From Candidatus Krumholzibacteriia bacterium (GTDB lineage: Bacteria > Krumholzibacteriota > Krumholzibacteriia > LZORAL124-64-63), in the NCBI GenBank assembly GCA_016744705.1, contig JADGDU010000004.1, positions 118,801 to 182,800 of the forward strand: DNA of 64,000 nucleotides, given 5' to 3'. The translations under genes were made by a program, and so were the position numbers. A model generated the notes under the pieces. It worked only from the letters and a program-made list of their open reading frames with translations, had not been told where the DNA came from and made no database searches. Each line of letters starts with the position of its first letter. Positions within the stretch are counted from its first letter, which is position 1. Shown here piece after piece: positions 1-64,000 of this stretch.

Positions 1-3000
1 GGGCCCCGGCCTGAATTTTCAGACGCTGTATAGCCACCAGGTTTTCCACCGCCGGGGGCAGTGGTCCGTAACGATCCTGGAATTCATCCCTGATACGGTA
101 GCAGGCTTCGGGATTGCGAATCCGCGCCACCCGCCGATAAAGATCCATCTTCTGTTGTGGGTCCCCCACATAATCATCAGGCAAAAAGGCAGAAAGCTTA
201 AGTTCCACCTTAACATCCAGCGGTGCAACACCACCGGCGCCCTGAAGTTCCGCTACAGTTTCTTCCAGCAGGCGGCAGTACAAATCGAAGCCAATAGCTT
301 CCATGTGACCGTGCTGCTGATCTCCCAGCAAATTGCCGGCACCCCGGATTTCCAGATCGCGCATGGCAATGTGATACCCTGACCCCAAGGCTTGGAATTC
401 TTCCAGAGCGGCCAGTCGGCGGCGGGCTTCCGGAGTCAGGCGCTCCCCTGCAGGAGTCATCAAATAGGCAAAAGCCCGATGATTGCTACGGCCCACACGC
501 CCCCGAAGCTGGTAAAGCTGGGCCAACCCAAATCGGTCGGCGCGGTCGATAATAATAGTATTGACCCGGGGCATGTCCAATCCGGACTCGATGATGGTCG
601 TGGTCACCAGCACATCGTATTGGTGGTCCAAAAATTCGGTCATGATCTTTTCCAGGCGGTCCTCGTGCATCTGCCCGTGAGCCCAAGCCACCCTCACATT
701 GGGCAGGATCTGCTTGATGAGCTGAGCCGTGCCTTCAATAGTCTGCACCCGGTTGTGCACAAAAAAGACCTGACCACCACGGTGCAGTTCTCGTAAAATG
801 GCCTCCACCAGCGTTTGTTTGCTGAAAGCGCACAACTCGGTGTGGATAGGTTGCCGGTCCCTTGGCGGAGTATTGATCAGGCTCATATCCCGAGCGCCCA
901 TCAAAGCCAGGTACAGGGTGCGCGGAATGGGTGTGGCACTGAGAGTCATCACATCCACCACCCGTTTCAGTTCCTTGATGCGCTCTTTGTGGCGCACCCC
1001 AAAACGCTGTTCTTCATCAATCACCAACAGCCCCAGGTCCTTCATCTTCACATCCCTGGAAAGCAAACGGTGGGTTCCGATGAGCACATCCACTTTGCCG
1101 GCTGCCGCATCCTTGAGGATGGCTTTTTGTTCCTGGGCGGTCTTAAAACGACTGAGGGTTTCCACCCTGACAGGGAAGTCGCGATAGCGTTCGCTGAATG
1201 TTTCGCCATGCTGGCGGGCCAAGAGAGTGGTCGGGCAGAGCACAACCACCTGTTTGCCACCATCGGCGGCCTTAAACGCAGCGCGAATGGCCACTTCTGT
1301 TTTGCCAAAACCCACATCTCCGCAAACTAGCCGGTCCATGGGTTTGGGGTCTTCCATATCGTGCTTAAAATCGGCGATGGCCGTGAGCTGATCTGGCGTT
1401 TCATCGAAGAGGAAAGAATCTTCCAAAGCCTTCTGCAGCGGGCTATCGGCGGGGAAAGAATGACCGGGACGAGCTTCGCGGGTGGCGTAAAGTTCAATCA
1501 ACTCGGCAGCCATGGCCTGGATGGCTTTGGCGGCCTTGCCTTTAACTTTCAGCCAACTGCCCGAACCCAATTTGGCCAGAGGGGGGTTGGCGCCCTGGTC
1601 GCTGCTGTAGCGCTCCACCTGGTCGATGTTTTCCACCGGCACATAAACTTTGGCATCCTGGGCGTATTCCACTAACAGGCATTCTTGCTGCACACCTTCC
1701 ACGGTGATCACGCGCAGTCCCTTGTAGTGTCCCACCCCATATTCAAGATGCACCACAAATTCGCCCGGCTTCAGGGAGGCCCGCTCTTTGACCAAACCGC
1801 TGCTGCGTTTGCGCACCCGGCCCGGCCGGCGGTAGCGTTCAAAAAATTCGTGGTCGGTCAGAATAGCCAGTTGGGCCTCGGGCCAATCGAATCCCATGGA
1901 CAACGGTGCCACTTGAGGCAGGGTCTGGCATGGGTCTCCGTCTGTTTCTTCAAGCAACTCCAGCAAACGATCGCTCTGGCCCTGATTATCACACAGGAGC
2001 AGCACCGTTTGGTCCAACTTTTCACGCCGGGTCAGATCTTCTTTCAAGACACTGACACCGCCACCACGCAAAGTCTGGCCACTGGTTTTGAGGTTCAGGC
2101 TGGCTGCAGGTTCCCAATTAAGCCAGCGGGAATCCTGGTCACCTTTGATCCAGGAATCGGCCAGAAAGACATGTGACATGCGGGTCAGGCGCAGATCATT
2201 GGCCGGAATCACCAGTTGTTCCACATCCGGCAGCACCGGCTCTTTCTCCAGGCGGCCCTGATGCAATCGCGGCAGTTCGCTGTCCAGCAATTCGCTCTGG
2301 ACCTTGAGTCGCGCGGGGTCCACCCAGATCATGGTGGTGCCATCGGGGAGGTAATCGGCCACCGTGGCACTGGCCCCCAGCCAGGGCAGAAAACTTTCCA
2401 GACCATCATCAATGAGACGATCTTCCAGGCGCGCCTCCAAGTCATCCAGAAAATCCGGATTGACGTCTGAGCCTTCGCTCTGCACCGACTCTTCTATGCG
2501 AGCCAGACAGGCGAGCATGGCATCATCATCCAGAAAAAGATGGCTCACTGGCAGGACCACAGCCTCTTCGCCGCGGACGGTGGTGCGCTGGTTCTCCACT
2601 TCAAACCACCGCACGGAGATGATTTCGTCGTCAAAAAACTCAATGCGCACGGGTTCATCACCGGGCATGAAAATGTCGAAAACACCGCCTCGACGGGCAA
2701 AATCGCCAACTTTGGCCACCATGCCTGCGGGACGGTAACCCCGCTGGACCAACTTCTCGCCCAGCTCCACCAGGTCAATGCGGTCGCCCATTTTCAAATG
2801 CAGCACGGCCCGGTCCAAAGTGCCGGGAGCCATCACTCGGTGGCGAGCCCCATAGACAGAGGTTACGGCCATAGGAGGATTATCGGCACGCAGGCGGTGC
2901 AATCCTTCCAGGAAATCGCCCACCAGTCCGGGTTCGGGAGAATTACGATCGAAGGCCAGAACTTCGGGTTGAGGCAGATGCACCACAGAGCCAGCGCCCA

Positions 3001-3286
3001 ACCAAACCTCGAGGTCAGTGGCCAACTGCTCTGCCGATTCCCGATCCGGTGTCACCAACAGGGCGTTGCGCCCATGGCGGCGGTTCCAGGTGGCCAACAA
3101 GGCCGTGGCAGCACCACCGTTAAGACCAGACAATAAAAAAGGGCCATCACTTGCAGAAGGATGGCCCCGCAGGGCAGACTCCACCGCCGCAACAGCCTCG
3201 AAGAGGCCCTCACCGCTTTGGTTATTTTCGAAGGCTGAGCGCAACAATCCCTGAGGGTTGTCACGATCGTCGGTTCGCTGGCTCAT
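1..3286 (-). CDS. mfd: Transcription-repair coupling factor Mfd (3' end runs off the window)
   Basis: Reading frame from ATG at 3286, same frame as the left edge. Manual translation near the left edge gives the TRCF domain (VELKLSAFLPDDYVGDPQQKMDLYRRVARIR...EFQDRYGPLP), and RecG-like helicase segments lie at about 800-1400. Absent from the ORF track because no stop codon falls in the window. Confidence 0.93.
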   Translation of the reverse strand, partial: MSQRTDDRDNPQGLLRSAFENNQSGEGLFEAVAAVESALRGHPSASDGPFLLSGLNGGAATALLATWNRRHGRNALLVTPDRESAEQLATDLEVWLGAGSVVHLPQPEVLAFDRNSPEPGLVGDFLEGLHRLRADNPPMAVTSVYGARHRVMAPGTLDRAVLHLKMGDRIDLVELGEKLVQRGYRPAGMVAKVGDFARRGGVFDIFMPGDEPVRIEFFDDEIISVRWFEVENQRTTVRGEEAVVLPVSHLFLDDDAMLACLARIEESVQSEGSDVNPDFLDDLEARLEDRLIDDGLESFLPWLGASATVADYLPDGTTMIWVDPARLKVQSELLDSELPRLHQGRLEKEPVLPDVEQLVIPANDLRLTRMSHVFLADSWIKGDQDSRWLNWEPAASLNLKTSGQTLRGGGVSVLKEDLTRREKLDQTVLLLCDNQGQSDRLLELLEETDGDPCQTLPQVAPLSMGFDWPEAQLAILTDHEFFERYRRPGRVRKRSSGLVKERASLKPGEFVVHLEYGVGHYKGLRVITVEGVQQECLLVEYAQDAKVYVPVENIDQVERYSSDQGANPPLAKLGSGSWLKVKGKAAKAIQAMAAELIELYATREARPGHSFPADSPLQKALEDSFLFDETPDQLTAIADFKHDMEDPKPMDRLVCGDVGFGKTEVAIRAAFKAADGGKQVVVLCPTTLLARQHGETFSERYRDFPVRVETLSRFKTAQEQKAILKDAAAGKVDVLIGTHRLLSRDVKMKDLGLLVIDEEQRFGVRHKERIKELKRVVDVMTLSATPIPRTLYLALMGARDMSLINTPPRDRQPIHTELCAFSKQTLVEAILRELHRGGQVFFVHNRVQTIEGTAQLIKQILPNVRVAWAHGQMHEDRLEKIMTEFLDHQYDVLVTTTIIESGLDMPRVNTIIIDRADRFGLAQLYQLRGRVGRSNHRAFAYLMTPAGERLTPEARRRLAALEEFQALGSGYHIAMRDLEIRGAGNLLGDQQHGHMEAIGFDLYCRLLEETVAELQGAGGVAPLDVKVELKLSAFLPDDYVGDPQQKMDLYRRVARIRNPEACYRIRDEFQDRYGPLPPAVENLVAIQRLKIQAGA

Positions 3287-3301
3287 CAAATCTTTCAGAG
3301 G

Positions 3302-4531
3302 CTAAAAAGTGGCCCGCTTCTCGTTGAAGGGAGTGATCATGCGCAGGCGCTCAATGATGGGTGGCAAAACAGCAGCCACATAATCCATTTCATCCATTTG
3401 GTTGTACCGGGACAGGGAGAACCGAATGGACCCGTGGGCTTGGGTGAAAGGAATACCCATGGCCCGCAAAACATGGGATGGCTCCAGGCTACCACTGGTA
3501 CAGGCTGAACCGCTGCTGGCAGCGACTCCCACCCGGTCCAGTAACAGTAGGATGCCTTCGCCCTCAATATAATTAAAACTGATGTTGGTGGTATTGGGCA
3601 GGCGTTTGTCTGCAACACCATTGAGTTTGCTATCAGGAATGGCCGCCAGCAGCAAATTTTCCAGATGGTCCCGCATACCGCGAACCACCGTGTTTTCATC
3701 GACGATACCACTGAGTGCCAGTTCGCAAGCCATGCCGAAGCCGGCCACCGACGCCACATTCTCAGTGCCAGCACGCCGGCCACGTTCCTGGTGTCCACCC
3801 ACAATCAGCGGGCGAATCTTGGTTCCTTTACGCACATATAGCGCACCCACGCCCTTGGGCGCGTGCAATTTATGACCGGAAATGGACAGCAGATCAATGC
3901 AACTGCTTTGCATATCCAATGCAACTTTGCCGGCTGCCTGCACCGCATCCACGTGGAAAACCGATCCATTTTCCTTAACGATTTGCCCGATGGCTTCCAC
4001 ATCAAACAAAACACCGGTTTCGTTGTTGGCCATCATGATGGAGACTACGGCGGTATCTTCACGGAGGCTATCGCGCAGCTCATCCAAATCCAGGCGACCT
4101 TCACAATCAACCTTGAGGTAGGTCACTTCGTAGCCGTGCCGTTTTTCCAGATCACGGCACAAACCCAAAACAGCTGGGTGCTCCACCGTGGTGGAAATCA
4201 GGTGGCGTTTATCGGGGTTGGCCCTAAGGGTGCCGACGATGGCCAGGTTGTCACTCTCACTGCCACCTGCAGTCATGACAATTTCGTTGCTCAGGCTGAC
4301 GCCCAAAAGGGCCATGATCTGTTGCCGAGCCTCGGCAATGGCATCGCCGGCCCGGGCCCCAAAAGAGTGCATGCTCGAAGGATTGCCATAGTGTTCGGTC
4401 AGCAGCGGCAACATTTTTTCCAGGACTTCAGGGGCCACCGCGGTGGTGGCATTGTTATCCAGATAGATGGGCTTTTCGGGCATGGGAGGCATGCCCTCCA
4501 TGAGGTTCATTCGCTTGCCATTGGTGCTCAT
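3302..4531 (-). CDS. nifS: Cysteine desulfurase NifS/IscS (class V PLP enzyme)
   Basis: IYLDNNATT, HVDAVQAAGK, SGHKLH (PLP lysine), SSGSACTS (catalytic Cys). Its ATG overlaps the nifU stop (TAATG). Confidence 0.95.
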   Translation of the reverse strand: MSTNGKRMNLMEGMPPMPEKPIYLDNNATTAVAPEVLEKMLPLLTEHYGNPSSMHSFGARAGDAIAEARQQIMALLGVSLSNEIVMTAGGSESDNLAIVGTLRANPDKRHLISTTVEHPAVLGLCRDLEKRHGYEVTYLKVDCEGRLDLDELRDSLREDTAVVSIMMANNETGVLFDVEAIGQIVKENGSVFHVDAVQAAGKVALDMQSSCIDLLSISGHKLHAPKGVGALYVRKGTKIRPLIVGGHQERGRRAGTENVASVAGFGMACELALSGIVDENTVVRGMRDHLENLLLAAIPDSKLNGVADKRLPNTTNISFNYIEGEGILLLLDRVGVAASSGSACTSGSLEPSHVLRAMGIPFTQAHGSIRFSLSRYNQMDEMDYVAAVLPPIIERLRMITPFNEKRATF

Positions 4532-5460
4532 TACTGGTTTACCTCGATGACTTGGATATCTTCACTGACAAACTCACGCAGTTGGGCTTCCACCACATTT
4601 TTGATGGTCACTTCGCTGGAGCGGCAGGCGGCGCAGGAGCCCGTCAACCGCACATAGACCCGGTTGTCCAGGAATCGAACAAACTCGATATCCCCACCGT
4701 CGTTGCGCAAAGTCACCGCAATGTCCTCATCCAGCAAATTCTGGATCCGCCCCACAATTTCAGCATCCTCAGGCTTGTGTTCCACTTGCCGGGGAGTGGA
4801 CTCGGCCTGGGGCATGGAGCCCAGGGCCTGAAGCCCGCCACTGCCTTCGGCCACCACAGTGCCGGAGTCTTCGCCATTCTCGATTTTATCCCAGCAATCT
4901 CGCAGCAGGTCACCAATGTCATGATGGCATTCTTTGCACCCGCCGCCAGCCTTGGTATGGTCAGTCACATCTTCAATGGTTTCCAAACGGTGGTTGAAGA
5001 TGGCTTCTTTCACTGTGTTTTTGGTGACTCCAAAACAGTGACAAAGCAAAGTGCTTTGTTGGATCATGTGGCAGGGTACGCCGCGTCCCAGACCTTTGTA
5101 ATAATCGATCATGGCGGCTTCGAGAGCCTCGCGCCCCATCACCGAACAGTGCATTTTTTCACGGGGCAGACCATCCAGCTCCTCGGCAATCTCCTCATTG
5201 GTGATCTTCGAGGCCTCTTCCAGGTTTTTGCCGATGAGCATTTCTGTCAGCACGCTGCTGGAGGCAATGGCGCTGCCGCAACCGAATGTTTGGAACTTGG
5301 CTTCGGCAATGCAGCCGCCTTCATCGAGGCGAAAAGTGAGGCGAAGAGCGTCGCCACAGGCCATGGAGCCCACTTCCCCCACACCATCAGGATTTTCCAC
5401 TTCCCCCACGTTTCGGGGGTTCATGAAGTGATCAAAAACTTTATCAGAATAATTCCACAT
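4531..5460 (-). CDS. nifU: Three-domain Fe-S scaffold NifU
   Basis: N-terminal IscU-like domain (ACGD, FGCGSA, MHCS), central BFD-like [2Fe-2S] domain (LCHCFGV...GGGCKECH) and C-terminal Nfu domain (GSCAAC). Confidence 0.95.
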   Translation of the reverse strand: MWNYSDKVFDHFMNPRNVGEVENPDGVGEVGSMACGDALRLTFRLDEGGCIAEAKFQTFGCGSAIASSSVLTEMLIGKNLEEASKITNEEIAEELDGLPREKMHCSVMGREALEAAMIDYYKGLGRGVPCHMIQQSTLLCHCFGVTKNTVKEAIFNHRLETIEDVTDHTKAGGGCKECHHDIGDLLRDCWDKIENGEDSGTVVAEGSGGLQALGSMPQAESTPRQVEHKPEDAEIVGRIQNLLDEDIAVTLRNDGGDIEFVRFLDNRVYVRLTGSCAACRSSEVTIKNVVEAQLREFVSEDIQVIEVNQ

Positions 5461-5488
5461 CTGCCGGACTCCCTGGATTGATTCGATA

Positions 5489-7621
5489 TCAAGCGCTGGC
5501 GGCCTTGGCCCCCGCGCCTCTACCCACGAAAAGTTCGGTTAAAAGAAGCAAAAATGCCAGACCAAAAAACCAGGGCGCAAGGTCGAGACCACTCAAAGTG
5601 GCCGCAAATTCCGCAGTTTGGCCAGTTTCCAGAAGTCCCTGAACCTCCAGATCAAAGAGATTCAGCTGCCGGGCCCAATCCTCGGGCTTCCAGAGACCAA
5701 CCACTGACTCTTCAGCAGGTATTTGAGCCGCCACCATACCAAGGGTGTCAGTGGCCGAAAGAAAGGTGGCAAAACCGGCATGATCCAGCACATGCCCCAC
5801 CAGCCGGGGAGAATCGCCCTGCCACACCAGGTCAGCAGTCTGAAGCGGCTGCCCTGTGTGGTTCAAAATCAGTAATTGTTCAGCATTTTCCAAAGCGGAG
5901 GGTGAAGTTCCGGGAGCCGGACTGATGGATGCCTGATGTCCCACTTCTGTATTAACCGCCGAGCCCTGCAGACCACCGGTGGCCAGCCAGGAAATCAATC
6001 TTTGGAAAAAAGGCAGTGCCATGGGGCTGAGTGAAATTTTCCCCGAAGAGGGCAATAAATTGAAGGGCATCAAGACAAAATGTCCTCGGCCCAATTCACT
6101 TTTCAGCAGCAGGGGCGATTCATCAGTCAATTCCAGCAACACCTGGACTTCACCCGACTGCACTTGAAACCAGCGTTGCCAGGTTATGTCTTCAAATGTG
6201 GTGATGGCCTCAGGTCCCAACCCCTGAAAGATGGGATGCCCCGGGTCCATGACGGTGAGTCGTAACTCCTGGCCTGCCTGTTTGAGCATCGGCTGGGCGC
6301 CGGGCATTAGGCCCAGCATGGGCAGCAGCGAAGAGTCCAGATATTCCTGAAGCGTTGGCTCTCCCACCAAAAAAGCCGCCACCCCACCAGCCTCCAGCCA
6401 ACTCTGCAAGCTATCAGCCGCGCGCCGGCCCAAAGGGTCCGGATCCAGTAAAACCACTACCGTGGCTGCAGCCAGATGCCCGCTGGTTAATTCCTGACTG
6501 GAGATTTCAGAAACTTCAAAAATCCCCCCGGAGCCTCCGGGAGAGAGAGCTTCAGCCAAGTAACGCCATCCACCACGTCCTGCGTTGGAGTCCACGGCTC
6601 GATCCTGCCCATGGACAATCAGCACCGGCAGGGTTTGGGGAACGGTGAGCACAAAAGGTCGTTGGTCATCAGCAGCAAAAGCATCGCTGGGCTTGCGCAC
6701 ATAACCGGTATGCAGCCCAGGGCCGGGAACCGAAAGGGTGAAATCCAGAGCCACCGGAATACTGGTCGGCTCTTCCAAAACAGCCTCAGCCACATGGTTG
6801 CCATCAATCTCCAAAGTGAACACCTGATCGGGTAGATGGCTGGTCACCATGGCCTTGATCTCTGCATTTTCACTGCGTTGCAAAGCCCGTTGGGGCAGAA
6901 TGATTTCTTCAATACCCCCACCTGGCGCAGGCTCACCCACCTGATGGATGATGATGCGAGCTTCCCCCGCCAGCAACAGTTGGTCTGCCGCAGTCTGTAA
7001 CCCTGTGGGCAATTTGTTTTCCTGGAGATCACTGACCAGAACCACATCTACGGGCTGGCTGGGAGCCTTGGCCACTAAAGAAGCCACCTCCCTGATAGCA
7101 GTCGACAAATCAAAAGCCCCATCGGTGGGCCTGATGGCCGACAGTCCAGCCACCGCACCAGTGCCCACGGGTAACCAATCCCCAAACAAAACCTCAGTGC
7201 GGCTGCCAACGGTTACTATTTGAACCGAAGTCTCCTGCGGCAGGGTTTCCATCATCCCCGAGCAGGCCGCCATGGCCGCCTCCAGCCGGGTACCGTTCTC
7301 CTGACGGGTGTTCATGCTGGCACTGGTATCAACCACAAAAATCACGCTGCGCACACCGTTTGAGCCAGCAGCCAAGCCACCCCAACGCGGCCCTGAGATG
7401 GCAGCCGTAATGGCCAATATGGCCAAGACTCTCAAGAGAAGGAGTAGCCAGCGACGGATACCCAAACTACGAGCCTGCTGGGCCTGAACTTCATCCAGAA
7501 AGCGCAGGTCACTGAATTTTTGTTTGTGGACTTTCTTACGGCTCAGAAAGTGGATGATGATGGGCAGCGAGGCCGCCAAAGCACCAAAGAGCAATGCAGG
7601 ATTGGCAAAAGCGATGGGCAT
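5489..7621 (-). CDS. BatA-domain + VWA membrane protein
   Basis: N-terminal FANPALLFGALAASLPIIIHFL...FSDLRFL (BatA-type), MIDAS-like VVDTSASM, C-terminal TM helix LAPWFFGLAFLLLLTE. Confidence 0.85.
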   Translation of the reverse strand: MPIAFANPALLFGALAASLPIIIHFLSRKKVHKQKFSDLRFLDEVQAQQARSLGIRRWLLLLLRVLAILAITAAISGPRWGGLAAGSNGVRSVIFVVDTSASMNTRQENGTRLEAAMAACSGMMETLPQETSVQIVTVGSRTEVLFGDWLPVGTGAVAGLSAIRPTDGAFDLSTAIREVASLVAKAPSQPVDVVLVSDLQENKLPTGLQTAADQLLLAGEARIIIHQVGEPAPGGGIEEIILPQRALQRSENAEIKAMVTSHLPDQVFTLEIDGNHVAEAVLEEPTSIPVALDFTLSVPGPGLHTGYVRKPSDAFAADDQRPFVLTVPQTLPVLIVHGQDRAVDSNAGRGGWRYLAEALSPGGSGGIFEVSEISSQELTSGHLAAATVVVLLDPDPLGRRAADSLQSWLEAGGVAAFLVGEPTLQEYLDSSLLPMLGLMPGAQPMLKQAGQELRLTVMDPGHPIFQGLGPEAITTFEDITWQRWFQVQSGEVQVLLELTDESPLLLKSELGRGHFVLMPFNLLPSSGKISLSPMALPFFQRLISWLATGGLQGSAVNTEVGHQASISPAPGTSPSALENAEQLLILNHTGQPLQTADLVWQGDSPRLVGHVLDHAGFATFLSATDTLGMVAAQIPAEESVVGLWKPEDWARQLNLFDLEVQGLLETGQTAEFAATLSGLDLAPWFFGLAFLLLLTELFVGRGAGAKAASA

Positions 7622-8517
7622 CAGTTCATCCGCCGTCTCTTTTGCAGGTACTTACCCAATCCTTTGTCGAAGGCCGTATCTGTGGTCAGTGGCACCAGAT
7701 CAATTTTTTGGCGACGGCATTCCCTGGTCAGATGACTCTGCCAGGAACGAAATTTTTCCTGATACCCAGCCCGCATGTGTGCCGGTTCAACGCGCACTTT
7801 CTGACCTGGTTGTTCCAAAGATTCGAATTCCACTTCGCCACTGAAATCGAGATCAATTTCCCGGGGATCCAGGATTTGAAACACCAGGACTTCATGCCCC
7901 CGGTGCCGGAAATGTTTGAGTCCATCCAGGATTGTGGCTGGGTCATCCATCAAATCACTGAAGAGGATGATCAGGCCCCGGCGTTGCAATCGTTCGGCCA
8001 CACGGTGCAGCACATTGCCCAAATGAGTGGCTTTGCCCTGGGGAAGTTTTTCCAGAATTTTCAGCACTTGAAAAAGCTGTTTACGCATGCTGCGGGCGGG
8101 CACCATCTGCAGTGGGTCTTCGTCAAAAGTGACCATTCCCACTGCGTCGTTTTGGCGCAGCAGCAGATATGTTAGCGCAGCCGCCAAGTAGGACGCATAA
8201 GCTTTTTTAGTCATACGTTCGGGGTCTGCGGAATAATCCATACTGGCTGAACAATCCATAAGGATGGTGGAGCGCAGATTGGTTTCTTCTGTGAAGACCT
8301 TGAGATAATGGCGATCGCTTTTGGCATACAGCCGCCAGTCAATATTTGCCACCGATTCGCCAGGAATGTACTGACGGTATTCAGCAAACTCGGCGCTGAA
8401 ACCGTGGTATGGACTTTTATGCAAGCCAGTCAGGAAGCCTTCCACCACCAGTCGAGCCACCACATCCAGGCGCCCCAACTGGCCAATGAGATCTGGCGTC
8501 AGCAAAGCCTGGCTCAC
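7621..8517 (-). CDS. DUF58 domain protein
   Basis: GLHKSPYHGFSAEFAEYRQYIPGE...IDWRLYAKSDRHYLKVFTEET; typical position next to moxR. Confidence 0.9.
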   Translation of the reverse strand: MSQALLTPDLIGQLGRLDVVARLVVEGFLTGLHKSPYHGFSAEFAEYRQYIPGESVANIDWRLYAKSDRHYLKVFTEETNLRSTILMDCSASMDYSADPERMTKKAYASYLAAALTYLLLRQNDAVGMVTFDEDPLQMVPARSMRKQLFQVLKILEKLPQGKATHLGNVLHRVAERLQRRGLIILFSDLMDDPATILDGLKHFRHRGHEVLVFQILDPREIDLDFSGEVEFESLEQPGQKVRVEPAHMRAGYQEKFRSWQSHLTRECRRQKIDLVPLTTDTAFDKGLGKYLQKRRRMN

Positions 8518-9497
8518 GAAGCAACCTCATCCAAAATCAGGGAAACGATGCGATCTTTGCTGATGCTTTCAGCCTCGGCGTGAAAGTTAGACACAATACG
8601 GTGCCGCAAGACAGGCAATGCCAGGCGCCGGATATCTTCCAGATCAGGTGTGGGCCGCCCATCAATCAAAGCCCGGGTTTTAGCACCCCGAATGAGGAAT
8701 TGTGCCGCGCGCGGTCCCGCACCCCAGGCCAGAAATTCGGAGGCGGCCTTAGCCTCTTCCCCGCTGCCCACTCTGGTGGCGCGCACCAGTTTCACAGCAA
8801 ACTCGGTGATATTGGCAGCCACCGGCACCTGGCGGATAACCTCCTGGTTGGCCAACACACCAGCAGCATCGATAATTTTTTCGAGATGGGTTTCTTCAGC
8901 CCCGGTGGTGTTTTCGATGATGGCCAATTCTTCGCTGAAATTGGGATAGTCGATGAGGACATTAAACATAAAGCGATCGAGCTGGGCCTCGGGCAAGGGG
9001 TAGGTCCCCTCCTGCTCAATGGGATTCTGGGTGGCCAGCACGAAAAAAGGAGCCTCGAGGGTGAAGGTTTGCCCACTGGTGGTGACTTCCCGCTCCTGCA
9101 TGGCCTGCAGCAATGCCGCCTGGGTTTTAGGGGGAGTCCTGTTAATTTCATCGGCCAGAATGACGTTGGCGAAAATGGGCCCCTTGATGAATTTAAATTC
9201 CCGGCGGCCAGTGCCGTGGGCCTCTTCCAGAATTTCAGATCCAATGATATCGCTGGGCATAAGGTCGGGGGTGAACTGGATGCGACTGAATTTCAGATCC
9301 ATAACCCGGGCCAGACTGCTAATAAGCAGGGTTTTAGCCAAACCGGGCACACCCTCAAGCAAGACGTGTCCACCGGAGAAAAGGGCGACCATCATTTCTT
9401 CAACAACACTGTCCTGGCCCACGATAACTTTGCTCAGTTCGGTGCGCATGGCTGTGTAGTTTTCCCTGAGTTCATCAATTCTAGCGGCGTCGCTCAC
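8514..9497 (-). CDS. moxR: MoxR family AAA+ ATPase
   Basis: GVPGLAKT (Walker A), RIQFTPDLMPSDI, ILADEINR, ATQNPIEQEGTYPLPEAQLDRF. Confidence 0.95.
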   Translation of the reverse strand: MSDAARIDELRENYTAMRTELSKVIVGQDSVVEEMMVALFSGGHVLLEGVPGLAKTLLISSLARVMDLKFSRIQFTPDLMPSDIIGSEILEEAHGTGRREFKFIKGPIFANVILADEINRTPPKTQAALLQAMQEREVTTSGQTFTLEAPFFVLATQNPIEQEGTYPLPEAQLDRFMFNVLIDYPNFSEELAIIENTTGAEETHLEKIIDAAGVLANQEVIRQVPVAANITEFAVKLVRATRVGSGEEAKAASEFLAWGAGPRAAQFLIRGAKTRALIDGRPTPDLEDIRRLALPVLRHRIVSNFHAEAESISKDRIVSLILDEVAS

Positions 9498-9734
9498 AGT
9501 CTGGGCCTTTCAAAAGGGGTTCCGATGATATTTATTTATTCAGGATAAGTCGATTGGGAGTTATCGTCCAGAGAAACACCGACAGAAGGGAATTGTCCCC
9601 GTTTCCCGACAAATCTCGCTACAGAGTCATCATTGTGGACAAATGGTTGTATATCCGGCAAACTAACTTACATTGCCCGGGAACCAGGATAACTTTCGTC
9701 GGAATAGCGCTCCAATCCCCCAGGAGGGGACCCC

Positions 9735-11021
9735 ATGCAAAAGAAACTTTTCCGTACCATAGAAAACCTCCTGGACCAGGTGGATAACTCTGGTGGTAAC
9801 GAGCAGTCTCTCATCAACATTCTCCACCTTCTGGTTGAAGACGAAGACACCGCCAGCTGGGGAGTGGTCAGCGGCCGCCTTTATAAAGAACGCGAAAACG
9901 ATTTTAAACTCATCAAGAGCATCAGTGGCCTGGGACCGGGAATCACCGGCAAAACCGTCAGTAAGGAATACCAGGTGGTCCAGGACATCATGCTCCACCG
10001 CCTCTATATTATTTCTCCTGAAAGCCCGGGATTTGATCCCCAGTTCGAAGCCCAGTTTACCGAAATGGATTCGGCCGCCATCCTCATTGGCAGAGACCCC
10101 TCCTACATTTTGAGCCTCGGTATCCGGCATCATGGCAGCGATGATGATTTGCGGGTGCTGCTGGAAACCTTGCGCGCTTCCCTGGGCATCAAGCTACGTG
10201 AGCAGGCCCTGGCTGACCAGATGAAACAGGCTCAAATCATCCAACATTCCCTTTTACCTGCCCAAATACCTGATTTTGATGGATTTGATATTGCCGCCGT
10301 GAGTAAGCCGGCTGAAGAAGTGGGTGGCGATGTGTATGACATCCAAAGAGTGGAAGATGGGGTCATGGGGTTGATGCTGGCCGATGCCAGCGGCCACGGA
10401 TTGCCTGCCGCACTGCAGGCCAGAGATGTCGTGATCGGTCTGCGCATGGGTATTGCTGAGGGTGAAAAGATTTCTGGTACTGTGGCGCGACTCAACCGGG
10501 TCATCCATCACAGTGGTTTGGCCAGTCGATTCATTTCCTTGTTTTATGCGGAGCTGGAATCGGCGGGAAATCTTACTTATGTCAATGGGGGGCATTGCCC
10601 TCCCCTGCTGGTGACACCCAACAAAAAAGTCTACGAGTTGAAAGTCTCAGGGCCCGTTCTGGGACCGCTCCCCGAAGCAACCTACAGCCGGGGTTATCTC
10701 ACATTGAAGCCCGGAGAGGTTTTGGTCATTTTCTCGGATGGAGTCACCGAGCGGCACGAGCCCAACGACGACCTCGATGATCCGGACAGTGAAGTCATAC
10801 CCGTAGAATTTGGGCGTGAAGGATTGGTGCAAACCATCATCCAGAACCGGAAAAAATCAGCGGAAGAAATCATGTGCGCCATCATGACCGCCGTCAGCAA
10901 ATTCGGTAAGGATAGGCCCTATTCAGATGATGTCAGCGTGATGGTGGTCAAGCGTCTGCCGGCCGAGAATTACCCGCCGGTGGAGCCGCTCACCTTATTG
11001 TCTACCGAAACCAGACGATAA
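9735..11021 (+). CDS. PP2C/SpoIIE (RsbU-like) phosphatase with N-terminal GAF-like region
   Basis: VGGDVYD, LADASGHG, YVNGGHCPP, IFSDGVTE, SDDVS motifs; GGAGG RBS upstream. Confidence 0.9.
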   Translation: MQKKLFRTIENLLDQVDNSGGNEQSLINILHLLVEDEDTASWGVVSGRLYKERENDFKLIKSISGLGPGITGKTVSKEYQVVQDIMLHRLYIISPESPGFDPQFEAQFTEMDSAAILIGRDPSYILSLGIRHHGSDDDLRVLLETLRASLGIKLREQALADQMKQAQIIQHSLLPAQIPDFDGFDIAAVSKPAEEVGGDVYDIQRVEDGVMGLMLADASGHGLPAALQARDVVIGLRMGIAEGEKISGTVARLNRVIHHSGLASRFISLFYAELESAGNLTYVNGGHCPPLLVTPNKKVYELKVSGPVLGPLPEATYSRGYLTLKPGEVLVIFSDGVTERHEPNDDLDDPDSEVIPVEFGREGLVQTIIQNRKKSAEEIMCAIMTAVSKFGKDRPYSDDVSVMVVKRLPAENYPPVEPLTLLSTETRR

Positions 11022-12679
11022 AGAGCCACGGTCCAGGGTTGGGGTTCCCTCAGCCCGACACCCTCCAGGATGCAGGTGTCCAGTAATTCGAACCGTATGC
11101 CGTGCATGGTTTTCCCTTCCCAACGCGGAGCCCCCTCAGCACGATCTACAAAATAGTCGGGGCGGCGCCCGCTGCCTGTTTCCCGCATTTCCAGCCAGGC
11201 GCCACTGGCCACCATTTCCTGGAAACCGATCTTCTGGCCCAACTCCAGAATTTCCGGGCTCACCAACCCCATCAGATCCAGAACCCGGCGCTCGCTGGCG
11301 TAACCCACGGCCCCAATATCCAAGGCCGCAATGACGGCATCCTCTGGGGTGTTCCGACTGAGCCATTCGCCCATGCCCAGGTAACACTCCCGCACACCCT
11401 GGGGAAACTTCTGAGCGTGGGGCACCACCTGGCCAAAGAAAATCCAACCATTAAAGACCAGGGTTAGGACCACACACGAGATCATGACGGCAAATCCTAC
11501 CTTCCGGCCACGATAACCCACCGCCAGACCCGCCATAAGCCATTCGCAAATCAATCCCATGGCCAGCAGCAGAACAGGAGCCAAAGGACTCACGTACCGG
11601 GAAATAATCCAAACCTGTTTGAAAGCATATCCGCCCAGCAGAACAAAAAACCAAGTGGCAGCCACACCGATAAAAGTCGTAGGTCCCCACACCGACCAAG
11701 GACCTTCCCCCGCTGCGGTGGGTGTCTCCTGATCCTCTTGTGCCGCCCAATATTCCTGCTCTTCCCAAATCTTTTCACGCTTTTTACGGTTGCGAATGAG
11801 AACCAGCACCACCAGGGCAATCACCATCACCCAAAGTAAGCCCTGGGTGGCTGCCAGTTGCTTGATGTTCTGAAAAAAGTACTGAACAATCATACCCAGA
11901 GAGGGAGCGAAAGTGCTGGATTTGGCCGCAGCCGTACCTGGTGTGATACGCCCAAAAGCCTGCCAGGCATAAATAAGCCAGGGTCCAACAACCAGAGCCC
12001 AACCCAGGCCAGCAGCCAATATAGGCCCCTGGGGACGGGCCTCATGCCGTTCGCTGGCACCCCCCACACTCCCAACACGCATGTATTCAAAAAGAAGCAA
12101 CCACGGCAAAGCCAGGGGAGCCAGAAGCATAAATTCGGGTCGCACCAGCCCCGCCAAACCTGCAGCCACACCCCATCCCAGATAGCGGCGCCAGAGCTTT
12201 TCCCGCGTAACGCCCCACCCCATATCCCGGCCGGTGACCAGGGGCCACATTAAAAAGACAAGGAATGCGGTAGCCAAGGGGGTTTCCATACCTGAGAAAG
12301 TCCAACGCAGAAACCAGACATCACTGACGGCCAGCAGAAGTATGGCCGCCTTCCATTCCGCGGGAAAAGTCAGCCGCTCCAGAATGGCATCAAAAATGAT
12401 GATCATGCCCAAACCACTGAGGGCCCCCAACAGCCAGGCCGCTGTGAAGGGAGCCAATCCCAACTTCAGGAAAATGGCCAGCCCAAAAATCCACAAAGGG
12501 CTGGTGGCTCCGTAGCTGCCCTGGCCGGGATTAAAGGAGAATTCTCCCCGCTCTATGAGGTTGTGAGCGTAACGCAGATGGATGTAGGTATCGTCAGTGA
12601 TATAGCCTCGTAAAAACCAACCAGCCGCGGCGAAAACAGCCACGGCCAGAGCGAGACGTATAAGACGTGACTGATTCAT
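10970..12679 (-). CDS. Multi-pass membrane protein, probable GT-C fold glycosyltransferase
   Basis: ITDDTYIHLRYAHNL acidic motif after TM1, SGMETPL, VRPE, C-terminal soluble domain with DIGAVGY...DLMGL. Confidence 0.7.
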   Translation of the reverse strand: MNQSRLIRLALAVAVFAAAGWFLRGYITDDTYIHLRYAHNLIERGEFSFNPGQGSYGATSPLWIFGLAIFLKLGLAPFTAAWLLGALSGLGMIIIFDAILERLTFPAEWKAAILLLAVSDVWFLRWTFSGMETPLATAFLVFLMWPLVTGRDMGWGVTREKLWRRYLGWGVAAGLAGLVRPEFMLLAPLALPWLLLFEYMRVGSVGGASERHEARPQGPILAAGLGWALVVGPWLIYAWQAFGRITPGTAAAKSSTFAPSLGMIVQYFFQNIKQLAATQGLLWVMVIALVVLVLIRNRKKREKIWEEQEYWAAQEDQETPTAAGEGPWSVWGPTTFIGVAATWFFVLLGGYAFKQVWIISRYVSPLAPVLLLAMGLICEWLMAGLAVGYRGRKVGFAVMISCVVLTLVFNGWIFFGQVVPHAQKFPQGVRECYLGMGEWLSRNTPEDAVIAALDIGAVGYASERRVLDLMGLVSPEILELGQKIGFQEMVASGAWLEMRETGSGRRPDYFVDRAEGAPRWEGKTMHGIRFELLDTCILEGVGLREPQPWTVALYRLVSVDNKVSGSTGG

Positions 12680-12696
12680 CAGTGTAAAAAACCCAA

Positions 12697-13866
12697 TTAT
12701 TTAAGGAACATAGGCAAAGCCTGGACACGACGGATGATTGGACGATATTCATCTTCATCGTAAAAGCGCTCCACGTCAACACGTTTGACACCTTCAATGA
12801 CCGAACTCAGCCCAACTGTGGTGTATTTGCCATCCTGCAGAGCCGTCATCAGGCCACTGGCCCCATCCAGCAACATATCCATGGCCAGATTCGCGAAGTT
12901 CATGGCCACCATCCGGTCCAAGGCATCGGGAGCCCCGCACCGCATCATATAACCCAATTGCTGGAACGTGACTTTGTGTCCTGTGAGTTCTTTTACCTTG
13001 TCGGCAATAAAGTGCCCCACGCCCCCCAGTTTCTGGTGGCCGTAGGCATCCTTGTCGCCTTTTTGAGTGAGTTGTCCACCAATGGGCATGGCGCCTTCAC
13101 TGATGGTCATCATGGCGTAGTTACTGGGATTGTGATGCTTATCGCGCACAATCATTTCAGCCAACTTTTCCACATCAAAGGGCACTTCTGAAATGAGGGC
13201 CCGGTCTACATTGGCAAGGTAGCTGGCCACCAGACTGGTCTCGCCGCTGTTGCGGCCAAAGAGCTCAATCAGGCCGATGCGTTCGTGGCTGCCAATGGGA
13301 GTGCGCAGGTCGTTCAGGGCCTGGACACTGCGCGTGATGGCAGTGCCAAAGCCGATGCAGTAGTCAGTACCGTAGACATCGTTGTCCATGGTCTTGGGCA
13401 GGGCGATTTGGGGATAGCCGGCCTGGTTCAAGCGCGCCGCATAGCTGAGGGTGTCGTCTCCACCAATGGGCAACAACGCATCAATTTCCAGGTGCTCCAA
13501 ATTGGCCACAATGGTCTCGGTGATATCCACCGGATATTTGAGGCCATCTTTTTTAAGATGTTCGGGCATGTCCTGCTCGCGCACCTTGGCCGGGTTGGTG
13601 CGGCTGGTGTGCAGGAAGGTTCCTCCAGTGCGGTCGATGGTGCGGACATCATCGTAAGTCAGCGGAATAACCCATTCCTGATTTTCTTCCAGAGTCCACT
13701 CGGGTCGGTAATTGGCTAACCCACCCCAACCGCGGCGAAACCCGTAGACTTCCAATCCGGCTTTATGGGCCCGGTGAACCACTTGTTTCATGGCAGAATT
13801 CAGCCCGGGAACATCTCCGCCACCAGTCAGGATGGCAATCCTCTTCATGCGCCGCTTCATCATCAA
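12697..13866 (-). CDS. pfkA: 6-phosphofructokinase, probably PPi-dependent (start may be a few codons downstream)
   Basis: [24 protein letters not shown] and PKTMDND. The GGDD plus Lys signature indicates PPi use. Confidence 0.9.
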
Positions 13867-13933
13867 TCTCCCTTTTTACTGAATGTATTGCTTTCGACGC
13901 AAGATACGGCCCTTTCAATTTCACAGCAAGGAC

Positions 13934-14968
13934 CTAGGTGTTTTCTGGAATCTGGAAATGACAGCCACCTGAAAGAAATGTGCCTGAACAACTCATGCGA
14001 GCCAATTCACGCACATCGTTTTCGCTCAACCCAAAAGCCTCCATGGCCAACTCATATTCCCGGGAAAGAGTGGTGCTCGATACGGTGGGGTTGTCAGTGC
14101 ACAGAGCCACCTTCACCCCCGCGTCCAGAAACTTAGGGAGGGGATGATTTTCCAGTTTGTCAATGGCCCCAGTCTGCACATTGGACGTCAGACAGACTTC
14201 GAGCATCACCCCGTCATCGGCCAGCCGTTTGATGAGGGCGGCGTCATTTCCGGCGCTGGTGCCATGACCAATGCGATCGGGTCCCAGATAGTCCAGGGCT
14301 TCCCAAATCCGCTCGGCCCCTTCGCTTTCTCCAGCGTGGGCCGTTTTCTTCAGCCCCATTTTTGTCGCCAGGTCATAAGCATCTTTAAAAAGCACGGGAG
14401 GAAATGGAGCCTCATGCCCGGCAATATCAAATCCGATGACTCCTACCCCATTATGAAAATCCTCCCGTTCGCCAAGCACTTCACGCAAGAGAATGCGGGC
14501 CATATTCCCCCCGTGATTGCGCATGGCAATGACGATGATACCCACCTTGAAATCGGGATGCTCTTTACCAAAAGTGGAAAACCCTTTGCGCGTGGCCGCC
14601 AATACCTGGCGATTGGTCAACCCGGCCCTACGATGGATGAGGGGATTGATGCGCAGCTCCAGCAAACGGATGCCATCGTTATAGGCATCTTCCGCCAATT
14701 CATAGGAAATGCGCCGGATGTTATCGTAAAACTGGGTGTATTGCAGCGGAACATGGAATTTGTCCAGATAATCCAGCAGGGTATTGTCCAGGCTGTCGTC
14801 CCACTGCAGGTAGTGGCGAAATTGTTCATAATCCAGGCCAGGCACAGCACTGTAATACTTTTCCGATAGTTCCCATAGAGTTTCCGGTCTGATGGATCCA
14901 TCAAAATGACGGTGAAGGTCAGCCAGGGGGAGGCTTTGAATGAATTCTTTTCTCTGCTCTTTACTCAT
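13934..14968 (-). CDS. add: Adenosine deaminase family protein
   Basis: DLHRHFDGS, HAGE, RIGHG, CLTSN, TDNP. Start reassigned to ATG 14968 (MSKEQRK) behind AAAGGTG. Confidence 0.88.
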   Translation of the reverse strand: MSKEQRKEFIQSLPLADLHRHFDGSIRPETLWELSEKYYSAVPGLDYEQFRHYLQWDDSLDNTLLDYLDKFHVPLQYTQFYDNIRRISYELAEDAYNDGIRLLELRINPLIHRRAGLTNRQVLAATRKGFSTFGKEHPDFKVGIIVIAMRNHGGNMARILLREVLGEREDFHNGVGVIGFDIAGHEAPFPPVLFKDAYDLATKMGLKKTAHAGESEGAERIWEALDYLGPDRIGHGTSAGNDAALIKRLADDGVMLEVCLTSNVQTGAIDKLENHPLPKFLDAGVKVALCTDNPTVSSTTLSREYELAMEAFGLSENDVRELARMSCSGTFLSGGCHFQIPENT

Positions 14969-15135
14969 AATAACACCTTTTCTCATAGATAAATTTGCCA
15001 CAGAATAGATCCGAAATAAACAAATGTCCAGATTTCCCCAACTCCGGCCCTTCAACCATAGACGAATACCCAAAATACTATTATCTTTGCCACCCACTCA
15101 TGCACAAACTGTTATCCGTTTTTGGAGGGCGCCGG

Positions 15136-16119
15136 ATGTTCAACCGCGATGTATTAAATATTGATTTGGAAAGTGAAGCCCAGAAGATAAGCGCCGGTTG
15201 GCGTGATATTGTCGTCAAACGGCTCGCCCGAAGAGGCGCTGTAGTGGCCATCAGCGGTGGGATCGACAGCAGCTGTTGTGCCGCTCTGGCCGTGCGCACT
15301 TTTGGCACCAAAAAAGTATTTGGCCTGTTGCTACCCGAACGTGATAGCTCCTCAGACAGCATCAGTCTTGGCACCCAGGTTGCCGAACATCTGGGCATTG
15401 AATTTGTCGTTGAGAATATCCAGCCCACTCTGGCTGCCATCGGCTGCTACGAGCGTTATGATGCTGCCGTCCAAAGGGTGTTCCCCCACTTTGGCAAAGG
15501 CTGGAAAAGTAAAATTGTCCTTCCCGGCGATCTTTTAAATAGCGACCGCATGAACTTCTACCGTTTGGTGGTCCAGGATCCCCAAGGGGAAATGATGACC
15601 GAGCGCATGCCCCTGCAGGCCTACCTGGAACTGGTGGCCGCCACCAATTTCAAACAACGCATCCGCAAAACCCTGGAATATTACCATGCTGACCGCCTTA
15701 ACTACGCCGTCACCGGCACACCCAACCGCCTGGAATACGATCAGGGATTTTTCGTGAAAAATGGTGATGGCGCCGCCGATGTGAAGCCTATTGCCCACCT
15801 CTACAAGACTCAGGTCTACGCCATGGCCCGCCACTTGGGTATGCCCGACAATATTTGCAGCACTACGCCCACCACCGATACCTACAGCCTCGAACAGGGA
15901 CAGGACGAGTTTTATTTTGTCCTGCCCTACCCAGAGATGGATCTGCTGCTCTGGGCTAAAAATCATCAGGTCACGGTGGAAAATGCCGCTGAAGTGATGG
16001 GCCTGGAAACCGTCCAGATTGAGCGTGTTTATAAGGATATTGACCGCAAACGCACGACTACCTTGCCTTTGCATTTAAATAGTATTTTGGTGGGAGATGT
16101 GCCGGAAATCATCAAATAA
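15136..16119 (+). CDS. nadE: NH3-dependent NAD+ synthase-like protein (PP-loop)
   Basis: VAISGGIDSS PP-loop, NFKQRIRK, GTPNRLE, DVKPIAHLYKTQVY. Start reassigned to ATG 15136 behind GGAGG. Confidence 0.75.
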   Translation: MFNRDVLNIDLESEAQKISAGWRDIVVKRLARRGAVVAISGGIDSSCCAALAVRTFGTKKVFGLLLPERDSSSDSISLGTQVAEHLGIEFVVENIQPTLAAIGCYERYDAAVQRVFPHFGKGWKSKIVLPGDLLNSDRMNFYRLVVQDPQGEMMTERMPLQAYLELVAATNFKQRIRKTLEYYHADRLNYAVTGTPNRLEYDQGFFVKNGDGAADVKPIAHLYKTQVYAMARHLGMPDNICSTTPTTDTYSLEQGQDEFYFVLPYPEMDLLLWAKNHQVTVENAAEVMGLETVQIERVYKDIDRKRTTTLPLHLNSILVGDVPEIIK

Positions 16120-16236
16120 TTGTGAAGATGTTTGCCTGTAAGGCATATTCGTGTTACTAAGAATAAAAGCAACTAAGGTGTGTATTCAGTTTCCCTAAAC
16201 CAGAACCTGATGCCAACGCGGGGAGAGTCTTGAAGA

Positions 16237-16689
16237 ATGAAAGTTAACACCAAAGTTCGCTATGGTTTACGGGCGATCCTGCAAATTGCTGAAGGTTATG
16301 GCAAGGATCCGGTTCCAATCAGTGCCATCAGCGAAAGCCAGGAAATCAGCGGCAAATATCTGGAACAGGTGGTTGGAACTCTGCGCAAGTCAGGTTTGAT
16401 CACCAGCCGCAAAGGTGTTCGCGGTGGGTACCTGTTGTCTCGATCCCCGGAAGAGATCAACCTCTGGGAGATTATCACGGCCCTCGACAGCCACACCACA
16501 TTGGTGGATTGTGTTCTGGAACCAGGGATTTGCGATCGTTCCGATGATTGCCTCACCCGCTCCATTTGGAAGCTATTGAGTGTTCGCATGGAAGAGTTCT
16601 GGTCCAGTTTCAAACTTTCGGACCTTTTGAAAACCATGCACGAGACGGGCGATGTGAATTTACAACAACTCACCGACTTGGATTTGTAA
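16237..16689 (+). CDS. Rrf2 family transcriptional regulator (IscR-like, three Cys)
   Basis: RYGLRAIL...YLEQVVGTLRKSGLITSRKGVRGGY, then C-x6-C-x5-C. Confidence 0.92.
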   Translation: MKVNTKVRYGLRAILQIAEGYGKDPVPISAISESQEISGKYLEQVVGTLRKSGLITSRKGVRGGYLLSRSPEEINLWEIITALDSHTTLVDCVLEPGICDRSDDCLTRSIWKLLSVRMEEFWSSFKLSDLLKTMHETGDVNLQQLTDLDL

Positions 16690-16710
16690 GCTCATTTCCC
16701 TCAGGTTTTG

Positions 16711-16750
16711 ACAAAGAGTCCTCCCAGCTCCTGGGAGGACTCTTTGTTTT
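16711..16750 (+). terminator. Intrinsic terminator after the rrf2 gene
   Basis: 17-bp stem ACAAAGAGTCCTCCCAG / CTGGGAGGACTCTTTGT with a 3-nt loop and a T-rich tail. Confidence 0.85.
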
Positions 16751-16785
16751 GTCTGCTAATATTTGATCTATTTCTCCAATCCCCG

Positions 16786-16813
16786 TTGACTATCACTCCC
16801 GCCGGAATAACCT
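16786..16813 (+). promoter_or_regulatory. Candidate sigma70 promoter of pta-ackA
   Basis: TTGACT - 16 nt - TAACCT between the terminator and the pta start. Confidence 0.45.
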
Positions 16814-16871
16814 TAGCACTGAAGAGAATTTGTTTCCTGGGTTAAGGTGTCCTGAATGGGAGTATCGAGTC

Positions 16872-17864
16872 ATGGATTTCGTGCAGAGCCTGCGAGCTAA
16901 AGCCGCTGAGAATATCAAAACCATCGTCCTGCCTGAAGCAGTGGACGAGAGAATGCTCCAAGCCGCCGGAGAAATCACTGGTGCCGGGTTTGCATCCATC
17001 ATTCTGCTGGGCAACGAAGCCAGCATCACCGGGAAACTGACCGCAATGGGGTTTTCACCTGAAAAGCTCACCATCATTGACCCAGAGCTCTCCACTTACC
17101 GGATGGAATTTGTCCGCACTTATCATGAAATGCGCAAACGCAAAGGAATGACCGAGGACGAAGCGGCCACCATTATGCTGGATCCCCTGTTTTTTGGGGC
17201 CATGCTGGTCCAAAAAGGCATGGCCGACGGCATGGTTGCCGGCGCCATCAACTCCACTGGTAATGTCTTGCGGGCCGGTTTCCAGGTGGTGGGAATGGCC
17301 GCTGGCACGAAAATCGTCTCCAGCTGTTTTGTCATGGTCAAAGAAGAATGGGCTTTCGGTGAAAACGGCATGATCGTTTTTGGTGACTGCGCCGTGAACC
17401 CCCAGCCTACGGCCGAACAATTGGCCAACATTGCCATCGATACCGCCACCACCGCTAAGGCCCTCTGCGGCTTTGAGCCCAAAGTGGCCATGCTGAGTTA
17501 TAGCACCCTGGGCAGTGGAGCCGGAGATGACGTGGAAAAAGTCATCGAAGCCACCCGCCTGGTGAAAGAAAAAGCTCCCAACCTGATGGTCGACGGCCCA
17601 TTGCAACTGGACGCGGCCCTCGTTCCGGCCATCGGCTCCTCCAAAGCTCCGGACAGTCCCGTGGCCGGTGGTGCCAATGTGATCATCTTCCCGGACCTTG
17701 ACGCTGGAAACATTGGTTACAAACTGGTGCAGAGATTAGCCGGTGCCGAAGCCGTGGGACCGGTATTGCAGGGCATGGCCAAAGGTGTGAATGACCTTTC
17801 CCGTGGCTGCAATGCTGAAGATATTATCAACGTCGTCGCAATCACTGCCCTTCAGTGCAAGTAA
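16872..17864 (+). CDS. pta: Phosphate acetyltransferase
   Basis: IVLPEAVDERML, VFGDCAVNP, MLSYST, DGPLQLDAAL, FPDLDAGNIGYK, NDLSRG. Start reassigned to 16872. Confidence 0.95.
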   Translation: MDFVQSLRAKAAENIKTIVLPEAVDERMLQAAGEITGAGFASIILLGNEASITGKLTAMGFSPEKLTIIDPELSTYRMEFVRTYHEMRKRKGMTEDEAATIMLDPLFFGAMLVQKGMADGMVAGAINSTGNVLRAGFQVVGMAAGTKIVSSCFVMVKEEWAFGENGMIVFGDCAVNPQPTAEQLANIAIDTATTAKALCGFEPKVAMLSYSTLGSGAGDDVEKVIEATRLVKEKAPNLMVDGPLQLDAALVPAIGSSKAPDSPVAGGANVIIFPDLDAGNIGYKLVQRLAGAEAVGPVLQGMAKGVNDLSRGCNAEDIINVVAITALQCK

Positions 17865-17883
17865 ACAGGAGAGACCGTCCATC

Positions 17884-19092
17884 ATGAGTACCAGCCAGAA
17901 TGTCCTGGTGATCAATTGCGGTAGCAGCTCGTTAAAGTACCAGCTGCTGAATATGGCCGATGAAAACGTCATGGCCAAAGGCCTGATCGAACGCATTGGC
18001 ATGCAGGACGGGGTGCACACCCTGAACCGCCCCCAGGAAGATGATTTTAAGGAAGTCCTCCCCATTGAGGATCATGCCCGGGCTATCGAATTGGTCATGG
18101 CTGCCTTGGTCGATGAAGGCCATGGGGTTCTCAAATCCATGTCCGAAGTCAATGCCGTGGGGCATCGGGTCGTGCATGCCGGAGAGAAATACAGTGGTTC
18201 GGTACCCATTGACGACGACGTGATCGCCGCCCTGGAAGAATGTGTCAGCCTGGCTCCGTTGCATAATCCCGCCAACATCACGGGAATTCGGGCTGCGCAA
18301 AAGGTGATGCCCGATGTGCCAATGGTAGGCGTTTTCGATACGGCCTTCCATCAGAGCATGCCGGATCGGGCCTACATCTACCCCATCCCCTATTACCTGT
18401 ATGAAGAGCACCAAATCCGCCGCTACGGATTTCACGGCACCAGTCACCGCTACGTCACTCTGCGCGCCGCTGAAATGATGGAATGCACCCCGGCAGATTT
18501 GAACCTCATCACCTGCCACCTGGGCAACGGGGCCTCAGTGGCTGCCGTTCTGGGCGGACAATCGGTGGATACCAGCATGGGTCTGACTCCTCTTGAAGGA
18601 CTCATGATGGGCACCCGCAGTGGCGACATCGACCCCGCCATGGTGGGTTTCCTCAGCCGCAAACTGGGCAAAGATCTGTCTGAAATCGAAAAAATGCTCA
18701 ACAAGGAAAGCGGCATGTTGGGTATCAGCGGCATCAGCAGTGATTTGCGCGATGTGGAACGCGAATACGCCAACGGCAACGACCGCGCCCGCCTGGCCCT
18801 GGAAGTTTACGGCTACCACATCCGCAAATACATAGGCGCCTACGCTGTCGCTCTCGGCCGAGTGGACGCCATCGTCTTCACCGCCGGTGTTGGCGAACAC
18901 GCCTCTCTGGTTCGCGAATGGGCCTGCCAAGGTCTGGAAGCCATCGGTGCCATTCTGGACCCCTTCAAGAACGCCACACGACATGACGAATCTGTCATTT
19001 CCAAAATGAGCAGCCGCGTCAAAATCATGATCATCCCCACCAACGAAGAACTCATGATTGCCCGCGATACCGCAGAGTTAGTCCTAAGCTAG
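17884..19092 (+). CDS. ackA: Acetate kinase
   Basis: VINCGSSSLK, GHRVVH, APLHNP, RYGFHGTSH, HLGNG, MGTRSGD, IPTNEE. Start reassigned to 17884. Confidence 0.96.
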   Translation: MSTSQNVLVINCGSSSLKYQLLNMADENVMAKGLIERIGMQDGVHTLNRPQEDDFKEVLPIEDHARAIELVMAALVDEGHGVLKSMSEVNAVGHRVVHAGEKYSGSVPIDDDVIAALEECVSLAPLHNPANITGIRAAQKVMPDVPMVGVFDTAFHQSMPDRAYIYPIPYYLYEEHQIRRYGFHGTSHRYVTLRAAEMMECTPADLNLITCHLGNGASVAAVLGGQSVDTSMGLTPLEGLMMGTRSGDIDPAMVGFLSRKLGKDLSEIEKMLNKESGMLGISGISSDLRDVEREYANGNDRARLALEVYGYHIRKYIGAYAVALGRVDAIVFTAGVGEHASLVREWACQGLEAIGAILDPFKNATRHDESVISKMSSRVKIMIIPTNEELMIARDTAELVLS

Positions 19093-19115
19093 CCTTCCTG
19101 AGGTTAGGTCCTAAG

Positions 19116-19149
19116 TAAATAGCGAGCCCTCCGGAGGGCTCGCTATTTA
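19116..19149. terminator. Bidirectional terminator (perfect 34-bp palindrome) between ackA and the PhzF-like gene
   Basis: TAAATAGCGAGCCCTCCGGAGGGCTCGCTATTTA equals its own reverse complement and sits at a convergent junction. Confidence 0.85.
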
Positions 19150-19165
19150 TTTATGCACCCTACCC

Positions 19166-20098
19166 TCAAAAAGCCGACACCTGAGCCTTGCGAGCAAAAT
19201 GGAATGAGCCACGCATGACGACCGACCCGGTGGCTGTCAGGTTGATGGTTGTTATGGTTCCGTTGGTTGTGATGACCTGGAGCTGGGCCAGAGTGGGACG
19301 ACCCAGGCTGTGCCCCTGTTCGGTGGTGATGGTGGTTTGAATGGTGGAGGGGACCATTTTGCGGTCAACGATATAGGCGGCTGCGGCAGCCAGGCTGGTG
19401 CCGCTGGCGATGTCTTCTTTGGGGCCCATTCTAGGCTGGAAAAAACGACATTGAAAGTCGGAATCCTGATTGATGGTTTCGGGACAGATGAGCGTTAGGC
19501 CGCCAACGCCCCGGCGGTCGGTCAGAGAGTTGATGGCCGCCTGGTTCAGGAATGAGCCCCGCATGGTTTGGCGATCCGCCACCGGCACGATGATTTGATC
19601 GAAACCACAAGAAATGCGTTGGGGACCGTGGTCACCCAGACTCAACAGTTCCGGCTCAACCCCCAAGGCTTGGGCCACCTCCTGGACCGGAACAGGCTCC
19701 CCAAATCGGGGGGCGGGCAACTCCAAGGTAACTTCAGTATTACCGGTTTGGTTGCGTTTGAGAGTCACCGGTAGAATGCCTGCGCCCGTTTCCAGCCGGA
19801 AAGTGGAACCATGGGCCGTGGGCTTGTAGAAACCCCGGTCCGCCATGGAAATGAAAGCTGCGATAACCACATGCCCGCTCAGGTTCGCCTCGAGGCGGCT
19901 GGTGAAGAAGCGCAGGCGAACGTCGGCTCCGGGGGTGGCCGGTGGCAGAACAAAGCCCGCTTCCATGGAAAGTTCATCAGTGATTTGCAGCATCTCAGCT
20001 TCGGTCAAACTACCTGCATTGGGAATGATAGCCGCGGGGTTGCCGGTGAAAGGTCGGTCAGCGAAAGCATCAACGATGTGAAAAGGAATAATAGCCAT
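19166..20098 (-). CDS. PhzF family isomerase/epimerase
   Basis: VDAFADRPFTGNPAA, LRFFT...E..LSGH, EDIASG, EQGHSLGRP. Confidence 0.85.
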   Translation of the reverse strand: MAIIPFHIVDAFADRPFTGNPAAIIPNAGSLTEAEMLQITDELSMEAGFVLPPATPGADVRLRFFTSRLEANLSGHVVIAAFISMADRGFYKPTAHGSTFRLETGAGILPVTLKRNQTGNTEVTLELPAPRFGEPVPVQEVAQALGVEPELLSLGDHGPQRISCGFDQIIVPVADRQTMRGSFLNQAAINSLTDRRGVGGLTLICPETINQDSDFQCRFFQPRMGPKEDIASGTSLAAAAAYIVDRKMVPSTIQTTITTEQGHSLGRPTLAQLQVITTNGTITTINLTATGSVVMRGSFHFARKAQVSAF

Positions 20099-20209
20099 GA
20101 GCGACCTCTTTCGAAATGGCAACGCGCCAGCGTCGCCGCCAAGGAAACCGAAAGTGACTCAGAACAATGATCTGAAGCAGATTTATGTGGTCTCTTAACG
20201 GTGCTGGGT

Positions 20210-20240
20210 TTATCCGAAACAGCTCTATATTATGTTAAAT
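20210..20240. other. dif-like Xer half-site(s)
   Basis: TCTATA TTATGTTAAAT at 20224-20240 matches the E. coli dif centre plus XerD arm at 16/17 positions. The canonical XerC arm is missing from its expected place. Confidence 0.3.
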
Positions 20241-20268
20241 ACGCTCTGTGTTTTTGCCAAATCACGCC

Positions 20269-20838
20269 CTAACCAAAACACAATCCACAATCAGGGCAAT
20301 CCACCTCTTCCCCACCCAGCTCAAAACCACACGCCGGGCAGGATTCAATTTCATATTCCCGTGCAAAGCCATGCTCCTGGCCCGGGTGCAGCGCTGCAAA
20401 CTCTTTTCTGATAATGGCTTCGGCCTTATCGTAATTTTCCATTCCTACAAAAATCATATATTGAAACCCTTCGACCACACCGCCCACTGGAACATGGCCT
20501 GCAGTTCCTCCAGAAACCATCGTGCCAAATACAACGGAAAAACTGTGTTTCAAAGCAGCTGATTTGTATTGCGTGAACGGCAAAATCGAAGCGTGAATTC
20601 CTGCCGCAGCCAAATGCCCCAGATAGGATTCGATGATGGGTTCATCATCAACAGTCAATTGTCCTAAAATTTTTCCTTCAGGTACGTTGTCCCAACCGGC
20701 CTCCTCAATCTTGCCTGCCAAAACCCCTTCGGTCGTTGGAGCATCCCATTGTAAAGGGATTTCACAATCGCTGCAGGTTTGGGCCCGTGAGAGATATTCA
20801 GCACCGCAGTTGGGGCAAATTTTGTGCATCTCTGGCAT
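20269..20838 (-). CDS. Hypothetical protein with N- and C-terminal zinc ribbons
   Basis: CPNCG...CSDC at the N-terminus and CPACG...CPDCG at the C-terminus; GGAGG RBS. Confidence 0.75.
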   Translation of the reverse strand: MPEMHKICPNCGAEYLSRAQTCSDCEIPLQWDAPTTEGVLAGKIEEAGWDNVPEGKILGQLTVDDEPIIESYLGHLAAAGIHASILPFTQYKSAALKHSFSVVFGTMVSGGTAGHVPVGGVVEGFQYMIFVGMENYDKAEAIIRKEFAALHPGQEHGFAREYEIESCPACGFELGGEEVDCPDCGLCFG

Positions 20839-21011
20839 GGCATTCCCTCCACGAAAACAGGAAAAAATATATTACCCTATAGGATCAGAACCATATGGCT
20901 GGATTCTACCCCAGATAGTTTCAACTCTCAATATCCAAACTACCCTTGCCACTTAGCCTTCAGAAAGCTTTTTTTAGTAACTCTCCTCACAGATATATCC
21001 GAAAGGCTGAA

Positions 21012-23072
21012 ATGGTTTCCACTCAAGGCATTTTCCGCACTCTGCTCCTGCTGTTCATTCTGGCCACCAGCGCCCTGCCTACTGCTGCCACTACGGTGGA
21101 TGCCCTCTCCCTATATAATCAGGCCTGCGATGCCAGCCTCGCCGGGCAAACAGATTCGGCTCAGGTTCTATTCCAACAAGCCCTGCAGGCCGGATTTGAT
21201 GATCTTCGCTACGCTCTTTCAGACCCGGACTTGGATAATTTGAGAGCATCGAGTGAATTTAAGGATCTGCTCCTCAACCACCAAAGCAACCTGACTCTGC
21301 TCAGCAGTGAGCGGGGGCTTGAACTGGAAAGCCAGCAATGGACCCCATGGACTGAATTGGAAGCATCCTCTGGTACCAACCAGCAACCAGCCACCATGCG
21401 CCTGCAATGGCAACCGCTGGGATTGGATTTTGAAGTCAAGCTATCCGGAGAGATGGCCACAGCATTCAACGGCACCACGGCGCCTCCCGCCAGCGGCGGC
21501 CCCAGTATGATGATCACTTTGGCCATACTTGACGGAACCTCACCCTATGAAAGCACCAATTCATTCCATTTTCTTTTCGGAAAGAACAAAACATCCGGTA
21601 TGGGCGCTCTCTACCTGGGAAATGGCTGGCAACCGGTCAACGAACTGACGCCAAACATAACATCCCCGGTAAAAGATCAGATTCTCCTCAGCGGGACCAT
21701 CACCTGGCAAACCATTCTGCCTTACCATCCTTTGGTCGATACCACCTTGGGTTTGAACATTGCCCTGCAAAGCGGTGGTGCCGAAAACCACACTCAGACT
21801 TTGTTCCCCGACCCGCAAGCGCTGGCTCCGGGCTCAGAATTTCATCGCTTTGTCCCCGCCATTTTCGACCTCGGCTCCACAGATTACGAAGCCATGGTGG
21901 GACATATGAGCCAGAGTGTGGTATCTGATGACCCCCTGCAATGCGACCTGAATGTGCTTTCCTTTGAAACCGGCACCGGGTACCTGCAAATGGACTTCCT
22001 GGACGAAAAGGGTCAATCAGTATTGGACGGAGGAGCCCGGCCAGTGCCCATGGAATTGCAGAGTGGCGTCAATTCCCTCACCCAATCGGCAGATTTCCGG
22101 GCCTTGAAATTGGGGCCTTACCTGGTGAAAGTTGATCTGGAATTACCCTCGGGCAACACCATGACCTGGAGCTCCCTTGTTCTGAACATGGGCCCCCACT
22201 GGCAAACAAATTTCCAGCAACGAATCGACAAACTATCCGCTCAGGATCAACCCACGGCCGATTTCTATATGCACACTGTAGAATCGGCCATTGATCTCCT
22301 GGCATCGCGGCGCCACCCGGGAAGCCTGACCACCACTCTGCTGGAATTGGACGCCTTTGTGATTGCGGGAACTGCCAGCGGTAGCATCTTGCCCAATAGC
22401 GGAGTTTTTATCCTGGTATGGAACGACAGCTTGGGCCAGGAGCGTTTTTGCAGTCTCTACCTACCGGTGGGTTACAAGAAAAACACAGGCCTTGAGCCGG
22501 TGGTCCTATGGGCCAATGCAGCCGGGGTGGAAAGACGGCTGGCCGCCAGAATTGGCAAATTTGCTGAGTACCCGCGCAAATCGCCCATTCCCGCTGCCGC
22601 CGAAGATAAAAAAACTCCCATTTACCTGGTCCCCCACTCACCAGAGAAACCTTATGCCTCCCTTGATGCTGAAGTGGCCGATATGCACGCCTTCCTCCAA
22701 TGGGTTGAGAGTTATTTCCAAACCGAAGCCACAGCCCTCGCTGGCATGAATGCGGCCTCCGGAGCGGTGCTCGATTTTTCCCGACTCCATCCGGAAATGC
22801 TTTCCCGCATCCTGATCTATTCCGGCGCCTTGCTGGATCCCTGGCCTCAAGCCAACGCTTCATTTTTGGAGAGCAAATTTCCTGCAAAACCAAAGAACTA
22901 CCCTCCTCTGACCTGGATTGATTTTTTCAGGGAGACTCAGGCGGCGGGTCAGGGCCAGTTGTTGCTATCAGTTCTGGACAAGGCAGGATACATTCATGGC
23001 CCGGTGGAAAAGGTCAAAGGCGGCCTCAGCCTGACCCAGGTGGGCGACCGCCTGGTTCTTTGGGTAGAATAG
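21012..23072 (+). CDS. Secreted multidomain protein: TPR-like repeat, beta-rich central region, degenerate alpha/beta-hydrolase
   Basis: Signal peptide; YNQAC...ALQAGFDD...SDPDLDNLR (TPR-like); C-terminal SLYLPVGY...PVVLW...ALAGMNAASGA resembling an esterase fold. Confidence 0.7.
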   Translation: MVSTQGIFRTLLLLFILATSALPTAATTVDALSLYNQACDASLAGQTDSAQVLFQQALQAGFDDLRYALSDPDLDNLRASSEFKDLLLNHQSNLTLLSSERGLELESQQWTPWTELEASSGTNQQPATMRLQWQPLGLDFEVKLSGEMATAFNGTTAPPASGGPSMMITLAILDGTSPYESTNSFHFLFGKNKTSGMGALYLGNGWQPVNELTPNITSPVKDQILLSGTITWQTILPYHPLVDTTLGLNIALQSGGAENHTQTLFPDPQALAPGSEFHRFVPAIFDLGSTDYEAMVGHMSQSVVSDDPLQCDLNVLSFETGTGYLQMDFLDEKGQSVLDGGARPVPMELQSGVNSLTQSADFRALKLGPYLVKVDLELPSGNTMTWSSLVLNMGPHWQTNFQQRIDKLSAQDQPTADFYMHTVESAIDLLASRRHPGSLTTTLLELDAFVIAGTASGSILPNSGVFILVWNDSLGQERFCSLYLPVGYKKNTGLEPVVLWANAAGVERRLAARIGKFAEYPRKSPIPAAAEDKKTPIYLVPHSPEKPYASLDAEVADMHAFLQWVESYFQTEATALAGMNAASGAVLDFSRLHPEMLSRILIYSGALLDPWPQANASFLESKFPAKPKNYPPLTWIDFFRETQAAGQGQLLLSVLDKAGYIHGPVEKVKGGLSLTQVGDRLVLWVE

Positions 23073-23164
23073 CCCAACAAAACCGCTGGTTTTTCAAGAC
23101 TTGACCGTTGTGTTGGTGGATGAGTATGCCACCATTGCACCATTTTTTTTTTGGAGGATTCATT

Positions 23165-24400
23165 GTGACCCACCGCCGCGCCCTGGATATGCTGCTTATT
23201 TTGCTGGGATTGAGTATTTTTGCTACTCCCGCCTCTTTCGCCCAACCCATCATCGACAATCCAGCAGAGCCAGCCAAGGGCCACAAAGACATGCAATTGC
23301 AAGAGATGTGGCGCATTGGCGGAGAAGATGATGAAGAGACTCTGCTGGGCGTAGTGAACCGAGTGCTGGCCGATGATGAGGATAACGTCTATTTGCTGGA
23401 TACCCAATTGACAGAAGTTCTGGTCATTGATGCCGATGGCGAGTATTTGCTTTCTCTGGGCAGCCAGGGAGAAGGTCCTGGTGAATTGCGGCGCGCCGCC
23501 GATGTTCTTTTCATGCCCGACGGGGCTGTGGGATTGGTTCAGGGTTTTCCAGGGAAAATTGTCAAAGTTGACCATCAGGGTATTCCCGCCGGAGAATTCC
23601 GCCCCGGCGGCGATGACCCCGAAGCCGGAGGATTTTTTGCTCTCCGGGGTGCCGCTTCCAGAGGAGGACGCCTGGTCTTCAGTGGAACCCGCATCACTCG
23701 GGGCGAAGACTCTCGCACTGCTGTCAATTTCATTGCCTCTTTTGATGAAGATGGCGCCCAACAGACCCTCTACCACGATACAACTTCGGTTCGGCAGTTC
23801 CGGGGAGAGGATTTTTCTGAAAAAAAGGAATTTTTCCCTCATGAAAGTGGCTGGGCTCTGGCAGCCGATGGCAGGGTCTACGTCAATAAAGAGCGAAACA
23901 ATTACGAGATAATGGTTTACAGCCCAAGTGGTGCTCTTGAGCGCACCATAAAACGCCCTTATCAGAGCTACAAAAGAAGCGCTGAAGAGAAAAAAATCGC
24001 CGAAGATGGCCTCATGCCTTGGAGAAGACGCAACCGCAGCCGCTTTAACTTCGTAGTGGAGCCGACTGAAGCAGATGTTGCTGGCATGCGGGTTACAGAC
24101 GATGGGCACCTCTGGGTTTTACCCAGCCGGGGCCTGAGAAACCAACCCGAGGGCGTGCATTCCACCTGGGATGTTTTCGACAATGCAGGCCAATTCGAAC
24201 AAACCGTAGCAGTGCATTGCGAAGGCGTGGGACTTCGCGACAAACTCTTTTTCACAGATACCGGTTTGGTCGTTTTAGTTAAACAATATGCCGATGCGAT
24301 GAAAGCCTTCCAGGGCCAAAATCGCGAAGAAGATGAGGCAGCGGAAGAAGAGATTGAAGGACTGCCTCTGGAAGTGATTTGTTACCGGATTATTCCGTGA
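23165..24400 (+). CDS. Secreted 6-bladed beta-propeller (NHL/DUF5128-like), copy 1
   Basis: GTG start after GGAGG; signal peptide; WRIGG, NVYLLD, GSQGEGPGE, DGRVYV, DGHLWV, WDVFDNAG blade motifs. Confidence 0.8.
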   Translation: MTHRRALDMLLILLGLSIFATPASFAQPIIDNPAEPAKGHKDMQLQEMWRIGGEDDEETLLGVVNRVLADDEDNVYLLDTQLTEVLVIDADGEYLLSLGSQGEGPGELRRAADVLFMPDGAVGLVQGFPGKIVKVDHQGIPAGEFRPGGDDPEAGGFFALRGAASRGGRLVFSGTRITRGEDSRTAVNFIASFDEDGAQQTLYHDTTSVRQFRGEDFSEKKEFFPHESGWALAADGRVYVNKERNNYEIMVYSPSGALERTIKRPYQSYKRSAEEKKIAEDGLMPWRRRNRSRFNFVVEPTEADVAGMRVTDDGHLWVLPSRGLRNQPEGVHSTWDVFDNAGQFEQTVAVHCEGVGLRDKLFFTDTGLVVLVKQYADAMKAFQGQNREEDEAAEEEIEGLPLEVICYRIIP

Positions 24401-24414
24401 TTCAGGAGGATTTC

Positions 24415-25629
24415 ATGCTGCACCATAGAAATGTCGCTGTTCTTTGTCTGGGCGTTGTGATGATTTTGGCCACAGGAGCCCTATCTCAAACCGTCATCAA
24501 CAATCCCGCCCAACCTGCCCAAGGAATCCAAAAGGTCTCATTAGTTGAACAATGGCGCATTGGCGGCGATGATGAAGATCTCTTCTTTGGCACCGTGGGT
24601 CGCATCCAAATGGGCCCCGACGGAAACCTCTACATTTTAGACGGACAGCTGAGCCAGGTCCAGGTCATCAGCCCTGATGGTGAACACATAGCCTCTTTGA
24701 GCAAAGAAGGCGACGGCCCCGGTGAAGTGCGCCGACCCGGCGACATGTATTTGTCCGACGATGGAACCATCAACATCCTCAATGGCTTCCCAGGCAAAGT
24801 TGTCTCCATCACCCCTGATGGCACACCCGTAAGCACTGTGGGCTACTCCATTGATGGCAAACAGACCCAGTTTGGTGTTTTCATCCGTGGTATGGCCACC
24901 GAGAATGGGATCATTCTTGGGGGCATCAACATGACTTTTGGCGGCGGCCCCCTGAGCGAGCAGAATTATTACCTGGCCCGTTGCGATGCTGAAGGAAACG
25001 AAATCAATCGTTTGGCAGAAAAAAGCAATACTATCGATTACAGTGATTTCCGCCTCACAGAAGAATCCATGGACTTTATCTGGGCCCGCATGGCCGCCGG
25101 ACCTGATGGACAAATTTATCTGGGCCTGGACCGGGATCAATATTCCATCTCCGTCATGGATCCCGATGGCACAGTCAACCGCATCATCAACCGCTCACTT
25201 GATATCCCTGCCCGCTCCGACCGGCAAAAGAAGATAGCCACCCAGATCATCGAAGCGGTGGCTGTCAATTATCAGGCTCCTCTGCAGGGCTTGGAAATTG
25301 AGGACAAAGAACCGGCCATTGGCAATATCACTGTTACCAACGACAACCACATCTGGGTTAGCCCCGGTGTGGGAGATGAGGCATTGCCCGCGGGAACATG
25401 GGCCATCTTTGATGTGTTCGATCCCGACGGAAAATTTGAAAAGCAGGTGGCATTTGAAGGTTCTTTTAACCGGAATCGTGATTCCATCACCATTTTGCCT
25501 GACGGCCGTATCCTGGTAACAACAGGCGCTCTGGATGCATTCCTCAATCAAATGGGTGCCGTCAACGACGCCGACGAACAACCGGAAATCGACCCTCTGG
25601 AAATCATTTGTTTCAAAATTGAAAATTAA
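24415..25629 (+). CDS. Secreted 6-bladed beta-propeller (NHL/DUF5128-like), copy 2
   Basis: ATG after AGGAGG; signal peptide; WRIGG, GNLYILD, KEGDGPGE, DGQIYL, NHIWV, FDVFDPDG; collinear with copy 1. Confidence 0.8.
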   Translation: MLHHRNVAVLCLGVVMILATGALSQTVINNPAQPAQGIQKVSLVEQWRIGGDDEDLFFGTVGRIQMGPDGNLYILDGQLSQVQVISPDGEHIASLSKEGDGPGEVRRPGDMYLSDDGTINILNGFPGKVVSITPDGTPVSTVGYSIDGKQTQFGVFIRGMATENGIILGGINMTFGGGPLSEQNYYLARCDAEGNEINRLAEKSNTIDYSDFRLTEESMDFIWARMAAGPDGQIYLGLDRDQYSISVMDPDGTVNRIINRSLDIPARSDRQKKIATQIIEAVAVNYQAPLQGLEIEDKEPAIGNITVTNDNHIWVSPGVGDEALPAGTWAIFDVFDPDGKFEKQVAFEGSFNRNRDSITILPDGRILVTTGALDAFLNQMGAVNDADEQPEIDPLEIICFKIEN

Positions 25630-25655
25630 ACAGCTCACCTTTTGAAAGGCCGAAA

Positions 25656-26981
25656 ATGAAGACGTTCCTGACACTGGTTCCTTCCCGCCGGATGATGCTT
25701 GCGGCGATGCTGATCCTCTCCCTGGCCCTATTCAGTGGTTGTTTTGGCGAAGGTGGCGATGCTGCCTCCGCCGATTCCACCGCCACTGCTGACAGCGCGG
25801 GCGCCGATGAATCCGGCGAAAAAGAGAAGAAGAAGCCCAAGAAGGAAAAGTCCATCAAGGTTAATGTGGGAATGGTCACCCAAAATGACCTGGTGCTGCC
25901 CGTTTTTGCCGACGGAGCCATCCGCACGCCCAAATCCTTGTTGATCAAAACCAAAGTCAGTGGCGAGCTGCTTTCGGTGCTTGTGCGAGACGGAGACGTG
26001 GTGCGCAAGGGACAGGTACTGGCCCGCATCGATTCCCGCGAGTATGAAATAGCCTTGGAGGAGAGTCGGTACCGCCATCTGCAGGCCCTGAGCCAGATGG
26101 CCGCCGAAGCTGATACCTTCACCGTCAATCATGCGGCCATGAAGGAATTTACGGTGGGCCGAGATGAACTGGAAAAGCTATACAAAAGAGGCGGCCTGAC
26201 TCGCGAAGAATATAAAAACCGCATTTTGGAATTGGAAATGGACAGTCTGAACAAGGGAGCCTTCCGCGAAGCTGTCTTCCAGCAACGCACCGGTTTGGCC
26301 GAAGCACGCATGGCCGAAGAACGGGCTGAATTAAACCTGGAATACACGGACATCCGTGCTCCCTTCTCTGGCGTCATTCAGGGTATGACCATGGTGGTCG
26401 GTGAGATTGTCACCACCGGCACCAGTGTTTGCACCATATTCAACAATGACAATCTTGAAGCCGTCATCAATGTCCTGGAAGCTGATTTGGGCAACCTCAA
26501 AGTTGGTCGCCCGGTGTTGCTGGCCGTGCCCGCCACCAACGACACCCTCCAGGCCAAAATTGATGTCATCAGCCCCACCCTCGATGCGGCCACACGCACC
26601 TGCGAAGTGATCATCCGTTTCAAAAACCCCGAAGGAAAATACCGCCCTGGCATGTTCGTGCGCACTCGGATTGCCGGTTGGGTTTACCCTGACAAATTGA
26701 TGGTTCCCAAGTCAGCCATCCTCATCCGCGACAATCGCACTCTTGTGTTCAAGAGGGATGAAGACCGTGCCAAATGGTTGTATGTGGACACCGGCCTGCA
26801 AAATGACGACTGGGTGGAAATTCTGGCAGTGCACAGTGGCGGCAGCCTCGCCCCCGGAGACGAAGTGGTCGTCAGCGATCATCTCACTCTGGCACACGAA
26901 GCCAAGATTAAGGTGCGCAAACGCTTGCCGGCGGCCAACCGCTGGGGATTTGCTGATCTGGGTGAAGGTGCCGCACAATGA
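25656..26981 (+). CDS. RND periplasmic adaptor (membrane fusion protein), lipoprotein
   Basis: Lipobox LFSGC; SGELLSVLVRDGDVVRKGQVL, TDIRAPFSG, YRPGMFV, LMVPKSAI, VDTGL. Confidence 0.92.
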   Translation: MKTFLTLVPSRRMMLAAMLILSLALFSGCFGEGGDAASADSTATADSAGADESGEKEKKKPKKEKSIKVNVGMVTQNDLVLPVFADGAIRTPKSLLIKTKVSGELLSVLVRDGDVVRKGQVLARIDSREYEIALEESRYRHLQALSQMAAEADTFTVNHAAMKEFTVGRDELEKLYKRGGLTREEYKNRILELEMDSLNKGAFREAVFQQRTGLAEARMAEERAELNLEYTDIRAPFSGVIQGMTMVVGEIVTTGTSVCTIFNNDNLEAVINVLEADLGNLKVGRPVLLAVPATNDTLQAKIDVISPTLDAATRTCEVIIRFKNPEGKYRPGMFVRTRIAGWVYPDKLMVPKSAILIRDNRTLVFKRDEDRAKWLYVDTGLQNDDWVEILAVHSGGSLAPGDEVVVSDHLTLAHEAKIKVRKRLPAANRWGFADLGEGAAQ

Positions 26982-29900
26982 TCATCAAGACAGCAGTCCG
27001 GCGACCGGTCGCCATTCTGATGGTTTTCCTGGGCATGGTGTTGATTGGTTATCGCGCCAAGCAGCTGCTTTCCATCGATCTTTTGCCTACGATCAACTAC
27101 CCTAATCTCACGGTCATCACCAACTACGAAGACACACCCGCTGATGATTTGACTCGGCTGGTGACCCGTCCACTGGAAGAGGTTATCACCGGACTGGCGG
27201 GCGTGCGTCGGGTGGTTTCCAAAACGCGAGAAGGTGTTTCAACCATCACCGTGCAGTATGAGTGGGGCACCGAGATGGACTTTGCGAATCTGCATTTGCG
27301 GGAGTCCATTGATCGGGTCTCTTATCAGGAAGATTTCCCCGAAGCTGCAGATCGTCCATTGATATTGCGTTGGGATCCCAGCGCTCGGCCCATTGCCATC
27401 CTTGTGCTGCATGGGGACAGTCCCATGGCTCGCATGACAGAGTTTGCCAGGGAAGTGGTCAAGCCTGCCATCGAACAGATTGATGGTGTGAGCCAGGCTG
27501 AGGTCATCGGTGGTGCCGACCGTGAAATTCTGGTGCAACCAGACTTTGGCAAAATGCGTTTGTACGGACTGACCATGGCTGACCTGGGCCAAGCCTTGCG
27601 AGTGGCCAACATCAGTTTCCCCGGCGGGCGTATCCGTAAAGGACCTCTGCATTTGCCCCTGCGCATTTTGGGTGAGTTTGAAAACTTGGATGATATTCGC
27701 CAGACGGAAATCCCTGCCGCCGGCCCCGGCATTACCATCAGCGATGTAGCCGAAGTTCTGGACACTGCCAAGGAACCCGATGGTTACACCCTCAACGACA
27801 ACGAAGAAGTTGTCTCTCTGCACCTCTATAAAGATGTGGGCGAAAACACCATCACCACCACTGAAGAAGTGGACCGCATTCTGGACATCCTGCAGGGACA
27901 ATACCCTGATCTGGATTATAACTTTATATACCGTGATGCCGATTTTGTTGAAGAGAGTTTCAAGGGCATGAACCAGTCGCTGATTTATGGCGCCGGCCTG
28001 GCCTTCATCGTGCTCTTTTTCTTCCTCATGGATTGGCGCAGCCCCATCGTTGTGGGCCTGGCCATTCCTGTATCGATCATGACAACGTTTGCCTTCCTGC
28101 ACTTTGCCAAAGTGGGCCTGAACCTGATGTCCCTTGGGGGGCTCAGCCTGGCTGCGGGTATGCTCGTGGATAACTCCATCGTGGTGCTGGAGAACATCAA
28201 CCGCCACCTGAAACTCAAACGCAAGGATGGCGAATCCATCTCCGACGTGTGCGCTCGCGCCGCTGGTGAAGTGGCTTCTCCGGTCATCGCTGCTACTCTC
28301 ACTACCGTAGCCGTTTTCTTTCCTGTGATTTATGTGCCTGGCATTGCCGGTGAGTTTTTTCGCGACCAGGCCATGACCGTGACCATCAGCCTGATCGTAT
28401 CTATTTTTGCTGCCTTGCTGCTGCAACCAATGCTTTCTGCCCACATTCTGCGCATTCCTGGTGATCGCCCGGCCCCGATATTTCGCCCCGGTGAACGCAT
28501 TTTTCAGGCCATTCAGTCGTTTTATCACCGGCGGTTAGAAACGGTCATGGATCATAAGATCTTATTCTTTACCGCTTTAACTATCTGCGTGGTATTGGCC
28601 GGTTATCTGGGCTCCACCATGCGCTTGGGATTCATGCCTGACCGCACCCGCGGAGATTTCACACTGGCAGTGGAGTTACCCGCCGGCACACCCTTGGAGA
28701 TGACCAGGAAGGCCGCCTCAGACCTGGCCGAATTCATCGCTCCCATGGATGAAGTGGAAACAGTTTATGCTCAAGTGGGTGTCACTGAACGCACCCTGGC
28801 CAGCCTCAAAGATTACAGTGCTGCCAATACCGCCCGCATCCGAGTGATGCTGCACCCCAGTCGTCATGGCCGGGGTGATTTGGCCAAGATCAAAGAGAGA
28901 CTGCAACCTATGCTTGAGGCTCAAGTGGGCGCTATCTTCACCTACCATGAAGAAGGCGTCGGCTTGCGGGAAATCCTGGCCAGTGGTGAGGCAGCTTTCA
29001 CGCTGGGTATCACCGCCGAAAAAAGCACCAATGCCTTGGCCACCGCTGAAACTCTTTTGCCCCTCCTGCGCGAAGTCCCCGGTCTGCAAGGCGTGGAGAT
29101 GGACCGGGTCATGGGCAACCCCACAGTAGAAATCAGCATCAACCGGGAAAAAGCCCTGCGCTTTGGACTTGAGCCGGAAAGCCTGGCTCAGGAATTGAAG
29201 AACCGTATCCAGGGTACCGTGGCCACGACTTATAATGAAGTGGAACAACGCATCGATATTGCCGTCAGACTGCCAAGGGAAACTCGGTATGATCTGCCCA
29301 CCGTGCTGGCCTCCCCCATTGCCATAGGCGACAAAACCGTGCCCCTGGGTTCCTTTGTCATCCAGACCACAGGCACCCCGGTGCGTGAAATCGTTCGCCG
29401 GGATCAGCGACGCCAAATCACTCTCACCAGCGATGTGACCGACCGCGCCGTGGCTGATATTTGGGTCGACGTCAATGCCATCCTGGATGACACCAAATTG
29501 CTGGATGGCGTAGCCTTCCAAACCGGTGGCGAGCAGGAAGAAATCAACACCAGCTTCCGGGATTTGGGTTGGGCTTTGCTGCTATCCGCCCTCCTGGTTT
29601 ATATGATTCTGGCTGCCCAGTTTGAAAGTTTCCTGGACCCGCTCATCATTTCTGCGGTGCTGCCGGTGGGTATTGCCGGTGCCCTGATCACTCTGTATCT
29701 CACCGGGCAAACCATGAACATCATTTCGCTCATCGGTATGATTGCTCTGCTGGGTATTGCGGTGAACGATGCCATTGTAAAAGTGGCCACCATCCGGCGC
29801 TTGCGTGAAGGCGGGCTGCGAGGCCGCGAGGCCATTCTGCAAGCCAGCACCTTGCGCTTCCGCCCCATCATCATGACCACCGTGACCACTGTGTTGGCCA

Positions 29901-30058
29901 TGGTCCCCATGGGGTTGGGCTTGGGCACGGGCGAGCAAATGCAGCGGCCCCTGGCCATCACAATCATTGGCGGGCTGAGCATTGCCACCATGCTGACTCT
30001 GTTTTTGACGCCGATCGTTTACGAGATGCTGCACAGCCGCACTGATCGGGAGTATTGA
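26978..30058 (+). CDS. RND permease (AcrB/HAE1-like), subunit 1
   Basis: 1026 aa; RRPVAI, GMLVDNSIVVLENI, RFRPIIMTT, PLAITIIGGL; start overlaps the MFP stop. Confidence 0.95.
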   Translation: MIIKTAVRRPVAILMVFLGMVLIGYRAKQLLSIDLLPTINYPNLTVITNYEDTPADDLTRLVTRPLEEVITGLAGVRRVVSKTREGVSTITVQYEWGTEMDFANLHLRESIDRVSYQEDFPEAADRPLILRWDPSARPIAILVLHGDSPMARMTEFAREVVKPAIEQIDGVSQAEVIGGADREILVQPDFGKMRLYGLTMADLGQALRVANISFPGGRIRKGPLHLPLRILGEFENLDDIRQTEIPAAGPGITISDVAEVLDTAKEPDGYTLNDNEEVVSLHLYKDVGENTITTTEEVDRILDILQGQYPDLDYNFIYRDADFVEESFKGMNQSLIYGAGLAFIVLFFFLMDWRSPIVVGLAIPVSIMTTFAFLHFAKVGLNLMSLGGLSLAAGMLVDNSIVVLENINRHLKLKRKDGESISDVCARAAGEVASPVIAATLTTVAVFFPVIYVPGIAGEFFRDQAMTVTISLIVSIFAALLLQPMLSAHILRIPGDRPAPIFRPGERIFQAIQSFYHRRLETVMDHKILFFTALTICVVLAGYLGSTMRLGFMPDRTRGDFTLAVELPAGTPLEMTRKAASDLAEFIAPMDEVETVYAQVGVTERTLASLKDYSAANTARIRVMLHPSRHGRGDLAKIKERLQPMLEAQVGAIFTYHEEGVGLREILASGEAAFTLGITAEKSTNALATAETLLPLLREVPGLQGVEMDRVMGNPTVEISINREKALRFGLEPESLAQELKNRIQGTVATTYNEVEQRIDIAVRLPRETRYDLPTVLASPIAIGDKTVPLGSFVIQTTGTPVREIVRRDQRRQITLTSDVTDRAVADIWVDVNAILDDTKLLDGVAFQTGGEQEEINTSFRDLGWALLLSALLVYMILAAQFESFLDPLIISAVLPVGIAGALITLYLTGQTMNIISLIGMIALLGIAVNDAIVKVATIRRLREGGLRGREAILQASTLRFRPIIMTTVTTVLAMVPMGLGLGTGEQMQRPLAITIIGGLSIATMLTLFLTPIVYEMLHSRTDREY

Positions 30059-30062
30059 GCTT

Positions 30063-33000
30063 ATGATCCGTTTCGCTGTTGACCACCCCGTAGCCACCTG
30101 GATGCTATTTGCCGCCCTGGTGGTGACGGGTCTGTACGCTGTGCCGAGGCTGAACATAGAAGCCATGCCCGAAACCGATCTGCCCGAACTGTCCATAGTC
30201 ACGGGCTGGAACGGCGCCAGCCCCAGTGCCATATTGCGCTCCATCACTTTGCCCATTGAAGAGGCAGTGGCCGGTTGCCACGGTGTGGAAGATTTGGACA
30301 GCATTTCCCGTCATGGTCAAAGCTCCGTCACGGTAAAGTTCAAACGCGATACCAATATGGAATTTGCCCGACTCGAGCTGTCCGAAAGACTGGGAGCCGT
30401 GAGGCGCACCTTACCGGCCCAGGCCAGCTCGCCCTTCATCCGGCCCTTTGTGCCTGAAGAGTTGCGCAGCGAAGAATTCTTCACACTTAGCCTGGTCTCG
30501 CCTCTTTCCATGAATGAATTGCGCGACCGGGCCGAGACCTGGTTGCTGCCTCGATTTTTGGCCATCAGCGGTGTGGCCGATGCCGAATTGCGCGGCGGCG
30601 CCCGCCCTCTGGTGCGCGTGCTTCTGGATCTGGAAATGGTGGAACGGTACGGACTGACTGCCGACGGCATCAGTGAGCGCATCAGTGCCCTCGATGATAT
30701 TGTTCCCGCCGGTGCCATTCGCAATTCGGGTCAGGAATTCACCGTCAGTGTGCGGGATTCCGCTTCGGTTGCCCGACTTGAAAACACCGTGCTGCGAACC
30801 ATCGGCAGCCAGCCCATCACTCTCGGTCACGTGGGCCAGGTGAAGCCAGATTATGAAGATGTTTCATTCTACGCCCGCATCAACGGCGACAATGTAATCA
30901 CCCTGGTCATCACCAAACGCAGTGGCCAGAACAGCATCTCCGTAAGCAAGCAATTGCGTGAAGAATTACCCCGCATTGAAGCGGCAGCACCCTTCCCCAT
31001 CACCTTTGAAATTGATCAGGATGAAGGCGCCGATCTGGAAGAAAAGCTGACTGACCTGGTCACTCGTTCTGGCATCATCCTGCTTCTGCTTTTCCTGATG
31101 TTGGCCATTGCCCTCAAGCGGGTTCGGCTTACGGGTATCGTTGTCCTTTCCATCGTTCTGGCCATCCTCATTTGCCTGAGCATGTTCTATCTGTTTGGGA
31201 TTTCGGTGAACTTTATCACCATCAGTGGCCTGACCGTTTGCTTCGGTATGTTGCTTGATAATAGCATTTTGGTTTTGGACGCCATCCACCGTCGCTTGTC
31301 AGGCAGCAAAGCCGCCGACGCCACCGAGGCCCTGGTCAGTGGTACCAGGGAAGTGGCCTTCCCCATCTTGGCCACAACCATGACCACCGTAGTGGCCTTC
31401 CTTTCTTTCATTTTCATGACCGACCGCTTGAGCCTCTTTTATGTTCCCCTGGCCATCAGTGTGGGCATCGCCATGCTGGCTTCCATCTTTGTGGCCTTTG
31501 GTTGGATTCCCGTGGCCCTGCGCGGACCCGCCGAAAGCGACATGCGCAACAGCAATTCCGCCGATGATGAATTTTCTCTCGGCGGATTATCCTTATTGTG
31601 GCGCTGGGCCCTGGGGGTTGTGATCCTGACAGTTATCGGCCTCAGCGGCCTGTGGATCTGGAAAGACTTACCCAACGTAGTCGATACATTACCCTGGGTT
31701 GCCGCTTCCGCTGCGCTGTTGATGTCCGTGGGAATCTTTGTCAGCTTTGTGGATGGATTGACCCGCTTCCACACCCGATTCTGGTTTCTTCCCATCGTGC
31801 TGACCATCGCTATTTTCGCCGGCACCTGGTACGTATTTGATGAGAAAGTGCGCACCGGCGGTTTCTGGCGCCCCCAGTCTGCAGAACAAATCGTGGTCTA
31901 CATTGAACGGCCTGTGGGCACCGACGTCAAACTGGCCAGTGCCACCATCCGCCTGTTCGAAGAAGAGGTTCTGCCGTTGCCCGAGGGAGTGCATATGCGC
32001 GCCAATGCCTCGAGCCAGCGGGCCTGGATCAACATGGAATTCGATGAAGAGATGTTGAGCACTGCCTACCCCGAAATGTATCGCAATAAATTTATTGTTC
32101 TGGCTGAAGAACTGGGCGGAATGTTCATCTGGATCAACGGATTTGGAGACACCTATATGAAAGGTGGGCGCGGTGGAGGCAACAGCAACTCCACAGTGCG
32201 CATCGACGGTTACAATTCCAAAGAGCTGAAAAAGATCAGCGATGGGGTGCTGGCGCGCCTGGACCGAAACCGCAGGGTTCGCAACGCACGGCTCAGCGAT
32301 GGTGGGCGTTTTTCCCGAGCCGGAACCGACGAAACTGTGATCATTTTGAACCGTGAGGTTCTGACGGAACACCGCTTGAGTGTGGCTGAAATGATGGGCC
32401 ACATCAGGCGCCTGCTGGGAGTGGACAGTCCCTGGCACATGATTCTGGACGGTGAAGACCAACGCCTGATGCTAACCTTTGACGACGCCGAAGAAATTGA
32501 ATACGACCAGATCATGGGCCGCATCATGACCACCTCCCGTGGTCAAAAAGTGCAGTTGGGCAAACTGATTTCCATTGAGAACAGACCCGAAATCAGCTCC
32601 ATCACCAGGCATGATCAGCGTTACAGCCAGCTTTTGAACTGGGAGTACATCGGCACCGACAGCATGAAACGGAAGTTCCTGGCCGACATTGTCAAAGGCA
32701 TTGAACTGCCCTACGGCTACACTGCCGAAGATATGAGTGGCGAGCAAATCACCGAAGAAGAAGAAGACCAACTCAAAGAAACTCTCTACTGGACTATAGT
32801 CTTCATCTTCATGGCCATGGCGGCCATGTTTGAAAGTTTCTTCCTGCCCTTCCTGGTGCTGCTGACTTTGCCCATGGCCATGGCCGGGGTGGGTGGCATT
32901 TACTGGGCCACCGGTGTGGAGTTTGATTCATCGGCCAAGATTGGCTTGATCCTCATGTTTGGTATTGTGGTGAATAACGCCATCCTGCTCATCAACCGCT

Positions 33001-33449
33001 TCCGGTTGCAGGTGCGGGAAATTATTGCAGAGAAAAGCTTCAGCACAGAGCTGGTTCCGGCCAAAGGTCGGCTGGGAGCCTTTGATTTGTGGCGTTTGGA
33101 AACGAAAGAGAGGCAGAGCATTCTGTCTCGGGCCATTGGAGAAGGGGTGCGCATTCAGATGCGCTCAATTCTACTGACCAGCGGCACCACTGTGGCCGGC
33201 ATGTTGCCCTTGATCTACAAAAATGATGCGTCCCAGGGCAATGACATCTGGCATAACCTGGCCCTCAGTTCCATCGGTGGCCTGACCAGTAGCACAGTGC
33301 TCATTCTCAGCGCCGTCCCCGCCCTCTACTGGATCTTTACCCGCTTCGGTTGGACTTTGGCCCGAGCCTGGCGAGCTATTACCAAATGGTCTCATAAAAT
33401 GCGCGGACATGCCGAACCCACCTCTGCTCTGGAAACTGACAATGGGTGA
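30063..33449 (+). CDS. RND permease (AcrB/HAE1-like), subunit 2, with insertions
   Basis: 1128 aa; DHPVAT, GMLLDNSILVLDAI, GIVVNNAILL, MRSILLTS. Confidence 0.93.
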   Translation: MIRFAVDHPVATWMLFAALVVTGLYAVPRLNIEAMPETDLPELSIVTGWNGASPSAILRSITLPIEEAVAGCHGVEDLDSISRHGQSSVTVKFKRDTNMEFARLELSERLGAVRRTLPAQASSPFIRPFVPEELRSEEFFTLSLVSPLSMNELRDRAETWLLPRFLAISGVADAELRGGARPLVRVLLDLEMVERYGLTADGISERISALDDIVPAGAIRNSGQEFTVSVRDSASVARLENTVLRTIGSQPITLGHVGQVKPDYEDVSFYARINGDNVITLVITKRSGQNSISVSKQLREELPRIEAAAPFPITFEIDQDEGADLEEKLTDLVTRSGIILLLLFLMLAIALKRVRLTGIVVLSIVLAILICLSMFYLFGISVNFITISGLTVCFGMLLDNSILVLDAIHRRLSGSKAADATEALVSGTREVAFPILATTMTTVVAFLSFIFMTDRLSLFYVPLAISVGIAMLASIFVAFGWIPVALRGPAESDMRNSNSADDEFSLGGLSLLWRWALGVVILTVIGLSGLWIWKDLPNVVDTLPWVAASAALLMSVGIFVSFVDGLTRFHTRFWFLPIVLTIAIFAGTWYVFDEKVRTGGFWRPQSAEQIVVYIERPVGTDVKLASATIRLFEEEVLPLPEGVHMRANASSQRAWINMEFDEEMLSTAYPEMYRNKFIVLAEELGGMFIWINGFGDTYMKGGRGGGNSNSTVRIDGYNSKELKKISDGVLARLDRNRRVRNARLSDGGRFSRAGTDETVIILNREVLTEHRLSVAEMMGHIRRLLGVDSPWHMILDGEDQRLMLTFDDAEEIEYDQIMGRIMTTSRGQKVQLGKLISIENRPEISSITRHDQRYSQLLNWEYIGTDSMKRKFLADIVKGIELPYGYTAEDMSGEQITEEEEDQLKETLYWTIVFIFMAMAAMFESFFLPFLVLLTLPMAMAGVGGIYWATGVEFDSSAKIGLILMFGIVVNNAILLINRFRLQVREIIAEKSFSTELVPAKGRLGAFDLWRLETKERQSILSRAIGEGVRIQMRSILLTSGTTVAGMLPLIYKNDASQGNDIWHNLALSSIGGLTSSTVLILSAVPALYWIFTRFGWTLARAWRAITKWSHKMRGHAEPTSALETDNG

Positions 33450-34599
33450 AACCGATGATTTGCTGGAGCAACTGACGGATCTTCGCCACAGTCTCCACCG
33501 GGAGGCAGAGCTATCCGGCCACGAGGTCGAAACAGCCTCAATGATGCACAAGTACTTCAGTGCGTGCCATCCGGACGAAATCCACGAAGGCCTGGGTGGA
33601 AATGGTTTGGCCGTGGTTTTTCATGCTCCTGAGAGGAAACCCGGCCCAGCCGTGATGCTACGAGCCGAACTGGACGCCCTTCCTCTTTTTGAAACTGGAG
33701 ACCTACCCTGGACCAGCCAAAATCTCGGCCGGGCTCACAAATGTGGACACGATGGCCACATGGCCATTCTGGCTGGAGTGGCGCGCCGGTTGCAAACCTA
33801 TCCACCCTTATCAGGTTCCGTAATCCTCTTGCTGCAACCCGCCGAAGAAACAGGCACCGGAGCCTTGGCCCTCCTGGCTGATGCGCGTTTTCAGGCCCTG
33901 AAGCCCCAATGGATTTTTGCTCTGCATAACCTGCCGGGATATCCTGCCTGGAGTATTCTCACCCGCGAAGGTGCCTTCGCTGCCGGCAGTGTGGGAGTTC
34001 GCATCATAATCAATGGAACCACCAGCCACGCCGCTTATCCCGAACAGGGTAAAAGCCCTGATTTGGCCATGGCTGAAATTGTCACCGGATTGGTCAATCT
34101 GGTAAATCCTGACAATGATAGTTTGGCTCTGGTCACGGTTGTGCATGCCCGCTTGGGAGAGCAAGCTTTTGGCATCAGTCCAGGCGATGCAGAAATTTTG
34201 GCCACACTCCGGGCTGATCAAAACAAAGTACTGCAGGAGCTCAAAATCAGGGCCGCAGCCTTGAGCAAAAAAGTGGCCCAGCAATATGATCTGGCCTTGG
34301 AAATAGAATATTGCGAAGAGTTTCCCGTCACCATGAATGACCCCGCGGCTGTGCAGGCCATTTGTCAGGTGGCTGCTGATTTGGATTTGGATGTGGAATC
34401 ACCGGATGAAAGCCCTTTCCGGTGGTCCGAAGATTTTGGTCTTTTGACTGAGTGGGCCACTCACGGCGCAATGTTCGGCTTGGGCGCTGGCCTGGACCAC
34501 CCGGTTTTGCATGGTCCCAATTATGATTTTAATGATGAATTGATTTTACCCGGCGTCACAATTTTAGAACGCATTTGCCGCCAGATCCAAGCAGAGTAG
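33442..34599 (+). CDS. M20 family amidohydrolase
   Basis: LHREAELSG, RAELDALP, HKCGHDGH, QPAEE, HNLPG, SEDF. ATG 33442 overlaps the RND2 stop. Confidence 0.92.
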   Translation: MGETDDLLEQLTDLRHSLHREAELSGHEVETASMMHKYFSACHPDEIHEGLGGNGLAVVFHAPERKPGPAVMLRAELDALPLFETGDLPWTSQNLGRAHKCGHDGHMAILAGVARRLQTYPPLSGSVILLLQPAEETGTGALALLADARFQALKPQWIFALHNLPGYPAWSILTREGAFAAGSVGVRIIINGTTSHAAYPEQGKSPDLAMAEIVTGLVNLVNPDNDSLALVTVVHARLGEQAFGISPGDAEILATLRADQNKVLQELKIRAAALSKKVAQQYDLALEIEYCEEFPVTMNDPAAVQAICQVAADLDLDVESPDESPFRWSEDFGLLTEWATHGAMFGLGAGLDHPVLHGPNYDFNDELILPGVTILERICRQIQAE

Positions 34600-34629
34600 G
34601 GCCCCGGATTTCCAGGGCCCGGATGCCAA

Positions 34630-35226
34630 TCAGCGGTACATTGATTTTAACGAATCCCAGCTGTGGGAATCGGTCGCCACCACCCCGCAGGGCGTCTCAC
34701 TGATCCGCGCTGTGCAGGCTCCATCGATGCCATTGTTCACAGCTCCGGAAACCATAACACCTACAGAATCGACAAACGTGGGATAAAGAGGGTCAAGACT
34801 GCTGGGTTCATAGCCACTCAGAGTAATGCACACTCCCTCATGAGAAGTGCCTATGTAAAAGAGGTGGAACGTCATCAAGATGTTGCTTTCCACTATGGGC
34901 ATGGGGCCTTGAAAGCCTATCATAAACTGCCCGTCACTGCCAAAATTGAAGCCTTGAAATCCGTTGGGATAGGCCCAATTAGTCACCATGGCAGGCCCTT
35001 CAATTTCCATCCCAAATTCAAGGCCTCCAAGGACCTCAAATGTGGGATTTTGCAGGATCAAATACAGACTAATGGGCGTGTATGGCGACAAGGTGCCTGC
35101 TTCAATGCAATCCAAATCTCCGAATGGGTCAAAATACAAGCCGAGGAGATTGTCCTCCTGGGCAAAAACCTGCCCCATACCCCCCAGCATGGCGATGAGC
35201 ACGAGACTGATGGCAAATCTCTTCAT
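34630..35226 (-). CDS. Secreted hypothetical protein ending in VATDSHSWDSLKSMYR
   Basis: GAGGAGG RBS, signal peptide MKRFAISLVLIAMLGGMGQVFA, beta-rich body with four Cys. Confidence 0.75.
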   Translation of the reverse strand: MKRFAISLVLIAMLGGMGQVFAQEDNLLGLYFDPFGDLDCIEAGTLSPYTPISLYLILQNPTFEVLGGLEFGMEIEGPAMVTNWAYPNGFQGFNFGSDGQFMIGFQGPMPIVESNILMTFHLFYIGTSHEGVCITLSGYEPSSLDPLYPTFVDSVGVMVSGAVNNGIDGACTARISETPCGVVATDSHSWDSLKSMYR

Positions 35227-35399
35227 AATATCCTCCTCTGAATAGCCCAAATCAGTTACCCCCTCGAACTATTATGGTATTGAACATTCAAGAAATGGTC
35301 AATGCAGTATACACGGCGTCTTTTCCATGGATTGCATTCAGAGTATGTTCTATCATAGCCACGGATGGATCCAACCGACTCCCCCAGCAAGGACGCCCA

Positions 35400-37169
35400 T
35401 TGGAAGAATCGAATAAAAAACAAAAGGGCCTTTTGGGTTTTGGAGCTCTGGCTCCTTACTTCCACCAACTGAAAGACCAAAAAGCTGACTTCGCCCTAGT
35501 CCTGCTCCTCATGCTGCTGGCCACCTCTGTCAGTTTGGCCATTCCCATTTTTGCCGGCCGTTTTGTGGACGCCATCAGTAAAACGACCCTCACCACACCT
35601 TCGGGTACCCAACTTTTGATCCTGGTGGGACTGCTGGTCTTGCAACTTCTGGGTTCTTTCTTTTTTCAGATTACCAGCGCCCGGCTGGGCCTGCGCATTG
35701 TGACCAGGCTTCGCCGCCAACTCTTTGCCCATATGCTAGAACTTCCCTCCATGTTCTTCAGCACCCAAAAAGCCGGCGATCTCTCCAGCCGCGTGACCGG
35801 TGATGTGGGAAAAATTCAGGCTATTCTCACCAGCGGCATTGTATCATTTCTGAGAGCTGTCCTCACCTTGGTGGGCGCTCTTATCCTCATGCTGAAGCTG
35901 AATCCCAAGTTGACCATTGTGGTTTTGCTCTTGATCCCCGCCACTTTAGGCCTGGTGCGTTTGTTTGGCTGGCGCTTGCAAAAGCTTTACCGCCGTATGT
36001 ACGATGAAATGGGTAACATCAGCAGCCAGGTTCAGGAAACGGTGGGATGCATCCGCAGCGTAAAGGTCTATAATGCCCAAAACCATCAGAACTCCCGTTT
36101 TGAGCACATGGCCGAACAGTACCGAAAAGCAGGTCTCAAACAGGCTGGCCTGCAGGCTGCCTTGGAATCAGGCACCCAAATCACCCTTTGGGTGTGCCTC
36201 TTAGCCGTGATGATTTATGGATTCACCCTCACTGCCAAGGGAGAAACCACGGGTGGTCAATTAGTCGCCTTCCTGCTGCTGGCTTTGCGTGTCACCATGC
36301 CCATGTCCTCTCTCACTTCCCTTTATACTTCAGCCCAGGCCGCGGTGGCTGCCGCCGGTCGCCTGGATGATATTTTCGCTCAGGAACCCGAACGTCAGCC
36401 TGGATCTCTTTCTCCTGCCCCCAATTCCCGCCCGGTGAACATCAACTTGAAAGATGTTTCTTTTCATTACGCCGGCGAGGCCGAGAGTCCTCTGGTTCTC
36501 AATAAGATGAGTCTGGACATACCTTCGGGCAGTTGGGTGGGCATTGTGGGCCCCAGCGGTGCGGGAAAAACCACTCTGGCAGGCATTCTGCTGGGATTGC
36601 TCCCGCCCACCAGCGGAACCCTAACCATGGATGGAAAACCCTATAATGAGCAGGACATCTCCGTCCTGCGCTCACATATGGCCTGGGTATCCCAGGATCC
36701 GGTTCTGTACGACGACAGCATCCGCAACAATATCCTCTTTGGGCTTTCCGATGTGCCCGAGGCTGAGTTGCAAGAGGCCTTGCGCCGCACGGGCATCTCG
36801 ACCTTTGTGAAAGCCTTCCCTGAAGGCCTGGAAACCCGATGTGGGGAGCAGGGATCTCGCCTCAGTGGCGGCCAGCGCCAACGGGTGGCTCTGGCCCGGG
36901 CATTCCTGCGCAACCCCGGCCTTCTGGTGCTGGATGAACCCACCAGTGCTTTGGATGCCGAATCTGAAGAATCCATCCGCATGGCCATGAAAGAAATCAT
37001 GGCTGACCGCACCACGGTGGTCATTGCCCACCGGTTTTCCCTGGTGCGCGACCTGGATCTCATTCTGGTGGTATCTGACGGCCAAATTGTGGAACGGGGC
37101 AATCATGAAGAGCTGATCCAATTGTCAGGCCTTTATCGTACCCTATACGAACTCCAGCAAGGGGAATAG
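35400..37169 (+). CDS. ABC exporter, fused TMD+NBD (MsbA-like); start uncertain
   Basis: Six TM helices, GPSGAGKT, LSGGQRQR, LVLDEPTSALD, VIAHR. Confidence 0.92.
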   Translation: MEESNKKQKGLLGFGALAPYFHQLKDQKADFALVLLLMLLATSVSLAIPIFAGRFVDAISKTTLTTPSGTQLLILVGLLVLQLLGSFFFQITSARLGLRIVTRLRRQLFAHMLELPSMFFSTQKAGDLSSRVTGDVGKIQAILTSGIVSFLRAVLTLVGALILMLKLNPKLTIVVLLLIPATLGLVRLFGWRLQKLYRRMYDEMGNISSQVQETVGCIRSVKVYNAQNHQNSRFEHMAEQYRKAGLKQAGLQAALESGTQITLWVCLLAVMIYGFTLTAKGETTGGQLVAFLLLALRVTMPMSSLTSLYTSAQAAVAAAGRLDDIFAQEPERQPGSLSPAPNSRPVNINLKDVSFHYAGEAESPLVLNKMSLDIPSGSWVGIVGPSGAGKTTLAGILLGLLPPTSGTLTMDGKPYNEQDISVLRSHMAWVSQDPVLYDDSIRNNILFGLSDVPEAELQEALRRTGISTFVKAFPEGLETRCGEQGSRLSGGQRQRVALARAFLRNPGLLVLDEPTSALDAESEESIRMAMKEIMADRTTVVIAHRFSLVRDLDLILVVSDGQIVERGNHEELIQLSGLYRTLYELQQGE

Positions 37170-37287
37170 ACCTTCGCTGCAAAGAACCCTCACCCACCTT
37201 AATCCCAACACCTTGCCCCTCTATTATTCATTGTTAAATAAAAAATTGTGGTGCTAATGACAGCAAGTTATGTTCTAATTTCCAGCG

Positions 37288-37307
37288 GTTGTCACAATTG
37301 TGTCAGC
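37288..37307. promoter_or_regulatory. Near-palindromic candidate operator upstream of sdhC
   Basis: GTTGTCACAATTGTGTCAGC with perfect core CACAATTGTG in the AT-rich intergenic region. Confidence 0.35.
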
Positions 37308-37353
37308 CGTCCACCACACCCTTCTGTGACACTTTCAGCAGGAGAGAGAATCC

Positions 37354-38061
37354 ATGAATTCTTTCGGCTCGATTGCCTGGTCATCGGTTGGTAAGAAGGT
37401 CATCACTGGTCTGACGGGACTGGCCCTTTTTGGGTTTGTCGTTGTTCACCTGATCGGTAATTTCACCCTCTTTATCGGCCCTGGTGCCTTCAACGATTAT
37501 GCTCACTTTTTGGAAACAGCAGCTCACGGCTGGCTTATTTACGCCTTTGAAGCTGTGCTGATCCCAATTTTCCTTTTCCACATGATCTCTGCCATCACCG
37601 TGGCCTGGACTGACCGCAGGGCCGCTCGCGATGTGGGATACAAGACCCTGAAGGACGCCGGTGGCAAAAGCCGCAAAAGCCTGGCATCCACCACCATGAT
37701 CTACTCAGGAATCTTGATCATCATTTTTGTGGTGGGTCATATCTTCCTGTTTAAATTTGCTGACCATGAAATTGGCGCCGATGGGGTCAAAAACCTCTAC
37801 AAAACCGTCGTCACCACTTTCAAAGGTCTGGGCTTCACGGCTTTCACCGTTGTGGTCATGGCTCTGTTGGGTCTTCACCTGCGCCACGGATTCTGGAGCG
37901 CATTCCAATCTCTGGGGCTGGCCAATGACAAATATTTGCCCATCCTTGAGAAACTGGCCCTGGTTTTCGCCATTCTGCTGGCCATCGGGTTCATTCTCAT
38001 TCCCATCATTCTCTTCCTCACCGGCGATCCCAACGCCGTAGCCGGTCCGGGAGGTCACTGA
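37354..38061 (+). CDS. sdhC: Succinate dehydrogenase/fumarate reductase cytochrome b subunit (single anchor)
   Basis: [19 protein letters not shown], four heme-ligand-type His, [14 protein letters not shown]. Confidence 0.92.
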
Positions 38062-38062
38062 A

Positions 38063-39988
38063 ATGACTAAGAAAATTCTCGATGCCAAAATCCCCAGCGG
38101 CCCTCTGGCCGACAAGTGGGACAAACATATGATCGACAACCCACTGGTTGCTCCCGGTGGAAACCGCCGGAAACACACCGTCATCGTCGTGGGCACAGGC
38201 CTCGCCGGTGGTGGTGCTGCTGCAACAATGGGAGAGCTGGGTTATAACGTCCTGAATTTCTGTATCCAGGATAGCCCCCGCCGGGCCCACAGTGTGGCCG
38301 CCCAGGGTGGCATCAATGCCTCCAAAAACTACCAGAACGACGGCGACAGTGTTTACCGCCTCTTCTACGATACAATCAAGGGTGGCGATTACCGCTCCCG
38401 TGAGGCCAATACCTACCGTTTGGCTCAGCTGTCCATGGGTATCATCGACCAGAGCGTGGCCATGGGTGTTCCTTTTGCCCGTGAATATGGTGGAACCCTC
38501 TCAAACCGCTCCTTCGGTGGTGTGCAGGTCAGCCGTACATTCTATGCGCGCGGGCAAACTGGCCAGCAATTGCTGCTCGGTGTTTACAGTGCCCTCAGCC
38601 GACAGGTTGATGCCGGCACCGTGAAAATGTTCCCCCGCCATGAGATGCTGGATCTGGTCATTGTCGATGGCAAGGCTCGTGGGATCATCGCTCGTGAGTT
38701 GATCACCGGCGAAATCAAACGTTACGAAGCCGACGCAGTGGTTCTGGCCACTGGCGGTTACAGCCCCGTGTTCTACCTGTCCACCAACGCGGTCAACAGC
38801 AATGCCACGGCAGCCTGGCGGGCCCACAAACGTGGCGCCTTCTTCTCCAACCCCTGTTACACACAGATTCACCCCACGGCTGTGCCGCAAATGGGCGACT
38901 ACCAGTCCAAGCTCACGCTCATGAGTGAATCGTTGCGTAATGACGGTCGGGTTTGGGTTCCCAAGAAAGCCGGCGATGTGCGCCGCCCCAATGCCATCCC
39001 CGAGAATGAACGCGACTATTACCTCGAACGTCGTTATCCCGCCTTTGGCAACCTGGTGCCCCGCGATATCGCCGCCCGGGCCGCCAAAGTCGAATGCGAC
39101 AAAGGCAAGCACGCGTATTATTCCGAACAGTCGGTGTACCTGGACTTCTCCGAAGCCATTGGCCGTCTGGGCAAGGATGTTGTGGGCGATCGCTACGGCA
39201 ACCTGTTCGATATGTACAATGAGATCAGCGGCGACAGTCCTTACGAATCGCCCATGATGATCTACCCCGCCCCTCATTACACCATGGGTGGCCTTTGGGT
39301 CGATTATAACCTGCAAAGCACCATCGAAGGCCTGTTCGTAGCCGGCGAAGCCAACTTCTCCGATCACGGTGCCAACCGCCTCGGTGCCAGTGCGCTGATG
39401 CAGGGTATGGCCGATGGTTATTTTGTCGTTCCCCGGGTCGTGGCCAGTTATCTTGCCAATACCAAGTTGGACTCTGTCAGCACCGAGAACGACGCCTTCA
39501 AGTCCACCGAGAACGATGTTAAAGAGCACTACAAACGTCTGATGAACATCAAGGGAAATCGCACAGTACGCGACTTCCACTGGGACCTCGGGCGTGTCAT
39601 GTGGGACAAAGTTGGCATGGCTCGCAACTCCGAAGGTCTGAAAGAAGCCATTGAAAAAATCACGACATTGCGTGAAAGCTTCTGGAATGACCTGGCTCTC
39701 ACCGGCCACGAGAACGACCTGAACAAGCAGCTCGAGCAGGCCAACCGCCTGGGCGACTACCTGGAATTGGGCGAACTCATGGCACGAGACGCCCTGATGC
39801 GTGAAGAATCCTGCGGTGGTCACTTCCGCGATGAGCACCAGACCGAAGAGGGAGAAGCCAGGCGTAACGACGCCGACTTCAGCTTCGTTTCGGCCTGGGA
39901 GCACAAAGGTGAAAACCAGGTTCCTGAAATGCACAAGGAAGACCTGGATTTCGAATTCGTAGAAGTCAAAACTCGCAGCTACAAGTAG
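38063..39988 (+). CDS. sdhA: Succinate dehydrogenase/fumarate reductase flavoprotein
   Basis: [18 protein letters not shown] (FAD-binding His), [34 protein letters not shown]. Confidence 0.96.
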
Positions 39989-40001
39989 AGGAAGGTAAGC
40001 C

Positions 40002-40772
40002 ATGACAGACAATAGTGTTCAGAATGGTATGACAATACATTTGAAAATATGGCGCCAAGCTCGTGGCGCCTCCGACGGCAAGCTCGTCGATTATACAGTG
40101 GAAAATGTTCAGAACGAAATGTCCTTTCTGGAAATGCTGGACATCCTGAATGAACAGCTGGTGCGCAAGGGCGAAGAAGCCGTGGAATTCGACAATGATT
40201 GCCGCGAGGGCATCTGTGGAACCTGCGGCATGATCGTCAGTGGTGTGCCTCACGGTACTCACGCTGCCACCACCACCTGCGAAATTCGGATGCGCAGTTA
40301 CAAAGACGGCGACACCATCACGGTGGAGCCTTTCCGGGCCACGGCTTTCCCCCTGATTAAGGATCTGGTGGTGGACCGTTCGTCCTTCGACCGCATCCAG
40401 ACCAAGGGTGGATACGTAACCATGAATGTGGGTTCGGCCCCCGATGGTAATGACCTGCTCATTTCCAAAGAAGCTGCTGATAACGCCATGGACGCCGCCA
40501 CCTGCATTGGTTGTGGCGCTTGTGTTGCGTCCTGTCCCAACGGATCAGCCAGTCTCTTTGTGAGCGCCAAAATCAGTCAGTTCAGCTGGTTGCCTCAGGG
40601 TGACCCTGAACGCACCCGGCGTGCACTGATGATGGTGGACCAGATGGATTCCGAAGGATTTGGCGATTGTTCAAATCATGGGGAATGCGAAGCGGCTTGT
40701 CCCAAAGAGATCAGCATTCAGAACATTGCCCGCATGCGTCGTGAGTTTATCAAGGCAGCATTTAAAGGTTAG
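40002..40772 (+). CDS. sdhB: Succinate dehydrogenase/fumarate reductase Fe-S subunit
   Basis: [17 protein letters not shown]...CP, CSNHGEC...CP. Confidence 0.96.
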
Positions 40773-40790
40773 TATTCTGTTGATGGAGAC

Positions 40791-40826
40791 AAAGCGGCGG
40801 GGAGTCCAACTCCCCGCCGCTTTTTT
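40791..40826 (+). terminator. Intrinsic (bidirectional) terminator after sdhB
   Basis: AAAGCGGCGGGGAGT / ACTCCCCGCCGCTTT stem followed by a T run. Confidence 0.88.
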
Positions 40827-41232
40827 AAGAATTGCCTTCGGATTTTTCTTTCCAAGGCCAATCTTCGAGCTTCAGATTCAACCATCTCAAGGCTGCCTCA
40901 CGTTCTCGAAATACATGCACATCCAACGGCGCCCCATCCTGCATATTTTCAAACATGCGTCCCAGACCAAAGCCCAGATTGGTGGCCACCACCAGGGCAA
41001 CCTTCCCGCCAGCCGCACCAACCCTACCATTGATCACTCCCCACATTCCCGCGGGTGTTATATCAACTTGGGTGACGCCAGAAAAATCATGCAACTGATT
41101 CATCCGGCAATCATAGTCCGCATGACTTTGGCAGTATTCCTGGCATTGGGCCATCTCCGCATCTCCGAAGTGACCACACCCCTGCCAGAATAATGTCTTT
41201 ATTTTTTTATCAAAATGAAAATCCCATGGCAT
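40825..41232 (-). CDS. Small STAS/SEC14-like hypothetical protein
   Basis: LHDFS...KVALVVATNLGFGLGRMF...VFREREAALRWL pattern; GGAGG RBS. Confidence 0.65.
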   Translation of the reverse strand: MPWDFHFDKKIKTLFWQGCGHFGDAEMAQCQEYCQSHADYDCRMNQLHDFSGVTQVDITPAGMWGVINGRVGAAGGKVALVVATNLGFGLGRMFENMQDGAPLDVHVFREREAALRWLNLKLEDWPWKEKSEGNS

Positions 41233-41403
41233 AACAAACTCCCTCCAAGTTGTTTGTAAACATAACTATACAAATTCATTGCGCCAGAATCTACTAGGGA
41301 TTTCTTTACCCAAAAACCCCGGTCTTGACCTCTCCGCTCTCTGGGTCCATTGTTACTAGTCATAATTTGAATGAGAAACCCTCAGCAACCCGAAAGGCCC
41401 ATT

Positions 41404-42378
41404 ATGTCAAAGCACATAGACGTCATGCTCCTCCTCGCATTGCCTGCCAGCGGCAAAAGTGAAGCCCGCCGCTATCTGGCCAGTCTCAGCCCCCAGGAAT
41501 GCCAAGACCAATTCGGCATTGGGCACACCGTCCAGTTGGATGATTTCCCCTACGTGCACATCATGCGCCGTATCACTGATGAGCTGACCAATCGGGGTCA
41601 CACCGGCATGTTCTTCCTCTCCCCGGCTCTGCCTTTCCGCGACCCCGTGGATTGGCTCACATTGATTGAGCTGCTGAACGAGGATTATGACGATCTGGTA
41701 GCCGCCCACAAACCCGCTCCTGAATCGGCCGCCTTGTGGCTCTTTGATCGCATCGACGCCGCCCGGGTCCGCGCCGGTGGCCAAGCCATCATCTGCACCC
41801 TGGACGACGATCTGCGCAAAGAGATTGCCGCTCCCATCGAAGAGGAAGCCCAAACTCTACTGCGCGACAAAATCGCCGAAGTGCCCGAGTCCATGGAAGG
41901 CAAAACCGTCGTGGTTGAGTTTGCCCGTGGCGGCGCTGACGGATCGCCTTTGCCCCTGGTGCACCCCTTTGGCTACAAGGCCAGCCTGGCCCAGCTCAGC
42001 GAAAAGATGCTAGCCAAATCGAGCATCCTCTACATTTGGGTAGAACCTACAGAATCACGCCGCAAGAACGCCGCTCGCACCGACCCCAACGACCCCGGCA
42101 GCATCCTGCACCACGGCGTGCCCCTGGCTGTCATGTATGGTGACTACGGTGTGTGCGACATGGCTTACCAACTGGAGCAATCGGCCAAACCGAATACTGT
42201 TCAGGTGGACAAAAACGGGAACTCGTACTTCCTGCCTCTGGGTCGTTTCGACAACCGCGTGGATCGCACATCATTCATTCGTGAAGATGTGGACCAGTGG
42301 TCTGATGAAGACAAAGGCCTTCTGCAATTAGGTATGCGGGAAGCGTTTAATCAGTTGGCCGACGGTCAGGAAGACTAG
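41404..42378 (+). CDS. Uncharacterised P-loop NTPase/kinase-fold protein
   Basis: N-terminal LLLALPASGKSE (Walker A-like), VVVEFARG, ILYIWV; strong C-ending codon bias typical of real genes here. Confidence 0.75.
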   Translation: MSKHIDVMLLLALPASGKSEARRYLASLSPQECQDQFGIGHTVQLDDFPYVHIMRRITDELTNRGHTGMFFLSPALPFRDPVDWLTLIELLNEDYDDLVAAHKPAPESAALWLFDRIDAARVRAGGQAIICTLDDDLRKEIAAPIEEEAQTLLRDKIAEVPESMEGKTVVVEFARGGADGSPLPLVHPFGYKASLAQLSEKMLAKSSILYIWVEPTESRRKNAARTDPNDPGSILHHGVPLAVMYGDYGVCDMAYQLEQSAKPNTVQVDKNGNSYFLPLGRFDNRVDRTSFIREDVDQWSDEDKGLLQLGMREAFNQLADGQED

Positions 42379-42394
42379 CTTTTAAAAGGCACAA

Positions 42395-42428
42395 ACAAAA
42401 GGGAGGCCATGGGTGGCCTCCCTTTTGT
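42395..42428. terminator. Bidirectional terminator
   Basis: ACAAAAGGGAGGCCA / TGGCCTCCCTTTTGT stem between convergent genes. Confidence 0.88.
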
Positions 42429-42442
42429 ATTAAACTGAGCCC

Positions 42443-42868
42443 TCAGTTCATATTGAGGGCCATAATTTCCGGATATAGTAATTCATCTTCCAAATTCATG
42501 CGTCGGTCAAGAATGGCAAAAATGCTCTTCGTGTCTTCACAAAAACCTTGAGGGTCATCGAGAACCAGCAAGGAATTATTCCAATCTAGTCGATATTTCT
42601 GGAATTCCCCGAACAGATGGCCCACTTCATTTTTGAATGTCTGAGCCATTTCCCTCGCGTGTTGGTTTTCACTTTCCAAAAGACGAGGGTAAATATGACG
42701 ATCCTCCATGGTCAGGTGGAGCATCAAACGGGTGGATATTTGAGAGATCAATTCCATCACTTCATCTGCCACCGTATCCATACAATCGTCATCCAGTAAA
42801 AGACCAATTTGATCCCTCATGGCCCTGAATTCCTCATGGTGATTGACGAGACTATCCAATTCATTCAT
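42443..42868 (-). CDS. Hemerythrin-like (HHE) domain protein
   Basis: NHHEE, HLTMEDRHIYP, RMNLEDELLYP helical repeats; start reassigned to ATG 42868 behind GAGG. Confidence 0.8.
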   Translation of the reverse strand: MNELDSLVNHHEEFRAMRDQIGLLLDDDCMDTVADEVMELISQISTRLMLHLTMEDRHIYPRLLESENQHAREMAQTFKNEVGHLFGEFQKYRLDWNNSLLVLDDPQGFCEDTKSIFAILDRRMNLEDELLYPEIMALNMN

Positions 42869-42958
42869 TTGCTTTACCTCGCATGGGTCCTTGATCAAGA
42901 TGTTGGAGTTTAAATCGACCCCAACCCTGACCAGCCTTAGTTTTTTCTTCGCAACGGA

Positions 42959-44218
42959 TTACAACACCCAGCGCATGACCAACCACACCAGACCAAACCC
43001 CGCCAAGAAAATAATTCCAGCCCAACTCAAAACCTTCATGCCAATGCCTGGCCGATGCTCGTTGGGCATATTTTCTCCCTGAACGGCGCGGAAATTGAGG
43101 ATCGCCACCAAGGGCGCTGTCAGAAAGGCCAACACCGTTACAACATCAATCAGGGCCTTCATGTTGGTTACAAAAAAGACAATGATAAGAACTGATAAAA
43201 CCATCAACAGGAAGAGGAAGAGATTATAAAGAAAGCGGCTTCGGCCAAGAGAACGACCCACCGCCAGAGGGATGCCCACACTCAAGGTTCGTGAGTACCC
43301 ATCCAACACCGTCAGCGTGGTGGAAAACATGGTGATGAATGCCACGACTGTGATCACCCAATGGCTCCAAGCCCCCAAAGTGGAAGTGAACATCTCCACC
43401 AATTGGGCTGAAAACCGCACGGCCCTGGGTGAGAAATCAGTTCCCGTACCATACATGACCAAGGCTCCAAAGCTGACAAAGGCCAAAGCTAGAATGGCTG
43501 TGGTAGCATAACCCAGATTGTAATCCACCATGGCTTGAAACATAGTGGGGGGCTTCTTTTGACCCTTATTTTTTTCCAGAACCCACAGCGAAGACCAGGC
43601 GCCAATTTCCAGAGGAGCCGGCATCCAGCCCATTAGGGCCAGCAGAAAAGTCAGCCCGGCAGTAGAGAAAATATCAGGATGAAAATAGGTCGGATCACCC
43701 ACCGGACCATGCCTAAAGGCCAAAGCCACGGCCACCAGGACCAAAAGTCCCAAAACCAGAACCATCGTTTTCATGAGCCGGTCCAAAAGGCGGTAGCGGC
43801 CCACCAGCAATATTCCTCCCATGAGGAGCAGCACCAGCAGACTCACCAGGGGCAGAGGCAGGCTCAGACCAAACAAACTGACGGCCAACCCGGCAGTGAC
43901 TATGGTCACGGCCGCCAGAGTGATAAATGACGATACGGCCACCACGAAAATGAAAGCCGCCAGAGCCAACCGCCCCTGGCGTTGGTACCCCTCCAGAAGA
44001 CTCTCACCCGTGGCGTTGGTATAACGGTGAGCAAACTGGAAAAACGGATATTTGAAAATCAGCACCAGAACCACGGCCCACAACAAATCAAAACCATAAG
44101 CCGCCCCCGCCCGGGTGGCCTGCACTAAATGAGATACGCCGATGGCGGCTCCGGCAAAAAGGATGCCCGGACCCACCGCGTTCAGCATATCCTGCAGGCC
44201 CGGTCGAGGCTTACTCAT
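42959..44218 (-). CDS. NRAMP-related (SLC11/APC fold) transporter
   Basis: GPGILFAGAAIGVSHLVQATRAGAAYG, KYPFF, ALMGW, FSTTLTVLDG; about 11 TM helices. Confidence 0.8.
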   Translation of the reverse strand: MSKPRPGLQDMLNAVGPGILFAGAAIGVSHLVQATRAGAAYGFDLLWAVVLVLIFKYPFFQFAHRYTNATGESLLEGYQRQGRLALAAFIFVVAVSSFITLAAVTIVTAGLAVSLFGLSLPLPLVSLLVLLLMGGILLVGRYRLLDRLMKTMVLVLGLLVLVAVALAFRHGPVGDPTYFHPDIFSTAGLTFLLALMGWMPAPLEIGAWSSLWVLEKNKGQKKPPTMFQAMVDYNLGYATTAILALAFVSFGALVMYGTGTDFSPRAVRFSAQLVEMFTSTLGAWSHWVITVVAFITMFSTTLTVLDGYSRTLSVGIPLAVGRSLGRSRFLYNLFLFLLMVLSVLIIVFFVTNMKALIDVVTVLAFLTAPLVAILNFRAVQGENMPNEHRPGIGMKVLSWAGIIFLAGFGLVWLVMRWVL

Positions 44219-44643
44219 TCCGGCGAACCTTCAGCCGACGCCGCTCGGATGATTTCAAAACCTGCAGCCACTTCTCCGTCCATATTGACGGGCCGGCCTG
44301 TCCTCAAATCGATCACCGCAAATTTGACCAGGGCCTCAACCACCAGTTTGCCCGTTTTTCCATCAGTAAAAATTTGATGGATGTACCCTGTGCGCCCCTC
44401 GGACTCGGTCATCTCTGTACTGATTTTCAAATCCATTCCCGGACCCGCCGGGCGCTTGTATTTGATATCAATACCGGCCACCACAAATCCCAGACCGCGG
44501 TCCGACCAATAATCCAGCCCCAGCCCCACTTCCAAGTATTGCCAGCGGGCCTCCTCCATCATTTCCAGATAGCGGGCATTGTTCACGTGTCCATAAAAAT
44601 CGCAGTGATAACCACGAACCTTGATGGTTGTCATATGAGGCAA
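44215..44643 (-). CDS. Acyl-CoA thioesterase (YbgC/FadM-like hotdog fold)
   Basis: VRGYHCDFYGHVNNARYLEMMEEAR. Confidence 0.88.
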   Translation of the reverse strand: MPHMTTIKVRGYHCDFYGHVNNARYLEMMEEARWQYLEVGLGLDYWSDRGLGFVVAGIDIKYKRPAGPGMDLKISTEMTESEGRTGYIHQIFTDGKTGKLVVEALVKFAVIDLRTGRPVNMDGEVAAGFEIIRAASAEGSPE

Positions 44644-44670
44644 GAGATCCTCCTGAAGGATGTGGGGTTT

Positions 44671-45615
44671 TCAGCTCAACCAGGGCAAGTGATCCAAGTC
44701 AACGTTGCCACCGGAGATGATAATGCCGATGCTCTTTCCGGCGGTTTCCAGGGGATGTTGCAGCACAGCCGCCAGACAGACTGCACTGGAAGGCTCGATG
44801 ATAATTTTCATGCGCTCCCACACCAGGCGCATGGCGGTGATGATGGCCGCATCGTCCACCGTCCAGATGGCCTGCACATGTTCTTGAATGATGGGGAAAT
44901 TCAATTGCCCCAGGGAAGTCAGCAGACCGTCGGCAATGGTATTTGGCTGAAAGGAGGGGATAATATGCCCTGCTGCAAAAGAGCGAGCCGCGTCATCGGC
45001 CCCGCAGGGTTCTGCGGCGATAACCGAGGCGTTGGGTGCCATGGCCTGGGTGCTCAGGGCCGTGCCAGACAGCAACCCACCACCGCCCACTGGGGCCATC
45101 ACCACATCCAGCTGCGGCTGTTCTTCCAGCAGTTCCAGAGCCGCCGTGCCTTGCCCAGCAATAATGCGCTCATTGTCATAAGGATGGATGAACACGGCAC
45201 CCGTCCGCTTCACCACTTTCTCCAGGGTCTCCTCCCGGGCCTGCAGCGTGGGTTCGCAATCGATGATTTCGGCACCGTATCCCGCCACCGCGGCCCGTTT
45301 CACGGCCGGAGCGCTGGTGGGCATGACGATGTAAGCTTTGGTTCCCCGCAGACTGGCTGCCAAAGCCAAGGCCTGGGCGTGGTTGCCACTGCTATGGGTA
45401 GCCACGCCCCGGGCGGCATATTCTTCAGGGAGAGAGAAAACCGAGTTGGTGGCCCCACGCATTTTGAAGGCGCCCACTTTTTGAAAATTTTCACATTTGA
45501 AAAAGAGGCGGCAGCCAGCGGCCAGGTTGATGGCCTCACAAGTCAGCACTGGTGTGCGGTGGATATGAGGTGCAATGCGTTGGGCGGCTGCCTGGATTTC
45601 TTTGATTGTAACCAT
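44671..45615 (-). CDS. Serine/threonine dehydratase or serine racemase family PLP enzyme
   Basis: KCENFQKVGAFKMRGA, HSSGNHAQA, IAGQGT, PVGGGGLLSG, EPSSA, ISGGNVD. Confidence 0.9.
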   Translation of the reverse strand: MVTIKEIQAAAQRIAPHIHRTPVLTCEAINLAAGCRLFFKCENFQKVGAFKMRGATNSVFSLPEEYAARGVATHSSGNHAQALALAASLRGTKAYIVMPTSAPAVKRAAVAGYGAEIIDCEPTLQAREETLEKVVKRTGAVFIHPYDNERIIAGQGTAALELLEEQPQLDVVMAPVGGGGLLSGTALSTQAMAPNASVIAAEPCGADDAARSFAAGHIIPSFQPNTIADGLLTSLGQLNFPIIQEHVQAIWTVDDAAIITAMRLVWERMKIIIEPSSAVCLAAVLQHPLETAGKSIGIIISGGNVDLDHLPWLS

Positions 45616-45819
45616 GGTATCAGTTTCCCGCTAAATGGTTGTCCTCGCAACTAAAATCAGAAAAGGTTAGGGCTGGATTGCCCGCTTTCCAGTTCCAAAG
45701 ATCACCAGACCCTTTTTTATGGCTTTAGTAACCCCGGAGTGCTAAAATTTATAGCGATTGAATTCATTTGTCCTTCCCACCCTTCGGTCCTAACCGAAAC
45801 CTTCCATGCGGAGAAGTTG

Positions 45820-47289
45820 ATGACCAACCACAGCAATAGCACCGGTGCACCCGAGCCGGCATCCCCGTCCTGGTTCATGGGATTTTCAAAACCTTTTTGG
45901 GTTGCCAACGGCGTTGAGTTGTTGGAACGCGCCGCATGGTATGGGGTTTTTGTATCCATCACTCTGTACCTGAGTCGTATTCTGGGCTACACCGATGTGC
46001 AAGCCGCTCTCGTGTCCGGTATTTTCAGTGCCGGCCTTTATCTCTTACCCACCTTCAGTGGTGCTTATGCAGACCGTATCGGGTTCCGCAATGCTCTGCT
46101 TTTAGCTTTTGGTCTGCTAACCATTGGTTATGCCGGTATGTGGGTGTTGCCGACCATGCTGCAGGGAGCCGGGCTCGTTGAGTACGGTGTGCTTGCTCCG
46201 GGTCATGAAATGGCCGATGCCGTCGATAAAATCGTGGTATTCAACGGCCTCGATACCAGCTGGCAAAAGTGGCTGTTCGTGCCAGTAATGCTGACCATCA
46301 TGGTGGGCGGATCTTTCATCAAGTCCGTCATCACCGGAACCGTAGCCATCGAAACCACTGCCGCCAATCGCGCCAGGGGTTATTCAATGTTCTATGCCAT
46401 GGTCAACATTGGTGCCTTCAGCGGTAAGACCATCGTCAAACCTCTGCGATATAGCCTGGGTAACGAAGGTTACATCGTGCTGAATCTTTTTGCCGCCAGC
46501 ATGACCCTCATCGCCCTGATCTGTGTTTTCTTCTTTTACAAAAACCGGGCCAAGAGCGCTGAGCCCAAGTCCATGGCGGAAATCTGGAAGGCTTTGATTG
46601 CAGTGCTTTCCCAGGGACGCCTGATCACGCTGATCCTCATCATCACCGGTTTCTGGATGGTCCAGCACCAGCTTTACGCCACCATGCCCAAGTATGTACT
46701 TCGGATGGCCGGTGAAGGCTCGTCACCCTCCTGGTACGCCAATGTGAACCCGGCCATCGTGGTGCTGACTGTAGGGCTTGTCACCAGAATGCTGGCCAAA
46801 AGGACGGCGCTATTCAGTATGACCCTTGGGATGTTTATCATGCCCATTTCAGCCTTCTGTATGGCTGCTGGAAATATGCTTGGCAGCGGCCACATTATGG
46901 GCCTGCACCCCATTGCTTTCATGATGATTCTGGGTATCGTCTTCCAGGGTCTTGCCGAGAGTTTCATCTCACCCCGGTTCCTGGAATATTTCTCATTGCA
47001 GGCTCCCAAAGGTGAAGAAGGTTTGTATTTGGGGTTCAGCCATTTGCACAGCTTCATCTCATCGCTGTTGGGCTTTGTGACTTCAGGCTTCCTGCTGGAG
47101 AAATTCTGCCCCGATCCACGCACCCTGGATACAGCCACCCAAGCGGCCATGAAATTGGCCGTGGCTGGTGAGGGACCTATGCCTGATGCTTACGCTCACG
47201 CTCACTACATCTGGTTTGTATTTGTGGGGATTGCGTTTGTTTCGGCTGTGGCTTTGATTATTTATGGCCAGGTTCTTAAAGACCGTTAA
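45820..47289 (+). CDS. MFS transporter, POT/peptide-transporter-like
   Basis: ELLERAAWYG (ExxER motif), ADRIGFR, FYAMVNIGAF, NPAIVV. Confidence 0.85.
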   Translation: MTNHSNSTGAPEPASPSWFMGFSKPFWVANGVELLERAAWYGVFVSITLYLSRILGYTDVQAALVSGIFSAGLYLLPTFSGAYADRIGFRNALLLAFGLLTIGYAGMWVLPTMLQGAGLVEYGVLAPGHEMADAVDKIVVFNGLDTSWQKWLFVPVMLTIMVGGSFIKSVITGTVAIETTAANRARGYSMFYAMVNIGAFSGKTIVKPLRYSLGNEGYIVLNLFAASMTLIALICVFFFYKNRAKSAEPKSMAEIWKALIAVLSQGRLITLILIITGFWMVQHQLYATMPKYVLRMAGEGSSPSWYANVNPAIVVLTVGLVTRMLAKRTALFSMTLGMFIMPISAFCMAAGNMLGSGHIMGLHPIAFMMILGIVFQGLAESFISPRFLEYFSLQAPKGEEGLYLGFSHLHSFISSLLGFVTSGFLLEKFCPDPRTLDTATQAAMKLAVAGEGPMPDAYAHAHYIWFVFVGIAFVSAVALIIYGQVLKDR

Positions 47290-47308
47290 GCACTGATTGA
47301 AGTTTTAT

Positions 47309-47346
47309 AAAAAGCGCCGCGGGTAATGCCCTTGGCGCTTTTTTTT
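47309..47346. terminator. Bidirectional terminator
   Basis: AAAAAGCGCC...GGCGCTTTTTTTT between convergent genes. Confidence 0.8.
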
Positions 47347-48574
47347 AGAACTGGTAGGCCAATTGCCAACGTAGGAAATGAACGGGTTTCACACCATGCT
47401 GGTCGTGATATGGCCCAGCGTCAAACATCTCCCAAAGGAGGTGTCCATCCAGGCCTTTTCCCAAATCAAATTTCAATTCTGATTGCATCAAGAGACCGCG
47501 GCCATTCCAATCTGGCTCTGGGGCCACCAAATAGGCCAACCCCCAGCGGGCTTTAACCTTTTTACTGATGGGATAATACAGGTTCATCCTTGGGGCTGCC
47601 ACGTTCTCCCAGGCCGCCACATGCACCCGCCCGTCGCCACCGTCGGCCAGCAGGGTGTAAATATAAAGCTCGCTCCATTTTGGCCAGCGGCCCCAAGGGG
47701 TTCTAAAATTTTCCCCGTAAAAGAAGACTCCCAAATCGGCATCAACTGGTCCGTAAAGGTGTCCCTTTATCTGGGCCTCAAAAGCTAAATTGGTGCCCGA
47801 TGTGGCAGGGCTGTCCGGGGTGGTTTCCGGGATACCATCCTGATACTGGATTGCCACCTCGACATACCCGTTGGTTCCCTCTTTTTTGCCCCAGGTTAGT
47901 CGGCCGTCTAAAGTGTAAGTGTTCAATAGGGGCAGCACACCATCTGGGTCATCATCCTGTTTCCAGATGGCGGCAAGGCGGTGGCGGCCCAGGGTGATTT
48001 TGGCCCCAATGCCGGTCTCGTTTGCATCTGTCAGAGGGCGGTCGGCATCTCCTGACAAAATGTAGGGGTCGTACTTTTTGTTATGAACAGCAAATATGTC
48101 GAGCTTTTGGCAGCGGATGGAAGTGCGTAAGCGGACACCGTCCATATACAGGGAGCGACTGCCATCCAGAGGATGACCTTCCAGAACGAGGAAGCCATCA
48201 TCCCAGATGATGTTTTGCCGCCCCACCGTAAGGGTGGTGATATCGTCGGGGGTCCAGGCATAGAAAGCCTGGTCAATGATCAGTTCATCCCAGTCAAATT
48301 CCTCAGGTTCGGGGATCACGAAACGGCGGTGTTCGTTGGCCATGCGGAAAGCTGCGGCATGGTGGTCCGAAGCCACTTTCAATCCTGCGCGGGTGCGGAA
48401 ACGCACCCACTGGCGGTCTGGTTCGGGGGTAAAAAAGAGTACGCCGTCGAGGACTTCCTGGCGGATGCGCAGGTCGAATAAGGGAGTAACGTTTACGGAG
48501 TTTTCCTTGGCTGTTGATTCCGCTCCGGAAAGGAGCATGAAGATCAGACTGGACAGGAGCAGTATTTGATTCAT
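47345..48574 (-). CDS. Outer-membrane beta-barrel, alginate export (AlgE)-like
   Basis: Signal peptide, alternating beta strands, LTVGRQNIIWDDGFLV...YMDG, C-terminal LRWQLAYQF. Confidence 0.75.
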   Translation of the reverse strand: MNQILLLSSLIFMLLSGAESTAKENSVNVTPLFDLRIRQEVLDGVLFFTPEPDRQWVRFRTRAGLKVASDHHAAAFRMANEHRRFVIPEPEEFDWDELIIDQAFYAWTPDDITTLTVGRQNIIWDDGFLVLEGHPLDGSRSLYMDGVRLRTSIRCQKLDIFAVHNKKYDPYILSGDADRPLTDANETGIGAKITLGRHRLAAIWKQDDDPDGVLPLLNTYTLDGRLTWGKKEGTNGYVEVAIQYQDGIPETTPDSPATSGTNLAFEAQIKGHLYGPVDADLGVFFYGENFRTPWGRWPKWSELYIYTLLADGGDGRVHVAAWENVAAPRMNLYYPISKKVKARWGLAYLVAPEPDWNGRGLLMQSELKFDLGKGLDGHLLWEMFDAGPYHDQHGVKPVHFLRWQLAYQF

Positions 48575-48701
48575 GGGCTTCCTTTCGGGTGGGTTTAAAG
48601 TGGGTTTTTATGGGGAGGGAATCAAGGGATAAAGGCTTGCGGATGGTTCCTTGGTGGGACTCCATATGGGGCGGATCAATACCGATTAGGAAAAAAGAAT
48701 T

Positions 48702-50405
48702 CTAGCGTCCCTCCTTCAGGACAGCATCAAATCCAGAAATTTTTAAACCTTGAATCTCCAAAGAAGAAAGTGACTTGATTGGGTTGGAGCTCGTAAAAGA
48801 TTTCTCCAATGAAATCCTAGTGGATTGATTGGGTTCCATAATGGTGTCCTCCTTATTGTCTGCGCCATACCATTGTTCACCAATTTTGAATTCTACATCC
48901 TTTAACTCCGTATTGAGACCAACTGCACCAGTGGTCGTCACACGAGCAAAAAAACGCATTTCAGCAGAATAGTATTCTACACCTTTACTGCTGAAATACT
49001 CATTTTCGTCGAGGTTTTCATCAGACATTGGGTTGTACCAATCAAAAACAGTAGCCCCAAAAACACTGAATACTCCGACGACTTTACCATCTTTTGTTAA
49101 TGAAAACTCGACCGGAGGATTGTAGGAGACAACCGTACCTCCTGAAGCAAAAGCCAGCCTCTTCGCATTTGGGCGGCTCTCTCGGGACTCGGCATTCAGA
49201 TGAATTTTACGCTTGGTACAATTCTCTAAAGAGTCGATTTTGTTTAGGACTGAAATGAACGCTCCTTTACCATTCTCTCCATGTACATTTTTCAAATACA
49301 TTCGAGTGGTGGCATCGGCTTCTAACACATACTTACTGGGATATCCTGCAAAGAGAAGACTCTCCGCGGAAGCAGAAAGAGCGTAGGCGAGACCACCACC
49401 AACTAGGGCCCCCGACGCAGCATTTTTACCCCCAAAACCCACAGCAGCGCCAACAACAATTCCGGCAACCAGGGCATCTGACTTAGCTGATTGGTAGGCT
49501 CGAATACCATGTCGCAATTCAACATGCGAAATCTCATGAGCCAGGACTGCTTCTTTTTCATATTTGTTTTCACACAACGACAACAAGGCTTGACTCACAA
49601 AAATTTCACCACCAGGGCACCCCACGGCAATGGGCAGATCGGAGATAATAACGTTAAATCGATATTTAAAACCTAAGCTGGGCATAGGCCATTGGGCGAG
49701 AATCTCTTGTCCCGTTTCGTTTAGGGCTTGCCACCGTGGTCCTTCCCCCAGGACTTGGTACTTGCTGCGTATTTCAGCAGCCAGATATCGCCCAATCTCA
49801 AGTTCTTTCGCCAAATCCGGATTCCGACTGGAATTTCCAAAACATGCAGGACATTGTTCATGTCCGGCTAAAAATGCCGAATCCAAATCAGAAAATGGTG
49901 TCCCAGGATCGATGGTCGAGCAGTGGTTTGACCCCACAAAGTGAATCAGGTTGGAATCTGTTTTTACGCGGTATTTTTCCACTGCTTTGGAAACCGTAAT
50001 AAAAGTCAGCGCATTTTTAATGTTGTTTTCAGTTACTGCAGCCGAATCCTTTTCGCCATAAAACACCAAGGAACCATCACCAAAATTTTCTGAATGGAAG
50101 GCTAAGACAAAAGAATCATCACTCAGGTTTGTATCATGGACTGTCACTAATTCCGGTGCTGCCAAGGGAAAAAGTTGTCCTTTTAAGGCGAGGATTAAGT
50201 TCCCTTCCGGATTGTCAAAAGAGAGGATGGGATTCCCGTTGATGGACGAATCCAAGACCAATTCCAATCCAGAGAATTGCTTCACCCATGTGGGTGTTGG
50301 TTGCTTTGCCTCAAATCCGAAACTATTTTCATCTGATCCCAACGCTGTGCTGATGAATACCAGCTGCAGGGATAAAATCATTATCGTAACAAATGCTATT
50401 TTCAT
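48702..50405 (-). CDS. Secreted M48 (BepA/Ste24-like) metallopeptidase-like protein with Ada-like metal-binding segment
   Basis: Signal peptide; FNVIISDLPIAVGCPGGEIFVSQAL, EAVLAHEISH; glycine-zipper segment; LEAD motif. Confidence 0.78.
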   Translation of the reverse strand: MKIAFVTIMILSLQLVFISTALGSDENSFGFEAKQPTPTWVKQFSGLELVLDSSINGNPILSFDNPEGNLILALKGQLFPLAAPELVTVHDTNLSDDSFVLAFHSENFGDGSLVFYGEKDSAAVTENNIKNALTFITVSKAVEKYRVKTDSNLIHFVGSNHCSTIDPGTPFSDLDSAFLAGHEQCPACFGNSSRNPDLAKELEIGRYLAAEIRSKYQVLGEGPRWQALNETGQEILAQWPMPSLGFKYRFNVIISDLPIAVGCPGGEIFVSQALLSLCENKYEKEAVLAHEISHVELRHGIRAYQSAKSDALVAGIVVGAAVGFGGKNAASGALVGGGLAYALSASAESLLFAGYPSKYVLEADATTRMYLKNVHGENGKGAFISVLNKIDSLENCTKRKIHLNAESRESRPNAKRLAFASGGTVVSYNPPVEFSLTKDGKVVGVFSVFGATVFDWYNPMSDENLDENEYFSSKGVEYYSAEMRFFARVTTTGAVGLNTELKDVEFKIGEQWYGADNKEDTIMEPNQSTRISLEKSFTSSNPIKSLSSLEIQGLKISGFDAVLKEGR

Positions 50406-50492
50406 GTTCCCCCCTATCAAATTATTCCGCACGAGCCCAGCTCCTATTATGCAGATGACTTGATGTCAAAACAAAAGAACCCCTTGTCGTCC

Positions 50493-51134
50493 TTATGGGT
50501 CCTCTGTGTATGCTATCGCCGTTCCATATAACATTATCCCCAGCGTTGAATTAAGCCCTATAGAAGGAGGACGGTAAAACACCTGTACATCGACAATAGC
50601 GTCCGCCCCATAGTCAGATGCAAAGGACATACAATTCTGCATTGCCATTTTTAGATTGGATTCAAGTTCAGCACTGGGTTCTCCCCATGACCATCCCCCT
50701 GGATATATTTCCTCTACAATAGTAAAATCAGAAGGTGCTCTTGTGTCCACTCGCTGGACAAGGGTGTGAAACGTGCCCATTTCTACATGAGGCCTAGTTA
50801 AATCAAATTCTGTTTTACCAACCCCCAGAAGGGCTCTCAGCTTCGAAGGACGCATGATTATCGCCTCAGAAGAGCCAACTATGACTGGAAAAATTTCGCC
50901 ACCTATCTCTTTAGATATTTTTTTGGGCTGTATAAGACTATCAACACTGGCGACAAAAACCCTTACTTCACTCAATGGCTGAGCCAGCCCTTTTGTATAA
51001 TAGGCTCTAAATCCTGTTTTTCTATCAACCTGTTCGCCCAATCTTGTATCAATTTCCCAAACTTTAGGAGTACAACCCGACACAGCAATCGCTAATAACA
51101 AGCCTAAAAAGATGTAGCTCTGTAAATGTTTCAT
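50493..51134 (-). CDS. Hypothetical lipoprotein
   Basis: GGAGG RBS, lipobox AVSGC; C-terminal ASDYGADAIVDV...LYGTAI resembles YbjQ-like domains. Confidence 0.65.
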   Translation of the reverse strand: MKHLQSYIFLGLLLAIAVSGCTPKVWEIDTRLGEQVDRKTGFRAYYTKGLAQPLSEVRVFVASVDSLIQPKKISKEIGGEIFPVIVGSSEAIIMRPSKLRALLGVGKTEFDLTRPHVEMGTFHTLVQRVDTRAPSDFTIVEEIYPGGWSWGEPSAELESNLKMAMQNCMSFASDYGADAIVDVQVFYRPPSIGLNSTLGIMLYGTAIAYTEDP

Positions 51135-51171
51135 TTTACCCTCCGATTTGATAACAACCAACACCTCTCTA

Positions 51172-51732
51172 CTACATTCCCCCTTGAACCAACCAAGAAA
51201 GAATCCCCAGACCAATCAAGACAGCAAACAAAAGAAATTGAATCACAAAGGCTACCCAAATCGAAGTTCGATAAATATAACGGATTCCGAAGAACACCAA
51301 TACGACTCCATACATTAAGCCAAGTAATGCAGGAATTCCCATTAACAGGCTTCCCAATGAGACCAGAACCACCGGAGCATAGACAAATGAAACCAGGCTT
51401 TTGGCTGCATCATAGTTACCTGGACATCTAAAAGCTTTTACAAGCAAGTGACAAATTCCAGACAGTAAAAAATATCCAATTCCTGTTCTGACAATGCCAA
51501 ACAGGGCGGACATCAGGACCTCTGCCCCTGCCAAAAACGAACCGCTCAGAATCATGGACAAAATTACCGACACACCCAGCAGGGCAATAAAGAAAGACAT
51601 GGGATCGGGGCCTTGCCCCGACTTAAAAAGCAGATCATCGCCGTAGTGTCCCGCATGAACCCCGGCCCGAATAAAAAAGCTGCGGGGCTTCGTCATTATT
51701 TTCCACCAGGTGCCCACCAAACCCAAGTCCAT
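51172..51732 (-). CDS. Yip1-domain membrane protein (start uncertain, could extend to 51861)
   Basis: TWWKIMTKPRSFF followed by five hydrophobic segments. Confidence 0.65.
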   Translation of the reverse strand: MDLGLVGTWWKIMTKPRSFFIRAGVHAGHYGDDLLFKSGQGPDPMSFFIALLGVSVILSMILSGSFLAGAEVLMSALFGIVRTGIGYFLLSGICHLLVKAFRCPGNYDAAKSLVSFVYAPVVLVSLGSLLMGIPALLGLMYGVVLVFFGIRYIYRTSIWVAFVIQFLLFAVLIGLGILSWLVQGGM

Positions 51733-52064
51733 CTCTACAACTTCGCGTTGGGACTCAGTGAGGATTACATCCTGATCGCTCTTGGTCGCAAGTAGAGTCA
51801 AAATATGGCCTCCATCATTTTCTTTGCAATATTGCCAAAATACAAATAACAGGACACTCAAATAAGAGTTGAGAGTGCACTTCTGGCCCGCTGACAGCCA
51901 AGAGAAGCATTGAAACTTGGTACGTGATGAGAGAGAAGTACTTACCGTGGTAAAAGCAATAGCTATACCAAGCCACAGGCTTTTGGATTCTTCCTTAAGT
52001 TCCTGAATTTAAGTCAGTTATAATGTTTTGAGGTTTTCAAAAACATGGATCCAAAACAAAAGGC

Positions 52065-52080
52065 GCAACATTAATGTTGC
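52065..52080. promoter_or_regulatory. Perfect 16-bp palindrome GCAACATTAATGTTGC
   Basis: Read directly in the AT-rich intergenic region upstream of the low-GC cassette. Confidence 0.4.
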
Positions 52081-52191
52081 AGACCAGGAAAGGAACACTA
52101 TCTAAACTATTTTATAAGAGCAAGTTAGAGCATGATCATACATGTAGCACCAAATACAACAATATTACAGAAGCAGCCTCAATCAGTCGTA

Positions 52192-52458
52192 TCACCAAGC
52201 CCGCCGCGGCGGCTTAGCCCCCCGATCCCTGCTCTCATTCACTCTTAATATCTCCCCACCAAACTCAATACCATCCAGCTCTCCCACGGCCTTCATGGCA
52301 TCTTCATTCCCCATCACCACAAACCCAAACCCCCGGGCTTCTCCAGTGTCTTTCTTCATCAACGTCACGCTATCCACGTCTCCAAACGCAGAAAAAAGCG
52401 CTACAACCTCTTCGGTTGTAGCGCTCAGAGGCAATCCGCCCACATAAATGGTTTTCAC
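52192..52458 (-). CDS. RRM (RNP-1) RNA-binding protein
   Basis: IYVGGL (RNP2), RGFGFVVM (RNP1), LRVNES; GTG start. Confidence 0.92.
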   Translation of the reverse strand: MKTIYVGGLPLSATTEEVVALFSAFGDVDSVTLMKKDTGEARGFGFVVMGNEDAMKAVGELDGIEFGGEILRVNESRDRGAKPPRRAW

Positions 52459-52464
52459 CGCGGC

Positions 52465-52956
52465 CTACTTCACCGTCAGCTTCACGCTGACTGGGATAAA
52501 AGCCGGGGCCAAACAGGACTTATCATCACAAGCCTGGGCAGTCAAAGAGAAGCTCAGATTGTGCTCACCTTTGGGCAGCTCGGCAGGCACCATAGCCGAA
52601 GCTTTGATGGCTTCCTTACCTTCGATCATGAACATCTTATCGCCAAAGAAGACGCCTTCATGTCCGTGGGGGTATTCAGCCTGGAAGTCCTTCAGAACAA
52701 ATCCTTCATCAGGAACCAGATCCACACCAATAGCATTGCTATCGCCATGGGTGTAAATGTGCCACCGCTTGGTTATGTCCAGGGTGATATCAAATGCCAC
52801 TCGCTCACCGGCCACTGCGCTCACCGCAGCAGGAGTAGCCGAAACCTTAACCACATCGGCGCTGGCCCGGAACACAGGCGTGCCATCTTTGTCAGCCCAG
52901 GCTCCACCAGTAATCAGCAGAGCCATCATCACAGCTAAAACCGTTAATCTTTTCAT
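52465..52956 (-). CDS. Stand-alone DsbD N-terminal (DsbD-alpha)-like periplasmic protein
   Basis: Signal peptide, WHIYTH, AQACDDKSCLAP (C-x4-C). Confidence 0.78.
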   Translation of the reverse strand: MKRLTVLAVMMALLITGGAWADKDGTPVFRASADVVKVSATPAAVSAVAGERVAFDITLDITKRWHIYTHGDSNAIGVDLVPDEGFVLKDFQAEYPHGHEGVFFGDKMFMIEGKEAIKASAMVPAELPKGEHNLSFSLTAQACDDKSCLAPAFIPVSVKLTVK

Positions 52957-52979
52957 CAGCAGTCGTCCTTTCATGACAG

Positions 52980-54593
52980 TCACTTTTGTTTCAGAATTCG
53001 ATCAGCGGTGCGGCGTATCACCGTCACCAACCGCTCAATATCACTTTGTTCCATGCATCTGTTCTCAACATTTACCCGCAAAGCCACCCGGCTATTCAAT
53101 ATTGTGTAACTGAACCAGGTATCCCCTTCATTTTCAACCAATTCCTGGAGGTCGCGGTTCATCTGATCCACTTCCTCAGGTGAGAACTCTGAACCCCCGC
53201 GGAGTGGTTTTGGTTCCCACCGGAAGTTACAGATTCCCAAGGTATTGGGCCCCATGATTTCAAAATCATCTTGCCGTCGCATACGAGCGGCCATGATACG
53301 GGCCAATTCGATATCCTTTTCCACCCAGGCTGCGTATTGCCGTCTGCCCACCATCTTGAAGGTCATCCAGATTTTCAGGGCATTGAGGCGCCGGCTGCCT
53401 TCCACGCCATATTGGAAGAAGTTAACCTTATCTCCCAGATGAAAACCACGTTCATCCACTGCTGGCTTCTCGTCTTCGGAGAGCATTTTCTCCATATAGT
53501 ATTCCGGATGCACCAGGAAACTCCGGCGCAGGAAATCCCCATCGCGTACTAAAATCCCGCCGGCGGAAAATGGCATATAAAACCATTTATGAGGATCAAC
53601 GGTGATACTATCAGCCTCATCGATGCCACGCAACATGGGACCATACATTTCTGACAAAACAACAGCGCCACCATAGGCCGCGTCCACGTGAAACCAACAA
53701 TCATAACGACGGGCCAATTCCGCCAGTTTGTCCAGCTTGTCGATGCTGCCGGTGTTGGTGCTGCCAGCGATGCCGATGATACAGGAAGGCTTCAACCCAG
53801 CTGCAATATCCTCTTGAATAGATTCTTCCATGGCTTCCAAGTCCACGCGAAAAATATCATCCTGGGGAATTTTCCGGAGCTGCCCCCGGCCCAGCCCCAG
53901 AAGATCCACAGCTTTGTCGAAACTGTAATGCCCCTGACTGGAAACATAGAAAACCAGTTTGGAAATTTCGCTGCTCGGGCCATCCAGGTCTTCAACCTGG
54001 GAAAGGTCACGGCCCAGGGATCGGTTGATGGCCAACTTCAATGCCGTGATGTTGGACAGTGAGCCTCCCGATGCCAAAGTGCCAAAACTGGTGGCGGGCA
54101 ATCCGAACAAATCACACAACCAACGGATGACCCGTTTTTCAATGGCCGTTCCACTGGGAGCGTGCCGCCAAGAAGCCACATTCTGATTCATGGCCGAGGC
54201 CAGGGCTTCTGCAAAGACAGCCACAGGCAGAGGCGCGGGGTTCATCATGCCAAAATAACGGCGACTGCCAATGGCCATGGTGTTGGGAAAGACCTGGGTG
54301 CGGCATTCCTGCAGAACATCTGACAGAGGCGCACCACTTTCAGGAACCGGCTCTTCGAACATTTCATCCAGTCCCACCGGCGACATGGGACCATACACCC
54401 GGCGACCTTCCAACCCTTTCCAATACTCCACAATCAGGTCGACAAATTCGTAACCCATTTCCCGGACAACATTCTCATCCAGACTGTGCTCATTGGTGGG
54501 CCGTTCCAGAGGGTCAGGAATCTGGTCGTCAGCAGCAGGGGCACGGTACCCCGGAAGGTTCTTTGCATCGTCGATTTTTCGGCCAGATTTCAC
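52980..54593 (-). CDS. Group II PLP-dependent amino acid decarboxylase
   Basis: RYFGMM, GTLASGGSLSN, HYSFDKA, AGSTNTGSID, HVDAAYGG, DPHKW (PLP lysine), SRR..ALKIW. Confidence 0.92.
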   Translation of the reverse strand: MKSGRKIDDAKNLPGYRAPAADDQIPDPLERPTNEHSLDENVVREMGYEFVDLIVEYWKGLEGRRVYGPMSPVGLDEMFEEPVPESGAPLSDVLQECRTQVFPNTMAIGSRRYFGMMNPAPLPVAVFAEALASAMNQNVASWRHAPSGTAIEKRVIRWLCDLFGLPATSFGTLASGGSLSNITALKLAINRSLGRDLSQVEDLDGPSSEISKLVFYVSSQGHYSFDKAVDLLGLGRGQLRKIPQDDIFRVDLEAMEESIQEDIAAGLKPSCIIGIAGSTNTGSIDKLDKLAELARRYDCWFHVDAAYGGAVVLSEMYGPMLRGIDEADSITVDPHKWFYMPFSAGGILVRDGDFLRRSFLVHPEYYMEKMLSEDEKPAVDERGFHLGDKVNFFQYGVEGSRRLNALKIWMTFKMVGRRQYAAWVEKDIELARIMAARMRRQDDFEIMGPNTLGICNFRWEPKPLRGGSEFSPEEVDQMNRDLQELVENEGDTWFSYTILNSRVALRVNVENRCMEQSDIERLVTVIRRTADRILKQK

Positions 54594-54606
54594 TTCATTT
54601 GCCTCT

Positions 54607-55503
54607 CTATTGCGGAGGGAAAATACCTTGGGCCAACTGGTTCAGGACCAAGGCCGATCCACCTTCACTCACGGGTTTTGTCACCAGATCCGCTTCCGAC
54701 ATCACATCTTTAGGGCTGTTCCCCATGGCCACACTAAAATCTGCGGCCGCAAACATATCAAGGTCGTTGTAATTGTCGCCGATCGCCACCAGTGGACCAG
54801 CGACTTCCGGATAATGCATTCGCAAAACCTTCAACCCGGCTCCCTTATCACAGGAAGCATGGAAAACTTCGGCCCAATAATATAGACCGCCTCCCAGCAA
54901 GCTCCGGGTGTTGATGACTTTGACCTGCTGGGGCAACTGCTTGCCAATAGCTTGGGTCAGGGCCATCACTTTCTCTTTCTCATCGATGCTGCCCACTTCC
55001 AGGGCCACATCCAGATTCAGTTGCAGCAGGTCTTCCGTTTCATGAATGGCACCAACGGCCGAACGGCGTTTGGCGATGTAGCGGGACAGGATGTCATTGG
55101 CCAAACGAGTTTCGTGGTACAAGATCCCCCCGTCCTCATCAGAGCCATACACCATAGGAACCACTTCATGCTCACGAAACAGTTGAACCAGGGCATTGAT
55201 CTCCTGTCGGCCAATGACCTGGTTGGCCAGGCAGCGCCGGGGCAAACCGCCCCAAACCGAAGCTCCGTTCAACAGCACCATGGGTAAATCATCAGGAAAC
55301 CAACTCGAGGCTTCCAGCAAACTTTCCACTGAGCGCAAATTGCGGCCCGTGCAAAGGGCCAACACATGTCCCGCCTCGCGCACGGCTTGCATGGCGTCAA
55401 TTTCACGACGGGCCAGGACATCATCGAACTCGGTGTTCAACAAAGTGCCGTCCACATCCACAGCCACGAAGAGTTTTTGTGCAGGAGTCATCAGCGCCCC
55501 CAC
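54607..55503 (-). CDS. Cof-type HAD-IIB phosphatase
   Basis: VDVDGTLL, CTGR, DKGAGL, IGDNYNDLDMF, AMGNS. Confidence 0.92.
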   Translation of the reverse strand: MGALMTPAQKLFVAVDVDGTLLNTEFDDVLARREIDAMQAVREAGHVLALCTGRNLRSVESLLEASSWFPDDLPMVLLNGASVWGGLPRRCLANQVIGRQEINALVQLFREHEVVPMVYGSDEDGGILYHETRLANDILSRYIAKRRSAVGAIHETEDLLQLNLDVALEVGSIDEKEKVMALTQAIGKQLPQQVKVINTRSLLGGGLYYWAEVFHASCDKGAGLKVLRMHYPEVAGPLVAIGDNYNDLDMFAAADFSVAMGNSPKDVMSEADLVTKPVSEGGSALVLNQLAQGIFPPQ

Positions 55504-56342
55504 GCCCGAGCCACAGGGTCGTCCATGCCCAGAATAAAAATGGACCGGCAGGCTGCACTGAGAGCAGAAGCCACCGCCCGACCGTTGGCCAGGACTTTGT
55601 CCTGTTGGAAATCAAGTTCCCCGTAGATGGGGCGCCCTTTGCTGCCAATGGAGAGGGCCAATCCAATCAAGCGACCATCTTCACGGGCGGAAACGAACCC
55701 CAACATGGCTGCATCGTCCAGACGTTTGCCCAAGAGGGCGTCCAGCCAACCGTCCACATCCAGAATCAGGATTCCTGTTTCCAGGCGAAAAAGCTGGATG
55801 TCCGAAACTTTGACTGAGCCGTCTTCTTTGGTCAGCTCCACCGAACCAAGGTGCACCTCAGCCATGCGAATTCTCCCAGATACATGCAATGTTCCCGGAT
55901 GGTATCCGAGAATGCTGTAAGGCATCGGCGGCGTCAGGTCACTCACCAGCTCAATATCCCAAATGGCTTTGACCTTCATATCAGGCCAAATCCCCTCATC
56001 CGCCTTGGTCGGGCGATTTCTGCTGAAGGAGACAAGCTCTTCAAGGGGGAATTTTGACGAGCGGCCAAGGGCGTCGGCATAAGCCAAAACATCGTTCCCG
56101 GACCAGGTACCGAGAGAATCTTCCGCCGCCCACTGCAGTACCATCGCAAAAAACGGTTCGTTAACATCCGGTCCGTTGGGGTCGTACGTGTAAGATTTAT
56201 CCGCTCGGGAAAAATCGAAGGGATCCTCTTCCCAGGATACGGGCTCGCCAGCACAGGCCACCGACAAAAACAATACAACGAAAATCGCCGAAGTGACTCC
56301 CGTGACAAAAGGGCTTTTTCGAAAAAAGGTCATATTAATCAT
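55491..56342 (-). CDS. Exported hypothetical protein (possible lipoprotein)
   Basis: Hydrophobic leader ending LSVAC; overlaps both neighbours, consistent with an operonic gene. Confidence 0.65.
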   Translation of the reverse strand: MINMTFFRKSPFVTGVTSAIFVVLFLSVACAGEPVSWEEDPFDFSRADKSYTYDPNGPDVNEPFFAMVLQWAAEDSLGTWSGNDVLAYADALGRSSKFPLEELVSFSRNRPTKADEGIWPDMKVKAIWDIELVSDLTPPMPYSILGYHPGTLHVSGRIRMAEVHLGSVELTKEDGSVKVSDIQLFRLETGILILDVDGWLDALLGKRLDDAAMLGFVSAREDGRLIGLALSIGSKGRPIYGELDFQQDKVLANGRAVASALSAACRSIFILGMDDPVARAWGR

Positions 56343-57337
56343 TCTGGCACAATGGTGAAATCACCACTTCGCCCAAGGCAGTAATTATCGTCATTGTTGA
56401 CGGCCATAATCCGGTAAGGAGTCATGCCCTCCGTATTGTCAAAATCATCCACATTCCAGGTGTATGGAAAATTGGCCACGGGAACATCAGAGGCGATCGC
56501 TCCCAAAAAGACAGACCCAATGTACAAACGCAAATCCACCGAAGTCACTCCCACCGCAGCAGAAATCATGATGTCTTGGCTAGTGCCCTCAACCCACACA
56601 GCTGCGTCAGCGGGGTTTATCACATCTATGAAACAGACATCTTCATCCACCATGGCAAAGGTCACACTGTCGGCGAAGCAATCTTCCAGGTCACTATCGA
56701 TAACCCGTAAAAAGTAATAACCGTAGGATCCGTTATGCAGTGAATCCACAGTCCAGTCGTAGCTGCCCACATCTTCAATGTCGACGGCGATAAGCCCCAG
56801 GCTCTGGTCCTGCTTCCGCAACTGGATGTCCACATGGCCGGTGGAGTTGGTACTGTTCCAGGTCAGATTAAAAAGCTCACCAGCAAAGAGTGTATCGGGA
56901 AATTCGTTGGTGAATTCAAAATCACAGCCCACCGTATTTGTCAGTGTAAAAAGGCCACTGACTCCCAGGCAATTGTCCTCACTCAAAGCACTGACACGGA
57001 TGGCAAAATCGGCCCCGTTGGCTGCACCCATATTATTGGCCGTCCAACGATAATAGCCATTATTGTTAACACTGGGATGGATGATACCCAAAACAATGTC
57101 CGCTTTCAGTAATTCTATCTTTACCAAAGAGGCATCGCCGCCGGACGACCAACGGATGTGTACGGTCTCGTGAATATCATCTCCAGGCCGAAAACTTGCG
57201 CCAGCCACCGGACTGGTTACGGTGACACTGCAAGCTTCAGCCTGAGTATCCACCGGATCATCGCTACCACAGCCCCCAGCACTAAAAAATAGAGCTGTCA
57301 AAATGAAAAGGGGAAGGATGGTTATGAGTTTTTTCAT
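56339..57337 (-). CDS. Lipoprotein with three Ig-like (Kre9/KNH-like, Ser/Thr-rich) repeats
   Basis: Lipobox AGGC; three segments with SP/P...I.W...V.I.L...G.Y.W pattern. Confidence 0.7.
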   Translation of the reverse strand: MKKLITILPLFILTALFFSAGGCGSDDPVDTQAEACSVTVTSPVAGASFRPGDDIHETVHIRWSSGGDASLVKIELLKADIVLGIIHPSVNNNGYYRWTANNMGAANGADFAIRVSALSEDNCLGVSGLFTLTNTVGCDFEFTNEFPDTLFAGELFNLTWNSTNSTGHVDIQLRKQDQSLGLIAVDIEDVGSYDWTVDSLHNGSYGYYFLRVIDSDLEDCFADSVTFAMVDEDVCFIDVINPADAAVWVEGTSQDIMISAAVGVTSVDLRLYIGSVFLGAIASDVPVANFPYTWNVDDFDNTEGMTPYRIMAVNNDDNYCLGRSGDFTIVPE

Positions 57338-57375
57338 TTCTCAAATCCTTTGGTTTTGGCCTGAAAACATCCACT

Positions 57376-57963
57376 TTAAATCATGTTTAAAAAAGCCTGA
57401 TGAATGCGGCAATCATCCGTCAACTCGGGATGAAAGGTCAAGCCCAGTAAGTTCCCCTGGCGCACGGCCACGGGCTCACCTTTATAGGCTGCCACCACAT
57501 CGGCATTGGAGCCCACTTCCACAATGCGAGGAGCGCGGATAAAGACGGCCGCGAACTCCGCCTTGGAACCATCCAGTATATCGATGGCCACCGGGGCGGT
57601 AAATGAATCGATTTGCCGACCATAACCGTTGCGCAGAACCGAGCAATCCAGCATTCCCAAGGGTGAAACCCCAAAATCCTTAAACTTCTCGTCGGCCAGG
57701 ATGCTGGACATCATAATCAATCCGGCACAGGTCCCCATCACAGGATGATTAACGGAAAAGTCCAGCAGAGGTTCCCGTAATCCGACCCTATCCATCAATC
57801 GGGTGAGGGTTGTGCTTTCCCCGCCGGGAATAACCAGTGCACTGACCAGGTCCAATTCTGATGGACGGCGCACACCGAAGGTTTCGACACCCAGACTGGC
57901 AAATTTTTGGCGATGTTTTTCATAGTCACCCTGCAATGTGAGCAGGCCTACAGGCTTCGTCAT
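57376..57963 (-). CDS. pdxT: PLP synthase glutaminase subunit
   Basis: LQGDY, IPGGESTT, GTCAG, RNGYGRQIDSF, FIRAP, FHPEL; start reassigned to 57963. Confidence 0.95.
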   Translation of the reverse strand: MTKPVGLLTLQGDYEKHRQKFASLGVETFGVRRPSELDLVSALVIPGGESTTLTRLMDRVGLREPLLDFSVNHPVMGTCAGLIMMSSILADEKFKDFGVSPLGMLDCSVLRNGYGRQIDSFTAPVAIDILDGSKAEFAAVFIRAPRIVEVGSNADVVAAYKGEPVAVRQGNLLGLTFHPELTDDCRIHQAFLNMI

Positions 57964-57977
57964 TTGTTCTCCCAAAA

Positions 57978-58009
57978 GCGGCCCGGGAGGATTGCTCCTG
58001 CCGGGCCGC
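57978..58009. other. GC-rich hairpin between pdxS and pdxT
   Basis: GCGGCCCGG...CCGGGCCGC stem with inner GGAG/CTCC pairing; no U-tract, so a stabiliser or pause site rather than a terminator. Confidence 0.5.
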
Positions 58010-58027
58010 CGAGGTGTTGCGTGAAAA

Positions 58028-58933
58028 CTACCAGCCGCGGCCAGCCATTTTCTCGCTATCAGCCATTTCATTCACAGCGCGGCCCTTCATGGCCTCGCCC
58101 AGGTTCATACTGATTTCCATGAGCTTGGCAGGGTCATCGTGGAAAGTCACAGCATCGACGATGGCTTTGGCCCGAGGACCAGGATCGTCGCTGGCAAAGA
58201 TTCCACTGCCCACAAAGCAGGTCTCAGCACCGAGCTGCATCATCAGAGCAGCGTCGGCCGGGGTAGCAATGCCACCGGCGGCAAAGTTTGGCACAGGCAG
58301 TTTGCCCAGCTCGGCGGTTTGCACCAGAATGTGCAATGGTGCGCCCAGGTTTTTCGCTTCGGCCATCAATTCGTCGGTGCGCATGAGCTGAAGCCGGCGG
58401 ATGCCTTCGTTCAGTTCGCGCATGTGCGTCACGGCTTCCACAACATCGCCACTGCCAGCTTCGCCTTTGGTGCGCATCATGGCAGCGCCTTCACCAATAC
58501 GGCGCAGGGCTTCACCCAGGTTGCGGCAACCGCACACAAAGGGAACCTTGAAATCGTGTTTGTAGACGTGGTTGGCGTTATCGGCAGGTGTGAGAACTTC
58601 ACTCTCGTCGATGAAGTCTACACCCAGGGCTTCCAAAATCTGAGCTTCGGCGAAGTGGCCGATGCGAACTTTAGCCATCACAGGAATGGAGACGGTGTTC
58701 TGAATTTCCCGAATCATACCGGGTGCGGACATACGGCTGATGCCGCCTTCTTTACGAATGTCCGAAGGAATGCGTTCCAGAGCCATGACAGCCACGGCGC
58801 CGGCTTCTTCGGCAATCTTGGCCTGGGCCGCGTTGGTCACGTCCATGATGACGCCACCTTTGAGCATCTCGGCCAGGCCGACCTTGTGCTTGTATTGTTC
58901 CATAATCTCGCTGTTGCCCCAGGGAGTCTCCAT
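58028..58933 (-). CDS. pdxS: PLP synthase lyase subunit
   Basis: [48 protein letters not shown]. Confidence 0.97.
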
Positions 58934-59069
58934 GACTCGGCCTCCTTTAATACCAATGCGCTTCTATGCCCGGAATATCCCCAGATGGGGTCCGGGACCA
59001 AGGATTTATTTCCTGCCGGAAAGATAATCAGTGAGGAGGGGTTGCGAAAGGTGAGAAGGCACTCTCAGG

Positions 59070-59519
59070 CTACTTTGCATCGATTTCCAGCAGTTCGGTG
59101 ACCAATTCCGCGGCAAAACCCACCACTCCAGGGCATACATCCTGAAAGCTGCCGTCTTCCTTGCCCTGGGCTCTCGCATGGGGACAAGCCATGTCAACAC
59201 CAGTTAACTCATTACAATTAAAGGTTTTGAATTTCATCTTAAAGCGAGCAAAGAATTCCTGCACCAAGGCATCGTTCCGCTCTCGGGAAGCATCATCGTC
59301 CAAATCCACCCGTCCAGCATCCAAACCCAGCACCATCATGGCTCCAGTGATGGCACCGCAGGTCAATCCCTGCCGCCCCATGCCGCCGCCGAATGAACAG
59401 GATAATTTCAGGGCCAGGTCCGGGTCCATATCGTAACGCTGGGCAAAGGCTGTCAGCACCGCCTGGGAGCAGGTGTGGCCTTCTTCGAACATTTTCCGGG
59501 CTTGGGATATCTCGGTCAT
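59070..59519 (-). CDS. C-GCAxxG-C-C family putative redox protein
   Basis: CSQAV...FGGGMG...TCGAITG...NC...C. Confidence 0.9.
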   Translation of the reverse strand: MTEISQARKMFEEGHTCSQAVLTAFAQRYDMDPDLALKLSCSFGGGMGRQGLTCGAITGAMMVLGLDAGRVDLDDDASRERNDALVQEFFARFKMKFKTFNCNELTGVDMACPHARAQGKEDGSFQDVCPGVVGFAAELVTELLEIDAK

Positions 59520-59532
59520 TCAGTCTCCGGTT

Positions 59533-62196
59533 TCAATTGAGCAGAACCAGTTTGAGAGTTTTTTTCTGATCAGGCACTGTAATCATAGCGAAATACAATC
59601 CACTTGCCATTTTTTGACCCGCGCTGTCACACCCCTGCCAGGTTTTATTATAAAAGCCTGGACCATGAACCTGGTCACAGAGCGTATCCACAAGACTACC
59701 CCGCATGTCGAATATCTGAAGTTTCACCGGGCTGGCGGCGGCCAGTTCGAATGAGATGGAAGTTGAAGGATTGAAAGGATTGGGCCAGGCATTCGCAGCG
59801 ACAAGCAAGGAGCTGGGTCCAAGGGGAGCTAGCGTTACGCCGGTATTGGATATCCCTGGGGTGGGACCTGAGCAGGACAGCCACGGTCCGCTTCCGTCCG
59901 GCAGACGGGCAGACGAAACATCCGCCTGTTGCACTCCAAATATTACAGTGTCGATGGCCAGGTTCCCCGACGAGAGGCAGGAATACAGTCCCAGCTCTTC
60001 TCCAGATCCTGAAATTTTAAATCCTGTGTGGAGAGGGCCCTGAAGCACATCCCCATCACACCAGAACAGAAGATAACCATAGGCCTCAAGACTGGTATCG
60101 GGCAAGGCCCACTTAGTGCTAACGGCCAAGTCATCACTCAAAAACAGCCCCGCAGTGCTGATAGTTTCCTCTGTTGGATTATAGATCTCCAACCAATCAT
60201 CATACTGGCCGTATTCATCGGAGATGGTCCCGTCATTGACTGCCATGAATTCATTCAACCGCAATGAAAAAGCCGGAGCAGGTAATGTGGATTCAACCCA
60301 TGGCAGCGGCGTGACAACCTGCGCGCCCGACTCCCAACAAATCCTGTACCAGCGATGTTCACCCAGTGGCAAGTTTGGAGCGGTGAAAGCGTAATGGGAT
60401 ACAACCCCCACCCCACCAACTGCCAACAAATCAGGATTGTCACGCCAACTGGAGATGGTTTCAAAAGCACTATCGGATCCAACACTGCACTGGATAACAA
60501 ACCCTGAACAATCTTCTTCCCGCTCAGTGCTCCATTGCAAGATGGAGTTGGTTTCCTGTTCGGTGAGAGTAAAGGAGACCAATTCCACCGGTTGGGCCCA
60601 AAGCTCCAGAAACTCATCCAAATGAGTGGAGACAATGGGGTGGCGATTCGAAATAAACGTCTCAACTAAACCGCGCTTATAGGTATACCACAGAGGTGAA
60701 TGGTTCCAGCGCAGGCCGTGATTCACCCATTCAGGTTCCTGATGCACGGCCACCGAATCCAGGCGGGCGAGGCTTTGCTGCACGGACAGCGCCCCATCCA
60801 GCAGTTCCGCACCACGGTGACGCAGCAATGATTTGAATTGCGCATTCTGCATCAAAGCCCGCAGCATATTATTCCACTGGAAAGTAAAAGACCAAGGTCC
60901 ACCACTGAACCAAACCGGCGGTTGAAATTCCAGAAACTCGGGTCCGGTGCCCGCGCTGTAAAACCGAAAATGATTGGCATTCAGGTTGGCGCTTTGATAG
61001 AGAATGTCCTCATCCCAGGTCATAAATTCCCAGGGACCGTTCCCGATTTTTAAGATGGCCAGATTTTTCCCACCCATGTTGTCGCTGGACGCTCCACAAA
61101 TATTGATCATCAACCAGTCAATGTAGGCCACCAAATCAATCTGCGAACTGATTTCTTCATACCATTGATGAGTATCAAAGGGGCCTTCTCCAGAAAAATC
61201 CGATAGAAAACTTTCCCACTGAGTGTAGTCCCCAACCTCGGCTTCATGGTCTTTAATCAAAATGAATTCGTCATCATCAGCCCATTGCCAGGTCTTCTCA
61301 ACAAACTCGTCATCCAGCCTTTCGCGTAGACTGTAGGCTCCCCACAGCTCGTTGTTGAGATAGACTGCAACATACCGATGCCGGCTGCCTTTATGACCAA
61401 GGTCCTGATGCAGAGGTTCATTGAGGGCGGAGGAAATGGCAAAGTCCGGGTATCGGTTACCGCGCAGAATGAGCCTTTCAAATATGGTGGGCCCATCTCC
61501 AAAAAAATCGCAATTCACCGTATCGTACAAACCATAATCGTCGAAGTACAGCCGCAGGCCTTTTTGGTGATAATTTCTGCTCGACTGACCGTTGATGCGC
61601 AAGCCAATGGGCTCCGTAAACACCAAAGCTCCAGTTTCGTCATAATAATCTACCGTGGCCGGCCGCTCCCAAATGGCACCAGTCTGCTGGTGGTTGTTGT
61701 GGTTCCCCCAGACATAAATACCTGTATCCTGGTCCCACAGATTTTGTGGATCTGTTTGGATGTGGAAAACAGGGCCCTGGTGGTTAGCAAGATCCAGCGG
61801 GTAATTCGTGGTTGGCAAAAGGACGACATCAGTGGTGTCGTAAGAGGCATCTGTGAACTGGAGTGGGCGGGGCGTGGTATCGTTCCAGAGAAACAGGGCC
61901 CTAAAGGATTGATTCGAAATTTGCGTCAACCAGGGTGGATCACCCACAGCCTTGATGGGGGCATCGCTGGTCATGGTGACGGTAATGGATCCTTCCAGGG
62001 TGCGGTCCCCTGGCGCCTCGTGTTCGGAAATCATGGGAAAGGAGTAAGTGACCGTGACGGGAGTTTCTGCCCAGGCCCCAGAAGATGGCCAAACAGCCAG
62101 TAAAAGGCACACGCCCAGGGCCAAAACCAGCGAAATGGCAAAAACAGATGACCTTCGAGAATGCAACTTATAGCCGGGGAGCAAGTTTTCCTCCAT
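59533..62196 (-). CDS. Secreted CotH-kinase + lamin-tail domain + FlgD/T9SS-type C-terminal domain protein (start uncertain)
   Basis: Signal peptide; GLRINGQSSR, LRLYF, RLILRG, VYLNNELWGAY.LRE, WDED (CotH); LNEFMA...DDWLEIYN (LTD); WPNPFNPST...SGLYF...KLVLL (CTD). Confidence 0.85.
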   Translation of the reverse strand: MEENLLPGYKLHSRRSSVFAISLVLALGVCLLLAVWPSSGAWAETPVTVTYSFPMISEHEAPGDRTLEGSITVTMTSDAPIKAVGDPPWLTQISNQSFRALFLWNDTTPRPLQFTDASYDTTDVVLLPTTNYPLDLANHQGPVFHIQTDPQNLWDQDTGIYVWGNHNNHQQTGAIWERPATVDYYDETGALVFTEPIGLRINGQSSRNYHQKGLRLYFDDYGLYDTVNCDFFGDGPTIFERLILRGNRYPDFAISSALNEPLHQDLGHKGSRHRYVAVYLNNELWGAYSLRERLDDEFVEKTWQWADDDEFILIKDHEAEVGDYTQWESFLSDFSGEGPFDTHQWYEEISSQIDLVAYIDWLMINICGASSDNMGGKNLAILKIGNGPWEFMTWDEDILYQSANLNANHFRFYSAGTGPEFLEFQPPVWFSGGPWSFTFQWNNMLRALMQNAQFKSLLRHRGAELLDGALSVQQSLARLDSVAVHQEPEWVNHGLRWNHSPLWYTYKRGLVETFISNRHPIVSTHLDEFLELWAQPVELVSFTLTEQETNSILQWSTEREEDCSGFVIQCSVGSDSAFETISSWRDNPDLLAVGGVGVVSHYAFTAPNLPLGEHRWYRICWESGAQVVTPLPWVESTLPAPAFSLRLNEFMAVNDGTISDEYGQYDDWLEIYNPTEETISTAGLFLSDDLAVSTKWALPDTSLEAYGYLLFWCDGDVLQGPLHTGFKISGSGEELGLYSCLSSGNLAIDTVIFGVQQADVSSARLPDGSGPWLSCSGPTPGISNTGVTLAPLGPSSLLVAANAWPNPFNPSTSISFELAAASPVKLQIFDMRGSLVDTLCDQVHGPGFYNKTWQGCDSAGQKMASGLYFAMITVPDQKKTLKLVLLN

Positions 62197-62341
62197 TTAC
62201 AGTGGGTTCCTGGGATTATACCACATTTGATGGAATGATTGGGCCATGCTATTTGGCTGAGGATGTTTATATTGGCACCAATCCTTACATCGTGTGTTGA
62301 AGAACAATCGTAAGACCCAACTCAATTCATTGGAGGACCTC

Positions 62342-63772
62342 ATGAGAGTCGTTATTCCCAGTATTTTGATATTCCTGAACCTGATGGTTCCATTGGCTCA
62401 GGCCGCCCCCACGGGAACAACCACCACTCTGGAAGATCAAACCAGTGTTTCGGTGACCATCTACAATCAGAATTTGGCTCTGATCAAAGATCAGCGCACC
62501 ATCACTCTGCCCAAAGGTGTCCAAGTCCTGGATTTCCGGGAGGTCAGTGCCCAGATCCAGCCCGAGACTGCTTTGCTGGCCGGGGACGACTTGTCCATTC
62601 TCGAGCAGAATTTTGAATTCGATTTGCTCACTCCCCAGGCCTTGCTTCAAAAGTATGTGGGCAAAGATGTGGTGGTTGTGAAAACCCACCCCACAACGGG
62701 CGAGGAAACCCATATCACAGCCAAAGTGCTCAGCGCCCAAAATGGCGTGGTTCTGCAAATTGGCGATCACATCGAATCGGGCATTCCCGGGCGGCTGATT
62801 TTCCCCGACGTTCCCGAAAACCTCCGTGATCGTCCCACCTTGACCATGCTGGCCAAGAGCGAAACCCAGAAGCAACAGGATATTGAACTCAGCTACCTGA
62901 CCCGTGGTTTGGGATGGCAGGCCGACTATGTCGCCGAGCTCAACGCCAAAGACGATGCCCTGAACATCAGTGGTTGGGTCACTCTGACTAACCAGAGTGG
63001 GGCCGCCTACCATGATGCCACTCTGCAATTGGTTGCTGGTGATGTGAACCGTGCGGCTCCCGAAAACAGGCACGTCAATCCCGTCATGATGTCTGAAATG
63101 TCTCGGGTCGCAGATTACGGCGGAAAAATGAGTGAAGAACAGATGTTCGAGTATCATCTCTACACCCTGGATCGCCCCACCACCCTCAAAGATAACCAGA
63201 CTAAACAAGTGGCCTTGATGCAGGCCATGGAAGTGCCTTGCCGCAAGGAGTTCCTGCTCCAGGGACAAAGCCATTATTACTCGGGACAGTCGGGTGTCAT
63301 TGGCCAGAAAATTAAAGTGGGCGTCTTCGTAGAAATCATCAACAGTGAGAAGAACAATCTGGGCATGCCCCTGCCCAAAGGCATTGTGCGGGTGTACAAA
63401 AATGACACTCAGAAAAGATTGCAGTTTGTGGGTGAAGACCGCATTGACCACACCCCCAAAAACGAAAAGATCCGTCTCAAATTGGGCGATGCTTTTGATA
63501 TCACCGCCAACAAGAAACAAACTGATTTTGAAAAAGTGTCCGGCTCATCGCGGCAGGAATATGTGACCGAAAGCACTTACCAGATCGAACTAAAAAACGG
63601 CAAAGAAGAAAGTGTTACTGTTAAAATCATGGAACCGGTTCCCGGTGACTGGAAAATTTTGAAAGAATCCCATAACCATGAAAAAGCAGCCAGCAATACC
63701 GCGGTATGGAACGTTAAGGTTCCTGCTCTGGGCTCCACCATTCTGACTTATACCGTCAGAGTGAAACACTAA
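62342..63772 (+). CDS. DUF4139/DUF4140 domain protein
   Basis: SVTIYNQNLAL, LSYLTRGLGWQADY, WVTLTNQSG, LQLVAGDV, EYHLY; GGAGG RBS. Confidence 0.9.
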   Translation: MRVVIPSILIFLNLMVPLAQAAPTGTTTTLEDQTSVSVTIYNQNLALIKDQRTITLPKGVQVLDFREVSAQIQPETALLAGDDLSILEQNFEFDLLTPQALLQKYVGKDVVVVKTHPTTGEETHITAKVLSAQNGVVLQIGDHIESGIPGRLIFPDVPENLRDRPTLTMLAKSETQKQQDIELSYLTRGLGWQADYVAELNAKDDALNISGWVTLTNQSGAAYHDATLQLVAGDVNRAAPENRHVNPVMMSEMSRVADYGGKMSEEQMFEYHLYTLDRPTTLKDNQTKQVALMQAMEVPCRKEFLLQGQSHYYSGQSGVIGQKIKVGVFVEIINSEKNNLGMPLPKGIVRVYKNDTQKRLQFVGEDRIDHTPKNEKIRLKLGDAFDITANKKQTDFEKVSGSSRQEYVTESTYQIELKNGKEESVTVKIMEPVPGDWKILKESHNHEKAASNTAVWNVKVPALGSTILTYTVRVKH

Positions 63773-63780
63773 GCCATCAC

Positions 63781-63820
63781 AAGACCAGGCCTCTTCTGCC
63801 ATGAGAAGGGGCCTAGTCTT
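63781..63820. terminator. Hairpin at a convergent junction
   Basis: AAGACCAGGCCTCTTCT / AGAAGGGGCCTAGTCTT imperfect stem. Confidence 0.65.
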
Positions 63821-64000
63821 CATTCCCCATAAATTTCATTTTTTGGGCCTCACTCTTTAGAAAACCATTATAAGGTTCCAATTTACTGGCTTCCTTAGCC
63901 AGCTCCCAAGCCTCAGTATACTTGCCCTGTGCTTCCATCACTTTGGCCAATTGATAGAGCGCAGAAGGGCGGGATTCCCAGCCCAAATTGAGGCGAGAAC
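63820..64000 (-). CDS. 3' end of a TPR-containing protein (partial)
   Basis: Manual translation: SRLNLGWESRPSALYQLAKVMEAQGKYTEAWELAKEASKLEPYNGFLKSEAQKNEIYGE*. Confidence 0.65.

Follow-up and report, generated by a model that had tools for sequence, protein, structure and literature searches.

The window analysed here is a 64-kb stretch of DNA from an uncultured, marine, Krumholzibacteria-like bacterium, in which seven open reading frames, all on the + strand, follow one another from position 21012 to position 34599 at intergenic distances (5′ to 3′) of 92, 14, 26, −4, 4 and −8 nt. They encode a secreted TPR/pseudo-hydrolase of 686 aa (21012–23072), two propellers with Sec signals, namely a distal one of 411 aa (23165–24400) and an MFP-proximal one of 404 aa (24415–25629), an MFP lipoprotein adaptor (25656–26981), the permeases RND-A (1026 aa, 26978–30058) and RND-B (1128 aa, 30063–33449), and an M20 aminoacylase-type amidohydrolase (33442–34599). 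The gene content and the last five of these distances had been given in the original prediction, and all were confirmed by the open reading frames and by domain searches. Shine-Dalgarno-like motifs precede the GTG at 23165 of the distal propeller (GGAGGA), the ATG at 24415 of the proximal propeller (AGGAGG) and the ATG at 25656 of the MFP (GAAAGG), and a weak terminator-like hairpin was located at 23036–23055, between the TPR/pseudo-hydrolase and distal propeller genes with their 92-nt gap. The gene order seen in close relatives is largely general synteny (pfk-add-nadE-rrf2-pta-ackA-phzF … sdhCAB).

Both propellers were assigned to DUF5128 (PF17170), with scores of 27.4 bits for the distal and 24.2 bits for the proximal protein against a Pfam cut-off of 22.9, and the NHL profile also matches propeller sequence. 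The two are 31% identical to each other. An AF2 model of the proximal propeller (pLDDT 92, pTM 0.88) has a six-bladed fold, and a Foldseek search with it returned NHL propellers at the top (E 1e-13), with BF0058 and Drp35 among the matches. In the propeller phylogeny, the MFP-proximal propellers form a 38-member clade with an SH-aLRT of 100 that spans several candidate phyla, and the distal propellers form clades apart from it; the proximal and distal copies are ancient paralogues whose order has been retained. A hydrophobic N-terminus or Sec signal is present in 113 of 118 propeller homologues and a lipobox in 6 of the 118, and both propellers are predicted to be soluble, periplasmic proteins exported by Sec.

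The adaptor matches TIGR01730 (RND_mfp) at 181 bits, well over the cut-off of 94.9, as well as HlyD_D23 and Biotin_lipoyl_2, and carries the lipobox LFSGC. Alignment to the E. coli adaptors AcrA and MdtA showed that its alpha-hairpin is ~28 residues longer than theirs, an extension made up of two 14-residue insertions that are conserved in 10 orthologues. The inner-membrane part of the system is made up of two very different permeases, which this one long-hairpin lipoprotein adaptor accompanies. RND-A is a 12-TM protein matching ACR_tran over residues 1–1021 (E 1.7e-215), while RND-B, 27% identical to it, matches the same family in three stretches (E 2.2e-136). The closest solved relative of each is MdtB (9lyq), at E 8e-98 for RND-A and at E 3e-60, over the N-terminal half only, for RND-B. 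Orthology to MdtB or MdtC was rejected for both proteins, with RND-A scoring 367.6 against a cut-off of 1584 for NF007798 and 365.8 against 1774 for NF007905, and RND-B scoring below RND-A on these models and far under the cut-offs.

The proton-relay positions of the permeases were read from an alignment with AcrB, MdtB and MdtC. RND-A has D-N in TM4, N-D in TM10 and R-x-R in TM11, motifs that are conserved, depending on the motif, in 62–68 of 70 orthologues. RND-B has D-N in TM4, N-N in TM10 and, in TM11, Q at AcrB position 971, with conservation in 63–67 of 69 orthologues. Neither permease has the canonical set of Asp407 and Asp408 (TM4), Lys940 (TM10) and Arg971 (TM11). By hydropathy, RND-B further contains two additional hydrophobic stretches, predicted to be TM helices, that lie between TM6 and TM7, and it has a cytoplasmic insert of ~45 aa between TM10 and TM11. 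The docking-domain regions of the permeases align to AcrB, MdtB and MdtC without large gaps.

Domain and neighbourhood searches detected no gene of the OEP/TolC family within the 64-kb window. The description of the module as one without TolC therefore stands for this stretch of DNA, but it is not a distinctive trait, as the E. coli mdtABC and acrAB operons likewise contain no TolC gene. In one related lineage, represented by the overlapping contigs L106 and L101, the genes run in the order sigma54 regulator, PAS kinase, OEP, propeller, propeller and MFP, with the OEP gene (PF02321, E 1e-61) immediately preceding those for the propellers, indicating that propeller genes can lie between the outer-membrane factor and adaptor genes of one cluster. 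Given this arrangement, a normal outer-membrane partner is expected for the pump.

Conservation of the arrangement was surveyed in species-representative genomes found via RND-B, which yielded 56 loci with readable upstream DNA. Between one and three propellers lie directly 5′ of the MFP gene in 51 of these 56 loci and adjacent propellers are missing from the other 5; by copies per pump locus, 25 have two, 16 have one, 6 have three and 5 have none. Both deep clades of the RND-B tree include loci with this adjacency, its absence is limited to one subclade, and on this tree it is the ancestral state. It is maintained across RND-B divergence down to ~45% identity and at loci where the flanking genes differ (L007, L038, L039, L067 and L085), and the gap between the proximal propeller and MFP genes is 6–53 nt in six relatives with gene calls. 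RND-A and RND-B are paired wherever the contig covers both positions, with the exceptions of L057 and L065. Among related loci, the propellers diverge faster than the pump, at 35–69% against 57–87% sequence identity. The neighbourhood survey of this RND subfamily, which the original prediction had put forward as a check, was thus positive: the recurrence of the arrangement in different species-level genomes is far beyond chance, and the core module is propeller(s)-MFP-RND-A-RND-B, with one to three NHL propellers that are co-inherited with the pump, keep a fixed order and immediately precede the adaptor gene. That the propeller-pump module is real follows from the adjacency in the great majority of loci, its placement as ancestral and its persistence beside differing flanks. 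The operon is chromosomal and lineage-typical, being found in Krumholzibacteriota and in nearby groups without cultured members that carry the labels Eisenbacteria and Fermentibacteria. A literature search found no paper describing a propeller-MFP-RND-RND arrangement, and the conservation of the operon points to a hitherto undescribed class of periplasmic helper proteins in RND pumps.

The two outermost genes, that of the M20 hydrolase, which had also been counted as part of the module, and that of the TPR protein preceding it, fared differently. The M20 protein matches TIGR01891 (amidohydrolase) at 202.6 bits (cut-off 153.75), along with Peptidase_M20 and M20_dimer, and the solved structures that match it best are those of YxeP, ILR1-like and N-acyl-aminoacylase. 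Its gene is present as claimed and is translationally coupled to RND-B here through the 8-nt overlap, but the protein is without a signal peptide and is therefore cytoplasmic. Of 58 related loci, only 10 have the gene adjacent to the module, and 16 have it somewhere in the flank. The hydrolase is thus an occasional passenger, optional and lineage-variable, outside the core. The 686-aa protein at the upstream end begins with a TPR_END_plus match (NCBIfam, E 2.4e-11), and its AF2 model (pLDDT 89.7) shows, besides a TPR-like helical domain at the N-terminus, a pair of beta-sandwich domains, a helical linker and, at the C-terminus, an alpha/beta-hydrolase fold, the last of which matched S9 prolyl-oligopeptidase and feruloyl-esterase catalytic domains in Foldseek. 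No conserved Ser/Asp/His triad and no conserved His were found in this protein and 33 orthologues, the nucleophile position being N580 here and variable among the orthologues, 22 of which have Asp, and the C-terminal domain is classed as a pseudo-hydrolase. The reading of this first gene as a secreted TPR/pseudo-esterase accordingly held, but with a gap of 92 nt and a presence in ~34 of 53 related loci, about two thirds, it is an optional, lineage-variable upstream neighbour and not a core gene.

When metagenomic loci were instead collected by their related propellers (31–47% identity), 31 of 55 had no pump downstream and had heterogeneous neighbours, and three pump-less propellers nest within the proximal clade, showing that the propeller family does not depend on the pump. 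The stand-alone paralogues carry the same invariant residues as the pump-linked propellers; the polar ones among these may be just structural hallmarks of NHL propellers, and the invariant-residue analysis defined no ligand site or active site. With so many stand-alone paralogues, the propellers are not exclusively pump subunits.

Taken together, we lean towards the explanation that the operon encodes an RND pump of the tripartite type, with heterotrimeric permeases and a separately encoded outer-membrane factor, whose propellers act on the pump substrate in the periplasm, and consider it somewhat better than an even bet. RND-A and RND-B would assemble into a heterotrimer resembling MdtB2C. 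Within it, proton coupling would fall to RND-A, and RND-B, whose relay is degenerate and which has two additional helices, would be a specialised subunit; the outer-membrane factor working with this pump would usually have its gene elsewhere in the genome. The propellers, in turn, may capture the substrate and hand it to the pump, by analogy with CusF and CusCBA or NPC2 and NPC1, or may modify it before export.

The chief alternative is that the propellers are co-regulated with the pump from the same promoter and are mechanistically independent of it, acting in the periplasm either as enzymes or as binding proteins, with lactonase-like or envelope-stress roles as examples. The many paralogues that stand alone in unrelated contexts with the same invariant residues agree with this, as do the propeller copy number of 0 to 3 and the presence of the drug-responsive lactonase Drp35 among the structural neighbours. 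We nevertheless find it rather unlikely, since the position before the MFP gene and the paralogue order are kept down to ~45% RND-B identity and in differing flanks, one lineage has its propellers between the outer-membrane factor and MFP genes, and such persistence would be unusual from co-regulation alone. An improbable possibility is that the propellers are stoichiometric structural subunits that stabilise or anchor the pump, for instance around the extended hairpin barrel of the MFP or at the junction with the outer-membrane factor, without handling substrate. Ancient paralogues in a fixed order, the unusual additions to RND-B and an MFP hairpin whose extra length relative to AcrA leaves additional periplasmic surface would all suit such a role. 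Against it are the variable number of copies (single, triple or absent in the loci counted above), divergence much faster than that of the pump parts and the existence of stand-alone paralogues. The stand-alone paralogues speak more for proteins that bind or catalyse autonomously in the periplasm than for an obligate structural subunit, and the fast divergence and variable copy number fit better with a substrate-facing accessory than with a fixed structural subunit.

Slimmer chances attach to two further readings that concern what is exported. The propellers might handle a small secreted peptide encoded elsewhere, which the pump would then export, and the uncharacterised BT0662-0669 genes of B. 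thetaiotaomicron, which combine a six-bladed propeller, LepB and an RND adaptor, lend this some plausibility. We think it quite improbable, as there is no small secreted or Cys-rich open reading frame and no thioredoxin-like gene in or beside the cluster, whose intergenic gaps are 14–92 nt, and the flanks of 80 related loci show no conserved gene family of this kind. The original prediction had also offered the propellers as the cargo itself, as well as delivery proteins or accessory subunits. The module proved real and the propellers are not pump subunits exclusively, while the cargo reading, for which operon position is the one point, is very unlikely because proteins that fold into 45-kDa propellers already bear Sec signal peptides of their own. 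Established cargoes of RND pumps are small molecules, lipids or ions, and folded proteins of this size are not known to be among them. The reading that we prefer, a pump whose propellers act on its substrate, can be set beside several known systems.

TolB of the Tol-Pal system is a soluble periplasmic six-bladed propeller that partners an envelope-spanning machine, but the propellers here are without the TolB N-terminal domain, and TolB did not appear in family scans or among the listed fold matches. The Bacteroidota DUF5128 (‘BF3164-type’) propellers, such as BF0058 (PDB 4raa), share both Pfam family and fold with them, and in the B. thetaiotaomicron cluster mentioned above a six-bladed propeller gene lies close to those for LepB and an RND adaptor; no LepB gene accompanies the propellers here. 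CusCFBA of E. coli likewise has a Sec-exported soluble periplasmic protein encoded beside MFP and RND genes, and the passage of substrate from CusF to CusCBA is the established case of a periplasmic protein delivering to an RND pump. However, CusF is an OB-fold metallochaperone of 110 aa, whereas the propellers are NHL proteins of 400 aa with no relation to it in sequence or fold; family scans gave no CusF-like match, no metal-binding motif was identified in them, and neither permease is of the CusA type, so that the comparison is one of working alike only. In NPC1/NPC2 and Dispatched/Scube, a transporter of the RND fold exchanges a hydrophobic ligand with a soluble non-cytoplasmic carrier; NPC2 and Scube have folds unrelated to the propellers and are not homologous to them, and this likeness is conceptual. 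For the pump itself, MdtABC-TolC of E. coli and MuxABC-OpmB of P. aeruginosa share with this operon one MFP gene followed by two distinct, translationally coupled RND genes, and MdtB is the best solved-structure match to both permeases, although they are not its orthologues. Compared with those two systems, neither permease here has an equivalent of Lys940, Asn stands in place of Asp408 in both and Gln in place of Arg971 in RND-B only, RND-B adds a cytoplasmic insert as well as two helices predicted to span the membrane, and the operon combines a longer MFP hairpin with genes for secreted propellers.

The seven open reading frames predicted on the forward strand between positions 21012 and 34599 were confirmed at those coordinates, with products backed by Pfam and NCBIfam. 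The first gene encodes a secreted 686-aa TPR/pseudo-hydrolase protein (21012-23072, NCBIfam TPR_END_plus at the N-terminus) and is followed by two genes matching Pfam DUF5128, a distal propeller of 411 aa (23165-24400) and a proximal propeller of 404 aa (24415-25629), which are 31% identical to each other. Next come the periplasmic adaptor lipoprotein (MFP; 25656-26981, RND_mfp match, lipobox LFSGC) and two ACR_tran permeases of 27% mutual identity, RND-A (26978-30058, 1026 aa) and RND-B (30063-33449, 1128 aa), and then an M20 aminoacylase (33442-34599, M20 amidohydrolase of the TIGR01891 type), which lacks a signal peptide and is therefore cytoplasmic. The close coupling of these genes was as originally described, with gaps of 14, 26, -4, 4, and -8 nt from the distal propeller through the M20 gene, and SD-like motifs precede the starts of both propellers and the MFP. 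The first gene is set off from the distal propeller by 92 nt. Scans for sigma70 promoters and terminators gave counts near those in shuffled sequence, and the stretch was present in four marine-metagenome DNA runs only and in no RNA run. Other genes in the window are housekeeping genes, including mfd, nifSU, MoxR/VWA, pfk, add, nadE, rrf2, pta, ackA, phzF, an ABC exporter, and sdhCAB. On the reverse strand, a 189-aa protein with zinc-ribbon motifs at both termini is encoded between phzF and the TPR/pseudo-hydrolase gene (20269-20838) and was not seen at that position in the related loci examined, and a 206-aa ORF with no Pfam match (34630-35250) is convergent to the M20 gene.

To place this arrangement in a wider context, an alignment of six RND-B orthologues was used to collect 80 loci from species-representative genomes, with RND-B identities from 93% down to 45%, and their gene content was mapped by tblastn. 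The expected co-occurrence of propellers with this pump was borne out, as same-strand DUF5128 propellers lie directly upstream of the MFP in 51 of the 56 loci where 1.8 kb or more of sequence precedes that gene. Where at least 4.5 kb was readable, two propellers were present in 25 loci, one in 16, three in 6, and none in 5. Gene calls from six metagenomic or MAG loci (seven contigs) gave an identical gene order, in which 6-53 nt separate the proximal propeller from the MFP. Many Krumholzibacteria-like genomes share an extended synteny (window 12697-20122 and 37354-40772), with pfk, adenosine deaminase, nadE, rrf2, pta, ackA, and reverse-strand phzF upstream and sdhCAB downstream, indicating that simple synteny accounts for some of the gene order conserved among close relatives. 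Beyond this general synteny (SdhB and a few others), no other neighbor family recurred at the related loci. Adjacency of propellers and MFP was nevertheless kept in locus L007, despite a TonB receptor, Omp85, and phospholipid-synthesis genes upstream, and in seven loci without the phzF and TPR neighbors (L038, L039, L067, L069, L072, L080, and L085).

On the RND-B tree, propeller adjacency occurs in both deep clades, and the propeller-less loci (L040, L042, L053, L062, and L068) fall in one subclade, with about three changes needed, indicating that adjacency is ancestral and was later lost or relocated. These five Eisenbacteria-like loci retain MFP-RND-A-RND-B and carry unrelated genes where the propellers would be. 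A C1-peptidase-like 440-aa gene lies downstream of RND-B in three of them, at 1.5 kb in L040 and L053 and at 8.5 kb in L062. Homologues of the proximal propeller and RND-B come nearly all from MAGs labeled Krumholzibacteriota/-ia, and a few are labeled Eisenbacteria, Fermentibacteria, 'Fibrobacteraceae', Acidobacteriota-like, or unclassified. Of 58 loci, 16 carry the M20 gene at any place in the flank and only 10 carry it in the adjacent position, and the 686-aa protein is present in about 34 of 53. These surveys show that the conserved operon core consists of the propeller(s), MFP, RND-A, and RND-B; this much of the originally proposed module stands, and the M20 and TPR genes are variable and do not belong to it.

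The 686-aa protein was modeled with AF2 (pLDDT 89.7) as an N-terminal domain of TPR-like helices, a pair of beta-sandwich domains, and a helical linker leading to an alpha/beta-hydrolase fold at the C-terminus, which resembles the catalytic domains of S9 prolyl oligopeptidase and feruloyl esterase. At the nucleophile elbow the window protein has Asn580, a position occupied by Asp in 22 of 33 orthologues, and no conserved His was found in the hydrolase-like domain among these 33, all of which supports its earlier description as a pseudo-esterase. The residue pattern hints that an Asp nucleophile may have served the ancestral protein and been lost in the window genome. The first gene is an optional neighbor and probably has its own transcription unit.

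An AF2 model of the proximal propeller from a 62-sequence alignment (pLDDT 92, pTM 0.88) has six blades, closed by an N-terminal strand together with a C-terminal 'PLE[VI]IC[YF]' strand behind an acidic linker. Foldseek and profile searches grouped it with NHL propellers (Thin, TRIM71, Brat), with further matches to the Bacteroides structural-genomics proteins BF0058 (PDB 4raa) and DUF4221 (PDB 3s9j) and to lactonase-type propellers such as Drp35, at TM-scores of only ~0.5. The six-bladed NHL fold is thus clear in the model, and the matches are too generic to assign a function. A hydrophobic N-terminal signal is present in 113 of 118 homologues and a lipobox in only 6, indicating that the propellers are soluble exported proteins. 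In a tree of 97 pump-linked propellers, the MFP-proximal copies, including 24415-25629, form one 38-row clade (SH-aLRT 100) that covers Krumholzi-, Eisen-, and Fermentibacteria-labeled genomes, and distal copies, including 23165-24400, are placed outside it, which shows that the two are ancient paralogues kept in a conserved order. The propellers diverge much faster than the pump parts (35-69% versus 57-87% identity).

A reciprocal scan of metagenome contigs with a propeller profile, which recovered 80 loci, revealed that this family also occurs apart from the pump. Downstream sequence of more than 900 nt was available at 55 loci, of which 24 run into MFP(-RND-A-RND-B) and 31 do not. The stand-alone propellers are 31-47% identical to the pump-linked ones and sit in unrelated gene contexts, with no common theme among their neighbors (SpoIIE phosphatase, TPR, VWA, MerR, and NmrA-like genes). 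On a 191-sequence propeller tree, stand-alone copies fall mostly in clades of their own, the state changes 13 times between pump-linked and stand-alone, and three stand-alone copies (L094, L096, and L102) are nested inside the MFP-proximal clade. Invariant polar residues are shared by both kinds alike (E45, W47, D76, E104, E216, R260, R267, D333, and D356, proximal-propeller numbering) and could point to a binding or active site, or else be structural hallmarks of the NHL fold. An exhaustive profile search returned about 1,121 clusters (50% identity) at E ≤ 1e-30 and 13,206 at E ≤ 1e-10. That the pump nearly always comes with propellers, and the propeller family also without the pump, speaks for propellers with a biochemical activity of their own, recruited to the pump, and against an obligate structural subunit.

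The best solved relative of both permeases is E. coli MdtB (9lyq), and both score far under the MdtB and MdtC equivalog cut-offs. When aligned with E. coli AcrB, MdtB, and MdtC (AcrB numbering), which have D-D at TM4 positions 407-408, both permeases carry D-N; at TM10 positions 940-941, K-N in the E. coli proteins is replaced by N-D in RND-A and N-N in RND-B; and at TM11, Arg971 is retained in RND-A and is mostly Gln in RND-B, with Arg973 present in all. RND-A therefore has a pseudo-symmetric TM4 D-N/TM10 N-D pair and RND-B a single acidic relay residue, the TM4 Asp, and these motifs are kept in 62-68 of 70 RND-A and 63-67 of 69 RND-B orthologues. Between TM6 and TM7, RND-B carries two additional hydrophobic segments (residues ~504-529 and ~545-563), which bring it to 14 predicted helices, and a cytoplasmic insert of ~45 residues lies between TM10 and TM11. 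The RND pair is, by these comparisons, non-canonical and asymmetric.

No OEP/TolC gene was found in the 64-kb window, and no conserved outer-membrane factor (OMF) was present among the recurrent neighbor families in the flanks of the 80 genome loci. When E. coli TolC and CusC were searched by tblastn against the window and all loci (2.3 Mb), a single match was obtained, in L106, where the Pfam order is sigma54-type response regulator, PAS histidine kinase, OEP (E 1e-61), propeller, propeller, contig end. L101 overlaps this contig at 99-100% identity and continues from the OEP tail through two propellers to the MFP; joining the spans L106:83-7066 and L101:1-4090, from a Fermentibacteria-like lineage, indicates that, for at least one lineage, a single cluster has its propeller genes between those for the OMF and the MFP. 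The regulator genes suggest that expression of the module may be signal-regulated and sigma54-driven in this lineage. In the Fermentibacteria-labeled L039, the same regulator pair precedes propeller, propeller, MFP, RND-A, and RND-B without an OEP gene. The MFP alpha-hairpin is ~28 residues longer than that of E. coli AcrA/MdtA, owing to two symmetric 14-residue insertions conserved in 10 orthologues of different clades, with the alignment ambiguous at the RLS tip motif, and the docking-domain regions of both permeases have no large gaps relative to AcrB, MdtB, and MdtC. Judged from these alignments, the long hairpin and the intact docking domains suggest that the pump works with an ordinary OMF. 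The absence of TolC from the locus was confirmed, although it is no distinctive trait, since the E. coli acrAB and mdtABC operons likewise lack an OMF gene.

Given these features, we lean towards a tripartite efflux machine in which RND-A and RND-B would form an MdtB2C-like heterotrimer, with RND-A as the likely proton-coupled subunit, and in which the propellers would work on the pump substrate in the periplasm, either capturing it and handing it to the pump or modifying it. A more specific and distinctly tentative proposal is that the propellers belong to a new type of RND machine as genuine periplasmic parts, docked on the RND-A/RND-B porter domains or on an extended MFP barrel and delivering or receiving a specific endogenous substrate (for example a lipid, glycolipid, or secreted metabolite), with the extra helices and dead relay of RND-B having evolved for this partnership. 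Simple co-regulation of propellers and pump with no mechanistic coupling would also produce a shared operon; adjacency persists where the neighbors differ, and we regard this explanation as rather unlikely.

That the propellers are a stoichiometric structural accessory would fit the fixed order of the two ancient paralogues, and is improbable given the many relatives that occur without a pump. Maturation and export of a peptide whose precursor is encoded elsewhere appears more doubtful still, as neither a small secreted Cys-rich peptide nor a thioredoxin is encoded in the cluster or conserved in related flanks. The original prediction had also allowed that the propellers are themselves the cargo of the pump; their Sec signals and protein size speak against this, and we reject it as very unlikely.

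We rate the cluster as an RND pump that is unusual in its heteromeric core and comes with conserved periplasmic accessory genes of a new class. The literature searched yielded no paper on DUF5128 and no functional link of NHL or six-bladed propellers to RND operons, the nearest trace being B. thetaiotaomicron gene lists in which a 6-bladed propeller, LepB, and an RND adaptor are neighbors (BT0662-0669). The natural asymmetry of the RND pair, one subunit of which combines 14 predicted helices with a proton relay that is nearly dead, bears on the division of labor between subunits in MdtB2C-type pumps. The arrangement would surprise efflux specialists, and although the host organisms are uncultured, the set of about five genes is defined and tractable for asking how periplasmic substrates reach RND pumps. 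RND pumps are generally treated as three-part machines, with CusF and AcrZ-like small membrane peptides as exceptions, and a conserved soluble propeller pair in a phylum-wide two-permease pump operon would extend this picture by a new class of accessory component in the periplasm; if docked on the pump, such propellers would be a bacterial, propeller-based counterpart of the hand-off by CusF or NPC2.
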